Shown: piece after piece, positions 1 to 53,089 of the stretch
Position numbering within the stretch: position 1 is the first letter of the stretch
Layout of the letters: each line of letters opens with the position of its first letter
IMG/VR virus record: IMGVR_UViG_3300030397_000666
Coordinates: 1-53,089 of that record
Direction: 5' to 3' (one strand)
Source: a virus
Lineage: Duplodnaviria > Caudoviricetes
Length of the DNA: 53,089 bases
The notes under the pieces: model-generated
Told to the model about the DNA's origin: nothing
Databases searched by the model: none
The model's input: the letters and a program-made list of their open reading frames with translations, nothing else
Position numbers and translations under genes: made by a program

Positions 1-17
1 GTTTCCCAGTCACGATC
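1..17 (+). other. Random-amplification (round A/B, SISPA-type) primer tag GTTTCCCAGTCACGATC; library artefact
   Basis: The first 17 nt match this widely used primer tag exactly and sit at the contig edge. Confidence 0.85.
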
Positions 18-19
18 GC

Positions 20-433
20 ATGCAAGTCGACCAAAACACAGAACAGATTCTCAGGCAGGAATTAACCTGTACCAATTCTCACATGGCTAGCATCTACACT
101 CAGCTCGCTGACCTACAAGCAGCCGTCGGAAATAACAACGGACAACTCGTGATTATCTACCGACAAATGGGTGAACTCCAAGGCCATCTAAACCGGCTAC
201 AAGCTTGGGTCAACACAGGACAGATGCCCATTGTTGCCCCGAACCAGTATGGAAATCAACCCCAATCCCCACAGGTTCCACAAGCTCCTGGTAAGTTTAA
301 CCAACCAGTACCTCAAGACAAGGGGATGGCTGGTACCACTAGAGAGACTGAGTCTGCTGACGATGCCCTGAAAAGACTTCAAGAACTTGAGGACCAATCA
401 GAAGGGGAGGAGACTCAGGAAAAACAAAACTAG
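20..433 (+). CDS. Hypothetical Gln-rich/coiled-coil protein, probably 5'-truncated
   Basis: The ORF starts right after the primer tag with no room for an RBS; heptad-like N-terminal half. Confidence 0.55.
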   Translation: MQVDQNTEQILRQELTCTNSHMASIYTQLADLQAAVGNNNGQLVIIYRQMGELQGHLNRLQAWVNTGQMPIVAPNQYGNQPQSPQVPQAPGKFNQPVPQDKGMAGTTRETESADDALKRLQELEDQSEGEETQEKQN

Positions 434-460
434 TGTGCGAAGCACACCCCACGAAGTGGG
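433..460 (+). repeat. Tandem GAA-loop hairpins GTGTGC-GAA-GCACAC + CCCAC-GAA-GTGGG (copy 1 of 3)
   Basis: The same 15-mer occurs at 44775-44789 (-) and 46134-46148 (+). Confidence 0.8.
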
Positions 461-479
461 CTTTCTTTAGAGGTGAAGA

Positions 480-1352
480 ATGATTAAAAACGGCTACATC
501 AAGGTGAGTGTAAACGCTCCAAGCGCACTCTTAGAATTCTCAGACTTCTCCACTGGCTGCTACGTTTGCTACGCCCAGACAGCCTTAAGAGACAAAAATT
601 ATTTCGACTATTTTCTGGACAAGGCGAAGAAGACTGACCACGAAGTCATTCTTAGACAGCACCCGAAACACAAGCTCATGAAGCACGACGTCTTTATCGA
701 GCTAGGACATACGATTGGTGCGAATATGATTGTCCCCCCTATTGCAGAAGACGATCCAGATAGGAGCTTGGAACTCCACTTCGAGTTCATGGAGTTCTGG
801 AACAGGAACAGAGATAGAAATAGAAGTCTGAAGATTCTCTGTTGTCCTCGTGGTGTCTCTATTGGGAAGTGGAGAAAGCAGTTTAAGGAGATGGAGGACA
901 CAGTCATCCACGGCATTGCAATCGATGGCTCAGACGCTACAAAACCAGGGGAGGACCCAGACCTTGTAAGAAGAAAGATTATCCAGTCTCTATCCGCCCC
1001 CGCCCATAAAACCAAGGAATTCTATATCCACCTCCTTGGAACCTTTACCAATCTTGCTGAGTACAATGATCCAGCCTATCGAGATGTTGATAGCATTGAC
1101 TCAGATGCTCCAGTGATGGCTGGTCTATACAGCGAGAGAGCTTGGTCTGGTAAGTTCCCACACCTACTACCCTCCTTCAATTTTAGTAACAATTTTTCTA
1201 AGACAGAAGAGGGCAATATTATCTTCGGGGATTGTGAAGACGACGAGTTCGAACTCTGGAGGCTGGAGTCTGCAGTTTACAACAATATTGCCTGGTTCCT
1301 TCGAGGATGTCATGCAAGGCTAGGAAGGCAGGAGGAAGATGGCCAGATATAA
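480..1352 (+). CDS. TGT/DpdA-like TIM-barrel protein (putative base transglycosylase-like)
   Basis: IHLLG and DSIDSDAP..AG motifs resemble the C-terminal barrel strands of phage TGT-like proteins; RBS GAGGTG. Confidence 0.4.
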   Translation: MIKNGYIKVSVNAPSALLEFSDFSTGCYVCYAQTALRDKNYFDYFLDKAKKTDHEVILRQHPKHKLMKHDVFIELGHTIGANMIVPPIAEDDPDRSLELHFEFMEFWNRNRDRNRSLKILCCPRGVSIGKWRKQFKEMEDTVIHGIAIDGSDATKPGEDPDLVRRKIIQSLSAPAHKTKEFYIHLLGTFTNLAEYNDPAYRDVDSIDSDAPVMAGLYSERAWSGKFPHLLPSFNFSNNFSKTEEGNIIFGDCEDDEFELWRLESAVYNNIAWFLRGCHARLGRQEEDGQI

Positions 1353-2388
1353 AAAAGCCCTCCGACAAAACTATGTCCTTCTAATTGACGGTAAGAACTT
1401 CGTGTGGAGAGCCTGCGCTGTTCAGAAACACATCCCTGTAGTAAACCCAGACAATGCGAAAGACGTCACAGCTATCTACAACGGGGCGAGGATGATTAAG
1501 AATCTTATCGACTGTTGGGAACCTGACGCAATGTTTATCATCTGGGAGGGAGACGTCCCAAGTTCTAAGAGACAGATCCTTCCAGAGTATAAAACCTTTA
1601 GACACATACAGAGAGCTCGTGATGAATACATGCAACAATTTAATGCGAGAGTACAAGCTTCTATCCCAATGTTTAAAGAGCTTTGTGAATACTGTGGTGT
1701 AATAAACGTGGATTTTCCAGACTGCGAAGCTGACGATATTATAGCTGGCCTGATCTACGACAAGGAGTTTCTCCCAGAGTTTAGAAGAATTATCATCAGC
1801 ACAGATAGAGATTTCCTTCACCTGGTTGATGAGTCTTGTCTCTGCCTTCAGAGAAAATATGAGCTCCTCGTCAACAAGGACAATTATGGTACCATGGCAA
1901 AAGAGATCTACAAGATTCCTGACGAGGCTCTGTTTCCTTGGGAAGGACACTTGTTCTATCAATCTATCGTAGGCGACAAGAGTGACGACGTTGCTGGAGC
2001 TCTCAAAGGTATAGGTCCTGTGAAGGCTGCTAGAATTGTTCACGATGTCTGGATGAATATAGGACCGGAGAGGTTAAGAGATTTCGATGAAGTTCGAGGG
2101 GCCTTGTTAAAAATGCCTCTTGACAAAGTGAATTCCTCGATCAAAAATAAAATTAGGGAACTAGGAGAGAACTCCTCTCTGTTAGCTTTCAACTGGATGT
2201 TCTTCGACCCCTACACCTGGATCGAGGACTATGTAGCAGACCTTATAATCAACCACACCTTCGAGCCTGCTATTCCAGACTATGACAAGTTTGCAGAGTT
2301 CTGTCATAGCATCACCCTCACTCCCTACCAGCTTTATCAAAAAGTATTCGAGGGTCAATTGAAAAGGACGAACGAAAGCATTGACTAG
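1339..2388 (+). CDS. 5'-3' exonuclease / flap endonuclease (PolI N-terminal, T5 FEN or T4 RNase H-like)
   Basis: LLIDGKN, EADDIIA, STDRDFLHL and GDKSDDVAG..KGIGPVKA (H3TH) motifs. Confidence 0.9.
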   Translation: MARYKKALRQNYVLLIDGKNFVWRACAVQKHIPVVNPDNAKDVTAIYNGARMIKNLIDCWEPDAMFIIWEGDVPSSKRQILPEYKTFRHIQRARDEYMQQFNARVQASIPMFKELCEYCGVINVDFPDCEADDIIAGLIYDKEFLPEFRRIIISTDRDFLHLVDESCLCLQRKYELLVNKDNYGTMAKEIYKIPDEALFPWEGHLFYQSIVGDKSDDVAGALKGIGPVKAARIVHDVWMNIGPERLRDFDEVRGALLKMPLDKVNSSIKNKIRELGENSSLLAFNWMFFDPYTWIEDYVADLIINHTFEPAIPDYDKFAEFCHSITLTPYQLYQKVFEGQLKRTNESID

Positions 2389-3082
2389 CAAGCACACAGT
2401 TAAGAGCGATGAGTGGGTTAGGACGTTGCTAAAAGACCCCACCGAAGATAACATAGTCAGCCTTATGGACGAGGTGATAAAACCTTTTCTTATCGACATC
2501 CTGGACGAAATGAATGAGTTGGACAAGCTCGAAGACTTCGTCCAGGATGCCTACTGTGTGTTGAGAAAAAAGATTCTTCCAAACATCGACAAGGATGGTC
2601 CCGTCAAGTCCTACATATACACAGTGGTGAAGAACATGTCTATCTCTGCATTGGAGAGAGTTAGCAGAAGACCTCACGTTCCCTCAGACGAACTTCCCCC
2701 TCTAAGCCCTTCTCAAGACGATAGGTCGAAGGAGGTTAAGGAACACATAAAAACATTTGTGTTGCATAGATCTCCTAGAGAGTACGCGGAAATGGTGGAG
2801 TTTATCATTGACGACTTGGAGGAACTCGCCGTGTCAAAAATGGCTAAAGCGAACAAAATTATTGAGGAGTTTTCTGTAGAGAAGCAGGTAGCCAGAGCTA
2901 CCATAGACCTAACTATCATGCTAGCTCGAGCTGCTTGTCTGGAGTTCGCAGAACCTCATCTCGACAGGGAGATCCTCCCAGGCTACCAGAACCCCTACCT
3001 AGTTGTTCTCGAAATAAGATACGGCGATAGCTTAGCCTGGGACATCGCCCAGATTCTGAAGGGAATGACTGTGAAATTTTAG
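2381..3082 (+). CDS. Phage sigma-70/ECF-like factor (region 2 recognisable)
   Basis: EDFVQDAY....K.......G.VKSYIYTVVKN resembles ECF sigma region 2; lies just upstream of the packaging genes. Confidence 0.55.
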   Translation: MTSKHTVKSDEWVRTLLKDPTEDNIVSLMDEVIKPFLIDILDEMNELDKLEDFVQDAYCVLRKKILPNIDKDGPVKSYIYTVVKNMSISALERVSRRPHVPSDELPPLSPSQDDRSKEVKEHIKTFVLHRSPREYAEMVEFIIDDLEELAVSKMAKANKIIEEFSVEKQVARATIDLTIMLARAACLEFAEPHLDREILPGYQNPYLVVLEIRYGDSLAWDIAQILKGMTVKF

Positions 3083-3091
3083 GAGATTTTT

Positions 3092-3292
3092 ATGGGTACC
3101 ATGCAAGGAATAAACAAGATACCTTTTCTTCTGGGAATGAAGCAAACCTCCCTCCCTGAGAGTAAGGGTATCGAGAAGACTGAGAAGAGCAAGCACTGGG
3201 GAAGTAAGAAGAAAACTAACGTACCCCAAAAGAAAAAGAAACAGAGTAGAACGAACAAAAAGAAAAAGAAGAAGACGAAGAAAAGAGGCTAG
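3092..3292 (+). CDS. Small, very Lys-rich protein (possible nucleic-acid binder)
   Basis: RBS AGGAG; poly-Lys C-terminus. Confidence 0.5.
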   Translation: MGTMQGINKIPFLLGMKQTSLPESKGIEKTEKSKHWGSKKKTNVPQKKKKQSRTNKKKKKKTKKRG

Positions 3293-3294
3293 TC

Positions 3295-4074
3295 GTGAGC
3301 CAGGAATCCGAACGAAAAAGGAAGATCAGGGAACTCCTGGCAAGACAGGACAAGCGTAGAAAATCTGATCTGAAAGAGAAGATCGATAAGCTCAAGCAAG
3401 AGGGGGGCGACCCCCTTGACGCGAAGAGACTGCCGCGAGAAAAGGTTATCGACTCGAAGAACCTGCTGGCTCCTCAAGATAGGAACAGGAATGAGAGAGT
3501 CGAGATACCCAACATCCATAACCTTACTACACGGCCCGGTATTCCCAAGAAATGCGCAGCCCTAACCAATCTAGGAAAGCCCTGCAAGATGGCTGCTAAG
3601 AATGGGAAGTATTGCACCTTTCATACACGAGGTAGTGGCGCTAAGGTAGAGCGCGCAGACTCCATGGTCTACGCTCAATACATTCCTTCCATGAAGGAGA
3701 CAATGGAGGACCTCTCTAAAATCCACGAAAATATGTGGAGTGAGATCACTCTTCTCAGGGCTATCCTTGCAACTGCCTTGGTAAGATTCGAGGAGGGTGC
3801 AGACGTACTAGACGATGTACTCAGGATCATAGACCTTCTTAGAAAAACTATCGACCTCCAGTCTCGATTTCTTCCCAACAAAAGACCTGTCGATGAGCAG
3901 AGCCTAACCCTCACCGTACAAAAGTTTGTGAATGTTCTCATCGCAGAAGAAGTCGACCCCAATGTTCTCGAGAATGTAGTCATCAGACTAGACACAGAAC
4001 TCGCAGAGATACAACAAAAAGAGGAGGTCCGAGCCCTTGAGTTACAACGAGGATCTAAGCACTACTCTTCTTGA
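3295..4074 (+). CDS. Putative terminase small subunit with C3H zinc finger
   Basis: CAA....GKPC......KYCTFH (HGGxSTG-type finger), helical C-terminus, directly upstream of TerL. Confidence 0.55.
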   Translation: MSQESERKRKIRELLARQDKRRKSDLKEKIDKLKQEGGDPLDAKRLPREKVIDSKNLLAPQDRNRNERVEIPNIHNLTTRPGIPKKCAALTNLGKPCKMAAKNGKYCTFHTRGSGAKVERADSMVYAQYIPSMKETMEDLSKIHENMWSEITLLRAILATALVRFEEGADVLDDVLRIIDLLRKTIDLQSRFLPNKRPVDEQSLTLTVQKFVNVLIAEEVDPNVLENVVIRLDTELAEIQQKEEVRALELQRGSKHYSS

Positions 4075-5710
4075 GGGTATCAGCTCTCAACTATCCGCAC
4101 ACCTTGCCGCAACCTCTCCCAGTCGGTGGGCTGAAAACTACCGAGTAATGACCACGAAGGAGGAGGACAGGGAAGTCTACGGCCCTACTAGAAACTGGTC
4201 GTTTAAAGGAAGAGAATATCTCAGAGAGATCCACGACTGTAAGGCAAACAAGATAATCCTTCCCAAGGGTGCTCAGATTGGGGACACCGAGTCGATGATC
4301 AATCGATTATTCTTTTCGGTCGACATCAAGAAAAGAGATGTCCTCTACGTTCTCCCTACAGCAGAGGACGCCTACGATTTCTCTAACGGTAGGCTAAACG
4401 CTGCGATAGAATTATCCTCCAGGCTTCGAGAGATATTCACCGATGTAAACAACGTGAAGCACAAGAAAGCTGGTCACGTAAACTTCTATTGTCGGGGAGC
4501 TCGAGGAAAGTCACAATTAAAATCGGTACCAGTTCAAGACTTGTACCTGGATGAGTACGACGAAATTAGTCCTATCATGGTGAAGCTTGCGGAGGAAAGG
4601 CTTACAGGATCCGACGACGAGCCCACCGAAATAATTGCTTCGACGCCCTCCGTTCCAGATGCTGGTGTGTGGACAGAGTGGACCACGTCAAGACAACATC
4701 ACTACTTTATCACCTGTCCCAACTGCAGCAAGGAACAGACCCTAGAGTGGCCTGACAACATCGTCTGGGAAGGAGACAAGACAACTCTCAACGCCTGGAT
4801 ATGTTGCTCTTCCTGCAAGTTCAAGATAGAACACGAGGATAAGCACAAGCTGATTGACGCAGGGAGATGGAGGTGTACCGCAAACGAGCACGCTGACCAC
4901 TATGGATTCCATGTGTCTCAGCTCTACTCGTGTACGAAAGGATCTCACCCTCGAGAAATCGTCCGTGTCTATCTTGATGAGAGAGAAGAGTTCAAGATCA
5001 TTTTCCAGAACTCCAAGCTAGGAAAACCCTACATCCCAGAAGGCGCCAAGATTACACCCGACATGGTGAAAGCTTTAACAACTACTCGGCCTGTATTCCA
5101 AGCAGCTCAGGGGGCTTGCATGGGTATAGACGTTGCAGTCGCTGGAGGGATGCACTACATAGACATCTCCGAAGTAACTGCTGACGGCGTTAAGGTTGCT
5201 CTCAATATTTTCCAAGCTCCTTGGGAAGACATCCCAAAAATAATCGAAAAATATAGAGTGAGATGCTGTGTTATCGATGCTCAGCCAGAAAGGACAAACG
5301 CGAGGTCGTTGGCCAGGATGTTTCCCGGCCGCGTCTATGTAGCCTTCTACCCTGAGGGATTAAAGGATCTCTACGTTGCGAATGAGGCGAAACAAACTGT
5401 CCTGATAGACAGATCAGAAGTTGCCGACATGCTGCATACAAGGATTAGAACAGGAGCTCTTTCCCTGCCTCTCTTCCCAAAGCTTGAGGAGTATGCTAAG
5501 CACTGCAGCAACATTGTGAAAACCTACAAGCCAGATAGGTGGGGCCTTCCTGTCGCTCGGTATGTGAACACAGGCCCAGACCATTTCGCTCACTCTTCAA
5601 TGTACTGCGAGATAGCTCTAGCTATGGCACCAACACCACTATGGACGCCCACGATTAACAACCCTCCTGAGGGTGCCGTTAATAATCCAGGACCATTATT
5701 TCAAGTTTAG
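4037..5710 (+). CDS. terL: Terminase large subunit, lambda GpA-type
   Basis: KGAQIGDTE Walker A variant, LYLDEYDE Walker B, STP motif, CPNC/CSSC zinc ribbon, nuclease GIDV and DHFAH. Confidence 0.92.
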   Translation: MSYNEDLSTTLLEGISSQLSAHLAATSPSRWAENYRVMTTKEEDREVYGPTRNWSFKGREYLREIHDCKANKIILPKGAQIGDTESMINRLFFSVDIKKRDVLYVLPTAEDAYDFSNGRLNAAIELSSRLREIFTDVNNVKHKKAGHVNFYCRGARGKSQLKSVPVQDLYLDEYDEISPIMVKLAEERLTGSDDEPTEIIASTPSVPDAGVWTEWTTSRQHHYFITCPNCSKEQTLEWPDNIVWEGDKTTLNAWICCSSCKFKIEHEDKHKLIDAGRWRCTANEHADHYGFHVSQLYSCTKGSHPREIVRVYLDEREEFKIIFQNSKLGKPYIPEGAKITPDMVKALTTTRPVFQAAQGACMGIDVAVAGGMHYIDISEVTADGVKVALNIFQAPWEDIPKIIEKYRVRCCVIDAQPERTNARSLARMFPGRVYVAFYPEGLKDLYVANEAKQTVLIDRSEVADMLHTRIRTGALSLPLFPKLEEYAKHCSNIVKTYKPDRWGLPVARYVNTGPDHFAHSSMYCEIALAMAPTPLWTPTINNPPEGAVNNPGPLFQV

Positions 5711-5718
5711 AGGTAAGC

Positions 5719-6060
5719 ATGGACGAACCTATAAGTTTTCAAGCGATAGAGCTGTCTGAAGAGGCAGCGAACAAAATTACAGAGATCAAGGAGAATAGTA
5801 ATATCGACAAGGACTTTTCTGTGAGAGTCCGAATTATCGAGGGAGGACTTGCAGGCTTCCAGTATAATCTATCCCTCATTTCTCAGGACGAAATAGACCA
5901 TGACAAATGCTTTCTTTTTTCCTCGAGGGGACATCAGATAGTCGTAGAAAAAAAGGATAAAGTTAAGCTTTGTGGTACGCTACTACACTGGGATGATTCA
6001 ACTACCGATCGAAGATCCTGGATCTATCAAAACCCCAATATCCGAGAGGCTGAGCTATGA
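5719..6060 (+). CDS. HesB/IscA/ErpA (A-type Fe-S carrier) fold lacking the conserved cysteines
   Basis: IELSEEAA.KI, VRVRI.EGGLAGFQY.L, L.GT.L.W, QNPN; GGCxG has become GGLAG and the terminal CGCG is absent. Confidence 0.75.
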   Translation: MDEPISFQAIELSEEAANKITEIKENSNIDKDFSVRVRIIEGGLAGFQYNLSLISQDEIDHDKCFLFSSRGHQIVVEKKDKVKLCGTLLHWDDSTTDRRSWIYQNPNIREAEL

Positions 6061-7721
6061 TGAATTTAAGAGACGTATGGTCTGCCGTTTTCTCCTCAAA
6101 GCAGGATAGAGCAGCAGCAAGACTGGAAGAGAAGCAACTAGACTTTGCTGCTGCACAGTTCGAGCAGATGCAGAAACGCCAACGTGTGGAACAAATGGAG
6201 GAAGACTTCTTCCACCCACACGCTAACGCTTTCCACCTTAGGGATAGAGACGAAGAGGACTGGATACCTATCGACGCAGATAGCTTCGATAGGATGCCCA
6301 CTGAAGAGACTCTTAGACTCTACAGAAATATTTCTCGGGATCTATTCCGATTCAACCCCCATGCAAAAAATATCATTCGCAACTTCGTGAAGTTTATCAA
6401 CGGGCGAAATATGTCTGTTCAAGCAACTATCATAAGGATTCCAGAGGGTGTTCAGATAAACGAGCAAGCACCTCCAGGAGTTCCAGAGAATAGAAGAACT
6501 GTGGGAAGAACAAGACATCAGACCTCAGCTCCAGATACAGGGGCAACCCCCGAGGAAAAGCTCTTGATAGACCAGTGCAATTTCTACTGGGGTGTCTTCG
6601 TCAAGATAAACAAATTCCATAGGAAATGGAAAGAGGTGGTGAAGAGATTCTTTAGGGATGGAGAGACCTTTATCAGGTTCTTTGAGGAACCTGACTTGGG
6701 GACACTGATAATCAGATTCATTGACCCAAATGACGTGGTGGATAAGGGTCATACAAACAGAAATAAATTCTCCTTCGGAATTGAAACAGACGAGGATGAC
6801 GTGGAAGATGTGAAGGCGTACTGGGTAGACAACGGTACTCCTGAATCGGAAAGGGTACCAGCTGAAGAAGTCCAGCACATCAAGAACTCAGATTCTGACG
6901 TGAAGAGAGGTGAACCTATCCTCGTTGTAAACCAGCGACGGCTCAGACAGTACGACACCTGGATCCAGGATCGCATGGCTCTCAATAAAGTTCGAGCTTC
7001 CATCGCACTCCTAAGACAACACAACGCAGGCGCTACAGCTGTGGGCTCTTTTGTCCAAGCTCAGAAGACTAGAACGGATCAGTATCGAGGACGGTATGGA
7101 GAGATCGAGGACGTAGATAGAAAAAGAGTACACCCTGGAAGTACAATAGACGCGCCTAAGGGAACTGAGTATAAGTTTCTTAGCCCAAATATAAACGCCC
7201 CCGACGTGAAGGACGATGGAAGAAACTTGATGTTGTCTATCGCAGCAGGCGTCGGACAGCCTGAGTATATGGTAACTTCCGACGCCTCGAACGCGAACTA
7301 CTCTTCAACAATGATAGCTGAGAGTCCCGCAGTAAGAGAGTTCGAGGACTGGCAAGACGTCTTTGTAGAAGAGCTAGAAGCTATCTGGTTTCGACTTAGG
7401 GACTACCTTATCTCAATTGACCTACTCCCAGACGAAGCCAAAACTGTGGGCTGTACCGTTCAACCTTCCAAGATGATTGCCCGCGATAGACTGAAAGACA
7501 CTCAATCGAATGAGATGCTTCTTCTCAACAGAGTTATCAGCCCTCAAAACTGGGCGGCTCGCGAAGGTGTTTCCTATGAACAAATGATGGACGAATGGAG
7601 ACTACACGATGAAACTTTTGGAGCAGGACTTGACGGGCATCCTCCAACAGGTGATGAAGGCGGAGGAGGATCTGGAGGACCAGATCCTGACCCTGACGAT
7701 CAAGCTGGTTCTGGGGAGTGA
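6057..7721 (+). CDS. Portal protein
   Basis: Follows TerL, 554 aa, RDGETFIR and SDASNANYSS motifs typical of portals. Confidence 0.85.
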   Translation: MMNLRDVWSAVFSSKQDRAAARLEEKQLDFAAAQFEQMQKRQRVEQMEEDFFHPHANAFHLRDRDEEDWIPIDADSFDRMPTEETLRLYRNISRDLFRFNPHAKNIIRNFVKFINGRNMSVQATIIRIPEGVQINEQAPPGVPENRRTVGRTRHQTSAPDTGATPEEKLLIDQCNFYWGVFVKINKFHRKWKEVVKRFFRDGETFIRFFEEPDLGTLIIRFIDPNDVVDKGHTNRNKFSFGIETDEDDVEDVKAYWVDNGTPESERVPAEEVQHIKNSDSDVKRGEPILVVNQRRLRQYDTWIQDRMALNKVRASIALLRQHNAGATAVGSFVQAQKTRTDQYRGRYGEIEDVDRKRVHPGSTIDAPKGTEYKFLSPNINAPDVKDDGRNLMLSIAAGVGQPEYMVTSDASNANYSSTMIAESPAVREFEDWQDVFVEELEAIWFRLRDYLISIDLLPDEAKTVGCTVQPSKMIARDRLKDTQSNEMLLLNRVISPQNWAAREGVSYEQMMDEWRLHDETFGAGLDGHPPTGDEGGGGSGGPDPDPDDQAGSGE

Positions 7722-10700
7722 CTCTATTCTTGCGGATACGCAAGCGCACTTAGAAGCCCCTTCAACACTCATCATAAAAGACCTCGACAAGAAAGAGCCT
7801 GGGGAGGTGAAGACCGTACCAGGCTCTATTCCTAGGGCTTCTGTGCGTACAATGGGGAAGAGCTTTCTCAAGTGGAATAGGCTCGTGTTAAACGCAGTGA
7901 ATGACACAGTTCCTCAACTCCTTCCACAGATTGTACCTAAGAATAATCTCCTCGAGCAAGATGAAAAAGAAATATTCAAAAAGCTCAGCAAGTCCGAAGT
8001 GGAAAAGCTTGCTGAGCTAGGAGCGACCAGGTCAGCGAACCTCCTAAAGACTCAGATGGATGGACAGACAAAGAGAGCTAACGACATCCTCAAGAGAGGA
8101 ATTGAACAAGGCACTAACTCGAAGACGATTCAAAACAGAATTAGAAGGGCGACTGGATCAACCGAAGGACAGGCTGCAAGATTCGCTAGGACCTCGACAA
8201 TGTCTATGATGAACGCAGGTCTTGATCAAGTTTACAAGGACAATTCAGACGTGGTGGCGGGCGTTAAGCACGTGTCAGTTTTAGACTCCAGAACCTGTGT
8301 CATATGTGGCTCTCTCGATGGAAATGTCTACTACAAAAAGACCTCTGAGAAAGGACAGGTTGCAGACACAGGAGAACTAGACTTTCACGATAGGCCAGCC
8401 CTTCCAGTCCATGCCTCTTGCAGGTGTATCTACATTCCTATATCTCAATTCTGGAATAGAGCAAGTGAGATATTAGGAATCGACATCGCGCCCTCTGGTG
8501 TTCGAGCTGCTATCACCCCAAGACCTGTAGTCAACTGGGACGACTGGCTCACAGCGAAGAACAAAACCGACCCCCAAATTGTAAAGAACATCCTCGGCTT
8601 AAAGCGATATGCTCTGTGGTCTGAGGGAGTACCTCCAGAAAAGTTTGTCTCCAGAAAGTTAGAGGTCAAGCCTGTCGACCAGCTCACTAAAGAGCTTGAG
8701 AAGGAAGGCTTCATCACTGGAGCAACGGCTAAGGCTGTGTCTGACGCGAAGCCGAAGGAGATACCTCGCCTTATTGTTGCACCAAGCGTGCTCACAGATA
8801 CACAGAGAAGACTCGTCAGAGACGAGTTGGAAGCCATCGATTTTGACGACAGAGATGTCGCTGCGTTTAGTGGCTACCTTGAAAAGAACAAGCTGAGCGC
8901 CAACGCTGGAGACCGAATTAAAAGCTACAAGGAACTAGCTTCAGAGGCTAAAAAGTTTGAGGCTAAACTTCTAAAAGCGAAGCCAGAAGACAGAGCCAAG
9001 ATCGCGAAGGAGAGACCGCCCGTTATCTCTAAGGAGCAGATGGTCAGCTTTAGAAATTTTATGAAGTCTCTCGGGTTAAAGATGGAGAACAGCGACGAGA
9101 TTGAGCGGCTCGCTTTCCAACCCATAAAAGATCAGAGCTACAGGAATACACTTAAGAAACTGGATAAGGTCAATAAGGTTAGCCTTCCAAAAGACTTGCT
9201 GAAGAAGAGGGAAAGTCTTCTCAAGAATGTACCCCCTCAAGGTACTGCTCGCCGTGGTATATGGGCGCTCGAGGTAAAGCTTCTCAACGAAGAGATAGCT
9301 GACTGGAACGTCGGTAGACTTAAGCAGAGAAGAGAATTCATTTCTCAGCTCAAGCAAGCAGCCCAGATCCCCCTACTCAAGAACCATGGCCACATGGTAG
9401 AGACTGGAGCCTCCTTAAATTCTCTATCTAAAGCTGAGAGGAATGCACTCAAACTGACGACCAAGTCAATCACATTTTCCAAGTTAGGAAACCTTAGCAA
9501 CCCAGGAACTACCTTTAAGATTCCCCTAAACTTCCAGCCCCAAGAAATGGGAAGAGTTGTGAGAGATGGAGTGTCCAGAAGAATGCTAGAGGTTCTCACC
9601 AGTGACAAGCAACTTGCCACAGGCAAGCAAGCTTTCCTTTCTCCAAAAGCAAAAGGACAAGTGAGGGAACTATTCGCTAGCGCGGGCTGGCGGCTACCAA
9701 AAGATTTCAATTTCGAGACCTTGTCTAAGAATAGATTTCTAGCCAAGCAACCAGGCTACACAAGTTTCTCAAACAAGACACCTCTTGGTTTCTTCTCAGA
9801 GCTCAATCAACAATTTCACACGCTCCCCAGGCAAGCTCTTCTAAAGAGGTATCCAGCTGATGTACTTAAAAACTTCGAGAACGTGATGGGAATTCTCAGC
9901 ACCGCAAACACCAATCTGAAAAGGGTATCCCTCTCCACTCTAGCTGACGTCCAGAGAGATGTCACCAGAAGAGTTGTAGGCCTACCCGCTGCAGGACTAG
10001 ACGCAGCTGCGGCAGCTAGAGAAAGAGAGAAGCGTGAAAAGAAAGCAGCGAAACAGAGGGCGAAGGAAGAACAACAAAAGAAAATAATCGATGCTTCCAA
10101 GAAGCTAGCAGACGCCAAGTCCTTAGAGTCTCTGGAGAGTTTGGTAGCTTTCGTCGACGACATTCCTCTGATAGCTGACCAAAAGTCTGAGCCCTTAGAG
10201 CTAAAGAAACTCAAGAAAGAGCTCCAAGCTCAAGTCAAGAAAGCTCTTCCTAAGACAGTGGCCACCAATAAGGAGGAAGCACTTAAGCTCATGACCGAGT
10301 TTCAAAAGAAAGCCACTGAGTTAGAGCTTGATAGAATAAGAACCTACGTAGACTTCAAGACGAACAAGAATCTCTCTGGCTTCAGAGATATGAATGAGTT
10401 TCTTTTAAATCCAGAACGCTACATCCGGTTTAATGTCTTCGACGACGACCCCAAGAAGATAAGGGATCTTAGAGACAAATTATCTAAGGACATTAGAGAG
10501 TTGAGTAAGGTCCTCGACAAGGCCCCCAAGTTTAGAGGGGACGTACTGCGAGGGATGAGGATCCACGCTGATAATATTGAGGACTTTATATCTCAATTTA
10601 GAGGCAACGAGTTTGTCAGAATGAAGTCCTTTACTTCCACCACATTGAGCAAGAGGACAGCAGATTTCTTCGGAGAAACTAGTGGAGAATTTAAGGAGAT

Positions 10701-10872
10701 ATGGGGTGTGAAGATGCAGATAAAATCGAAGACAGGCGTGTATCTCAATCCTATATCCAGACTGGATAACGAAGAGGAGGTCCTCTTCAAACCAGGTACC
10801 AACTTCAAAATAAAAAAGGTTGTTCAGGATACGGACAAAAGACAGATTGACATAACTCTCGAGGAGGCTTAG
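7609..10872 (+). CDS. MuF/SPP1 gp7-like minor head protein fused to a C-terminal VIP2-like ADP-ribosyltransferase
   Basis: RFART, LDSRTC..C..LDG and P.HASCRC (MuF); C-terminal LRG / FTSTT / EEEVL R-S-E triad; start uncertain (overlaps portal). Confidence 0.8.
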   Translation: MKLLEQDLTGILQQVMKAEEDLEDQILTLTIKLVLGSDSILADTQAHLEAPSTLIIKDLDKKEPGEVKTVPGSIPRASVRTMGKSFLKWNRLVLNAVNDTVPQLLPQIVPKNNLLEQDEKEIFKKLSKSEVEKLAELGATRSANLLKTQMDGQTKRANDILKRGIEQGTNSKTIQNRIRRATGSTEGQAARFARTSTMSMMNAGLDQVYKDNSDVVAGVKHVSVLDSRTCVICGSLDGNVYYKKTSEKGQVADTGELDFHDRPALPVHASCRCIYIPISQFWNRASEILGIDIAPSGVRAAITPRPVVNWDDWLTAKNKTDPQIVKNILGLKRYALWSEGVPPEKFVSRKLEVKPVDQLTKELEKEGFITGATAKAVSDAKPKEIPRLIVAPSVLTDTQRRLVRDELEAIDFDDRDVAAFSGYLEKNKLSANAGDRIKSYKELASEAKKFEAKLLKAKPEDRAKIAKERPPVISKEQMVSFRNFMKSLGLKMENSDEIERLAFQPIKDQSYRNTLKKLDKVNKVSLPKDLLKKRESLLKNVPPQGTARRGIWALEVKLLNEEIADWNVGRLKQRREFISQLKQAAQIPLLKNHGHMVETGASLNSLSKAERNALKLTTKSITFSKLGNLSNPGTTFKIPLNFQPQEMGRVVRDGVSRRMLEVLTSDKQLATGKQAFLSPKAKGQVRELFASAGWRLPKDFNFETLSKNRFLAKQPGYTSFSNKTPLGFFSELNQQFHTLPRQALLKRYPADVLKNFENVMGILSTANTNLKRVSLSTLADVQRDVTRRVVGLPAAGLDAAAAAREREKREKKAAKQRAKEEQQKKIIDASKKLADAKSLESLESLVAFVDDIPLIADQKSEPLELKKLKKELQAQVKKALPKTVATNKEEALKLMTEFQKKATELELDRIRTYVDFKTNKNLSGFRDMNEFLLNPERYIRFNVFDDDPKKIRDLRDKLSKDIRELSKVLDKAPKFRGDVLRGMRIHADNIEDFISQFRGNEFVRMKSFTSTTLSKRTADFFGETSGEFKEIWGVKMQIKSKTGVYLNPISRLDNEEEVLFKPGTNFKIKKVVQDTDKRQIDITLEEA

Positions 10873-10874
10873 GA

Positions 10875-11261
10875 GTGGCGGATAGAATAAGAGAAAGCTT
10901 CGGCGAAAGACTACACATGGACCCTATAGATGGTGGAGACTTCTTCTCAGTCAGTGAGGATAGACCAGATGTCGAGACCATACTTCCAGAGCCTAAGACG
11001 TTCAGACTCCAAGCTTTCAGAAATGAGAACCTCTTAGGTCCTCTCACAATCAACACAGAAGACTGGACAATAGACACCGAAGACGATGAGTTAAAGCTGA
11101 GGCTGTCTTCGCTCTACACACCTTACACGACATTGAGGTCTAAGGCGAATAAGACGGAGCAAAGAGAGCTCACTCAGGCTACCTTTCCAGCGGTCCCCAC
11201 TCCAGAAAAGCTACAAACTATCCTCGACGATCTGGGGGCTTTCGGGTACGTCTTTACGTAG
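10875..11261 (+). CDS. Hypothetical protein (candidate immunity partner of the MuF toxin)
   Basis: Starts 2 nt after the MuF-ART stop; function inferred from position only. Confidence 0.5.
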   Translation: MADRIRESFGERLHMDPIDGGDFFSVSEDRPDVETILPEPKTFRLQAFRNENLLGPLTINTEDWTIDTEDDELKLRLSSLYTPYTTLRSKANKTEQRELTQATFPAVPTPEKLQTILDDLGAFGYVFT

Positions 11262-11276
11262 TAATTTTTTAGATCC

Positions 11277-11285
11277 TGGTAAGCT
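11277..11285 (+). promoter_or_regulatory. TGGTAAGCT extended -10-like motif (candidate late promoter)
   Basis: Intergenic; recurs at 14838, 16341 (variant) and 27136 (variant), each upstream of structural genes. Confidence 0.5.
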
Positions 11286-11319
11286 ATGGTAGAACAGACT
11301 TTTTTAAGGAGGTCATACC

Positions 11320-12735
11320 ATGCCACTAGGGTGGGACGTAAAAAACGGAAAAATTTGGTACTTTCTAAAAGAAAAAGACAAGTTCATACCCACCACATTT
11401 AAAGACGTGGATATGGAAGACGAAGGTATCAAGCTCATTGTGGGCCAGCCAGTCAAGGCCCCGAAAGAAGTTAGCGAGAGATACGCGCTAACCTTCGACC
11501 CAAAAATATGGACACTCAAACAAGCTCAACGATGGGTGGATGATAACAACATGCACTTCTTCGAGGGCAAGGACGGGAAGAAATCTGACCCTAAGAAGGA
11601 TGGCACACCCATCGACGAGGGTGGAGAAGATCCTAAAAAAGATACCCCTCCTCCAGCTAATCCCCCTGAGCCTAAGAAAGACCCAGAGCCCCAAGCTAAT
11701 CCTGCTAATCTAAACGAAGACACAACCGAACAAGAGGTTCAGATCTCTGGTGAGCTAGAGTCTCTCTCTGAAGGTGTGGAAATCGATGAAGCAAACGGAA
11801 TAATCAGAGGTGTTTGTGTTATCAGGCCCGTGAGTAAAAATGGAAGAAAGTACACCGAGCAATGTCTCAGAGAAGCTATTCCTTTCTACGAAGGTGCTAG
11901 AAGTTACGCAGACCACGAGTTCCTTAAATCCAAGGGTATCGAATCCCAACCTCGTTCAGTAAAGGACTTGTGTGGGCAGCTTATCAACGTGAGAGAAGGC
12001 ACAGACTCCAGAGGCTTCCTCATCAGAGGCGACTACAAAACCATAGGAAAACATGGTAAGCACTTAATGGAGATCGCTAAGAAAGCTCCTGGGATAATTG
12101 GCTTAAGTCACTCTGCTCAAGGCTTTATAAAGATGCTTGAAGGAGAAAAAACTGTTGTGCGAATTGGCCGAGTAGATTCGGTCGACGTAGTCACAACTCC
12201 TGGTACTACAAATTCACTCTTTGAGAGTGCAAAAGATGGAGGCTCAAGCGGTGAGCCCCCGAAAGATCCCAAACCCACTCAGACAAAGGAGTCACAAGTG
12301 GATAAAAACCAAGAAACCGTTAAGCTCTCAGAGATTGACAGCGCTTTTCTTCAAAAGCACTTCCCAAATCTTGTAAAGGAATTGCGCCACGACATTCTCG
12401 AGGAGAATAACCAATACAAAAAAGAGATCGACGAGTTGAAGCTTAAGGAAAGTGTCCGAGAGCGCGAGGAACTTATCGAGAAGTCTATTGCAGAAGCAGG
12501 CTTGAGATCTGCGCATGTGACTGAGGTATTCAAGAAAACTCTCCGCGAAGCGAAGACTGACCTTGAAGTGAAACAACTTGTCCTTGACCGAAAGAACATG
12601 GTTCTTCGTGAAAGCGGAAAGCCTAAGTCAAAAGAACAAGTCCCTATCCCAGAAGGCGACATCGACCTTACTGGAAACTCTGGCCAGGTCTCCGATGAAG
12701 AGTTAATGGAGTCCATCAGCAAATCGTTAAAATAA
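11320..12735 (+). CDS. Prohead protease / scaffold fusion
   Basis: SKNGRKY, ADH, GLSH and SVDVVTTPGT protease motifs; coiled-coil C-terminus; between MuF and capsid genes. Confidence 0.75.
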   Translation: MPLGWDVKNGKIWYFLKEKDKFIPTTFKDVDMEDEGIKLIVGQPVKAPKEVSERYALTFDPKIWTLKQAQRWVDDNNMHFFEGKDGKKSDPKKDGTPIDEGGEDPKKDTPPPANPPEPKKDPEPQANPANLNEDTTEQEVQISGELESLSEGVEIDEANGIIRGVCVIRPVSKNGRKYTEQCLREAIPFYEGARSYADHEFLKSKGIESQPRSVKDLCGQLINVREGTDSRGFLIRGDYKTIGKHGKHLMEIAKKAPGIIGLSHSAQGFIKMLEGEKTVVRIGRVDSVDVVTTPGTTNSLFESAKDGGSSGEPPKDPKPTQTKESQVDKNQETVKLSEIDSAFLQKHFPNLVKELRHDILEENNQYKKEIDELKLKESVREREELIEKSIAEAGLRSAHVTEVFKKTLREAKTDLEVKQLVLDRKNMVLRESGKPKSKEQVPIPEGDIDLTGNSGQVSDEELMESISKSLK

Positions 12736-12791
12736 CTCTACTTTATTTCCTCTTCTTTTTCTTTTTTCTTCAAATCGGAGGACCATAAAAA

Positions 12792-13529
12792 ATGTCAAAT
12801 GAATTTCGACATATCAACGAATTCGATAAGCCTCGAGAAGAGACATTAAATTTCGATCTCGAGGTGAACATGGGAGACCTTGTCTGGAAAGACGATACTG
12901 CCTCTCCCAAGACCGTTAAAAAAGCTAGCGCTCTCAGTTATACAGACACCCCCTCGGCTCAGCGAGAATTCGCAGCTAAGTTCGCAGGCGTTTCCTCTTA
13001 TCATTCCCCTGTAGGCGATACTGCCGACGACGCAAGACATCTGGACCCGCTCAAGGTTAGTACCAATGGTCGGTTCAAATTCACTTGTGATTCTGCTACT
13101 TTCGCGCTAGGCGATTTGATTGGTGTAGCCGAAAACTCTACCCCTGATGGCCTTGAAAATCAAAAGGTTGTGAAAGTTACTGATAGCTCTCTAGCAATCG
13201 GTAAGGTCTCTAAACAAGAGCTAACCGCTGTGACTGAAGTTATCGTTGAAATCTTCACACCAAAAAGCTTAAGCCCTGTCTCAGGTGGAGAAGCAAAAGT
13301 CGCTCACACCGTAACAGCTGCGGAAGTTACCGCAGGCTCTTTCACCTTCGACACTCACTTGGGTGTAGATGCTAGCAACATTCAAATCACTGTACTCACA
13401 GTTACCACTAGCGTTATAAAATATCCAGACTCAGCTGTAACTCAAACCGGTGGGGTCATCACTATGACTATTGGAACTACTACTCCATTGGTAGCAGGCG
13501 ACATAGTTTACATTTCAGCCAAAGTCTAA
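12792..13529 (+). CDS. Putative capsid cement/decoration protein
   Basis: Between protease and MCP; GDLV...FAGV...GDLIG beta-rich pattern plus a C-terminal beta domain. Confidence 0.5.
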   Translation: MSNEFRHINEFDKPREETLNFDLEVNMGDLVWKDDTASPKTVKKASALSYTDTPSAQREFAAKFAGVSSYHSPVGDTADDARHLDPLKVSTNGRFKFTCDSATFALGDLIGVAENSTPDGLENQKVVKVTDSSLAIGKVSKQELTAVTEVIVEIFTPKSLSPVSGGEAKVAHTVTAAEVTAGSFTFDTHLGVDASNIQITVLTVTTSVIKYPDSAVTQTGGVITMTIGTTTPLVAGDIVYISAKV

Positions 13530-13547
13530 GGGCTTGACTGTTTTCAT

Positions 13548-13575
13548 GGGAGGGCTTGTGTCCTCCCCCCTTTTT
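13548..13575 (+). terminator. Possible intrinsic terminator
   Basis: GGGAGG...CCTCCC stem followed by a T-rich tract. Confidence 0.4.
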
Positions 13576-13610
13576 GTTTTTTAATTTAATTTTTTAGGAG
13601 TTAAAGGTAA

Positions 13611-14801
13611 ATGCGAGGTCAAGACCTTAAAAATCTTATTGAGGCACACGGAAAGCCTCGGGTCGTTAAGCTTCTGATAGAAATGTTAGATCTCCCAGAA
13701 GGCGACAAAAGAAGAGCTCGTCCAGATGACTTCTCCCTCAAGGAACTTTGGGAAGTTATCGTGGGCCCTGTCGGTGAAACTTTGAGATACGCACAGAGTC
13801 AAAAAGGTTTTATCGATCTAGAACAGATTGGACAAAACAGCGACCTAAAGGAGGCAGCTGTAAACTCTACTCTCTACCAAGTTCTAGCGGGTAATATCAT
13901 TGCGGAAACCATGATCGATGCGTACAACCGAGTTGACCACATCGGCGACAAACTGGTGAACGTGAAGAAAACAAAACAGCGATATGAGAAAGTCGCTGGA
14001 TGGTCTCCTGGAGACGGCGTTAAAACCGTTTTAGAGGGACAGCCCTACGAACAAGTTGGAATGGGCCACAAGTTTGTTGGTACTGGTGAAGTCTTCAAAA
14101 AAGGTGTTATTCTTCCCATCACAGAAGAAGCTATCTTTTACGACAACACTGGAACCATCTTAGAGCAAGCAGATCAAATCGGAGAGGACGCTAGACTCGA
14201 CCGAGAGAAAACAATCTTAAGAGCGGTACTAGGTGTTGATACCTCTTACTTCCCTTCAGATGCAGGCACTTCTCTCTATTCATCTGGTACGCCTCAGCAC
14301 GTCCCAAGTAATGCGCTTTCAGACTGGAAGAACTTGGAAGCTATTGAGAACTCTCTAGCGGACACTGTAGACGAACAAGGGGAACAGATTATCATCACCC
14401 CTAAGATTCTTCTAGTTCCTCAAGCTCTGAAGATGACCGCGAAAAATATCATCAACGCGACTGAGATTCGAGAGAAAGAAGACAGCGCTGGTGCTACTAC
14501 TAAACGCGAAACTGTTAGCGCGAACCCTGTTCAAGGTGCTTACGAAATCGTGAGCTCTCCTCTTATCCATGCAATTCAAGAAGCAGCTGGTACCTCTAGC
14601 TCGATTGCAAAATCTAACTACTGGTTAGGTGACTTCAAGAAGCAATTTGTTTGGAAAGAGCTATGGCCTATCCAAGTTCTACGGAATAAGGAAGGGAACA
14701 TTAACTCGTTTGAGAAAGACGTTGTCGCTGAGTTTAAAGTCCGCTACATCGGTGGAATTTATGCGAAAGATGACAAGTACGTCGCTAAGAGTCTTGCATA
14801 A
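13611..14801 (+). CDS. Major capsid protein (Mu gpT-like, HK97 fold)
   Basis: 396 aa, strong RBS, ITEEAI..D, PKILLVP.AL...A and FKVRY.GG motifs; position. Confidence 0.8.
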   Translation: MRGQDLKNLIEAHGKPRVVKLLIEMLDLPEGDKRRARPDDFSLKELWEVIVGPVGETLRYAQSQKGFIDLEQIGQNSDLKEAAVNSTLYQVLAGNIIAETMIDAYNRVDHIGDKLVNVKKTKQRYEKVAGWSPGDGVKTVLEGQPYEQVGMGHKFVGTGEVFKKGVILPITEEAIFYDNTGTILEQADQIGEDARLDREKTILRAVLGVDTSYFPSDAGTSLYSSGTPQHVPSNALSDWKNLEAIENSLADTVDEQGEQIIITPKILLVPQALKMTAKNIINATEIREKEDSAGATTKRETVSANPVQGAYEIVSSPLIHAIQEAAGTSSSIAKSNYWLGDFKKQFVWKELWPIQVLRNKEGNINSFEKDVVAEFKVRYIGGIYAKDDKYVAKSLA

Positions 14802-14837
14802 AAATGAGAGTTCTCTCATCTGTAAGATCCTAGGTTG

Positions 14838-14846
14838 TGGTAAGCT
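14838..14846 (+). promoter_or_regulatory. TGGTAAGCT extended -10-like motif
   Basis: Identical to the 11277-11285 copy; intergenic. Confidence 0.5.
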
Positions 14847-14891
14847 ATATACTGCAACCTATTTTTTCTCATTCTAAACAGGAGGCTTAAG

Positions 14892-15152
14892 ATGATTTTT
14901 CTATTGCAGTCCTTTCAACTTGGTGAAACTGCTTTTGGAGTTCTAAGCCTCCTGATTCTTATCGTTTTCGCAGGCTTAATTAAACTAGTCGTCGCTGAGA
15001 AGAAGAAAAATGATGAACTCACTCAGCAGTTTATTAGGGCCCTTCAAAAGGAGTTACCAAAAGAAAGGGCTGACACAGTGTTTAAGGAGGTCCAAAAGAA
15101 AACAGACAAGGTAACGAAAGGACAAACCAGATTTTTTAAAAAGGAGGGGTGA
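14892..15152 (+). CDS. Small single-pass membrane protein (holin/spanin-like candidate)
   Basis: One hydrophobic helix followed by a basic, charged tail; RBS GGAGG. Confidence 0.5.
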   Translation: MIFLLQSFQLGETAFGVLSLLILIVFAGLIKLVVAEKKKNDELTQQFIRALQKELPKERADTVFKEVQKKTDKVTKGQTRFFKKEG

Positions 15153-15155
15153 CAC

Positions 15156-15575
15156 GTGACGGAACAAAACCAAAAGAAATCCTTTAAAGAAGAATGGAAG
15201 GAGCTACCCATGAGACAAAAAGCTGTATCTTCTTTTGCACTCATCTGGCCTGTTGTTTATCTAGGATTCTACGCGCTTACTGGTTGCGGTGGACTAGACG
15301 AGGCCTACGTAAAAGCGGTTGACAAATATTCTAAGCCAGTGATTAAAGACTACAAACGTCAGATCAACGACAACTGGAATCCCATATACTTCCAACGTGA
15401 AAAAGTAGAAGGTGACCCAGAGAAGGGACCTTACACAGGAAAGCCCAACTTCGATAAGCCTGTGTCTCAAGCCGCAAAAGACATCACTCGGAACACAAGA
15501 AACAGGCAGGCGGAAAACCTAGATCGTACTAGACAGAAAGGTCTCGATCGTATTTCAGGAAAGGCTCAAAAATAA
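15156..15575 (+). CDS. Putative lipoprotein
   Basis: Hydrophobic stretch ending in an LTGC lipobox; RBS AGGAGG. Confidence 0.5.
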   Translation: MTEQNQKKSFKEEWKELPMRQKAVSSFALIWPVVYLGFYALTGCGGLDEAYVKAVDKYSKPVIKDYKRQINDNWNPIYFQREKVEGDPEKGPYTGKPNFDKPVSQAAKDITRNTRNRQAENLDRTRQKGLDRISGKAQK

Positions 15576-15925
15576 TGAGTGACCAATTCGATACTCTAAA
15601 AGCTAGGTTCAAGGAAGACATTCTCTCTGTCGTTGGTAAAGTCGTTGAGAACGTAGAAGCAGCGGAAGCTTGGGCAGACACTCTGTCTGAAGATCAAGCT
15701 CGAAACGTTGAAGGTTTAAGGCAAGCTGTCATCGACGACAATGTTGCTGAACAACAACTCTACCAAGGAAACTTGGACATGATCGAGTCAGAGATGGAAG
15801 GTCGAGTTGAGGAGTTAAAGTTCGACGCAATCGACGAGACAGAAAGATGGATCAAGGACCAAACAACTGCAGCTCTAAAATTCGGGGTGAAAACTGCGGC
15901 CACTATGGCCTTAGGTCTCATGTGA
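15575..15925 (+). CDS. Hypothetical helical protein
   Basis: TAATG coupling with the upstream gene. Confidence 0.6.
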   Translation: MSDQFDTLKARFKEDILSVVGKVVENVEAAEAWADTLSEDQARNVEGLRQAVIDDNVAEQQLYQGNLDMIESEMEGRVEELKFDAIDETERWIKDQTTAALKFGVKTAATMALGLM

Positions 15926-15967
15926 AGAGATCGACCCCCTGTTGTTGACGAACTGGTCGAAAAGGCT

Positions 15968-16321
15968 GTGGATGCCTACGTCGACCCCCAACCCCAGACA
16001 ATAACTACGGAGGATATAATCGTGGGAAATGAAGTAGAACACATTAAGGACATCTACTACAATGCTATCCAAAACTGGAAGGAAGGCGACTACCTCGAGG
16101 CAATTGGAGAAACCCTAGCAGATGCCATGGAAGTTGTGAAAAACCTCAAGGAAAAAGACGGAAAAGGTAAGAGAGATTTCGTCGTTGCTGGTATTAAAGC
16201 CGCGGTTGACGAAGCACAGCAACAAGGGTACATGCGATGGCTTAAGAAAGATCAAAAAGCTATGCTCTTCGCGACACTCCCTGTTTTAATCAACCTTGCA
16301 CATGCCCCCGCTGTTGGTTAA
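15968..16321 (+). CDS. Hypothetical protein (in frame with the preceding ORF across one TGA)
   Basis: Open frame from 15926; weak RBS before the GTG. Confidence 0.5.
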   Translation: MDAYVDPQPQTITTEDIIVGNEVEHIKDIYYNAIQNWKEGDYLEAIGETLADAMEVVKNLKEKDGKGKRDFVVAGIKAAVDEAQQQGYMRWLKKDQKAMLFATLPVLINLAHAPAVG

Positions 16322-16344
16322 TATCTTTTTTATCGAAACTTGGT

Positions 16345-16383
16345 AAGCCTATAAGAACCACGAATTTCTTATAGGCTTTTTTT
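16345..16383 (+). terminator. Intrinsic terminator
   Basis: AAGCCTATAAGAA / TTCTTATAGGCTT stem followed by a T tract. Confidence 0.7.
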
Positions 16384-16617
16384 ATGGAGAGGACCATGGC
16401 CGACACCGAGTTGGAAAGTCTCAGGACAACACTGATAGCAACGCTAAAGGAAACCATAAAATCTCCAAAGCCTAGTTACGACATCGATGGAAGAAAGTTT
16501 GATTGGAACGGATACCTAAAGGAACTTAGACAGATGTTGAAGGATATTGACGAAGCACTCGGTCGATGTCCCTACGAATACACTCAGGTTTACATCGACC
16601 CATCTCTGGAGATATAA
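16384..16617 (+). CDS. Head-tail adaptor, gpW-like
   Basis: Small helix-hairpin-helix pattern with SYDIDGRKF; position; true start may be the second ATG. Confidence 0.55.
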   Translation: MERTMADTELESLRTTLIATLKETIKSPKPSYDIDGRKFDWNGYLKELRQMLKDIDEALGRCPYEYTQVYIDPSLEI

Positions 16618-17055
16618 ATGGCTAGACCTTCACCCATACCCACAAGCACGATGAGGGATTCTATAAAAGAAGACTTCGAGATGTTGTTAAAAGATGAGAA
16701 TGCCGACTGCTTTATGCCCTCTCGTACTGAATACCACACCAGAGGAGGAGATCCCACCATAGGAGACACTGGAGGCATAACCTACTCAGAAACAGTCTAC
16801 TCTCTTAATGGTATCATAACAGCCTACAAACCTACTGAGAACGACATGCTTGAGTCTAAGGTGGTCCTTGGGTCGAAGACCTTCCACTACGCGGTAGCCC
16901 TTCCAACAGACAGCCCACTGATTGGTCTTCCAGTTGAGCCAAGGACAGGGGATTTTATCATGTTCAACGGTGTGAAATACGAAGTGTTTGGCTACGATAT
17001 TACAAGCGACGAGGTAGAGTATAAGGTACACGCTCAGAAAGTGGACGCAGACTGA
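16618..17055 (+). CDS. Putative head closure (head-tail joining) protein
   Basis: P..GD.I..NG..YEV pattern; position. Confidence 0.5.
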   Translation: MARPSPIPTSTMRDSIKEDFEMLLKDENADCFMPSRTEYHTRGGDPTIGDTGGITYSETVYSLNGIITAYKPTENDMLESKVVLGSKTFHYAVALPTDSPLIGLPVEPRTGDFIMFNGVKYEVFGYDITSDEVEYKVHAQKVDAD

Positions 17056-17483
17056 TGGCGAAGTCTCCAACTAATTTCGTGTTACTGCACGAGAACTTTA
17101 ACAGGCAGCTACAGAAGATAGCGAACAAGATGGACAACGAAGAAGGAGAGAGATTTTTAAGAGAGCTCGCAGCGGCACTACTCGAGCAAGTAATTCCAGC
17201 AACTCCAGTCGACGAGGGTAGAGCTAGAGCTGGTTGGCTTCCTGCTTCAAGAAAACTAGGTGTTCCGAATGGAAGAGCGAAGAAGAAAAAAGGTAAGGCA
17301 GAAGGGTCAATAAAGGTCAAGAAGAGAGAAATAGTTATTGTGAACAGTGTACCCTATATTGTCCAGCTTGAGTTTGGTTGGTCACCTCAGAATAGGGTAG
17401 GAATATTGAGACCAGCTATGAGACGAATGACTAGGATCATGAGGGCCATAGCTGAAAAATTACCAGATAGGATCGTAGAGTGA
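17055..17483 (+). CDS. HK97 gp10-like neck/tail completion protein
   Basis: TPVDEGRARAGW and NSVPYIVQLEFG motifs. Confidence 0.75.
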   Translation: MAKSPTNFVLLHENFNRQLQKIANKMDNEEGERFLRELAAALLEQVIPATPVDEGRARAGWLPASRKLGVPNGRAKKKKGKAEGSIKVKKREIVIVNSVPYIVQLEFGWSPQNRVGILRPAMRRMTRIMRAIAEKLPDRIVE

Positions 17484-17920
17484 GTAGGGACTTCAAAACA
17501 ATTACTAACACAATCAACAACCATCTTAAGACGAACTATTCCCTCACGGCTATTCGATTTACTGGCATGCACTTCGACACGGATAAGCACGAGGCCTGGA
17601 TCGTTCCCATACTCGCGGAAGACAAGCCCCCTGCTCAGAGAAGAAAAGACCGAAGAGGAAGCCACCCGTTGACCAAGCTTGTGCTCAACGTTCAGATATT
17701 CCACAAGTATGGAGACAACCTGACAGAGATACAAGAGATTGCAAACAAGGTAAAGAACCTCTTCGATCAGAAAGATCTAAGACTTCAAGGTAAAGGTATC
17801 TTGATGAGATTCGAGGAAGCGGTGGTCGCTTTCCATAACACAAGCGAAGGCTCAGCTCGAGGCGCTGACGTGGAGTCTCTTGAAACCGCGACAGTACGAG
17901 TTGAGGCTATGCTACATTAA
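17480..17920 (+). CDS. Putative tail terminator
   Basis: Size, position and VQIF...G......IA..V..LF pattern. Confidence 0.5.
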   Translation: MSRDFKTITNTINNHLKTNYSLTAIRFTGMHFDTDKHEAWIVPILAEDKPPAQRRKDRRGSHPLTKLVLNVQIFHKYGDNLTEIQEIANKVKNLFDQKDLRLQGKGILMRFEEAVVAFHNTSEGSARGADVESLETATVRVEAMLH

Positions 17921-17940
17921 ACCTTTTAGGAGAATAACTT

Positions 17941-18282
17941 ATGGCTCGTGTTGCCTTAACTACTCAAGAAAGTTCGAGAGATGGTGTGGTCCCCACCGCT
18001 ACAGCCATTCCAGCTGACGGTGTGAGCTTCAAAAATAACAACGTTGAGTTCTTGCTTTTGAACAACACCCACACAGCTACTGTGGTTGTGACAATAAAGA
18101 CAGATTTTACCGCGGACGGGTTAGCCATTGCAGACAGAACCATCACAATGGGAATCGGAGAAGAAAGAATCGTTGGACCTTTCCCTTCCAGTCCTTACAA
18201 CAAAGATGGTGGAGACATCGAAGTTGATGCCGCTACAGCTGACGTTGTAAAGTGTTCAGTTTTCAAATTGGCTCTATTGTAA
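17941..18282 (+). CDS. Small beta-rich virion structural protein
   Basis: Strong RBS; lies in the tail module. Confidence 0.5.
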   Translation: MARVALTTQESSRDGVVPTATAIPADGVSFKNNNVEFLLLNNTHTATVVVTIKTDFTADGLAIADRTITMGIGEERIVGPFPSSPYNKDGGDIEVDAATADVVKCSVFKLALL

Positions 18283-18342
18283 TTTAAGGGGTCAAATTTA
18301 CGTTTTAAGCCCTATTTCTTTTTTTAGGAGAAAATATACAAG

Positions 18343-18855
18343 ATGGCCGATAAAGTCACCAAAAACATGCGTGACGGCATCCTGAAGCTACTTGACGGAA
18401 CTTCTCCCACTCCAAAAGAATTTGAATTTATTTTTGAGGAAGGGGATCTGGAGTTCACCGAAGTTCAGAACGTCACCAACATCTTAGACAGAGGAAAGCT
18501 AAGTCACTTCAGAGAGGGAGATGATGAGCCCGTGGGTATCAGCTTCACCTTGAAGTATGTAGAGCTTCTGTCTCAAACGTCAGATCCAGGCCCTTCCTTC
18601 AGGGAAGCCTTGAAACACATAGGGAAAGCCTCTTCGTGGACTTCCACAAGTGCCGACTCTTGTACTGACATCATTACCAACACGTTACAATTCGACGTGA
18701 AATCCCCCTGTCCAGGCGAAGAGTCTGAGCGAATGACTTTCAGAAAGTTCTATCATACCAATCTAAACTTCTCTGAAGGTGACGAGTTCAACACTGTAGC
18801 CGTCGAGGGTGTGGCCTACGTTAAAGAGGCAGACGTCACGAAAGTAACTCTCTAA
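18343..18855 (+). CDS. Major tail tube protein
   Basis: 170 aa, beta-rich, directly upstream of the frameshifting chaperone and tape measure. Confidence 0.6.
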   Translation: MADKVTKNMRDGILKLLDGTSPTPKEFEFIFEEGDLEFTEVQNVTNILDRGKLSHFREGDDEPVGISFTLKYVELLSQTSDPGPSFREALKHIGKASSWTSTSADSCTDIITNTLQFDVKSPCPGEESERMTFRKFYHTNLNFSEGDEFNTVAVEGVAYVKEADVTKVTL

Positions 18856-18893
18856 ATTTTTACCTTTTTCTCCCCAGATTTTAGAGGTGATAA

Positions 18894-19448
18894 ATGAAAA
18901 TTAACGGACGCGAATCAATTGGAAGAAAGCAAGAGACTTTTATCTTGCGAAGAAAAAAAGAAGTGAAGTGCCCCACTACAGGAGAGATGGGATACGAACC
19001 AGACAACCTTGAACTGATACTAACAGCCGCCCCCCTTGGCTATTGGGAAAAGATGGCAGAAGAGATCCCAGTCCCTAAGCCTCCACAGAAAGGCTATATG
19101 AGAGACAAGGTTTCTGATAAGGTCATAAGAGACCCAGTCACTAAAGCCCCCATCCCACTAATTGACGACAAGGATCCTGACTTCGTAAAAGCAGAAAACA
19201 GAGCGAGTAGACTTCAGACGATAGCCATGGTTGTTGAATCTCTCAAGGAAAACAACATCGAGTGGAAAAATAAGAGAGAAGACTTCAAGACCCCCGCTGA
19301 GTTCTACGAGGCCATCGAAGAAGAATTCAAAGACTTCGGTCTTTCTATGGGAGAACTTGCTGAGTTAATCTCTGCTGTTACTAGAGTTTCCATGCTATCA
19401 GGGCAAGAGATAGAGGAGGCAAAAAACCTTTTTTTATCCGACGAGTAG
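18894..19448 (+). CDS. Tail assembly chaperone (gpG-like)
   Basis: Between tube and TMP; ends just after the slippery site T TTT TTA at 19430-19436. Confidence 0.75.
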   Translation: MKINGRESIGRKQETFILRRKKEVKCPTTGEMGYEPDNLELILTAAPLGYWEKMAEEIPVPKPPQKGYMRDKVSDKVIRDPVTKAPIPLIDDKDPDFVKAENRASRLQTIAMVVESLKENNIEWKNKREDFKTPAEFYEAIEEEFKDFGLSMGELAELISAVTRVSMLSGQEIEEAKNLFLSDE

Positions 19449-19690
19449 ATCCGTATGAGAGTAGAAAGAACACAGTCGATAAAGTCATTCCCAAGGACAA
19501 AGACCTTTCTACCGAGTACATGATCTACTGTACGTGTGCAAGATTCAGCATGCTACCAAAAGAGTTTTACGAACTGAGTAGAGCTGAGCAAGTGAAGCTC
19601 CTGACCTTCGAGCAGATAAGGCAGGCGCAGGAGATGAAGGAACTAGGCCAACTCTGCGAGGCCGCTGCTGTAGGTTCAATTAAAAGATGA
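18894..19690 (+). CDS. Tail assembly chaperone gpGT-like fusion via programmed -1 frameshift
   Basis: The -1 frame is open from the slippery site (IRRVDPYESRK...GSIKR) to TGA 19688-19690, which overlaps the TMP ATG. Confidence 0.8.
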
Positions 19691-22421
19691 CCACAATATC
19701 ACAAGCCCTAGAAGCCAAAATGGTTTTAGACACGAGAGTCTTTCAGAAGGAGATGAAGAAAGCCCAAGAGGTTACGCAGAAAACTTCCTCCTTTATGACA
19801 GGTGCTTGGACTGCTGTGGGTATCTCTGTAACACAGCTTACAGGTAAGATCTCGAGCATGCTCAAGCAATCTCTTCAGATTGGCCTTACCTTCGAGCAAG
19901 AAATGGCCGCGGTAAACTCATTGATTGCGAGGGAGTCGGCCGCCACAATTGAGAAGTTTGGCAATGATGTCCTCGGCCTTGCTCAAAAGCTAGGAAAGCC
20001 CCCAGTCGAAATCGCACAAGCCCTCTATCAAGAGATCTCCGCTGGTGCTTTAAATGCTACAGGCGACATGAACGCTTTCACAGAGACAGTTATCAAAGCC
20101 TCTGTAGCAGGTAGAGCAACTGTGGAGTCCACCGCTCGAGCTATGATCTCTGTGATGAACTCCTACGGACTAACACTAGACGAGTCTGGAAGAGCCGCGA
20201 ATAACTTTTTTAACATCGTAAAATTTGGTGTAACAACTCTCCCCGAACTTGCTAATACTATCGGAGGTTTGTATCTACTGCGCGGGCAGCCAAGATAGAG
20301 ATGGAGGACTGGGGTTCCGCCCTAGCTGCCTTAACTCAGTTAGGAAAGCCTACAGAAATCGCGATCACAGAGTTGCGGGCTGCTATCAGTGCCTTCATTA
20401 AACCTACGCAGGACTCCATAAAAGCCGCGGAGGAAATAGGCTTCGAGCTGTCTGCAAGGAAGCTAGAGAAGAGAGGACTAGTTGGTGCACTCCAAGACTT
20501 GAATGCCACAGGGAAGACTTCGATCGCTGTGTTAGGTAGACTATTTCCTAACATTAGAGCGACCAACGCTATAGCCGCCCTCTCCAGTAAAGAAGGTCTT
20601 GATATATTAACAAGAAATATCGATGAATTTACTAGGGGTGCTACCTCAATGGAGGAAGCTTTCGCAGTTATGACCAATACCATGGGATTTGAGATAGCCA
20701 AGCAAAAGTCTGCTATATCAGCCCTAGCTATTGGTATAACCAAAGACTTGGGACCCGCGATCACAGCCATTGTTAGGAACTTTGGAGGAGCAGTCCAGGT
20801 TTTCCTCAAGTTTATTAAACAAACAAAGATTTTAGTCCACACTTTCAACCTATTAGCAGCAGCTTGGAACACCTTCGCTGCAGTATTTCGAGCAGGACTT
20901 GGAGGATTGTCAAAAGGAATAGGCGGCTTTGTTCAAGCTATAAAGAAGATGGGAGCCACTGCAACTATCGTGTGGGAGGGAATGAAACAAGGATTCAACG
21001 TAGTCGCCGAGTCCATTGTAGCTACTATCAACGGGATGGTGGGGGCAATGCGAAGTCTCGCTGAGGCTGCAGATTTCATCGATCCTTCTGGTCTAGCTAA
21101 AAAGGCTGTAGATTCCTTAGAGAAAGTTGAGAAGAGCCTAGACGATCTTTCAGAGAAATTTAAGAATAATACTAAGAAAAACAAGAAGGAAATAGAGGCA
21201 GCAACAAAAGAACTCGCTAAGGATTGGAAGGACAACTACTTCAATAAGTTAGGTGATGAGCTCATAAAACAAGCGGAGGACAATGGTAAGAGTATTGGTA
21301 TAATCTTAGGACTCAACAAGAAAATGTCCAAGTCGGCAGCAGACGAGTCAAAAAAGGGAACTCAAGAAATCAACAAGGATGTTCGGGACCGACAACAATT
21401 CTTCAATAAAGCAATGAAGGAAGAGAGCGATGCTCAGTTTGCAAAGGAACTAGCTGTTAGAAAGCAAGTGGAGGAGACTGTTCGATGGACTGAACGTCAA
21501 TTCAAAATAGAAACAGATGGGTTCCTCAAAGCCTTGAAGATTCAAGTGTCTGCAAAAGAAAAAGCTGAGGAAAAACTAAGATCTCTTACAGTTCAGAGAG
21601 CTAGACAAGCCGAGTCTTTTGAAGAGAGACTCTGGGCTATCACAATGTCTGGCCTCACTGAAGCTGGAAAGAGGATCCAGAAGTTTGGTATCGCAGACAC
21701 CTTCGAGACACGAGCTAAGCAAGCTCTTGGTAGAGGGGATTTCGAGGAAGCGAGAAGACTCGCGGAAAAAGCTCAAGCCCAGTTCGAGGATATAGCTAGC
21801 AGTCAAGACGCACCAGAGGAAGAGAGAAAGCGAGCGCTGCAAGGATTTAAGAAAACTCAGACGTTAATCGAGGGAGCCTTTCAGTCGGAGCAAAATGCTC
21901 AAAAAGATCTAGTAGAACAAAATAAAAGACACATTATGGAGATGTCTCAAAGCCTCAAACAACTTCAGGAAGAAGCAACAATAAAACTCAAGTTTTTGGT
22001 AGACAGTGAAGCAGCTCAACAACAAATAGACAGGCTAAAAGACCTGATGAGAGTCGCTGCGGAACGTACCCCCGCGACGGGGAATACTGCTCAACTTGCA
22101 GGCGCTCCCTTAGGGGTCCCGGCTGCTCCTCCACAAGAACCCGCTGTAGCCTCCCCAAGAGCTCGACCTGTTTTCCCTGGCGGCGAGGGGTTACCTCCAG
22201 AGGCTATGCAGGTCTCTGGTCCAAAAAGTGGAGATGCAAAAATACAGAATGTTGATCTCACTGTAAACTTCGACATAAAGCAGAAGCTAGACCGTCAGGA
22301 GATTAGAGAGGCAACGAACGAAATTAAGAAACAGCTTGATAGAAAATTCGACAGTCAGAGAAGCACAGGATCGAATCGAACAAAACAAGGAACAGGAATT
22401 GCAAACAATGGTACGATTTAA
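19687..22421 (+). CDS. Tape measure protein (~911 aa), split by a 1-nt frame break near 20264-20272
   Basis: TP901-type TMP repeats run across ORFs 19687-20298 and 20301-22421; the shifted frame reads LANTIG-FVSTARAAKIEMEDWGSALAALT. Confidence 0.85.
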
Positions 22422-22674
22422 ACCCCATCATGTCACAACCAGCATTGTAAGAGGTTGGGTAAAAAACTATGAGGAACTATCCGAGATTCGTGAAGAATTC
22501 ACCCAGAAAAATAATGGGAGATTCCCTTGTTGTGGTAGGCTATCAGAAGAGGAATCAAAGAAAGTTTTTGAGGTCATCAAGGAAAGCTCCTCGCTAAGAG
22601 AAAAGCTCAAGGCAGAGCAGAGAGACAAAATTATTTTGTGGTTTGACGGAGAAAATCATGAGCTGGATCTGTGA
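22408..22674 (+). CDS. Hypothetical protein
   Basis: ORF track gives 22336-22674; ATG 22408 is the more plausible start (less overlap with TMP). Confidence 0.45.
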   Translation: MVRFKPHHVTTSIVRGWVKNYEELSEIREEFTQKNNGRFPCCGRLSEEESKKVFEVIKESSSLREKLKAEQRDKIILWFDGENHELDL

Positions 22675-22924
22675 GCCTAACTACACTGGATACCTTAGCA
22701 TTATATGTGCAGTGTACCTTACTACAAGAATAATAACGAAGGAGCAGATCACTGAAGGCGCTCGAATCTTTTTTCGAAACAAAAATCTCTACTCCCTGGA
22801 CGCCCTCTTCAGCTGCTTCTTCTGTATGTCTTGTTGGATTGGTATCCTTTTTGGGTTGATTTTTGAACTCAATATTTTTATCCTTATTGTGGGCGCGAAT
22901 ATTATACTGAGGGTAGTTCCCTAG
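22658..22924 (+). CDS. Small membrane protein with CxxCxSxW motif (DUF1360-like)
   Basis: RIITKEQIT...R and CFFCMSCWIG; hydrophobic helices; GGAG RBS before ATG 22658. Confidence 0.5.
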   Translation: MSWICEPNYTGYLSIICAVYLTTRIITKEQITEGARIFFRNKNLYSLDALFSCFFCMSCWIGILFGLIFELNIFILIVGANIILRVVP

Positions 22925-22934
22925 GAGTAAGTAA

Positions 22935-23357
22935 ATGTCTGTAACTTTTGGAACTCTTGAACTTCAGAATCCATCCCTCTTTAACGTTGAAGAAAACGTG
23001 AGGAGACATGGTCTGGGTAGAGCTGCTGGAGGTACCCCCTACAGATACTCTAAGGGGGCAAACTACAAGAGGCTCAGGATAGGGTGGACAGACTTAAGAG
23101 AAGCAGAAAAGGAAGAGCTTGACTCATTCTTCGATACCATGGACGGACCCTCAACAGACTTTACTTTCATTGACCACCACGGAGTGTCAAGGACTTGCTT
23201 CTTCCTGGTCGACGCGCTACCCTGGACAGAGGTAGACGACCAGGTATCCACAACAGGCACATACACAGTCACGGGGGCCCCCGGCTGTACCTTTCCAACG
23301 ACCACTAGAAAAGAAGCTGTCTTTTCCCTTGAAATAGAATTGGAGATTGTGAGTTGA
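22935..23357 (+). CDS. Distal tail (Dit/gpM-like) protein
   Basis: After TMP; L..FF..M.G....FTFID pattern. Confidence 0.55.
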   Translation: MSVTFGTLELQNPSLFNVEENVRRHGLGRAAGGTPYRYSKGANYKRLRIGWTDLREAEKEELDSFFDTMDGPSTDFTFIDHHGVSRTCFFLVDALPWTEVDDQVSTTGTYTVTGAPGCTFPTTTRKEAVFSLEIELEIVS

Positions 23358-26300
23358 GATCACTAACCGGATTGGTAACAACAGAGAAGGGGAAGACGAA
23401 AGAAGTCTCCCCAATCAACATCGTGAGAATAGATTTCGGCGGTGCTCTTGGTACAAAATACTACTCTGATAGGCCTCTGACAACTCCAGTAACTGCAGCT
23501 GGTACCGTTATCGATTGGGGAGATTATTCTCAATCCATCTCCGAAGATAGAGGAGAGGTTTCTGAATACTCGTTCACAATGGAAGACGACGACCTTGGTC
23601 TTTTAGATGATGTCTTTAGAGACCAAATAAGCCAGGGAAAACCTGCAATCCTTTATCAGTTCTTTATCGGCCTCGGCTTGTCCGATCTCACTGTCCTGTT
23701 TAAAGGTGTGGTAGGGAAAGCTGAGTGGAGTGAGGGAGAGCCAAGACAGCTTCGCATAAGCCTAGAGAGCACTGAAACATTTTACTCGAAGCGACTTGGT
23801 ACTCTAGCCTCAGAGGAAAATTTCCCTGACATTCGGAAAGAAGACATTGGAAAAACTATCCCCTACGTCTACGGAGATGTAGAGAGATCCAGCGCCGTTC
23901 AAGTAGTAGCCAGCCCGAAGACCACGCTTGCTATAGACTTGGGATTGATTGGAAGTGAAACCGTTGTGACTGACGGTCGATGTTTCCCCCAAGGAGTAAA
24001 TAAAGACATTTTTATCGGAAGAGAATTGATCCGAGGTAAGTTCGAGGGAAATAAGCTCTTCATCTACGGCCGGGGACTCGTTGTAGCATCTGGTACCACG
24101 AACTCGATGTCTCCAAACATTCTAACCTTTACCGCTTCCCTTGTGCCTGCAGGTTTCTCTTGGGTTGGTTACCACGTCAGATTCTTCCTCCCTTCAGGAG
24201 CTACTCCCGAGAGACTGATAACAAACTTTACAACCCCCGACGTATATGGAATGGACGCCCCCGTTCTAGTACCGGGAACTTCTCCAGGAGTTCTGCATAC
24301 TGAGATCCCTGCTGGTACCCCCTTCGAGATATTCGGAAAGCCTGCAGTACACGGAGCAGGAGAGGAAGTCTACTTGGACCTGCCCGAATATAAGTGGGCT
24401 ATCAACGACGCGGTGTCTGACTCTGTAGACTTCATCGAGATAGCTGCCTCTGTAGTTCTTGCAAGAGACGACGTAAGCAGCAAGTTAAAAGACCTCAACA
24501 CAATAATCAAGATCCCAAAAGACTACTACACAGTAGACCTCAGCGACTCCAGCTTTACGGGAACCATAGGGCACGACATCACAACGATCAGCATGCCCTT
24601 CGACCCTAAGAATTTACCTAATAGCCCCTTCGCGTCTGATGAGATTCTGGCAAGCCTTCGAGGTAGGGACCTGGATAATCCAGCAGATATAATCGACGAC
24701 ATCCTCACGAGGTCCGATGTAACAGACAAGGACACTACGAGTATATCTGACGCGGTCACGGCTACGTCAGATATAAAACTTGGATTCACAATCGAGGAGA
24801 TAAGGCGAGGGATAGAACTAGCTCACGACATCGCTTTTCAGTCTAGGCTCTCCCTAATTTTTGAAGCTGGAGACGCAAGACTTCTTTATCTAACAAATGC
24901 AGCTGGAACCAGCACAACCACAGTAACAGATAGTGGAAGAGCTATCGACGGTCTCGATATAACTCAAGAAGACATCGAGCAGATCTACAACGTCCTGGAT
25001 ATTACCTACAAGGATAAAGGAAAAGAGAAAAGCTTCGAGGTAAGAAATACAGGCTCTGTAACCGAACATGGAGAAAGGCCTAGAGACTTATTCTTCTGGG
25101 TGCACAACAATCGATCGAGCGCTGAGGCAATTGCAATATTTTGGCTAGGTAGGTGGGCCGACGCTGTGGAGCTTGCCACTTTTGAAACATTCCTCAACAC
25201 CCTAGAAGTGGAGCGAGGAGACTGGCTAACCTTATCTTTCACGGACTTTTATACCTCCAAGAAAGGTCGGGTAATCAACATCATTCAAACCCCTGGACAT
25301 GGAGAGAACAATGAAATAGATCGAATTCAGATTACAGCTAGGACTACTGAGTTTGGTGGTTGCTCTGGAAGCTGCCAATTGTTTGGAGAAACAGGTTGCG
25401 ATACTTCCTGCGAGGCTACCTGTCAGAGTTCACCAGAGACAAGCTGCAACTTCGCCTGTGAAACAGCATGTCAGGAAGCCTGCGAGTTGACCTGTGTTTC
25501 TTCTTGCCAGCTTTCCTGTACTGAGTTCGTTCAAACCCTTGCACCAGACGATCCAGACACTGGAGGTTGTGGTACATCCTGCCAGGGAGCCTGTCAGACC
25601 GGCTGTCAGGGCCAGGGCTGTGAAGCTACTGCCTGTCAGACCGGCTGTACTTCTACTGGATGTACTGTCGGATGTGAGACAAATTGTCAAAGCACATGTG
25701 AATTTTCCTGCGAAGTAGGATGTACTACAGGATGCGAATTCGATTGTCAGTCAGGTTGTCAGAACCAAGTAGAAACAGCATGCGCCACAGGTTGCGAAAC
25801 TGGATGCCAAGGATTTTGCACTACAAATTGTCAGACCGGTTGTACTTCCTCATGTGAGCTAGATTGCCAACTAGATTGCCAGACAAATTGTCAAGTCTCT
25901 AGCTGTACTACAAGTTGCGAGGTTGACTGTCAGATTTCTTGTGAGTCTTCTGGTTGTCAGGCTGCCTGCGAAGCAACTGGTTGTCAGATTTCTTGTACGG
26001 CTGCTTGTGAAGCTAGCGCTTGCCAGAGTACGTGTGAGGCTACAGGCTGTCAAGCTTCCTGCCAAGCTGGAGGATGTGAGGCCGTAGGTTGTGAAGCAAC
26101 TGGCTGTCAAGCATGCTGCGAAAACACCTGCCAGAACTCATGCCAGGACGCTTGCCAGACTGGGACCTGCCAGATGTCTTGTACTACAGACTGTCAACAA
26201 GGCTCATGCCAGGGTTCATGCACCTCTGGTTGTGAGATGAATTGTCAAGGAGGCTGCGAAGGATCTTGCCAAGATTGTTGTCAATTCGATGGAACTGAAA

Positions 26301-27115
26301 CAAGCTACACCTGCGAAACCTCTTGCCAGACTGACTGTACGCAATCATGTGAGACCTCTTGCCAAGAAGCGGCGGAGGTTCTGGAGTGTACGCATGTCTG
26401 TCAAGCCTTTTGTCAAACGGGTTGCCAAGCAGGCTGCGAAATAATTTGTCAAACAGGATGCCAATGCGATTGTCAGTTAGGCTGCGAAGGCCAGTGTCAA
26501 AGCGGATGTCAGATAAGTTGTACCTGCGCATGTCAGTCAACAGACGAAACAACGGGAATGTGTACCGCTGCAAATCAAGCAGGATGCTTCACAGCGTGTC
26601 AGACAGGTTTTCAAACTGAGTGCCAGACTAGTTGTCAGGTAGAGTGTCAAGGTTTCTGCCAGACAGGATGTCAGTCTGGATGTGAAATAATCTGTCAAAT
26701 CGGCTGCCAGTGCAACTGTCAAGCCAACGTTGAGACTGTATGCCAGACAGGATGCCAGACAACGTGCCAGTGCGAATGTCAATCTGAGGTAGAGGTATCC
26801 GTCGGAGCTTGTGACGGTACAGGTTGCCAGGGTGGTGCTTGTACTACTGGTGCTCAGCTATCCTTCTGCGCAACTACCTGTCAGATTACTGGATGCACAA
26901 CACAATGTCAATCTTTCTGCGAGTGTGACTGTACTACAGAAGCTTGCGTCGTTGCATGCCAGTCATTCTGCCAGACTGGATGTCAGGTCGGCTGCGAAGC
27001 CTATTGTACTGTGGGTTGTCAGTGTGATTGTCAAGCTACATGCCAGAGTTCCTGTAGGTCTGGGGGCTGCGAAGAATTATGTCAGTGTACTTGTCAGACT
27101 GCAGTACAAATTTAA
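23354..27115 (+). CDS. Tail tip/hub protein with a C-terminal ~580-aa CxxxC-repeat domain
   Basis: N-terminal hub motifs (IPYVYG, NPADII.DIL, LEVERGD); from residue ~670 about 130 Cys by hand count. Confidence 0.8.
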   Translation: MRSLTGLVTTEKGKTKEVSPINIVRIDFGGALGTKYYSDRPLTTPVTAAGTVIDWGDYSQSISEDRGEVSEYSFTMEDDDLGLLDDVFRDQISQGKPAILYQFFIGLGLSDLTVLFKGVVGKAEWSEGEPRQLRISLESTETFYSKRLGTLASEENFPDIRKEDIGKTIPYVYGDVERSSAVQVVASPKTTLAIDLGLIGSETVVTDGRCFPQGVNKDIFIGRELIRGKFEGNKLFIYGRGLVVASGTTNSMSPNILTFTASLVPAGFSWVGYHVRFFLPSGATPERLITNFTTPDVYGMDAPVLVPGTSPGVLHTEIPAGTPFEIFGKPAVHGAGEEVYLDLPEYKWAINDAVSDSVDFIEIAASVVLARDDVSSKLKDLNTIIKIPKDYYTVDLSDSSFTGTIGHDITTISMPFDPKNLPNSPFASDEILASLRGRDLDNPADIIDDILTRSDVTDKDTTSISDAVTATSDIKLGFTIEEIRRGIELAHDIAFQSRLSLIFEAGDARLLYLTNAAGTSTTTVTDSGRAIDGLDITQEDIEQIYNVLDITYKDKGKEKSFEVRNTGSVTEHGERPRDLFFWVHNNRSSAEAIAIFWLGRWADAVELATFETFLNTLEVERGDWLTLSFTDFYTSKKGRVINIIQTPGHGENNEIDRIQITARTTEFGGCSGSCQLFGETGCDTSCEATCQSSPETSCNFACETACQEACELTCVSSCQLSCTEFVQTLAPDDPDTGGCGTSCQGACQTGCQGQGCEATACQTGCTSTGCTVGCETNCQSTCEFSCEVGCTTGCEFDCQSGCQNQVETACATGCETGCQGFCTTNCQTGCTSSCELDCQLDCQTNCQVSSCTTSCEVDCQISCESSGCQAACEATGCQISCTAACEASACQSTCEATGCQASCQAGGCEAVGCEATGCQACCENTCQNSCQDACQTGTCQMSCTTDCQQGSCQGSCTSGCEMNCQGGCEGSCQDCCQFDGTETSYTCETSCQTDCTQSCETSCQEAAEVLECTHVCQAFCQTGCQAGCEIICQTGCQCDCQLGCEGQCQSGCQISCTCACQSTDETTGMCTAANQAGCFTACQTGFQTECQTSCQVECQGFCQTGCQSGCEIICQIGCQCNCQANVETVCQTGCQTTCQCECQSEVEVSVGACDGTGCQGGACTTGAQLSFCATTCQITGCTTQCQSFCECDCTTEACVVACQSFCQTGCQVGCEAYCTVGCQCDCQATCQSSCRSGGCEELCQCTCQTAVQI
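25361..27100 (+). repeat. Coding CxxxC (C-Q/E/T-x-G/S) tandem repeat region, SCIFF-like
   Basis: 12-nt periodic TGY codons; higher-order repeat CQxFCQTGCQxGCExxCxxGCQCxCQ occurs three times. Confidence 0.9.
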
Positions 27116-27151
27116 TCTAGTTTTTTTAGTGTTTCAGGTAAGCTTAATATA

Positions 27152-27370
27152 ATGCCAACTTTCACACCGGGGCCATGCGACTCAGCTTGTCAGAGTCCTC
27201 TACAAATTACCATCGGTTGTAACACCTCATGTCAAGCCCAGTGCGAGACACGATGTACTACAGGCTGCGAGTCCACATGCGAAGTAACTTGTATGACTTC
27301 TTGCCGTGTAGGTTGCGAAATTTACTGTACTACAGGGTGTCAGTGTACTTGTCAGTCTGCTAGTCAATAG
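27152..27370 (+). CDS. 72-aa Cys-rich peptide (15 Cys), SCIFF/ranthipeptide-precursor-like
   Basis: CxxxC spacing; ends GCEIYCTTGCQCTCQ like the repeats of the upstream protein; no SD, ATG 7 nt after an AGGTAAGCT motif. Confidence 0.75.
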   Translation: MPTFTPGPCDSACQSPLQITIGCNTSCQAQCETRCTTGCESTCEVTCMTSCRVGCEIYCTTGCQCTCQSASQ

Positions 27371-27386
27371 TGTTTAGGAGATACAA

Positions 27387-27668
27387 ATGTCGTCAGTAGG
27401 AACAAGAGCAAGAACTTTCACTTTAGCCCTAGCCGGTGCGTCCACTTACCTTGAGTTACCCCTCCCTACAAAAGGAGTTATTCGAGGGCTTACGTTCAAG
27501 AGCAAGACCCCTGAAGTTATCACCTACAGATATGATGGCTCGGGCGCTGTGGTAACCTTAGAAAAAGGGGACGTTTACAACGAAAGAGGTATCGCTCTTC
27601 GACCAGGTTCTAAAGTCTATGTCGCTGGTCCTGCAACGGATACCATCGATGGAGAATACTGGGTGTAA
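27387..27668 (+). CDS. Small beta-rich hypothetical (virion) protein
   Basis: RBS AGGAG; tail module. Confidence 0.6.
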   Translation: MSSVGTRARTFTLALAGASTYLELPLPTKGVIRGLTFKSKTPEVITYRYDGSGAVVTLEKGDVYNERGIALRPGSKVYVAGPATDTIDGEYWV

Positions 27669-27680
27669 GGAGGTTATACC

Positions 27681-28739
27681 ATGGCTATATTTAGAGGTGG
27701 GAAAGGTACTGAATATCCTGGCGGAGGAGGCGGTGGCCTCACTGAACCTGTAGAAGTCGAGGGTCCATCTGGAGGTCCTGTTGAAGTAAAAGGTGATGGT
27801 ACAACCTCAGTCCCTGTTAAGGGAGCCTCTACAACCGAGGTTCCAGTAAAAGGTACCTCTACGGTTGCTGTTCCTGTAAAAGGAGAATCTACGACAGCGG
27901 TTCCAGTAAGCAGCGACTCAACCCTAGAAGTTGAGGGAAAAGTAGGAGGGGTTCCCCTTCCTATTAGTTCTGGGTCTCCGCTTGAAGTGACCAATCCATC
28001 AGGAGGAGCTCTCGACACAAAAGATAGATTCTTCGAGGTAACAAAAGGACTCGTGTCAGGAAGATCCCACGTCAATGTGAATGGTGGCCACAGTAGTGTA
28101 TCAAGCTTCGCGTTCTCCACTCTCACTGAAATAGGCAGCTTCTACACTTATTCAGCTTCTGCAGTTACCCTATACATTTCTAGCTCTTCCGCGTCAGACA
28201 CACAGTCCTTTGAAATCACAGGACTAGACGCAAGTAAAGCCCCTCAGACTGCGACCGTAACGCTAGCGGGTACAACTAAGACAGCTATCACAGGAACCTG
28301 GACTAGAGTCTTTAGTGTTGTAAATAAAGGAACCACGGACAATCTAGGCGACGTGTACGTCTACGAAGACGACACCCCTGTGGGTGGAGTTCCTCCAACT
28401 CTAACGAAGGTTAGGGCTAAAGTCTTAGTGGGAGACAACAAGAGTCGGATGGCCTTATACACAATACCTACGGGAAAAACTGGATACCTTCAACGCATAA
28501 GATTCGCTCGGGGTCTTTGGAGGACCGCGTCGGTTAAACTTCTCGCGAAGGACGAGACCGGTCCCTTCAGAGTCGAGCTATTCGAGGGAGTTGGGAGAGG
28601 AGATCCTGCGCTAGATATTCCCTATAAGGTTATGCCTAAATTCACAGAGAAAACAGATATAGAAGCAAGAGCACTCTACACCGAGCTAGGTACCGGGCTA
28701 ATCTCCTGCACTTTCGATCTAATATTGGTAGATAACTAA
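27681..28739 (+). CDS. Virion structural/fibre-like protein with 10-aa VPVKG repeats
   Basis: Repeats at 27810-27911; C-terminal domain paralogous to 28751-29707. Confidence 0.6.
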   Translation: MAIFRGGKGTEYPGGGGGGLTEPVEVEGPSGGPVEVKGDGTTSVPVKGASTTEVPVKGTSTVAVPVKGESTTAVPVSSDSTLEVEGKVGGVPLPISSGSPLEVTNPSGGALDTKDRFFEVTKGLVSGRSHVNVNGGHSSVSSFAFSTLTEIGSFYTYSASAVTLYISSSSASDTQSFEITGLDASKAPQTATVTLAGTTKTAITGTWTRVFSVVNKGTTDNLGDVYVYEDDTPVGGVPPTLTKVRAKVLVGDNKSRMALYTIPTGKTGYLQRIRFARGLWRTASVKLLAKDETGPFRVELFEGVGRGDPALDIPYKVMPKFTEKTDIEARALYTELGTGLISCTFDLILVDN

Positions 28740-28750
28740 GGAGAAAACAA

Positions 28751-29707
28751 TTGACTGTAATAGTAACAAAAAGCCTCTCAACTGATTTTCCTAACGGCTA
28801 CAACTTCGACAACCTGAAGAAAGCTGTAGACGCTTCAACTGTGATCACAGCGACCTTGTTCCATGGTCCAGTATTCGGCGACGTTATTAACTTTGTTTGG
28901 GATAGGGCCCTCACAGGTCCAGAGGATTCAGAGTTTACCTCAATAATATCAGACCATAATCCCACACCACCAGCAGATCTTAGCTCTCCTGTAAGAGACT
29001 ACTTCGCAGACATCTCTCTCGGGAAGATCTCAGGAGAAGCCTCTTACCCCATGTTTGGTTACAACCCAGACATAGACTCAGGAGCAGACGAAACCATCTG
29101 GAGCGCTAGTGGTATTTTTTCCCTACCCACTGGGGCAGAGACGTTAGACCTAGTAAGTACAAACGCAGCAGATACAGCAGCAGGGACAGGCGCTAGAAAG
29201 GTGAAAATCACAGGACTAGACGCAAACTACAAAATCATTCAAGAGACTGTGACTATGAACGGTCTCACCCCTGTTACCAGTACAAGCAGTTTCCTAAGAA
29301 TGTACTACGCCACTGTAGAAGAGGTGGGTACAGGGGGTATTAACGCTGGAGATATAACGATAACTCAAACCACAAGCAGCAAGGTGATGGGCTTGATTCC
29401 ACTAAACGATGGTTGTGCATTTCAATCAATGTTCACGGTACCACAAGGGAAGAAAGGTCTTATTCACAACATCATGTACGCTGTGAATAAGTCAAAAGAC
29501 GCAACACTAATCATCAAGAGAAAACTCTTTGGAAAACCCCTACTCACCATAGGAAGAATCCCAGGATTTGAGGGAATCTCTATTAAGCCTTTCAAGCCTC
29601 CGCTAGTTTTTACTGAAAAAACAGACGTAATTTTCGAGGCGGATGGAGTAACAACCAGCAACAATATTGTAGCCCTATCCTACAGTATGCAACTCGTTGA
29701 TAACTAG
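28751..29707 (+). CDS. Virion structural protein, paralogue of the preceding gene's C-terminal domain
   Basis: Shared ITGLDA....TVT..G.T, T(I/V)P.GK.G, FTEKTD and terminal LVDN. Confidence 0.6.
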   Translation: MTVIVTKSLSTDFPNGYNFDNLKKAVDASTVITATLFHGPVFGDVINFVWDRALTGPEDSEFTSIISDHNPTPPADLSSPVRDYFADISLGKISGEASYPMFGYNPDIDSGADETIWSASGIFSLPTGAETLDLVSTNAADTAAGTGARKVKITGLDANYKIIQETVTMNGLTPVTSTSSFLRMYYATVEEVGTGGINAGDITITQTTSSKVMGLIPLNDGCAFQSMFTVPQGKKGLIHNIMYAVNKSKDATLIIKRKLFGKPLLTIGRIPGFEGISIKPFKPPLVFTEKTDVIFEADGVTTSNNIVALSYSMQLVDN

Positions 29708-29718
29708 GAGTAAAGAGG

Positions 29719-30165
29719 ATGGCAATAGAACGAAAAGGAGTCACGACATTCAACGGAGTCTCAGGCCCTGTGACCCTTGTTTCTGCAGATTCCTCAGTGA
29801 CTATAACCCCCGACGCTGCAGCGGGGGAAATAGACTTAAGTGCAGTGGGTGGAAACTCGAGAGTCGATTTTGACTTTAGCAATGAACCAAGTTTAGACCT
29901 CAAAGAAATCACATCAGGAAAGACTCTTGAAAGAGTTGTCATCCTGATAACCACACCTTTTACATCTGGAACGAACCTTCAAGTAGGTTTCACTGGAAGC
30001 CTTGGAGAAGTAGCAGACACAGGAGACATAGACCCACAAACTGCTGGACTATATGTCCGACAACCCTATAAGGTCATGACTGCAACAGATACATTGAAGC
30101 TCACTTTCTCAGGAACAACACCAACCGCTGGAGCAGGAACGATCTTCATCGCTGAAGGAGCGTAA
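29719..30165 (+). CDS. Virion structural protein
   Basis: GVTTFNGVSGPVTL fibre-type motif followed by a beta-sandwich-like domain. Confidence 0.5.
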   Translation: MAIERKGVTTFNGVSGPVTLVSADSSVTITPDAAAGEIDLSAVGGNSRVDFDFSNEPSLDLKEITSGKTLERVVILITTPFTSGTNLQVGFTGSLGEVADTGDIDPQTAGLYVRQPYKVMTATDTLKLTFSGTTPTAGAGTIFIAEGA

Positions 30166-30169
30166 AATC

Positions 30170-30610
30170 ATGAAGCGAAAACTCAGATCTAAAATATGCT
30201 GCAAGATAAAAGACCACCAATCAGAAAACCAAGGTCAGAACCTAACAGTTTGTAAAGTCGTAAGACTCTGGATGGAGGCTCTCTCAGAAATGTCAGAGGG
30301 AGAGAAGCCCCGAAGAGAGGTAAGAAGAGTGATAGAGGAAGCCTACGACTCAAACTATCACGAGGTATCCGACGGCTGTTCTTACGTAGACGAATTCGGA
30401 TGGGGACCCCTAAAAAATCCCACGTGCGTTGGACACGACCACCTTTACTTCAAGGGAGAACTAACCAGACTCGAGTGCGATGTTTGGTTTCTAAATGCAA
30501 TGATAGACTTCGGTCACCCCCTTCGAGGAAGACTCAGATATTGGGGGGTTAGAGCCTTCGGTTGGTTACCCTGGAGAAAACACAGAAAAAGAGAGGTTAA
30601 TAAAGCATGA
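30170..30610 (+). CDS. DUF1353 / prokaryotic PLA2-like protein
   Basis: SDGCS, C..HD.LY, CD..F...M and YWGVRAFG motifs. Confidence 0.6.
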   Translation: MKRKLRSKICCKIKDHQSENQGQNLTVCKVVRLWMEALSEMSEGEKPRREVRRVIEEAYDSNYHEVSDGCSYVDEFGWGPLKNPTCVGHDHLYFKGELTRLECDVWFLNAMIDFGHPLRGRLRYWGVRAFGWLPWRKHRKREVNKA

Positions 30611-32682
30611 CAGTCCTTCTCGAAGAAGTAGGGGGAACCTCAAGAGATAGATTCCAAATATCTAAAGGTGGCCCTCATGTTAAAAAATCTGGGTCCCAGA
30701 TGCAAATCGTTGGAGCTGATGGAACAACGCTAGCAAATCTCTCAGTGGCGGAGCCTGTAGCAGCATCTGACGCAGCAACAAAAAACTACGTCGATACCTC
30801 TGGTGGAGGTGGGGGTGGCTTCTGGTCAAGAAATAGTACACCCACACCGAAGGAACTATCCCCAACTACAGCAGGAGACGTGGTTCTTTTTTCAGCTGGC
30901 ACCAGCTCAAACCCTGGTATAGGGAAGGTGGGAGAAATCAACACAGGTGTCTACTGGCCTGCTGCTTCTGAGATAGGTATCACGCTAGGAGGTACGCTTC
31001 ACACTCATTTTAAAGCGAACGAAATTACTGTAACTGGCTCAGGCGGAGGTAGCAATACTTGGCGAGCCATTAGCGCGAGCGAGATAAACATGAAGCCTAG
31101 CTCTACCTCTCTATCTCCTAAATTTCATCTTGGAATAATTGGGACGGGGACCACTAACCCCGCAGGGACTGAAGCGATCTTCGCTGCTTCTGGCTGGAGA
31201 GCTGCTTCTACCTCAAACAATCGACCAGGTATCGACACAATCTTAGAAGGTGGCCCAGGTACCGGTAGTAGTACCTCTCGAGGGGAGGTTGCAATAAAAG
31301 TTGCAGTGGCCACAGGCTCAGGAACCACGCTACAAACTACAACGGAAGTTGGAAGATTCAAGAGAGACGGATCCCTTGCTGTGGGTACTACAGGAACTAC
31401 GATAATACTCCCTGTATCCAGCACTGTTACAAGTCTAAGAACAAGCTCGACTACTGCTTTTACACTACAGCTTGGTCCTAGAGGAACAGGAGCAACCTCT
31501 CCAGCGCTTAGCACAACTCTAGGGTCTGCAGGCTGGATCGCGAATTCAAGCACGAACAATAGAGTAGGAACTGACACCAAGATAGCTGCGGGGCCAGGTA
31601 CTGGAAGCAGTACCACAGGAGGGGACGTCATTTTCATAACCCCCGACGCTGGAGCCTCTGGGATGACTCCTCAAACTTCCACCAACAAAATGGTTTTACA
31701 TAGAGAGGGACATCTTGCTATCGGCCCAAATGGTACCGGATCTTTTTGGAGAAACATTGATACAAGAACTTATAATTTCTACAGCTCCCTCGCTGGAAGG
31801 TCCAATCTCTACGCTGGTATTGTTGGAGAAGGCTCCACAGATTCAAGCACTGAAACCTACATAGGGAACCCAGGATTTCTCAGCGCCTCCACTCTAAACA
31901 ACAGAGGCGGAGGGGATACAGTTATCACATCCGGTCCAGGTACTGGAAGTAGTACCACTCGAGGAGACATTATCTTCAGAACCCCAAACGCTGGAGCTTC
32001 TGGAACAGCTGCCCAAACTACTACCGTCAAGATGACCCTTCACCGAGAAGGTCACGTCGTGATAAACGACCTCGGCTCTGAGTCAACTCCTGCTCTAGCT
32101 ATTGGTGGCGAAACAGACACCGGCTGGTACATGATCGCTGCGAATAGGATAGCGCTTACAGTTCTAGCAAGAAAGGCCTGGGACTTAACCCGGTCAGGAA
32201 CGACAGACACTGTGAGAATCGGGGAGGAGGGAGAAACCACTAACAACCCGCACAACTGGGATGTTAGAGTCAATGGTTGGACTTCAGCCAGCACGCTCAC
32301 CAATAGAATAGGTGTAGGCCTAGAATGGACGACAGGTCCAGGAACAGGCACAGGAACACCAGGTGACTTCGAGTGGCACACCTACAACGTGGGGACTACG
32401 GGAACCACAGTTCAATCTACTAGGCGTCAGATCATGAAGCTCACAGGTGAGAGAAACGACCTTCAACTCGGGGATACCTCCACTAGTGGAAGAAATTGCA
32501 AAATTTTTATTGGTACCACTATTTCAACCTTTGGGTCTATGGATGGACCAGGCCTCGTCCTCGGTGACGTCACAACAGAACCTACAGCTGGAGCTAGTGG
32601 AAAGGGCGTCTTGTTTGTAAATGGAAATGATTTAAAATTTATGGATGCTACTGGAGCCGTCTCCACTGTAGCTTTTGTCTAA
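30607..32682 (+). CDS. Tail fibre-like protein with four GPGTG modules
   Basis: DAATKNYVD fibre motif; G/S/T-rich; repeated NNR.G....GPGTG(S/T)..GD. Confidence 0.7.
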   Translation: MTVLLEEVGGTSRDRFQISKGGPHVKKSGSQMQIVGADGTTLANLSVAEPVAASDAATKNYVDTSGGGGGGFWSRNSTPTPKELSPTTAGDVVLFSAGTSSNPGIGKVGEINTGVYWPAASEIGITLGGTLHTHFKANEITVTGSGGGSNTWRAISASEINMKPSSTSLSPKFHLGIIGTGTTNPAGTEAIFAASGWRAASTSNNRPGIDTILEGGPGTGSSTSRGEVAIKVAVATGSGTTLQTTTEVGRFKRDGSLAVGTTGTTIILPVSSTVTSLRTSSTTAFTLQLGPRGTGATSPALSTTLGSAGWIANSSTNNRVGTDTKIAAGPGTGSSTTGGDVIFITPDAGASGMTPQTSTNKMVLHREGHLAIGPNGTGSFWRNIDTRTYNFYSSLAGRSNLYAGIVGEGSTDSSTETYIGNPGFLSASTLNNRGGGDTVITSGPGTGSSTTRGDIIFRTPNAGASGTAAQTTTVKMTLHREGHVVINDLGSESTPALAIGGETDTGWYMIAANRIALTVLARKAWDLTRSGTTDTVRIGEEGETTNNPHNWDVRVNGWTSASTLTNRIGVGLEWTTGPGTGTGTPGDFEWHTYNVGTTGTTVQSTRRQIMKLTGERNDLQLGDTSTSGRNCKIFIGTTISTFGSMDGPGLVLGDVTTEPTAGASGKGVLFVNGNDLKFMDATGAVSTVAFV

Positions 32683-32691
32683 GAGGATAAC

Positions 32692-33006
32692 ATGGCAATA
32701 ACAGGATCTATCACAACACCCTCACAGGAAACCTATGCGAATTCTTACGTCAAGGTCTGCGAGATAACTCAAAACCTAGAGGATCAAGTCGTGTCTTTCC
32801 GGGCAACAATCCACAAGACGCAAACCTCCTACGATAATGAGGAAGCAATAGTCGAGCCCGTAAAGACCTACCTCATCGAAGACGCACACTACACCACCTA
32901 TTTCGCAGACGCTGTTCTCGATACAGTAAACAAAAGGACAGAGACGCAGTGTGAGCAATACCTCATCAATGAAGAGTCTCGATTCTCTGGATTCACCACT
33001 GTGTAA
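32692..33006 (+). CDS. Small protein after the fibre gene (possible fibre chaperone)
   Basis: RBS GAGGA; position. Confidence 0.5.
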   Translation: MAITGSITTPSQETYANSYVKVCEITQNLEDQVVSFRATIHKTQTSYDNEEAIVEPVKTYLIEDAHYTTYFADAVLDTVNKRTETQCEQYLINEESRFSGFTTV

Positions 33007-33027
33007 AATTTTAGACATGTAAAAAAC

Positions 33028-33056
33028 TTTACACAAAATCGTGACGCTATTATAAT
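33028..33056 (+). promoter_or_regulatory. Sigma70-type promoter of the JAB/Ubl/rSAM/GT operon
   Basis: TTTACA-N17-TATAAT; spacer CAAAATCGTGACGCTAT is almost duplicated at 44245-44271 (-). Confidence 0.75.
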
Positions 33057-33082
33057 GGGGAGAGTAAAAAAATTTCTTAGAG

Positions 33083-33505
33083 GTGACAATGCACGCAGTA
33101 AAAGGGAACATATTCGCGTTTAGAGCTGCCTTAGACATATTAAGACAGAGGGATTCGGAAGACACTAAAGTGGGAGAGATGAGGATACTCATTCGCATTC
33201 TAGGGAAGCTAGAAAAAAAGGTACTCCCTCTCGATAACTACATTCTCATAAAAGGGCAGAATGAAACAAACGCAGCTGGAGAAAAATACAAGGTTGCGTT
33301 TCCAGAGCTCCACCCCACCAAAATAACGCACGAACACTGGAGGGATAAAAAACACCCCCCAATCCTCATCGAATTCGAGGAAGATGAAATGAAGGTGTTG
33401 AAAAGCGCCTTCTCAGATGAAAAGAGTTTTTCAAGAGAGTACACGAACCAAGTCATGTTATTCGTTGAAGCTTTAGATTCCGCAGAACCGAGGTCAGGAA
33501 AGTGA
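33083..33505 (+). CDS. Hypothetical protein, first gene of the operon
   Basis: Downstream of the promoter; GTGA overlap with the JAB gene. Confidence 0.6.
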   Translation: MTMHAVKGNIFAFRAALDILRQRDSEDTKVGEMRILIRILGKLEKKVLPLDNYILIKGQNETNAAGEKYKVAFPELHPTKITHEHWRDKKHPPILIEFEEDEMKVLKSAFSDEKSFSREYTNQVMLFVEALDSAEPRSGK

Positions 33506-33957
33506 AGATACTTTTAAAACAGAAACATCTCGACGACATTGCAGGTCTATGTCTCATGCACTACCCAAATGTAGCCTGTGGCTATCTGCTTGGGGACACT
33601 CTCGAGGAAGACAAGAGACTTCTCTTTCCCTACTCAGTGAGAAACCTACATCCAGAACCACAACAAAAATTTATTATTGACGAAGAAACCTACATCCACG
33701 TCGAGAACCACGCTAAGAACCGAAAGGCGGATATAATAGGTATCTTCCGATCTGTCCTTGTCTCTGAAGATGAGGACAAGGAGGTGGAGGAGGCTCTCCT
33801 AGAAGACGCTAAAACGGCGCAACCCTGGAGCACTTATCTCTACATTCCCATTATTCGATCTCAGAATTCTATAGGCTGTTTCGCTTGCTATCGATTGGTA
33901 GACGGCAAGTTTACGATGGAAGAAGTTGATCTAGAAAACTGGAGGTACAATGGCTAA
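33502..33957 (+). CDS. JAB/Mov34 (M67/Mec-like) domain protein, catalytically degenerate
   Basis: YPNVACGYLLG (catalytic E replaced by V), V.N....P...F.ID, IIGIFRSV where HSHP is expected. Confidence 0.75.
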   Translation: MKILLKQKHLDDIAGLCLMHYPNVACGYLLGDTLEEDKRLLFPYSVRNLHPEPQQKFIIDEETYIHVENHAKNRKADIIGIFRSVLVSEDEDKEVEEALLEDAKTAQPWSTYLYIPIIRSQNSIGCFACYRLVDGKFTMEEVDLENWRYNG

Positions 33958-34216
33958 CGTTCGCCTGAGAATCCCCTACTCTTTTCAGAAGGCTGTCGAG
34001 GCTCCTATGTTGATCGACACTACCTGCGAGATAAAGGAAGGCCTCCTCGAATTGGACCCCAAGACCCACCCAGGCGTGGTAGAACTCGCAAGGGATGGAC
34101 AGAAAAAAAAGAATCTCGCGGTCTTACTTGATGGTATTCCTCTGAAAGATCCCAATCCAGAACTATCAGAAGTAAGAGAAATAACCCTTGTCCCCATCTT
34201 TGGAGATACACAATGA
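33950..34216 (+). CDS. Ubiquitin-like MoaD/ThiS/CysO beta-grasp protein lacking the terminal GG
   Basis: VRLRIP..F, HPG, NLAVLLDG, L....EITLVPIFGDTQ. Confidence 0.7.
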   Translation: MANVRLRIPYSFQKAVEAPMLIDTTCEIKEGLLELDPKTHPGVVELARDGQKKKNLAVLLDGIPLKDPNPELSEVREITLVPIFGDTQ

Positions 34217-36234
34217 AACTCCTTAACGTCAATAAGGTAATTCACAATCAAATCAAGTGGCTACACGTGGAGCCCAGAATAGCAAAGTTTAAGCTTCGAG
34301 GAAAATATATCCTTTACGATGAGAACTCAATGTCACTCTGGGAAGTAGACCAGAAAACCTACGAACGAGCAGACCTGAACAAGATAGGGTCGAGACAAAA
34401 ACCCTTCTTCGATCAGATGTTCAATCAACCTGACTTCAGAATGATTGTCTTCCAGAGTACGCACGCCTGCAACTTAGACTGTGGCTACTGCTTCGTTACA
34501 GCTCACTATGTGAACCACGACAACAGACTCCACCTAGACGTAGCGAAGAAAGCAATCGACAAATACCAGCCCCATACCGCTAAACAAAACTACAACATTG
34601 GTTTCTTTGGTGGTGAGCCTCTAATGAATTGGGAAACCATCTTTAAGATCATGGAGGACGTGAAGGAGCGCGGTAAGAAGTATGGCCTCGGTCATCAATT
34701 CCACATCACAACTAATGCAACACTTGTCACAAGAGAGATGGCTGAATACTTCAGCAAAAATAACGTTTCCTTTATTGTCTCCCTTGATGGTACCGAAGGC
34801 TTCCACAACAACAATAGACCCTATCATGGAGGGGGTGGAACTTGGCGAGACGTAATGAGAGGACTCGAGTATCTCACCGAAGCTTTCCACAAAAACCGCC
34901 CAGGTAAAGAGGTACCTATCACCCTGAGGTCCACCTTCGACAAAAAAGGAGTTGACCTGGTTGAGTGTTTAGAATTCCTAAATGGTCTCATGTACGACGG
35001 CCTCGGCTCCCATGTTTCTGTTGAGCCTGCTTCTCTTGGTGAGAGTTGTTCAACAAATAGTGTAAGCCTCGACACATTCAATCTCGAAGAGCTCCGAGCT
35101 ATGTTCGAGAGGGAATACTGGCGAGCAGCTGACTGGTTCCTAGAAGAACTGAGAAAGGGAAGACGTCCAAGCTTCCATCATTTCGAGGTGCCGCTACAAA
35201 GAATCTACGATAGAATCCCCAGTGTTTCAGAATGTGGCGCAGGAAAAGGCTACATCTCTATCGGGCCCGGTGGTACAATCTCCTCATGCCATAGAGAACA
35301 TGGTTCTCTCATTGGTAACCTCTTCAAGGGAGGAATTGACCCAACCCTTCAAGCTAAATGGCTTGACAACAGACTCTACAATAGAACGACTTGCCCAGAT
35401 TGTTGGCGGAGAAATCTATGTGGGGGTGGATGCCGAGCTAACTCTGCCCTAATCAACGACAACATCTATGCACCTTCTGTTGTAGAGTGTCTCTTTAAGG
35501 AAATGGAGACGCTTCCTGTGTTCTATCTCCTTGCCGAAATGAGCGACGAGGAAAAACTCCAGTTCTCTAAACAGCAAAGAATCCCTACCCCCGTAGGTGA
35601 GAATGTTGCCCCAGAAAATCTAACGTACAAGAAGAAAGTAAACCAGGGACCAAGACAGGAGAATCCTAATAATTCTGTGCAAACCTGGCAGCTAGAAAAT
35701 AAGTACACCTACGACGCCGTTACAGCTCTTCCCAAGAGTACAGCTGAAGTAGGAAAAGGTGGTAACGGTGCGAAGCTTCCTCAAATCACTCAGGCTATGA
35801 AGATTAAACAGCCTGGAGGGGAGACCACAACCTACCGGGAAGATGGTACAGCCACAGCAACTATGGAGCCCGAGCAAGACGAAGACGTCCCTAGTTGGGT
35901 TAAGGATCAAATTGATCCAAGCCTAAAAGAACCTCCTAAAAATCCCTACGACGACGATGACGACTGGAAGGGAATCGATCCAAAAACAAGAAAAGAGATC
36001 GAGAAAAAACAGGAGAAACAAAAGGACTGGATTAACCCTGAACGGAATCAGAACAAGTATGAGAACAGGCCCGTCGCTTCAGACGAAGAAGAGGAAGTTG
36101 AAATCAACGACACCTTCGAGGCCATCACAGAAGACGAGGAAGACTCAGGTTGCTGCAAGGATGACCCAGAAAAATCCTGCGGCTGCGGTCCAAAAGACGA
36201 AGACTCAGAACCAACGGAGCTAGAAATCGAATAA
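34213..36234 (+). CDS. Radical SAM/SPASM peptide maturase (SCIFF/ranthipeptide CteB-like) with a long acidic C-terminal extension
   Basis: CNLDCGYC, FFGGEPL, TTNATL, SLDG, SVEP; SPASM CGAG...G....CH and CPDC....LCGGGC...C; N-terminal KFKLRGKYILYDENS resembles RRE strands. Confidence 0.9.
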   Translation: MKLLNVNKVIHNQIKWLHVEPRIAKFKLRGKYILYDENSMSLWEVDQKTYERADLNKIGSRQKPFFDQMFNQPDFRMIVFQSTHACNLDCGYCFVTAHYVNHDNRLHLDVAKKAIDKYQPHTAKQNYNIGFFGGEPLMNWETIFKIMEDVKERGKKYGLGHQFHITTNATLVTREMAEYFSKNNVSFIVSLDGTEGFHNNNRPYHGGGGTWRDVMRGLEYLTEAFHKNRPGKEVPITLRSTFDKKGVDLVECLEFLNGLMYDGLGSHVSVEPASLGESCSTNSVSLDTFNLEELRAMFEREYWRAADWFLEELRKGRRPSFHHFEVPLQRIYDRIPSVSECGAGKGYISIGPGGTISSCHREHGSLIGNLFKGGIDPTLQAKWLDNRLYNRTTCPDCWRRNLCGGGCRANSALINDNIYAPSVVECLFKEMETLPVFYLLAEMSDEEKLQFSKQQRIPTPVGENVAPENLTYKKKVNQGPRQENPNNSVQTWQLENKYTYDAVTALPKSTAEVGKGGNGAKLPQITQAMKIKQPGGETTTYREDGTATATMEPEQDEDVPSWVKDQIDPSLKEPPKNPYDDDDDWKGIDPKTRKEIEKKQEKQKDWINPERNQNKYENRPVASDEEEEVEINDTFEAITEDEEDSGCCKDDPEKSCGCGPKDEDSEPTELEIE

Positions 36235-37439
36235 TGGAAATTTTGCTCGACTCTATGGTTGAAGGGGATCCCCAGGTCCCCTTCAAGTATGTTCGAGCCG
36301 TTCGAGAGAGCGGTGGACTGGGGGATGTTGTTAGATGCTTAGCGGTACTCCAAGGGTTGAGAGAGAAATATCCAGACGCTCGAGTACATTTCTTCGGTCC
36401 CGGATACTTAGCGGATCTTGTGGTACCAAGAGCAAAGAACGCCTTCGACAGTTATATCAGATGTGAGAATCAAAGCAGGGCAAGAGACGCCGTAATCGAT
36501 GAAGATGTTTTCCCTCATCTTAATGTAGGCATTGAATACGACGAGTCTCACGACATGTTCTGTCCTGCTTACCTTGAGGAGCCTGCAACGGGGGGGATTG
36601 TCTGCCAGGAAAGAACAGAGCTATGGTGTAGACACGCAGATGTCCCCCTCTCTAGGCCTCGTCTAATTCCATTAGAACAAGACTTGCAAGTTGCAGAAAA
36701 CATGATGAATCAACACGACAGGATCGTGGGGATCCAGGTTGGGGCAACTTGTAGATCTAGAGAATGGCCATTCGAGAACTGGGCCCAGTTGATCAAGATG
36801 CTCCGAAGAGAAGGAATCCATGTTGTAATTTTCGACGTGTGCTATAGATGGGGAGACACCATTTCTCACAGCGATTGTGAGATGGTAGTGAATGGCTCCT
36901 GGTTCGACGTAGTGGGAAAGATAATGTCGACGAACCTAATGATCACACCAGATAGTGGCTTCTATCATCTGTCTGGAGCGTTAAAGAAAAAGACTCTTGG
37001 TATTTTTGGGCCCACTAGCGGCCAGGTAATATCTAGGATCTGGAACATGGAAGTTCCTACACACTTCTACATTCAGACAGACTGGAGAGACGTGGACCCA
37101 GACATCCTACCTAAGAAAAATGGAAGTGGTAAACCCTGCATTCCTATTTGTTATCAACGTTGGGAGAGAGGGTGGGATGGTGCAAGGTACAGGGAGAAAA
37201 AAGAATATTGCGCGCTCATAAAGCAGATAACTCCAGGAATGGTGTTCAATCAAGTGATGAGCATGTTGAACGATCCTCACGGAAACAACCCAGGGCTAGC
37301 AAGAGCTTTCGAGCACTACGACCACGAGCATGGGTACCCACTTAGCTTAAAACAAAAGATTGTGAAGTGGAAACAATTAAACTCAAACGTAAAACGTCAA
37401 GAGCAAACAAAAGAGCTAGAGAAAAACAATAAGACTTGA
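36234..37439 (+). CDS. GT9-family (heptosyltransferase-like) glycosyltransferase
   Basis: GGLGDVV, GA....REWP.ENW, ITPDSGFYHLSGAL...TLGIFGPT. Confidence 0.85.
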   Translation: MEILLDSMVEGDPQVPFKYVRAVRESGGLGDVVRCLAVLQGLREKYPDARVHFFGPGYLADLVVPRAKNAFDSYIRCENQSRARDAVIDEDVFPHLNVGIEYDESHDMFCPAYLEEPATGGIVCQERTELWCRHADVPLSRPRLIPLEQDLQVAENMMNQHDRIVGIQVGATCRSREWPFENWAQLIKMLRREGIHVVIFDVCYRWGDTISHSDCEMVVNGSWFDVVGKIMSTNLMITPDSGFYHLSGALKKKTLGIFGPTSGQVISRIWNMEVPTHFYIQTDWRDVDPDILPKKNGSGKPCIPICYQRWERGWDGARYREKKEYCALIKQITPGMVFNQVMSMLNDPHGNNPGLARAFEHYDHEHGYPLSLKQKIVKWKQLNSNVKRQEQTKELEKNNKT

Positions 37440-37759
37440 ACTCCCTCGAGCTGCAAATAGGAGTACCTATGTCAAGAACTTTCCCCATCCAGTATGGAGT
37501 GGCAACCGAAGAGTCCAAAGACCCTTCACTCCTTCAAGAGATACCTTGGGAGATGATAGCACCTTTCGAGGAACAAGCTCTGTCCAACCACGGACAAACT
37601 CTCGAGGAGCTCGCCGATAGATGTGGTTGCGATCCTATAGAAACTCTAGCTATCATGAAGGGGATACGCCTCAGACATGAGCTGTTTCAAAACACCACAA
37701 TAAGAGAGGCAGAAAAAGAATTGAGGGAAGCTGTAGAAAAATTCAAGGAGAAGAGTTAA
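37436..37759 (+). CDS. Hypothetical phage protein
   Basis: QA..NHGQTLE.LA.R.G motif; last gene before the convergent operon. Confidence 0.6.
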   Translation: MNSLELQIGVPMSRTFPIQYGVATEESKDPSLLQEIPWEMIAPFEEQALSNHGQTLEELADRCGCDPIETLAIMKGIRLRHELFQNTTIREAEKELREAVEKFKEKS

Positions 37760-38100
37760 ACGTCTTCGAGTTGCTTAATTAGAGCAGTCTCTAGCTGGCC
37801 CAAGGTATCCCTCAACTTCGCGGTCAAACCCTCAGACTTAATCATTGTTTGATTCATATCCTCTATTACTTCCTCGTTAATTTCGCTAACAGGCAATCCA
37901 TCCTTATATGGAGCGAGAGAAACTTGATTACCCTGTTTAAGGCTCTCAGCTGTCGTTTTTTGCTGATGTAGAAGTCCGAGGAGGAAAAGTATATCGTCAA
38001 CCTTAAAACGCACTGTAACGTCCAAAGAAGCGTCTTTAAGGAATAGATCCATTTCGAGGATCTCCTTGTCATTAAAATCAATGATTATTTCCTTACCCAT
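37756..38100 (-). CDS. Hypothetical protein
   Basis: TAATG-coupled to 38100-38588. Confidence 0.6.
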   Translation of the reverse strand: MGKEIIIDFNDKEILEMDLFLKDASLDVTVRFKVDDILFLLGLLHQQKTTAESLKQGNQVSLAPYKDGLPVSEINEEVIEDMNQTMIKSEGLTAKLRDTLGQLETALIKQLEDV

Positions 38101-38588
38101 TACTCTTCGGAGTCCTCATTGAAAAGTTTATCAAGATTGAGGTCGTAGACACTTTCTAGCTCGTCAAGGGTGCCAGGCTCGTAGATGTCAACAAGAGGCA
38201 AACGCTTCGCGATACCATAAACGTTAGCCGCCTTGGTTCCAGCTCGTTCAGTTATTTCTCTACCAGTCAACCGACCGTAGCGAAGAAGGCACAGCATAAG
38301 ACGCATTTCTGCCCCGTCGTATCTCTCTTTTAGAAAATGGTCTAAGGCTGCAAGAACATGAACCCTATCAGGAAAATTATCGTCGTCCTCAATCTCTTCG
38401 TGGACTTCCCTCGTTTGAACCATTTCATAGCTTGGAAGCGCCTTGTCTAAAGTGTCTCTAAGATTTTCAGCAGAGCCCTCCACCAAGTAGAGCATAGCAA
38501 TGCACTCACCATCTAGCTTTAAGTTAGTTCTATAGACAGAATCTGCCATCGGGGTTAGTTCAAAATCCGTTGCAAAAATTTTATTCAT
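38100..38588 (-). CDS. Protein with a C-terminal winged HTH (TrmB-like)
   Basis: LLRYGRLTGREITERAG....NVYGIAKRL. Confidence 0.55.
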   Translation of the reverse strand: MNKIFATDFELTPMADSVYRTNLKLDGECIAMLYLVEGSAENLRDTLDKALPSYEMVQTREVHEEIEDDDNFPDRVHVLAALDHFLKERYDGAEMRLMLCLLRYGRLTGREITERAGTKAANVYGIAKRLPLVDIYEPGTLDELESVYDLNLDKLFNEDSEE

Positions 38589-38607
38589 TCGGGTTTCCTT
38601 TTAAAAA

Positions 38608-38979
38608 TTAAGGTCCAAAGATGTCGTCGAACATCTCAGACAGGTGGTCACTAGTTTTCTTCCCCCAGTCATCAACTTTCTTTCCTATACCTATCGCAGT
38701 GTCTTTCATCGCCTGGATGTTCTCCTCCTTCTTAATGTCCTCAATAGAGAGTTCCCCACTGCGAACCCTGTCCAACTGGGAGATCTTCTTCATTATCCTC
38801 AGGTGAATAATTCTCTTTTTCTCAGCAAGCTCAGCCAAGTTCTTCGACTGAATAGAACTCGTTATTCTTGTAAGAATACCACCAAGCTCTTCAATGTCTT
38901 TCATTAAGCCGAGGTCGTCCTCGAGGCCCTTCAATTGCTCATCAACCTCACAAGAAATTACAAACCGAATAGGCCTCAC
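38608..38979 (-). CDS. Hypothetical protein
   Basis: RBS AAGGAG before GTG. Confidence 0.55.
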   Translation of the reverse strand: MRPIRFVISCEVDEQLKGLEDDLGLMKDIEELGGILTRITSSIQSKNLAELAEKKRIIHLRIMKKISQLDRVRSGELSIEDIKKEENIQAMKDTAIGIGKKVDDWGKKTSDHLSEMFDDIFGP

Positions 38980-39140
38980 GCAAATCTCCTTTCTATTGGT
39001 TCACGTCCTAACCACAGTATAGGCTTTATAGTCATTGGGTGCAATAGAATAAATCCACGCGCTCGTCTTGCTAAAATTTTTCGACGGAGCCAAACACAAA
39101 AAGAAAAAATCAGAAAGGACAAGTGTACCAAGGCGACCTC

Positions 39141-39485
39141 CTAAAGTCCATTGGGATTCGTGACCCACTGTCTCGAGCTTGGTGGGTCTTTTCTATTCAC
39201 CGTAGAAGAGATGTCCACCCGTTCCTCTTCCTCGTCTGCCTCCTCGTCTAATATCTCAGCTAGAATCCAAGTTGCACACATGTCGGATAGCAATAAACAA
39301 TCTGGATCGAACTCCTCTGGATCTCCATTTCGATCGTGATATTCCTTAACAAGCGCAACCCTCTCTTCTTCAGTCCAATCCTCTGGAAAATCCCAGTCGT
39401 TACAGACGTTGTTACCGAGTTCATTCGAGTAAGAACGCAGGAATTCTGCCACCATTCTTAATAGTTTTTCCCTAGGTATCTTCAC
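39141..39485 (-). CDS. Hypothetical acidic protein
   Basis: Part of an overlapping minus-strand gene chain. Confidence 0.6.
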   Translation of the reverse strand: MKIPREKLLRMVAEFLRSYSNELGNNVCNDWDFPEDWTEEERVALVKEYHDRNGDPEEFDPDCLLLSDMCATWILAEILDEEADEEEERVDISSTVNRKDPPSSRQWVTNPNGL

Positions 39486-39855
39486 CGTCTAGTCTCCTTC
39501 TTCTAAGTGGCTTCCTCTCCTCAGGGGGCTTGCTCACTTCCTCCAAAACTTTATTGTAAATCTTTTGAGACACCTTTCTTCGTTCCAAACACTTAGGATT
39601 CTTGGGGTCGTGTTCCCATCCAAGCCACTCCTTAGGAGACTTAATCATCGCGTTCTTAACCCTCTCAAATCTCTCCTTATTTTCTCGTTCCACGAAAGCC
39701 TTAAGTCTTTCTTCTGGTAGGGTGCCAAGTCTCCTAATAGCTAACCCGTCAAAAATCATTAAGGAGTCCAAGGCGCATACAGCATAGAGGAGCTCTTCTT
39801 CTGTCGGTGACCCACCATTCTTAGCGTCAGAGATAATGTCGACCAGGCTTCTCAA
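39472..39855 (-). CDS. Hypothetical protein
   Basis: RBS GGAGG before TTG. Confidence 0.6.
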   Translation of the reverse strand: MRSLVDIISDAKNGGSPTEEELLYAVCALDSLMIFDGLAIRRLGTLPEERLKAFVERENKERFERVKNAMIKSPKEWLGWEHDPKNPKCLERRKVSQKIYNKVLEEVSKPPEERKPLRRRRLDGEDT

Positions 39856-39864
39856 AGTTTCCTC

Positions 39865-40194
39865 CTAGAGATAAAGTTCGTCAGGTAGTTCAGCGTAGCT
39901 CGAAACCTCTTCGTCCCTATAGTGGACCAGGTCCTCTCTATGGTCTGAGAGTCGAGCCTTACCTATCATTTTAACACGCCAGTTAAAACCATCCGGGGCG
40001 TTTATAATCCTATACATCAATTCGACATTATCGTATTTTCTCAACACGCATAAACAGAGGACTGAAGAATAATTGTTATTCAAGCTATTCTTCGGTAAGG
40101 TTTCTTGAAGGCTCTTAAATTCTAAATTTAGAAAGGCGTCCTCCATAGCGCGACGTCTAAGGACAGAGTAAGCGTTTTGAACCTCCTGATCCAT
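39865..40194 (-). CDS. Hypothetical protein
   Basis: Start moved to ATG 40194 (GAGG RBS) to remove the overlap with 40196-40396. Confidence 0.5.
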   Translation of the reverse strand: MDQEVQNAYSVLRRRAMEDAFLNLEFKSLQETLPKNSLNNNYSSVLCLCVLRKYDNVELMYRIINAPDGFNWRVKMIGKARLSDHREDLVHYRDEEVSSYAELPDELYL

Positions 40195-40195
40195 A

Positions 40196-40396
40196 TCAAC
40201 CTCGAAACTTCTTAGAGGCGCCAGTATCCTCAAACTGAAAAGAGTCTCGCTGCTCTGAATAGCTAGGCGCCCTTCCCTGTCTACCCTCAGTCCAAACGTG
40301 CCCACAGTGCTTACAACGATAGGCCCTTCGACCATCGAAGGCTCGTCCCTTATCAAAGTCTTTCTTTCTGCATCTCGAGCAACGTCTTTTACTCAT
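40196..40396 (-). CDS. Small zinc-ribbon protein
   Basis: CSRC...YRCKHCGH; ATGA overlap with the upstream gene. Confidence 0.55.
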   Translation of the reverse strand: MSKRRCSRCRKKDFDKGRAFDGRRAYRCKHCGHVWTEGRQGRAPSYSEQRDSFQFEDTGASKKFRG

Positions 40397-40827
40397 GATG
40401 TTAGCATCCCCAATTCCCAGGCCTGTTCATATTCTTTTTTGGAAATACGATGAGCTGACAAAAGTATCCACCGCTCTGATTGTTCCATCGCTTTCTTGTA
40501 CCATTCAACTAGTGTCCCCTTAAAAGGCTCTGTGCAAAAGTTCCAGTCACCCGAACCTCTCCACCATTGATAGGTGATTAGCCAGTAGTCCTCGCCTTTA
40601 ATTTGTTGCATTAAAATGTTTACAATCTTCCCGATAGTCCTTAGGATAGCGCCCTGACCCTGATACTGACTAGGGTAGAAGTAAGAGTCGCCTATGTGGC
40701 TATCCGCGCATATCTCACAAAAGAAAGCTGGCTCTTGTTTCCCTGGACCTGGATACGTGTATAGTTTTGAGGGTAAATCAGATTTACAAGATTCACAACC
40801 TATTCTTGTTTTTTTCGCTTTTGGCAT
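40393..40827 (-). CDS. Hypothetical protein with CxxC...CxxC
   Basis: CESC/CEIC; GAGG RBS. Confidence 0.55.
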   Translation of the reverse strand: MPKAKKTRIGCESCKSDLPSKLYTYPGPGKQEPAFFCEICADSHIGDSYFYPSQYQGQGAILRTIGKIVNILMQQIKGEDYWLITYQWWRGSGDWNFCTEPFKGTLVEWYKKAMEQSERWILLSAHRISKKEYEQAWELGMLTS

Positions 40828-41348
40828 TGTATCATTCCTCTTAACTTTATCTTAATAACGCAACAAGGTAGTGGACAGATATAGACAGCACGATTGTCTC
40901 TGTCGTAGTAGAAACCTATCCAAAAGTCATACCACAAAAAAGAAAAACTTATAAACTTCTGTTTATTAACCAAAGGCCTTATATCAGCTGCAGCAGCAGT
41001 CGCCTCCTCCTTGGTGGGATAAACTAAAAGTGTAGGTTTAGTCAATGACCAAGTTAGTTTGGGGGTCTTATCCGTGAAGACCTCGTCGTGTTCTTCTTTA
41101 ACCAATAGTTTTACAGCTTCAGGCTTCCTGAACTCAACAAGCTCCAGCATCTCTATAAATCCATTGGTACCAAAATAATTAAAGGCGCCTGTCCAGACAT
41201 GGCCTTGCATCCCCTTATTTCCACCAGCTTGCTCAGAAACCTCGACAAGTTCAGCTCCCTCCTCATGCTCTTGAAGCCAATGTTGTACCTCGTCCATACC
41301 GAATTCAAAAGGCGCAGTCAACATAACGATAGTGGTAACGTTGCTCAC
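40800..41348 (-). CDS. Hypothetical protein
   Basis: 182-aa ORF in the gene chain; C-terminal WYDFWIG..YD......YIC.LPC motif. Confidence 0.6.
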   Translation of the reverse strand: MSNVTTIVMLTAPFEFGMDEVQHWLQEHEEGAELVEVSEQAGGNKGMQGHVWTGAFNYFGTNGFIEMLELVEFRKPEAVKLLVKEEHDEVFTDKTPKLTWSLTKPTLLVYPTKEEATAAAADIRPLVNKQKFISFSFLWYDFWIGFYYDRDNRAVYICPLPCCVIKIKLRGMIQCQKRKKQE

Positions 41349-41645
41349 TTCTCATTGTCCTTTCCTGCAAGCAGATAGCAGACCCTACCAAAACAGACCC
41401 ATATGTCACCAAGAACATTCAGAGAAAGCTTATAAGACCACCAGATACAAGCGAGATAGACGCCCATGGTTAAAGCCTTGAGAAGTTCTTTAACTCCAGA
41501 GAGATCGATGTTCACGTTTATTGTAAAATCCACAACATCCTCCACAAAACAGTCCTGTAGTGGTGGGCTTGGGGCTGGATTATTAGGGACCGAAAGCCGA
41601 AAACCTCTCGGTATAAATCCCAAGCCCACCACTACAGGACTGTAA

Positions 41646-41746
41646 GACACAAAAGGATAGAGACTCTAGGAATGGGCACAAGCCCAAATACATAAACGAT
41701 TTTTCTAATTAAAAAGATTTATAGCGAATCTCTATCCTTTTGTGTC
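41646..41746. repeat. 18-bp perfect inverted repeat (long hairpin)
   Basis: GACACAAAAGGATAGAGA at 41646-41663 / TCTCTATCCTTTTGTGTC at 41729-41746. Confidence 0.85.
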
Positions 41747-41874
41747 CTACTCCCAGTGGGCGGGGTAGAGTGTTCGCTCTACCCTCCTTTTAGCGCAAGC
41801 TCGTATATCGGGTCTCCTGTTTACCCGTCCTAGGATTGGGATCAAGGTTTCACGTCAATCGAACTATTGTTGCT

Positions 41875-41958
41875 TGGTGGCGAGGGAAGGACTCGAACCT
41901 TCCACCTCCCTGGATCAGTTAAGTGCACCAGACGCTCTACACCATGAGCTACCTCGCC
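41875..41958 (-). ncRNA. tRNA-like RNA with encoded CCA and a 14-nt anticodon loop
   Basis: Acceptor GGCGAGG/CCTCGCC-ACCA, D arm GCTC/GAGC, T arm GAAGG-TTCGAGT-CCTTC, loop TGCACTTAACTGAT. Confidence 0.75.
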
Positions 41959-41970
41959 AAAAAAACATAA

Positions 41971-42110
41971 CTCCCAGAGATGGGCTCGAACCATCAACGC
42001 CTTGAGTCGCACGCCCTCAAGGTAAGTCTTTAAGAGAAGCTGATCGAGAATCCCTCATTAGACTCTGCACCTCTTCGCAAAGGCAGCTCTGCCAGTTGAG
42101 CTATCTGGGA
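41971..42110 (-). ncRNA. tRNA-like RNA with a ~76-nt insert at the anticodon position
   Basis: Acceptor TCCCAGA/TCTGGGA, D arm GCTC-AACTGGCA-GAGC, T arm GATGG-TTCGAGC-CCATC. Confidence 0.75.
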
Positions 42111-42118
42111 AAAATTAG

Positions 42119-42255
42119 TGGGCAGGGGTAGAATTGCACTACCGCACCCCAGGACGTTACTCCTGAAGATAAGACCAAATGAGTTTAACAGGCTCGCGGT
42201 CTTTTACAGGGGCAGCTTTCGCCAGCCCCTAGCTCTACTACTGAGCTACCTGCCC
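42119..42255 (-). ncRNA. tRNA-like RNA with three hairpins replacing the anticodon/variable arm
   Basis: Acceptor GGGCAGG/CCTGCCC, D arm GCTC/GAGC, T arm GGTAG-TGCAATT-CTACC; inserted stems AGGGG/CCCCT (GAAA loop), AAGACC/GGTCTT, CAGGA/TCCTG. Confidence 0.7.
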
Positions 42256-42328
42256 ATGATGGCTTGAGAGAAATCCAACCCTAAACAAGTTTTTCACAAG
42301 AAAAAAATGTCCTCTCAAACCAATCTGA

Positions 42329-42488
42329 CGGCATAGGAGGGAATCAAACCACTCCATCGTTTTATATCAAAGGTTCTATGTTGTCTCACTTCTAGGAAGG
42401 TTCGAGTCCTTCCACATTGAGTACCCTCGTAAAACTTACCTGAGAAGCCTCGTAACATAGATAAATAGCCTCTCGTGTCTGGCATGCC
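42329..42488 (-). ncRNA. Degenerate tRNA-like element with a large insert
   Basis: GGCAT/ATGCC closing stem; T-loop-like GG-TTTGATT-CC. Confidence 0.35.
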
Positions 42489-42498
42489 AAAAAAATAG

Positions 42499-42601
42499 TG
42501 AACTAGACAAGGAATCGAACCTCGAAACGCTTCATCAGTTAAGATTCACCGCCGTCGATAGATAACGAGGCCTCGCATCTACCTATATCCAGACCTGTTC
42601 A
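42499..42601 (-). ncRNA. Degenerate tRNA-like element
   Basis: T arm CGAGG-TTCGATT-CCTTG and TGAAC/GTTCA ends; shares CTTAACTGAT with 41875-41958. Confidence 0.4.
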
Positions 42602-42721
42602 GGTTCGGAGTTAAAGGGATTTCACCTTTAAACATGGATGACATCACGTTAAACTCTCTCCATGCAGTAGCCTATCTAGCAACGTGATAGCAGATAGGAC
42701 AATAAACTCTCCGTAAAACGT

Positions 42722-42809
42722 TGGCTATAGCGAGGGGGTTTAACCCACAATTCACACTCGAATTGACGCGCCATTGAGCGTGCGTTTTGATATTAAACTA
42801 CCTACAGCC
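42722..42809 (-). ncRNA. tRNA-like element with an extended anticodon arm
   Basis: GGCTGTAG/CTATAGCC acceptor, GTTT/AAAC D stem, CACGCTC/GAGTGTG stem, weak T arm. Confidence 0.45.
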
Positions 42810-42816
42810 AATCTAA

Positions 42817-42902
42817 AAGCGGGGGAGGGATTCGAACCCACACTAAGCGTTATACGTCTCTGGGTTATGAACCCAGTATGTTAGCCATTACACCACCCCG
42901 CT
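42817..42902 (-). tRNA. tRNA-Met(CAT), initiator-like stem, long variable arm
   Basis: AGCGGGG/CCCCGCT acceptor; CTGGG-TTCATAA-CCCAG; T loop TTCGAAT. Confidence 0.75.
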
Positions 42903-43272
42903 GTATCGGCCCACCGGATAAGACCCAATTCGCCACTGAGTCCACACCTAAGACCGAAGAATACCAACTGTTGCTAACCCCTTCTTTCTTTACCAGGAGA
43001 AAAACAAAAGAAGCAACAGTTGATAAAAACTAGTTGTTCTACATTGCGCCGAGTAGAACTCTCAATAGATCCCTTATAGTCAAGTCCATCTCCAGGAAAT
43101 CCCTTGACCCCAGGAAAAATTCCAGCGTATAGCTACGCTCATTTATCAGCCGCTACCGTACGGCCCCTGGCTTTTACCCCAGGCTAAGTACCTCGCCGCC
43201 GCAATAAATTAAGATGGACTGCAGGAATTTAACCCGCCTCTAGCTAAGAGTTTTCTTAAAATCCACCTGAAT

Positions 43273-43330
43273 AGAGGTAATGGGAATCGAACCCATAGTC
43301 GACGTCAACTACACCAGTTGTTTCTCCTCT
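43273..43330 (-). ncRNA. 58-nt mini tRNA-like RNA with no anticodon arm
   Basis: AGAGG/CCTCT ends, CAAC-TGGTGTA-GTTG D-like arm, ATGGG-TTCGATT-CCCAT T arm. Confidence 0.5.
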
Positions 43331-43338
43331 ATATCTAA

Positions 43339-43410
43339 AGCCAGTAGAAGGACTCGAACCCTCATTCTCTGTTTACAAGACAGTTGCTCTACCCGTTGAG
43401 CTATACCGGC
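43339..43410 (-). tRNA. tRNA-Thr(TGT)
   Basis: Cloverleaf GCCGGTA/TACTGGC; loop CTTGTAA; T loop TTCGAGT. Confidence 0.88.
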
Positions 43411-43597
43411 ATGGAATCTGGCGTATATCAGCTCGAGACAGATATACTGAACTCATTTGAGATCCTTTAGCCCTATCGTCACAGGGTCACGGCGTTCAAC
43501 CTACACCTCTGGGCAATGTGCCCATTATGGTAGTCGATAAGGTCTTAGCGGGTTCTCAGCTAATAAACCATTCCCATGGAAACCCTATCAACCATAA

Positions 43598-43668
43598 AGT
43601 CAGTGGGAGGACTCGCACCTCCACCCCTCGGCATTCCGCGAGAGTTCTACTCGTTAAACTACACCGAC
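43598..43668 (-). ncRNA. tRNA-like RNA with a non-canonical 8-nt anticodon loop (no U33)
   Basis: GTCGGTG/CACTGAC acceptor, GTTT/GAAC D stem, CTCG-CGGAATGC-CGAG, GGAGG-TGCGAGT-CCTCC. Confidence 0.6.
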
Positions 43669-43677
43669 AATAATTCA

Positions 43678-43753
43678 GTGGAGCGGGGAATCGAACCCCT
43701 CGAGCAAAGAGCTCGACACCTGTCGAAACCTAAACCGCAAAAGACAACTCCAC
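43678..43753 (-). ncRNA. tRNA-like element reminiscent of a tmRNA tRNA-like domain
   Basis: GTGGAG/CTCCAC ends, GGTTTCGAC motif, GGGG-TTCGATT-CCCC T arm, no D stem. Confidence 0.35.
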
Positions 43754-43882
43754 CTCAATGTGGTGGTATCTGAGAGAATCCAGTCGGCGACGTTAATCCT
43801 CCTAGTCCTACTTCTTTTCCTACTACGTCAAGCAGACAGGCCCGATACCAAGACCTACTCTGGGCGGGTAAAGCCCATCTAG

Positions 43883-43955
43883 CCCTCACGATGGGACTTG
43901 AACCCACAACCTACCGGTTTAGAACCGATTGCTCTACCAGTTGAGCTAAGCGAGG
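43883..43955 (-). tRNA. Amber suppressor tRNA (anticodon CUA)
   Basis: 73-nt cloverleaf: GCTC-AACTGGTA-GAGC; ATCGG-TTCTAAA-CCGGT; GTGGG-TTCAAGT-CCCAT; anticodon at 43920-43922. Confidence 0.85.
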
Positions 43956-44102
43956 ATGTTCGTGCCCACATTACTAGTAAAGTGAGCTTTAGGTAGACAC
44001 GCAAGCTTACACATGGAACCAGGGCTTTTGACTTGAGCCCATAGAAAACTCAGAGACTTGCAGCGTACGACAACAAGGCAATGTCTCTGGTTTCACTACT
44101 AT

Positions 44103-44164
44103 TGCAGGGTACAGGATTCGAACCTGTCTGGTAACATATTGCTACAGTACCCCCGACACCCTAC
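44103..44164 (-). ncRNA. 62-nt tRNA-like RNA lacking the D arm
   Basis: GTAGGGT/ACCCTGC-A acceptor stacked on ACAGG-TTCGAAT-CCTGT; one central hairpin. Confidence 0.55.
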
Positions 44165-44244
44165 ACAATTAACCGACAACAAGCCAGTTAATAAAATTTT
44201 CTGATTCATTCATCAAACGTAAAAAATCAATACGCTTTCGCCCC

Positions 44245-44271
44245 TTATAATAGCGTCACGGTTTTGGATAG
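44245..44271 (-). promoter_or_regulatory. Promoter-like element heading the tRNA-like array
   Basis: CAAAACCGTGACGCTATTATAA differs by 1 nt from 33034-33055. Confidence 0.65.
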
Positions 44272-44280
44272 TTTAAATAA

Positions 44281-44309
44281 AAAAGCCTTGGTTCATGGCC
44301 AAGGCTTTT
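44281..44309. terminator. Bidirectional intrinsic terminator
   Basis: AAAAGCCTTGG-TTCATGG-CCAAGGCTTTT. Confidence 0.75.
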
Positions 44310-44413
44310 CTGAAGAAGGTAAGCTTTAAAAGCTTTCTGGTGTTGATGGCAATTGATTGAAAGGTTATAGGCTTGTGTTCTATCTTTTTCTAAATTAAGG
44401 GTTTAATAAGAAA

Positions 44414-44442
44414 AGTCTATACCGAATGAAATCGAAAGTCAA
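44414..44442 (-). promoter_or_regulatory. Sigma70-type promoter
   Basis: TTGACT-N17-TAGACT on the minus strand. Confidence 0.5.
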
Positions 44443-44453
44443 GCAGAAAATTT

Positions 44454-44750
44454 TTAACCAACTGCCATTCCTACCATAGTCGTGCTAGGAGTATTCTTCC
44501 TCTCTAATCTGATGTTGACTACCTGGCTGCACCCAACAACTTCCTTAATCAGGTCTTGTACTTGTTCTACCTTATAGCGATAGTAGTCATGGTCATCTAA
44601 AGACATGAAAAGCACAGTTATCGTTAAAGTTAGAATGCAATCCCCCCTCTCATTCAAGCGGTTTAGGGTGACCTTCTCTAACTCACAGCAGGGTAGACTT
44701 CGGACATGGGGACTGAGAAAATTAAGAGCCTCTCTTGCGTTATCAAACAT
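44454..44750 (-). CDS. Hypothetical protein
   Basis: Start moved to ATG 44750 (GAGG RBS), which leaves the GAA hairpins intergenic. Confidence 0.5.
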   Translation of the reverse strand: MFDNAREALNFLSPHVRSLPCCELEKVTLNRLNERGDCILTLTITVLFMSLDDHDYYRYKVEQVQDLIKEVVGCSQVVNIRLERKNTPSTTMVGMAVG

Positions 44751-44761
44751 AAGTATCCTCT

Positions 44762-44789
44762 GCCCCTTCGGGGCGTGTGCTTCGCACAC
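44762..44789 (-). repeat. Tandem GAA-loop hairpins (copy 2)
   Basis: GTGTGC-GAA-GCACAC + GCCCC-GAA-GGGGC on the minus strand. Confidence 0.8.
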
Positions 44790-44799
44790 TATTGTTGCA

Positions 44800-45066
44800 T
44801 TAAACAAAATCGAGAAAGAACCCGCCACCAAACTCAGTAAGAATTACCTCATAGAGTCTGGCGATGATAGCGGCCTTCTTCACAATATCATCCTCGGTAA
44901 GACCATCCTTGCTCACACCCAAATCAACCTCAACCCTGATAGCTACACCATCCCCTCGAGGGTTTACGTCTGCATAAGACTTCTCGGTGTGTATGGCCAA
45001 AACTTTAATGGTAGGAAACTTGTCTTTAAAAATCTGTTGCATTAGTTGAACTTTATTCACCGTCAC
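44800..45066 (-). CDS. Hypothetical protein
   Basis: AGGAGG RBS region. Confidence 0.55.
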   Translation of the reverse strand: MTVNKVQLMQQIFKDKFPTIKVLAIHTEKSYADVNPRGDGVAIRVEVDLGVSKDGLTEDDIVKKAAIIARLYEVILTEFGGGFFLDFV

Positions 45067-45080
45067 CTCCTGAACAAAAT

Positions 45081-45108
45081 AAAAAAGCCTACCGGCAAGT
45101 AGGCTTTT
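45081..45108 (-). terminator. Intrinsic terminator
   Basis: AAAAGCCTAC...GTAGGCTTTT with an A-tract on the + strand. Confidence 0.6.
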
Positions 45109-45182
45109 CGTTGCATTATCGTTTCTTTTTAACTTAATCAGATCAGAGGCTAGACAGTAGGTGGGAGACTAGCTTGAAGTAT

Positions 45183-45302
45183 TTCTTTTCGGTACCTGAT
45201 TGAGTTGAAAGGATTTTACCTAAACTAAGTGTCTTAAGGAAATAGCTTCAACCTCGTTAAAGACTGATGAAATGAGATGACTCAATCAGGTACCGAAAAG
45301 AA
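45183..45302. repeat. 23-bp perfect inverted repeat enclosing 74 nt (candidate structured RNA)
   Basis: TTCTTTTCGGTACCTGATTGAGT / ACTCAATCAGGTACCGAAAAGAA. Confidence 0.85.
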
Positions 45303-45463
45303 TATCGAGTTTTTGTTGTAGTAAAAAAGATACCTCAATATCTCCTCGAGTCAAGAACTTTCCAAAAAAAATAGGGACTAGCAGGTCCCTATTATCTCTA
45401 AATGGCAATCCTCGTAAAAAACCATGTAAAGCCAAAGCATTCTATACTATTTCTCCATTTATT

Positions 45464-45808
45464 TCAATACTCTTTTTCTTCAGCGTATCCCTTGCTTACC
45501 ATGTGCTTGTTCACGTCCAGAAGATAATCGTTGTACCGAACGTAGAGAATCCCAAGGTACCTGCCATACTTTCCCTTTTTGTCCTTAATGGTTTGCACGA
45601 AAACTTTTTTATGCAACACTAAACTTCTCAGGTAGTCTCTGGACTCTTTTCCTTTCACCTTCTCCATGCCTCGAACCTCTGGAGCATTTATACCATGCAA
45701 TCTAATTTTCTCAACGACAGAGACATTGAAGCCAAGATCTACCTGCATTGTAACAGTGTCGCCGTCGTAGACTTTTATAATTTTTCCGTGATACTTGTAG
45801 AGCTCCAT
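45464..45808 (-). CDS. Staphylococcal nuclease (thermonuclease)-like protein
   Basis: YDGDTV, RLHGINAPE and GKYGRYLG motifs; GGAG RBS. Confidence 0.88.
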   Translation of the reverse strand: MELYKYHGKIIKVYDGDTVTMQVDLGFNVSVVEKIRLHGINAPEVRGMEKVKGKESRDYLRSLVLHKKVFVQTIKDKKGKYGRYLGILYVRYNDYLLDVNKHMVSKGYAEEKEY

Positions 45809-46133
45809 GAAATTCTCCCAAAGCAGAAAAAGGACACGAGGTTGCAGTTAAGTTTCCCCTGTCCTTTATCCTCCTTACTGAAAAGGCGTGTATGCAGAAT
45901 AAGTATACCACGATTTCAAAAGGCTTTTCAACTATATTTGGACAAGAAGGGTACCACACTCTCAAGAAAAAAGCAAATAAAAAAAGCCCTAACGGGGGAG
46001 CAGGGCTTTTTAATCGATTCACTGGTTTGTGGATTCAAGCAATCGGATCCAGCGTAAAAATTTTGTGTAGACAGAATCTGGGTCTTTTGACAAATGTCTA
46101 ATATCTCTTAAAGAGAAAATATCAAACCCCTAG

Positions 46134-46163
46134 GTGTGCGAAGCACACGCGAGCGAAGCGAGC
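46134..46163 (+). repeat. GAA-loop hairpin (copy 3) followed by GCGAGCGAAGCGAGC
   Basis: GTGTGCGAAGCACAC at 46134-46148. Confidence 0.75.
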
Positions 46164-46574
46164 TATAGATGGATCTCTTTTCTCTCTCTCCTCCATTATA
46201 CCAAAATACCAAAGTTAGATTTTAATGTCAATAGAAAAATACAAAATTTTAAACCATTGGTATATAACGACTTTCAAAAATTTTGAAAAAAATAAAAATG
46301 AAAAGTCCAAAATTCGATTCCCAGATACAAGTCGAAAAATAAACATACTTATGTTGCATTGTCCAACTATCTCTCTAGGAAAATTAAAAATAAGTTGCGA
46401 ACGAAGTGAGCAATACGGAGTACAAAAGAAAAAGCTACCATTGATTTGAGACGTGATAGCTTTTTTATGAACACTGGAAAATAATTCTATCCTCGGTTCA
46501 ACTTCTCTTCAAATAAAATCGACACTCGGTCTATCCTTCCATCATAGCCTCTGTCTTGCTAGACTGGTAGACTC

Positions 46575-46641
46575 ATAGATCCCAGACTGTAACTTGATAG
46601 ATCCTGAACTGTAGCTTGATAGATCCTGAACTGGTAGATCC
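46575..46641. repeat. Three ~22-bp tandem repeats (iteron-like)
   Basis: ATAGATCC(C/T)(AG/GA)ACTG... units starting at 46575, 46597 and 46619. Confidence 0.8.
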
Positions 46642-47050
46642 GACTTTTGGAAAATCTGAAAATATGGTTTTTTGATCTGCCCAAGATGCCTGTTGCATTA
46701 AGGATTCCACTCGTTGTAAACCCGCATAAACACTGTCTTTCGTTTCCAGAATCCCTATAAATACTGGGTTACAGAGCGATTGAACGAAATTTTTCTCCCT
46801 TTCTACAGATCTTTTGAACAGGGACAGGCTGATCGGATTATCTCCTCTATTTTAAGCCGTGACACAAATGCAACATAAGGTACGTTATCTTACACCTTTT
46901 CATAAGTCGTTGATATTAAACATCTCCCTGTTTTCCTTCTCTTACTCTTCCCTAAAAAACCTACAGAAACACTGTATAAACCTACAAGAAATCCAGTTTA
47001 TACGGGTAATTTTTTTAAAATCGACCTCCAAAAAAATTTTAAGAAAGGTC

Positions 47051-47079
47051 TTGACATCCCTCTCACTTGCCTTTATATT
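47051..47079 (+). promoter_or_regulatory. Sigma70-type promoter
   Basis: TTGACA-N17-TATATT with an AT-rich upstream tract. Confidence 0.75.
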
Positions 47080-47175
47080 TATCACTATCCAAAAACGTGA
47101 CGACTGTATTTCTAGGAAATCGCGTTGATTCCCAGTCGTTTTCTAACCAGAATAAAAAAATTAAAGAGGTGACTG

Positions 47176-50100
47176 ATGAAGGTAAAGACCGTAGCTGAGA
47201 GGGAGGTTCACAATGCGAACCGCCAATATAACAGGACTAAGAATAGACTGGAAGCCGCTAAGGCAGTAAACGAGACAGAGGAGAACATTAAACAGAGGGA
47301 AGAGGAGTTCTTAAAGGCTACAGAGAGGAAGCGCAAGGCGAAGAACGCGCTAGAATTAGAGAGAGCGAACAAGGCGTTGGCCGCTAACAATAACACTGAG
47401 AGCTTCCTGAAAAGCAAGTCTATAGCATCCCAAAAGAACGCTGAAAACCAGTCTTTATCGGACAGAGCGGGCGTTTTTCTACCCGACGAAGACATCACGA
47501 CCCCCGATAATTTAAACACCGAAGATTCCTCCATAGATACCACCGACAATTTTACTCCTGTCCGAAGGAGCAGTCAAGAGGGCACCAAGACAAGTGGAAC
47601 CAAGCCACAATTGAAGGACACACTCGAAGACCTGTCCACTCGAAAAGTTCGCGTTAAAATCGACAAGAATATCCTCAATCCAATTAAATGGCTAGCAGAC
47701 TTCAGACGGGAAGCTTTAGCGCAAGGGTGGGACAATAAAGACGTTGCTCGAGTAGCCACGGAAGCATTGAAGGGAGACGCAGACTATTCTTGGGCGACAA
47801 TACATCGATTCATCGAGGTGGATAAGGAAGAATCCCATGGTGCAAGAGACTTCGGCAAGCTGATGAAGCAAGAAGAGGCAGAATATCAAAAAAACCTCGA
47901 AATTGGACCAGGAGGCGAAATTTATCCTGGGGCAGGTAAATTGACCACCAAGATGAAAAAAGGCCCTAAAAAGACAAATTTGACCCCTTTTGAGCAATCT
48001 AAGAACAATCCCCTACCTCCAGCGACGAATCGAGAGGAACTTCTGGCTAAGGGGAAAAAGTTAGCGAATCCGAAGACAGACGACCAAGATGTAGCCGTGA
48101 AGAAAACCAAGGAAGAGTGGGCAAAAGAGGGGATTCTTGCAACTGAAGGAGAGGAAGAAATCGAGACCATCGAGAATCTTGAGCCCTTGAAACTGACCAT
48201 CAAGAAGACATGTGACCCAGTAGAATTCAAAATCGAGAGGGGCGGTAAGTTGTTAGTCCGAGAGGAAATTGACAGGGACCAACTCCCTACCCTGTTCATA
48301 AAGCCGGGACTACCACCAAAACCTCAATTTTTCACAGGCAATCTTTTCGGTGAGGAATACCGTGGGATGGTAGCGAGAGTGACCACATCGAACGAGCATG
48401 TGATTGTCGCCAATCTTGAGGAAGTCGAGCAAGACAAGAGACAGCTCGAAATCGGGGACATCGTGAGATACAACAACCCAGACGATCCGAAGTTCAAGAA
48501 GCTCAACGGTAAGACAGCGACAGTTAAGGACAGGGGAATATACGGTTATACATGTCTTTTTGAGGAAAATGGGGGTTGCATGAAGATGGAACTCGACAGC
48601 AAACACCTCACCTTTCTCTCAGGCCCAGAAAAAGAGCAAGAGGAGAGATATGTCTTCGTGGACAAGGAACCTGAGGTAGGCGACCTGGTCTATTTCGACA
48701 AGCCAGAGCATTCGATGAATGGAAGAAAAGGGCGAGTCGAGGGCGTCAAGAGAAACAACCTCACCGTGAATTTTGGTAGCTACGACGATCCGATAGACAT
48801 TGAGAGGATAAAAAAATCAAACCTTCGAGTCCTATGCGAGGATACCACGGACATCGAGGAAGACGACGAAGGCGAATTGTACTGCATCGAATCTGGTGGA
48901 AAAAAGACCTACTACGCCGCAGTTGAACTACCAGAGAAAAATGAAAAAGTCCAGAGCTTGAAGGTAGGCGACACCGTGAAAGTGATCGGGAAGTTCCGCT
49001 GCAAGAAGAAACACGACAAAAAAGAAAACCACTATTTCGAGCAGGTGGGCAAAATCGTCGAGAAATGGGAAGACGACGAACTCGAGTTCTCTGTCCAATT
49101 CGACGACGGAAACGAGAGAGACTTCACCCCCGACATGCTCGAGAAATTCGAGGAAAAATCTGAGCCTCTCGACAAGGCAATTTTTACAGACGACATTGTA
49201 GAAGTGATCGGGGATTCTGTGGATTCTCCAGACATGGACTTCAAGGGATTGAAGGGGAAAGTTGTCTCCATTTTCAAGGGGATGTACTGGGTCGCTGTCG
49301 AGGGATTTGAGGCGACTGAGTCCATGGTCGAGCCTTGCTTTAGGAAGGAATCTCTGAAGCTTTTGGAGCCAGGTCTTGCTATGAATACAGGCCCCGTTTA
49401 TGCGAACTCTACTGCTATCGCACCCAAGAAAATGAGCCTCGATGAGGTCGAGGAGACTGACGAGGACCTTTTCGCTAGCGTTGGTGACAAGGTTGAGATT
49501 GTAGGAAAAGGTTTAGCAGGCGAGGATTTGATAGGGAAGACAGGTCTTGTGAGCTTGGTTGACGATGAGGACGAACACATTGTTCTCGTGGTTCTTGACG
49601 ACCTAGAAATAAAGGATCCTGTGTGGTTCTCTGCTACGAGCCTTGAAATCATTGACGCTCTCGACCCTCAGGACCTTGAAGAATTAGAGAAGAATTTTGA
49701 ACTCGAAATGTTGGTCGAAATCACAGGTCCTTCCATTCGAGGACTCAACGACGAGATAGGAAAGAAGGGGATAATCACGAGAATCAAAAACGCTGACGAT
49801 GTAGCTGCCCTTGTCGAGTTTGGAGAAAAAGATCCAGACACAGGACAAGAAAAAGTAGTAAAGGTCTGGTGTCCTTTCACAAGCTTGAAGCCTGTAGACA
49901 CTGTCGTCCAGGAAAAAGTAACCCAAGATCCCGATAATAATTTCGGGTATGGAATAGAGGATTATGTCACCATCAACGGGCCGACTGTGAAGGGAGCAAA
50001 AAACTACATTGGAGCCACGACATTCGTGGAGGCTATCGACGGCGATATTATAACCGTGAACGCTGGACTTATGATTGAAGGTGAAGCAGACAGTTCCTCA

Positions 50101-51864
50101 GCTAGATTCCCCAAGAGCAGTATCAGGAAAGCGAGCAAGGAAGAGATTGAGAATGTGACCCGAGAATGTCCCGAAGATTTGAATGGAGCCATTGAAGATT
50201 CTGAGGGCGAAGACGAGCTGGAAATCTACGACGGTCCTATAGAGGACTTCTGCGAAGGCGTTAGTACACCTACAGGAAACGAAGAAGGGGCAACTGAAGA
50301 TTTTCAGGAGGAACTCGAAGACCAAAAAGAATGGAAAAAAGGGGATAAAGTCAAGATCTGCGCTGGACCAGAAGAAAACTTTATCGGCCTTGTTGGAGTA
50401 GTCGATCGGGTGGGATCTCTTGCGAGCGATGACACACTCACCTTAGTTTGGGGACGAGATAGAATCGTTGTAAAAAAAGAACACGTTCGAGCTTATGTCC
50501 CCTCAGATGAGGAGAAGGTTCCATCGGATCTAGGGGATGGAACCATTTATGACTTGGCCAGCAATCCAGAAGGCCTCATCTGCGAATATTGTGGCTCTCA
50601 GGAAAACGTCCAGACCTTAGACGATCCAGACGACGAGGAAGAGTCTACCTTCGCAGTTTGTCAGAGCTGTATCGACGACGTGAAGGAAGAGGCAAAAGAG
50701 GCCGAGAAGAAGTCTGTTGAGAAGAAACGTAGCGAACGTGAAAAAGAGCCTCAGAAGTCCAGCGAGAGGGTCAATAAGGACGTAGTAAACAAACGAGATA
50801 AAGAGGAACCTAAGGAAGGAAAGGACATGATTATCGACACGTCTTGGGAACAGGATAGAAAGTCTGGAGAGGTAGAGATTACACAGGGAAGCAAGGAAGA
50901 AGTGACCCTCGAGCAATTCCCAGATACAATCGACGGAGCGATTCAAGAGTACAACGAGAGAGTCGACTCTGAGTCCAATAAAATCTACGATCCAGAGCTT
51001 CAACTTTACATCGACATTGAGAAGTTCAAACTGCTCCACCCTGACGCTGTCGTCGAGCAGAAACAGCCGAGTAAATCCATCACGAAAGTGGTGAATGAGA
51101 AGGAGTTTACAGACTCCTGTCTCCACCACAAAATCGATAAGGGAAGACTCTACGCTGTCCGCCGATCGAATCCTCATGTCCTAGAAATTTATGTCAGCAC
51201 GAAGGACGTAGGCAAGCATTCAGCCATCACCCAATATCAAGGAGAATGGTGGACGCTCCACGATACCGAGGACAAAAACGAGCAGGATATGAAGCGAGTT
51301 TTTCCTGACTTCTACGCAGGTAATGACACAATTATCGTGAGGGATCCTAAGACAGGAGAGCAGAAGGTAAGGCAGGCCGCAACCTTCTCAATCGACTCGA
51401 AAACCAACAAGCTAAAAATCGTGAAGAATGGAGAAGAACCAGGCGTGAAGGTACCTGCTGGATCCACCCCAAAATTTGACAAGGAAACAGGACTTCTCAC
51501 GGTGATTCATTCCAATGGAGAGAAGACAGTTCACGACCTATCAAGAAAGGTGAAGGTCCCCGAGATTCCTATAGCCCCCCCGAATGCTATGGAGGACATC
51601 CAGGTCGAGAAGAAAGTCGACTCGACGAAGGTGAAGCAGTCTGTCTCTGAGAACTTCGAGCAGTACGCTGAGGCCCTACCTAACGTCGATGGAGAGATGA
51701 AGAAAAGCACTGTTGCGTTTCCAGACTTGAACCTCCAGAAGAATGTCTGGATTGCGAAGCGGGCGCATGAGCTCACGTCGGATCGTATTGGACAATTCGA
51801 GGATTGCTATAAGATAGCATGCTCTGAATGGAACACCTACTTAACGAAACACTTAGAGAATTAG
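47176..51864 (+). CDS. Large acidic protein with about 8 KOW/SH3-like repeats and a zinc ribbon
   Basis: Repeated GD.V.(I/V).G......G..G.V units; CEYC...CQSC; N-terminal coiled coil; GAGGTG RBS. Confidence 0.7.
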   Translation: MKVKTVAEREVHNANRQYNRTKNRLEAAKAVNETEENIKQREEEFLKATERKRKAKNALELERANKALAANNNTESFLKSKSIASQKNAENQSLSDRAGVFLPDEDITTPDNLNTEDSSIDTTDNFTPVRRSSQEGTKTSGTKPQLKDTLEDLSTRKVRVKIDKNILNPIKWLADFRREALAQGWDNKDVARVATEALKGDADYSWATIHRFIEVDKEESHGARDFGKLMKQEEAEYQKNLEIGPGGEIYPGAGKLTTKMKKGPKKTNLTPFEQSKNNPLPPATNREELLAKGKKLANPKTDDQDVAVKKTKEEWAKEGILATEGEEEIETIENLEPLKLTIKKTCDPVEFKIERGGKLLVREEIDRDQLPTLFIKPGLPPKPQFFTGNLFGEEYRGMVARVTTSNEHVIVANLEEVEQDKRQLEIGDIVRYNNPDDPKFKKLNGKTATVKDRGIYGYTCLFEENGGCMKMELDSKHLTFLSGPEKEQEERYVFVDKEPEVGDLVYFDKPEHSMNGRKGRVEGVKRNNLTVNFGSYDDPIDIERIKKSNLRVLCEDTTDIEEDDEGELYCIESGGKKTYYAAVELPEKNEKVQSLKVGDTVKVIGKFRCKKKHDKKENHYFEQVGKIVEKWEDDELEFSVQFDDGNERDFTPDMLEKFEEKSEPLDKAIFTDDIVEVIGDSVDSPDMDFKGLKGKVVSIFKGMYWVAVEGFEATESMVEPCFRKESLKLLEPGLAMNTGPVYANSTAIAPKKMSLDEVEETDEDLFASVGDKVEIVGKGLAGEDLIGKTGLVSLVDDEDEHIVLVVLDDLEIKDPVWFSATSLEIIDALDPQDLEELEKNFELEMLVEITGPSIRGLNDEIGKKGIITRIKNADDVAALVEFGEKDPDTGQEKVVKVWCPFTSLKPVDTVVQEKVTQDPDNNFGYGIEDYVTINGPTVKGAKNYIGATTFVEAIDGDIITVNAGLMIEGEADSSSARFPKSSIRKASKEEIENVTRECPEDLNGAIEDSEGEDELEIYDGPIEDFCEGVSTPTGNEEGATEDFQEELEDQKEWKKGDKVKICAGPEENFIGLVGVVDRVGSLASDDTLTLVWGRDRIVVKKEHVRAYVPSDEEKVPSDLGDGTIYDLASNPEGLICEYCGSQENVQTLDDPDDEEESTFAVCQSCIDDVKEEAKEAEKKSVEKKRSEREKEPQKSSERVNKDVVNKRDKEEPKEGKDMIIDTSWEQDRKSGEVEITQGSKEEVTLEQFPDTIDGAIQEYNERVDSESNKIYDPELQLYIDIEKFKLLHPDAVVEQKQPSKSITKVVNEKEFTDSCLHHKIDKGRLYAVRRSNPHVLEIYVSTKDVGKHSAITQYQGEWWTLHDTEDKNEQDMKRVFPDFYAGNDTIIVRDPKTGEQKVRQAATFSIDSKTNKLKIVKNGEEPGVKVPAGSTPKFDKETGLLTVIHSNGEKTVHDLSRKVKVPEIPIAPPNAMEDIQVEKKVDSTKVKQSVSENFEQYAEALPNVDGEMKKSTVAFPDLNLQKNVWIAKRAHELTSDRIGQFEDCYKIACSEWNTYLTKHLEN

Positions 51865-51873
51865 GAGGCTTCA

Positions 51874-52410
51874 ATGGAATACAAATTGTATCTGACACAG
51901 GAAGAAAACGGTACCATTGTGGAGGCTTTTAAAACGCGACGAAAGGCCCTTATGTCATTGAAAAGATTGTCAGTTCATGAGTTCGACAAGGGCTATTTTA
52001 CAGGGAAACTGGACGTACTTAAGAAAGTCGAGCAGCAACTAAGTGACTGCTTCTCGGACACCTTAACGATAGACCGTGACTCTTGGAAAGAGATTTATAT
52101 TGCTCTACATGTGAGAGCTGAAGATGTCCGAGAATCCTTGAAGGACAGTGTTTTAAATCCTATCGAGGAGAAGAAAGCTCGAGACCTCATCAACAGAATA
52201 AAGGTCGACCTTCGGCTAGACTTTGAAGAATCAAGTTTGATGCTCAGCCCCTTACACTCAGGCCTCTACACAATCGACGACTTGAGGAAGATGCTGAAGC
52301 AGTGGGAGCAGAGTATCGAGGACTCCTTCGGGTACATCCCTGGCGAGAATGAACTGCGAGCGATAGAGAGCTTTATCAATAGGATTCAGGAAGGAACATT
52401 GAAGCCATGA
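51874..52410 (+). CDS. Hypothetical protein
   Basis: RBS AGGAGG. Confidence 0.6.
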   Translation: MEYKLYLTQEENGTIVEAFKTRRKALMSLKRLSVHEFDKGYFTGKLDVLKKVEQQLSDCFSDTLTIDRDSWKEIYIALHVRAEDVRESLKDSVLNPIEEKKARDLINRIKVDLRLDFEESSLMLSPLHSGLYTIDDLRKMLKQWEQSIEDSFGYIPGENELRAIESFINRIQEGTLKP

Positions 52411-52673
52411 AAAAACTTCTAGCCAAGCTCTTCAAGAGGAAAAAGATACCCGAGTTTTTACCCGGGGATATAGTGCGAGTCAAGACAGACAACGAAGCCG
52501 TTAAGATTGCTATCGTCTATGAGGTCGCTGTGAACTTGGAGTATGCTAGAGTTATCGGCTTCGAGCAGATCCTACCCTTCTGTGGGTGGGCTAGCAATAG
52601 CTTCTGTCATGTCGAACCTCGAGCAGAAATGATTCGATTCTCGGACCTCACTAAGCTGTCGGAAACTGGATGA
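52407..52673 (+). CDS. Hypothetical protein with one KOW-like motif
   Basis: FLPGDIVRVK; ATGA overlap. Confidence 0.55.
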   Translation: MKKLLAKLFKRKKIPEFLPGDIVRVKTDNEAVKIAIVYEVAVNLEYARVIGFEQILPFCGWASNSFCHVEPRAEMIRFSDLTKLSETG

Positions 52674-52812
52674 AATGTGGAAGCTTAGAAGATATTTTAT
52701 ATCTGAATAGGCATACAGTATTTTTCTACTCAATATGAAAATGGATCGTGATATTGAAAAAGTTTTGGGTAAGTGTCGAAAAGTTTGGAGTAATGCTAAG
52801 AAATTTCCTACC

Positions 52813-53089
52813 TATTCTTTGAATAAGACACCTTATTCTAGCAATAAGCCTAAGACCCAGTATTTATAGGGGTCACAGGCTAGGTCCTAGAAAAAGGTAA
52901 ACTCAAACAGGAAAATAGGGAAAGCAAATTGGAAAAAGGTCAATTCAAATTAGAAAAACACCAACTTATTCTTTGAATAAGACACCTTATTCTAGCAATA
53001 AGCCTAAGACCCAGTATTTATAGGGGTCACAGGCTAGGTCCTAGAAAAAGGTAAACTCAAACAGGAAAATAGGGAAAGCAAATTGGAAA
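52813..53089. repeat. Exact direct repeat, 123 bp visible, period 154 bp, running off the contig end
   Basis: 52813-52935 is identical to 52967-53089. Confidence 0.9.

Follow-up and report, generated by a model that had tools for sequence, protein, structure and literature searches.

Protein-level thioether stapling is already known from QhpC and, as of 2026, from CrpA (PMC13692751). In Methanococcus voltae, the SPASM radical SAM enzyme CrpC introduces ranthionine crosslinks into CrpA, a 28.8-kDa cellular protein with a Cys-rich, 17-residue repeat bearing C-X-X-Q/D motifs, and experiments have proven these thioethers on a substrate that is a protein, not a peptide (PMC13692751, 2026). As summarized in the same report, whose main text contains neither the word "phage" nor the word "tail", QhpD links Cys to Glu and to Asp by thioethers within a protein subunit. 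Our literature search returned no report of protein-level thioether stapling in a virion part.

Related maturases act on much smaller substrates. SCIFF and PapA, the substrates of ScfB/CteB and PapB, are leader-bearing peptides of ~45 aa (SCIFF with six Cys), and in the PapA motif the acceptor lies at +3/+4 from the Cys. The TIGR04117 target and its TIGR04115 maturase, a pair curated by comparative genomics on which we know of no experiment, combine Cys at every fourth residue with a dedicated radical SAM enzyme; TIGR04117 members are small bacterial proteins. Here, we analyze a phage locus in a window comprising the whole 53,089-nt stretch of IMG/VR virus record IMGVR_UViG_3300030397_000666. 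In contrast to CrpA, the candidate substrate in this window is a tail-tip protein of the virion that repeats every 4 residues, contains ~133 Cys, and places Q/E at C+1; in contrast to SCIFF and PapA, its 584 aa are fused behind a 669-aa structural domain.

A cysteine tetrad repeat on a gpJ-like tail-tip protein

The tail-tip gene (23354-27115) follows a tape measure gene (20301..22421, + strand; best PHROGs tape-measure family phrog_991, E 1.4e-14, with a weak match to Pfam PhageMin_Tail) and three small ORFs. A 140-aa protein encoded at 22935..23357 (+), which has no family match in Pfam or PHROGs, always comes ahead of the tail-tip gene in relatives, and its blastp homologues are encoded directly upstream of a gpJ-like gene (L001, L002, L003, L016, L086); it is a putative tip assembly partner. 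The first 669 residues of the 1253-aa tail-tip protein (23354..25360, +) contain a single Cys and constitute a gpJ-like hub/tip domain. A profile of this domain (A2) aligns with the lambda tip attachment protein J (8iyk_J, E 9.8e-10; 9e7m, 6.1e-10) over ~175 residues, spanning gpJ 323-501, and when 1.84e9 representatives were searched with the domain by phmmer, 1099 relatives came up at E<=1e-3. By itself, the window protein matches neither Pfam nor PHROGs; homologue P0019 passes Pfam Phage-tail_3 (PF13550) at 25.2 bits against a cut-off of 23. The C-terminal part of lambda gpJ forms the central fiber and binds the receptor. Because the ORF follows the tape measure gene and its profile matches J, the remainder of the protein is placed at this central-fiber, receptor-binding end, in agreement with the initial annotation. 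Lambda gpJ is alike in position and profile, but has no Cys repeat; here the repeat replaces the fiber/receptor part.

This remainder (aa 670-1253; 25361..27115, +, stop codon included) is a C-[Q/E/T]-x-x tetrad-repeat domain of 584 aa, of which 133 (22.8%) are Cys, 13.7% T, and 13.4% Q, with one Arg, one His, and no Lys; the other window ORFs of at least 100 aa contain 1.14% Cys. Successive Cys are separated by 4 residues in 84 of 132 cases, by 5 in 18, and by 2 in 14, and at 120 of the 133 positions Cys is followed by Q (67), E (29), T (19), or D (5). When the same residues were shuffled 10,000 times, the number of gaps of 4 averaged 13.9 (sd 3.5, max 29) and that of Cys followed by Q/E/T/D 50.6 (sd 4.9, max 71). 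The initial annotation, made from the sequence alone, had described a ~580-aa, ~23% Cys extension with Cys at each fourth, at times fifth, residue, Q/E/T after the Cys, no Lys, and a single Arg, a description that these counts bear out. The Cys-free linkers that it had named were also located in the translation: PDDPDTGG (25544..25567, +), FDGTETSYT (26285..26311, +), whose G and E do not vary among 14 homologues, and STDETTGM (26537..26560, +). Its super-repeat ending in CQCxCQ is present in three copies, each 30 rather than ~26 aa long, at 26387..26476, 26633..26722, and 26945..27034 (all +), which end in CQCDCQ, CQCNCQ, and CQCDCQ, respectively.

The super-repeat copies are 70-77% identical in amino acids and 59-69% in nucleotides, with synonymous differences at 10-15 of 21-23 identical-residue codons, as expected from the synonymous divergence noted earlier; no long exact DNA repeats were found. 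These codon changes, together with 62 Cys positions that are invariant over 14 close homologues, support selection on the protein, descriptively rather than by a formal dN/dS. A separate 72-aa ORF downstream (27152..27370, +), with 15 Cys (20.8%), contains a fourth super-repeat copy and represents a small additional substrate or else a paralogue of the fiber end. Further tandem Cys-repeat ORFs occur at L004, L177, L179, L181, L183, and L188.

The fusion of the repeat to the hub domain, which the initial annotation had marked as a possible mis-assembly, is not an assembly artefact. One contig from each of three runs of a single aquatic-metagenome study spans 23300-27400 with 0 differences, possibly from the same source DNA and hence non-independent, and in 46 of the best 50 relatives of the N-terminal domain, which come from other sources, the Cys-rich region likewise starts just past ~residue 670. 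A search for similar extensions elsewhere yielded 145 homologues of the Cys-repeat domain at E<=1e-3; all 120 of those listed carry Cys-dense blocks with the consensus C-[Q/E]-[T/S/V/A]-[G/S/A/T], on varied phage tail proteins. The Cys-tetrad module is widespread. Among 6498 tetrads in the 120 listed homologues, C+1 is Q in 35.9% and E in 35.3% (71% together), with a median of 88% Q/E per protein. In 77 of the 120 the protein terminates with the repeat, and in 34 the repeat is a stalk with a further distal domain. The tag of Pfam PF27846, an accession for which we found no mention in the literature, is present on 84 of the listed homologues (a hand count of precomputed tags), while the window protein and its six closest relatives do not bear it.

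The radical SAM/SPASM enzyme and the adjoining glycosyltransferase

The window encodes a 673-aa radical SAM/SPASM enzyme (34213..36234, +; Pfam Radical_SAM, 4.2e-18). Its cluster motif CxxxCxxC (C86/C90/C93) and its seven-Cys SPASM motif for two auxiliary clusters (C341, C359, C394-x2-C397-x5-C403-x3-C407, C426) are invariant in 26 homologues. The C-terminal ~215 aa are acidic and disordered, and 3 of the 26 homologues have a short, substrate-like CxxxC repeat in a C-terminal tail of their own. The best NCBIfam matches are not_ScfB (7.6e-58), the SCIFF maturase (1.4e-53), PapB (3.8e-52, covering profile positions 6-330 of 330), and QhpD (1.4e-45), so that, as judged from its sequence, the closest relatives of the enzyme are thioether-forming maturases (ScfB/CteB, PapB, QhpD). 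The curated equivalog cut-offs were all missed (NF040492, 196.4 vs 855; TIGR03974, 182.3 vs 425; NF047865, 177.6 vs 340; TIGR03906, 155.8 vs 453), and TIGR04115 was matched in the N-terminal core only, at 61.5 bits against 350. Similarly, the enzyme scores just 56.5 bits on TIGR04463, the family to which CrpC is assigned (PMC13692751), where the cut-off is 525. The enzyme is therefore related to, but distinct in clade from, these maturases, and scores this far below every cut-off do not allow its exact reaction to be assigned.

The structural comparison agrees with the family matches. In a PDB sequence search the best solved structure was 5wgg/5why (E 4.9e-42), and an AF2 model of the enzyme (pLDDT 73; core mostly >85) matched the same entries in Foldseek (6e-23) and VIA (Z 33.0-33.3, rmsd 2.9 Å, 382-398 residues aligned). 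The VIA alignment pairs model residues 19-444 with chain residues 1-450 and thus takes in the CteB fold including its N-terminal domain. The SCIFF/ScfB-CteB and PapA/PapB systems accordingly provide the best matches in both sequence and structure, sharing the radical SAM cluster and the seven-Cys SPASM motif. The QhpC/QhpD system is alike in that a radical SAM/SPASM enzyme, here matched through TIGR03906, forms thioethers in a protein subunit (PMC13692751); QhpC, a small enzyme subunit, carries three crosslinks, against a hundred-fold repeat in a virion fiber.

An enzyme of this kind might modify the repeat by a different chemistry, such as sactionine (S-C-alpha) formation, anSME-type Cys oxidation, C-C crosslinking, epimerisation, or methylation. 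The missed thioether-maturase cut-offs leave room for this, as does the diversity of SPASM enzymes, whose family list includes cyclophane, sulfatase, and epimerase types, and the next structural neighbors, ChlB and anSME (Z ~26), catalyze different reactions. However, Cys-thioether formers account for all of the top four families and for the top structure, which lead the others by 6-7 Z units and by more than 20 orders of E-value, and the 1:1 pattern of Cys to [Q/E/T/D] suits side-chain acceptors. We consider such a chemistry unlikely.

The stop codon of the radical SAM gene overlaps the start of a gene for a GT9 (heptosyltransferase-family) glycosyltransferase (36234..37439, +; Pfam Glyco_transf_9, 8.6e-14; 51.9 bits on PF01075 against a gathering cut-off of 22). 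The protein misses the LPS-specific equivalogs (44.7 vs 185), and the PDB sequence search returned LPS heptosyltransferases at 5e-5 and nothing else at E<=0.1. TibC and AAH are heptosyltransferases of proteins (autotransporters), and structures of TibC exist in the PDB. A GT9 gene directly follows the radical SAM gene in 7 of 13 viral records that are radical SAM-positive and in none of the 5 controls, and two homologues, P0297 and P0320, are radical SAM-GT9 fusion proteins.

Genomic linkage of the repeat and the enzyme

In relatives, the Cys-repeat tail gene, the radical SAM gene, and the GT9 gene are directly adjacent in this order; L016 and G003 display the series tape measure, 140-aa protein, Cys-repeat tail protein, radical SAM enzyme, and GT9. 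Of 20 IMG/VR records selected through the repeat, 12 encode the radical SAM enzyme, including both of the two with a completeness of 90% or more; in each of the 12 it lies within 1.8 kb and on the same strand. G003 encodes it too. The enzyme is missing from all 5 records whose gpJ relatives are Cys-poor. Nor was it seen in the other 8 of the 20; five of these end at most 1.2 kb past the gene, and G023, G025, and G028 (the last with a match of only ~43 aa) are not cut close to it. Among the best 14 metagenome loci, a Cys-repeat ORF lies directly upstream of the radical SAM gene in 5 of the 8 with at least 1.3 kb of upstream sequence and is absent from the other 3 (L008, L014, L017), as compared with 1 of 66 in the remaining metagenome loci. 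On genome contigs, a gpJ-like Cys-repeat ORF is found at the top 3 of 80 radical SAM loci, ending 14-2474 nt upstream of the stop-to-stop frame containing the enzyme. Seven pairs of tail-protein and radical SAM homologues also share the size of their longest contig (62808, 13435, 38990, 30094, 17894, 14814, and 21759). The thioether reading implicit in the initial annotation thus gains strong contextual support, at the level of sequence, from a CteB/PapB-like enzyme that the window encodes, that shares synteny with the Cys-repeat genes of relatives, and that the Cys-poor controls lack. CrpA/CrpC have a similar arrangement, with the genes of a Cys-rich repeat protein and of a SPASM radical SAM enzyme side by side; there, the repeat also pairs Cys with Q/D and its predicted structure is also of low confidence (PMC13692751).

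In the window itself, the radical SAM gene lies 7.1 kb from the tail gene, on the same strand, with tail-fiber-type genes between them, which counts against stapling. This separation would suit an unmodified extension in which a disulfide ladder or knot, oxidized after lysis, stiffens the fiber, the target of the enzyme being elsewhere (small Cys ORFs or the host). Cys i and i+4 share one helix face, and AF2 gives low-confidence helices for the repeat domain; the sample is aquatic, and the tail attachment of cyanophage Pam3 is reported as disulfide-dependent (PMC9942802). The unmodified sequence, though, yields no confident fold, disulfide-rich or other (mean pLDDT 36.6), and the number of Cys per chain, 133, is odd. 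Disulfides would also leave unexplained the tight, strand-conserved adjacency of the enzyme and the repeat across different carrier proteins, the conserved Q/E after Cys, and the lack of the enzyme in Cys-poor relatives. On balance we regard a disulfide-stiffened fiber as improbable.

Lambda-type tail tips hold an Fe-S cluster, and the CQCxCQ motifs resemble metallothionein spacing. The repeat could, accordingly, form a polymetallic (Zn, Fe, Fe-S) thiolate filament in which the Cys layers of a trimer ligate metal, with Glu/Gln in the second shell, and a metal role is suspected for the CrpA operon (PMC13692751). This is very unlikely, since the domain matches no metal-binding family or solved structure, has the single His in 584 residues, and would leave the conserved radical SAM/GT9 cassette unexplained.

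The least probable account holds that only short Cys-repeat ORFs (27152-27370 here) are RiPP-like precursors released as free peptides, the tail extension being unmodified: bacterial MAG loci L088-L090, with small Cys-repeat ORFs directly upstream of related radical SAM genes, do have a classical precursor-maturase layout, and a 98-aa Cys ORF lies between the tail and radical SAM genes of G003, but a large Cys-repeat protein abuts the enzyme with no small ORF between them at L006, L016, L087, G009, and G011, and the window's small ORF copies the terminal block of the fiber (53-60% aa identity), so that an enzyme recognizing the one should recognize the other. Neither Cys-repeat protein resembles a curated precursor: the 584-aa domain has no NCBIfam match as a classical SCIFF/ranthipeptide precursor and none to the TIGR04117 HMM, on which the 72-aa ORF scores 8.1 bits against 50 (E 2.8).

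A proposed enzyme-stapled tail fiber

We favor, by a modest measure over even chances, the view that the extension is a protein-sized substrate that is stapled by thioethers (ranthionine-type) and possibly glycosylated to give a robust central tail fiber. Some observations weigh against stapling. The candidate acceptors lie at +1/+5/-3 from the Cys, as opposed to +3/+4 in the CrpA/PapA motifs, and the Q/E beside the Cys could instead serve solubility or metal ligation. The sample is recorded as "aquatic", and the cytoplasm of the host may or may not support an O2-labile enzyme. Some 400 crosslinks per trimeric fiber would put great demands on an enzyme class that is usually slow, and modification may therefore be partial.

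In the stapling model, the 584-aa extension would be the distal, fiber-forming end of the gpJ-like tail-tip protein and a substrate for the radical SAM/SPASM enzyme that the phage itself encodes (34213-36234). Within the infected cell, this enzyme would most likely convert most of the ~133 thiols per chain into thioether bridges to side-chain carbons of the Gln, Glu, Thr, or Asp that accompanies nearly every Cys. Two ring registers, [Q/E]-x-x-C and C-x4-[Q/E], are compatible with the repeat, and either would give small rings in a long chain. The adjoining GT9 would probably add sugars to the same Ser/Thr-rich repeat. Because the repeat is inherited together with a thioether-type radical SAM enzyme, the tail fiber of this phage is probably a giant enzyme-stapled protein, which would form a stiff central fiber resistant to both redox change and proteases.

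Cysteine repeat of the tail-tip protein

The window is a complete record of 53,089 bp, and its structural module is of the siphophage type, with PHROGs matches to a terminase (4037-5710), a portal (6057-7721), a head morphogenesis protein (7609-10872), a capsid/protease-like protein (13611-14801) and a tape measure (20301-22421). Three small ORFs separate the tape measure from the start of a 1253-aa tail-tip ORF (23354-27115), and the Cys-rich extension at 25361-27115 corresponds exactly to the last 584 residues of this ORF and its stop codon. Taken alone, the tail-tip protein matches no Pfam or PHROG family, and a tblastn search with the whole protein against 50,697 GenBank phage records returned no match. 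A profile of its 39-member family matches residues 323-501 of the lambda tip attachment protein J (8iyk_J, 9.8e-10; 9e7m, 6.1e-10), and one homologue passes Pfam Phage-tail_3; both matches support the initial annotation's placement of the extension at the central-fibre position.

The composition claimed for the extension was likewise borne out. Cys makes up 133 of its residues (22.8%), Lys is absent and Arg occurs once; successive Cys are spaced by 4 in 84 of the 132 gaps, by 5 in 18 and by 2 in 14. Cys is followed by Q 67 times, by E 29 times, by T 19 times and by D 5 times. When the same residues were shuffled 10,000 times, gaps of 4 numbered 13.9±3.5 (maximum 29), and Cys was followed by Q, E, T or D 50.6±4.9 times as compared with the 120 of 133 observed. 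The 669-residue N-terminal part of the protein has a single Cys, and the mean Cys content of the window's other ORFs of at least 100 aa is 1.14%. The three Cys-free linkers named earlier (PDDPDTGG, FDGTETSYT and STDETTGM) are present, as is a super-repeat in three copies, which measures 30 aa and shows 70-77% protein and 59-69% DNA identity. Its copies have diverged synonymously, as proposed, with 10-15 of the 21-23 codons for identical residues differing, and the Cys-repeat region holds no long exact DNA repeat. Recent slippage-type low complexity is rejected, since identity between the DNA copies is 59-80% and homologues preserve the Cys columns.

An AlphaFold2 monomer of the repeat, built with 14 homologues, gave no usable fold (mean pLDDT 36.6, pTM 0.23), and a three-copy complex prediction of residues 300-587, run without controls, scored 0.00 and neither favours nor disfavours a trimer. 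Searches with the repeat yielded no usable match in the ESM Atlas, nothing at E≤1 among PDB sequences, and no match in Pfam, PHROGs or NCBIfam. A separate 72-aa Cys-repeat ORF (27152-27370) lies in frame with the tail gene. Because just one TAA stop and 12 in-frame sense codons come between the two (27113-27154), read-through of this stop would append an 85-residue Cys-repeat tail to the protein, although the arrangement may be coincidental.

The fusion of the two parts is not an assembly artefact. One contig in each of three runs of a single aquatic-metagenome study spans 23300-27400 with 0 differences, these runs being a possible source of the window DNA and hence not independent. A phmmer search of 1.84 billion representatives with the N-terminal 669 aa found 1099 relatives at E≤1e-3, and Cys content was scored in 147 of the best 150 (those left out, P0020, P0069 and P0115, are Cys-rich). 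Among the 50 best relatives, 46 contain a 60-aa window with 10 or more Cys from about residue 670 onward; of the four that lack one, two are truncated (554 and 574 aa). The other 97 relatives scored are more distant, and only 16 of them are Cys-rich. Relatives from other sources thus share the Cys-rich region, which, together with the contigs that span the junction, rules out mis-assembly. When 14 close homologues are aligned, 62 Cys of the extension never vary, nor do the G and E in the linker FDGTETSYT.

The repeat is also a widespread module, and extensions of the kind sought by the initial annotation do exist on other proteins. A search of 5.8 billion proteins with residues 670-1253 gave 145 matches at E≤1e-3, and all 120 of the matches listed carry Cys-dense blocks, approximately 100-750 residues long. 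In 77 of these 120 the block closes the protein, no more than 10 residues coming after it, and in 34 it is followed by at least 40 residues; such distal domains include 404 aa in P0024, and other architectures are lectin-like or CBM-bearing. In 6498 pooled C-x3-C tetrads the consensus is C-[Q 35.9% / E 35.3% / T 7.3%]-[T/S/V/A]-[G/S/A/T], Q or E follows Cys at a median of 88% per protein, and Lys, Arg, Pro and Trp each make up about 1% or less of the blocks. The precomputed Pfam tag PF27846.1 is attached to 84 of the 120 matches listed (hand count) and is missing from the window protein and its six closest relatives; the accession PF27846 was not found in the literature searched.

Radical SAM/SPASM enzyme

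The rest of the window was searched for modifying enzymes, which revealed a 673-aa radical SAM (rSAM) protein (34213-36234) followed by a glycosyltransferase of family GT9 (36234-37439). The best NCBIfam matches of the rSAM are all thioether-forming peptide or protein maturases, every one under its curated cut-off: a ScfB-related 'orphan' maturase (E 7.6e-58), the SCIFF maturase (E 1.4e-53), the PapB ranthipeptide maturase over the whole profile (E 3.8e-52) and QhpD (E 1.4e-45). The closest solved structure is 5wgg/5why (E 4.9e-42), whose entry title reads 'Structural Insights into Thioether Bond Formation in the Biosynthesis of Sactipeptides'; 5WHY is identified as CteB in a passage of PMC13692751. 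In an AlphaFold2 model based on 26 homologues, residues 1-455 are predicted with confidence and those past 459 are disordered. This model superimposes on 5why/5wgg, N-terminal domain included, with a Z of 33 and an rmsd of 2.9 Å over 382-398 residues; the next structural matches are ChlB and anSME (Z ~26). The CxxxCxxC motif (C86/C90/C93) and the full seven-Cys SPASM motif are invariant in 26 sequences. The enzyme has 785 homologues at E≤1e-3, and such ScfB-like enzymes occur in phages and prophages (phrog_1802); a search of viral contigs with the single rSAM found no relative.

Residues 459-673 of the rSAM (35587-36234) form an acidic tail of about 215 residues, predicted to be disordered, which ends in a CC...CGCG motif and is common only to the closest homologue, P0263. 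In 3 of the 26 homologues (P0268, P0269 and P0274) the C-terminal tail contains a short CxxxC repeat (e.g. C-Q-Y-A-C-Q-T-N-C), as if the enzyme carried a piece of its substrate. Two genes 5' of the rSAM, a 151-aa ORF (33502-33957) matches the phrog_30 'minor tail protein' (2.3e-5), the NCBIfam desampylase (2.7e-5) and, weakly, Prok-JAB; it is a JAB/MPN domain of the gpK type, unusually placed, and could act as a processing protease. The 88-aa ORF just 5' of the rSAM (33950-34216) was rejected as a stand-alone recognition protein, having no family match and no homologue in related loci.

Linkage of the tail gene, the rSAM and GT9

In the window, nine ORFs (27387-34216) lie between the tail gene and the rSAM, so the two genes are not adjacent. 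These ORFs include two adjacent phrog_8198 paralogues (27681-28739 and 28751-29707) and a chaperone-like ORF (phrog_1158, 30170-30610) followed by a 691-aa protein, which together are probably a side-fibre module. Elsewhere in the window, a 1562-aa ORF (47176-51864) has no Pfam or PHROG match.

The pairing of the two genes recurs in other sequences. Seven pairs of a Cys-repeat tail protein and a close rSAM homologue have an equal longest contig (62808, 13435, 38990, 30094, 17894, 14814 and 21759), and both genes occur in the IMG/VR record G003 (33,494 bp). When metagenomes were scanned with the rSAM alignment, 80 loci were recovered; an ORF counted as a Cys-repeat ORF if it had at least 10 Cys per 60 aa and 6 or more successive Cys at spacings of 4-5. 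In eight of the best 14 loci the sequence extends 1.3 kb or more upstream of the rSAM, and five of these eight (L006, L007, L009, L013 and L016) carry such an ORF directly upstream; in L008, L014 and L017 the upstream sequence is present and the ORF is missing. One of the remaining 66 loci has it. A scan of one genome per prokaryotic species likewise gave 80 loci, nine of them with a Cys-repeat ORF, including the top three (L085-L087), two of which are from planctomycete MAGs; L087 is the contig of P0024. In these three, 14 to 2474 nt separate the end of a gpJ-like Cys-repeat ORF from the downstream stop-to-stop frame containing the rSAM.

An IMG/VR scan with a repeat-including pattern gave 21 loci with diverse carrier proteins. 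The rSAM profile is found in 12 of the 20 new repeat-picked records and in both of those at least 90% complete. In all 12, the rSAM shares the strand of the Cys-repeat gene and, by arithmetic, lies no more than 1.8 kb from it (11 downstream, 1 upstream). Of the eight records lacking it, five break off no more than 1.2 kb past the gene; the other three, G023, G025 and G028, run on beyond that distance. As a control, five IMG/VR records were searched in which the relative from the same gpJ-like family is poor in Cys (no more than 3-4 per 60 aa), and none has the rSAM, which the same search recovered in G003, or GT9. The one-sided hypergeometric probability of 13/21 vs 0/5 is ~0.02, for records that are phylogenetically non-independent and in many cases fragments.

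In L016, blastp synteny gives the order tape measure, 140-aa protein, Cys-repeat tail gene, rSAM and GT9, and G003 (loci L003/L004) shares this order, with one more small Cys-repeat ORF inserted after the tail gene and ahead of the rSAM. In 7 of the 13 rSAM-positive viral records, GT9 is the next gene after the rSAM. One partner is missing in some loci.

Several variant arrangements were observed. Natural rSAM/SPASM-GT9 fusions occur in P0297 (780 aa) and P0320 (794 aa), and in G018, G022 and G027 the rSAM match lies within open frames of 812-1488 aa, which suggests more fusions. G015 has three rSAM-like genes in a row after the Cys-repeat gene (4121-7188), and in L177, L179, L181, L183 and L188 two or three tandem Cys-repeat ORFs precede the rSAM. 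At Oscillospiraceae and Peptoniphilaceae-type genome loci (L133, 11038-13194; L145, 11092-12795; L149, 10734-12443; L152, 1956-4295), a 568-780-aa protein with an N-terminal Cys repeat directly follows a more distant rSAM (25-30% identity), and L149 contains a tape-measure-like ORF as well, so other carrier proteins show the pairing too. In Solibacteraceae, Desulfobaccales and Thermodesulfobacteriota MAGs, CxxxC-repeat ORFs of 86-222 aa lie directly upstream of related rSAMs in the classical precursor-maturase layout (L088, 1511-2176; L089, 9342-9749; L090, 765-1022), those of L089 and L090 being Lys-rich instead of Glu/Gln-rich.

Proposed maturation of the fibre and its significance

Three observations, taken together, point to thioether stapling of the repeat by the enzyme: Cys is paired almost 1:1 with Gln/Glu or Thr/Asp, the rSAM is related to thioether maturases, and the gene adjacency is conserved. 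We propose, tentatively and at somewhat less than an even chance, that the central tail fibre is matured in RiPP-like fashion on a giant scale: the phage-encoded radical SAM/SPASM enzyme would install more than 100 consecutive thioether rings in each ribosomally made chain, and GT9 would then glycosylate it. The candidate acceptor would lie at +1, +5 or -3 from Cys, from which two ring registers would follow, [Q/E]-x-x-C units end to end or overlapping C-x4-[Q/E] rings. In a bolder and less likely version, some bridges would be inter-chain and would covalently lock a three-chain trimer. Because the rSAM misses every curated cut-off, it may perform SPASM chemistry other than thioether formation, and to modify all of the approximately 400 sites in a fibre would tax enzymes of this class.

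GT9 is the family of the LPS heptosyltransferases, and some GT9 relatives hyperglycosylate Ser in adhesin repeats. The adjacency of GT9 to the rSAM and the rSAM-GT9 fusions suggest that the Ser/Thr-rich repeat may be glycosylated. A heavily stapled, sugar-coated chain free of Lys and Arg would resist trypsin-like proteases, reduction and oxidation, as befits an exposed central fibre.

Thioether stapling of proteins by rSAM enzymes and CXXX-repeat rSAM targets (TIGR04117/TIGR04115) are already known. Passages of PMC13692751 describe Cys-Glu (S-Cγ) and Cys-Asp (S-Cβ) bridges made by QhpD in a protein subunit, as well as ranthionine crosslinks given by the SPASM enzyme CrpC to CrpA, a repeat-bearing Cys-rich protein of Methanococcus voltae whose C-X-X-Q/D motifs its authors take to suggest rSAM thioether formation. 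The supplementary data of this source list rSAM-associated Cys-rich proteins across domains of life and might include phage-borne cases; a link between a phage tail Cys repeat and an rSAM, or a virion tail-tip protein as rSAM substrate, was not found in the literature searched. Matches to Pam3 disulfides, a cyanomyovirus 'antibiotic' rSAM, the phage Stills CAP domain, CASP16 and marine viral Fe-S genes were set aside. What appears new is a virion tail-tip protein as putative substrate in a conserved tail-rSAM-GT9 cassette.

If the proposal is correct, this fibre would be the first known structural part of a virion whose assembly needs radical chemistry and the largest thioether-stapled product described, and RiPP-type stapling would extend from peptides and two cellular proteins to the virus particle. 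It would provide a function for many 'orphan' ScfB-like rSAM enzymes of phages and prophages (785 homologues at E≤1e-3; phrog_1802) and would account for a Cys-repeat module (145 homologues) that is widespread on tail proteins and as yet uncharacterised. Finally, it would represent a new, chemically inert protein fibre, possibly useful as a biomaterial, with a possible role in host recognition in aquatic and anoxic habitats.
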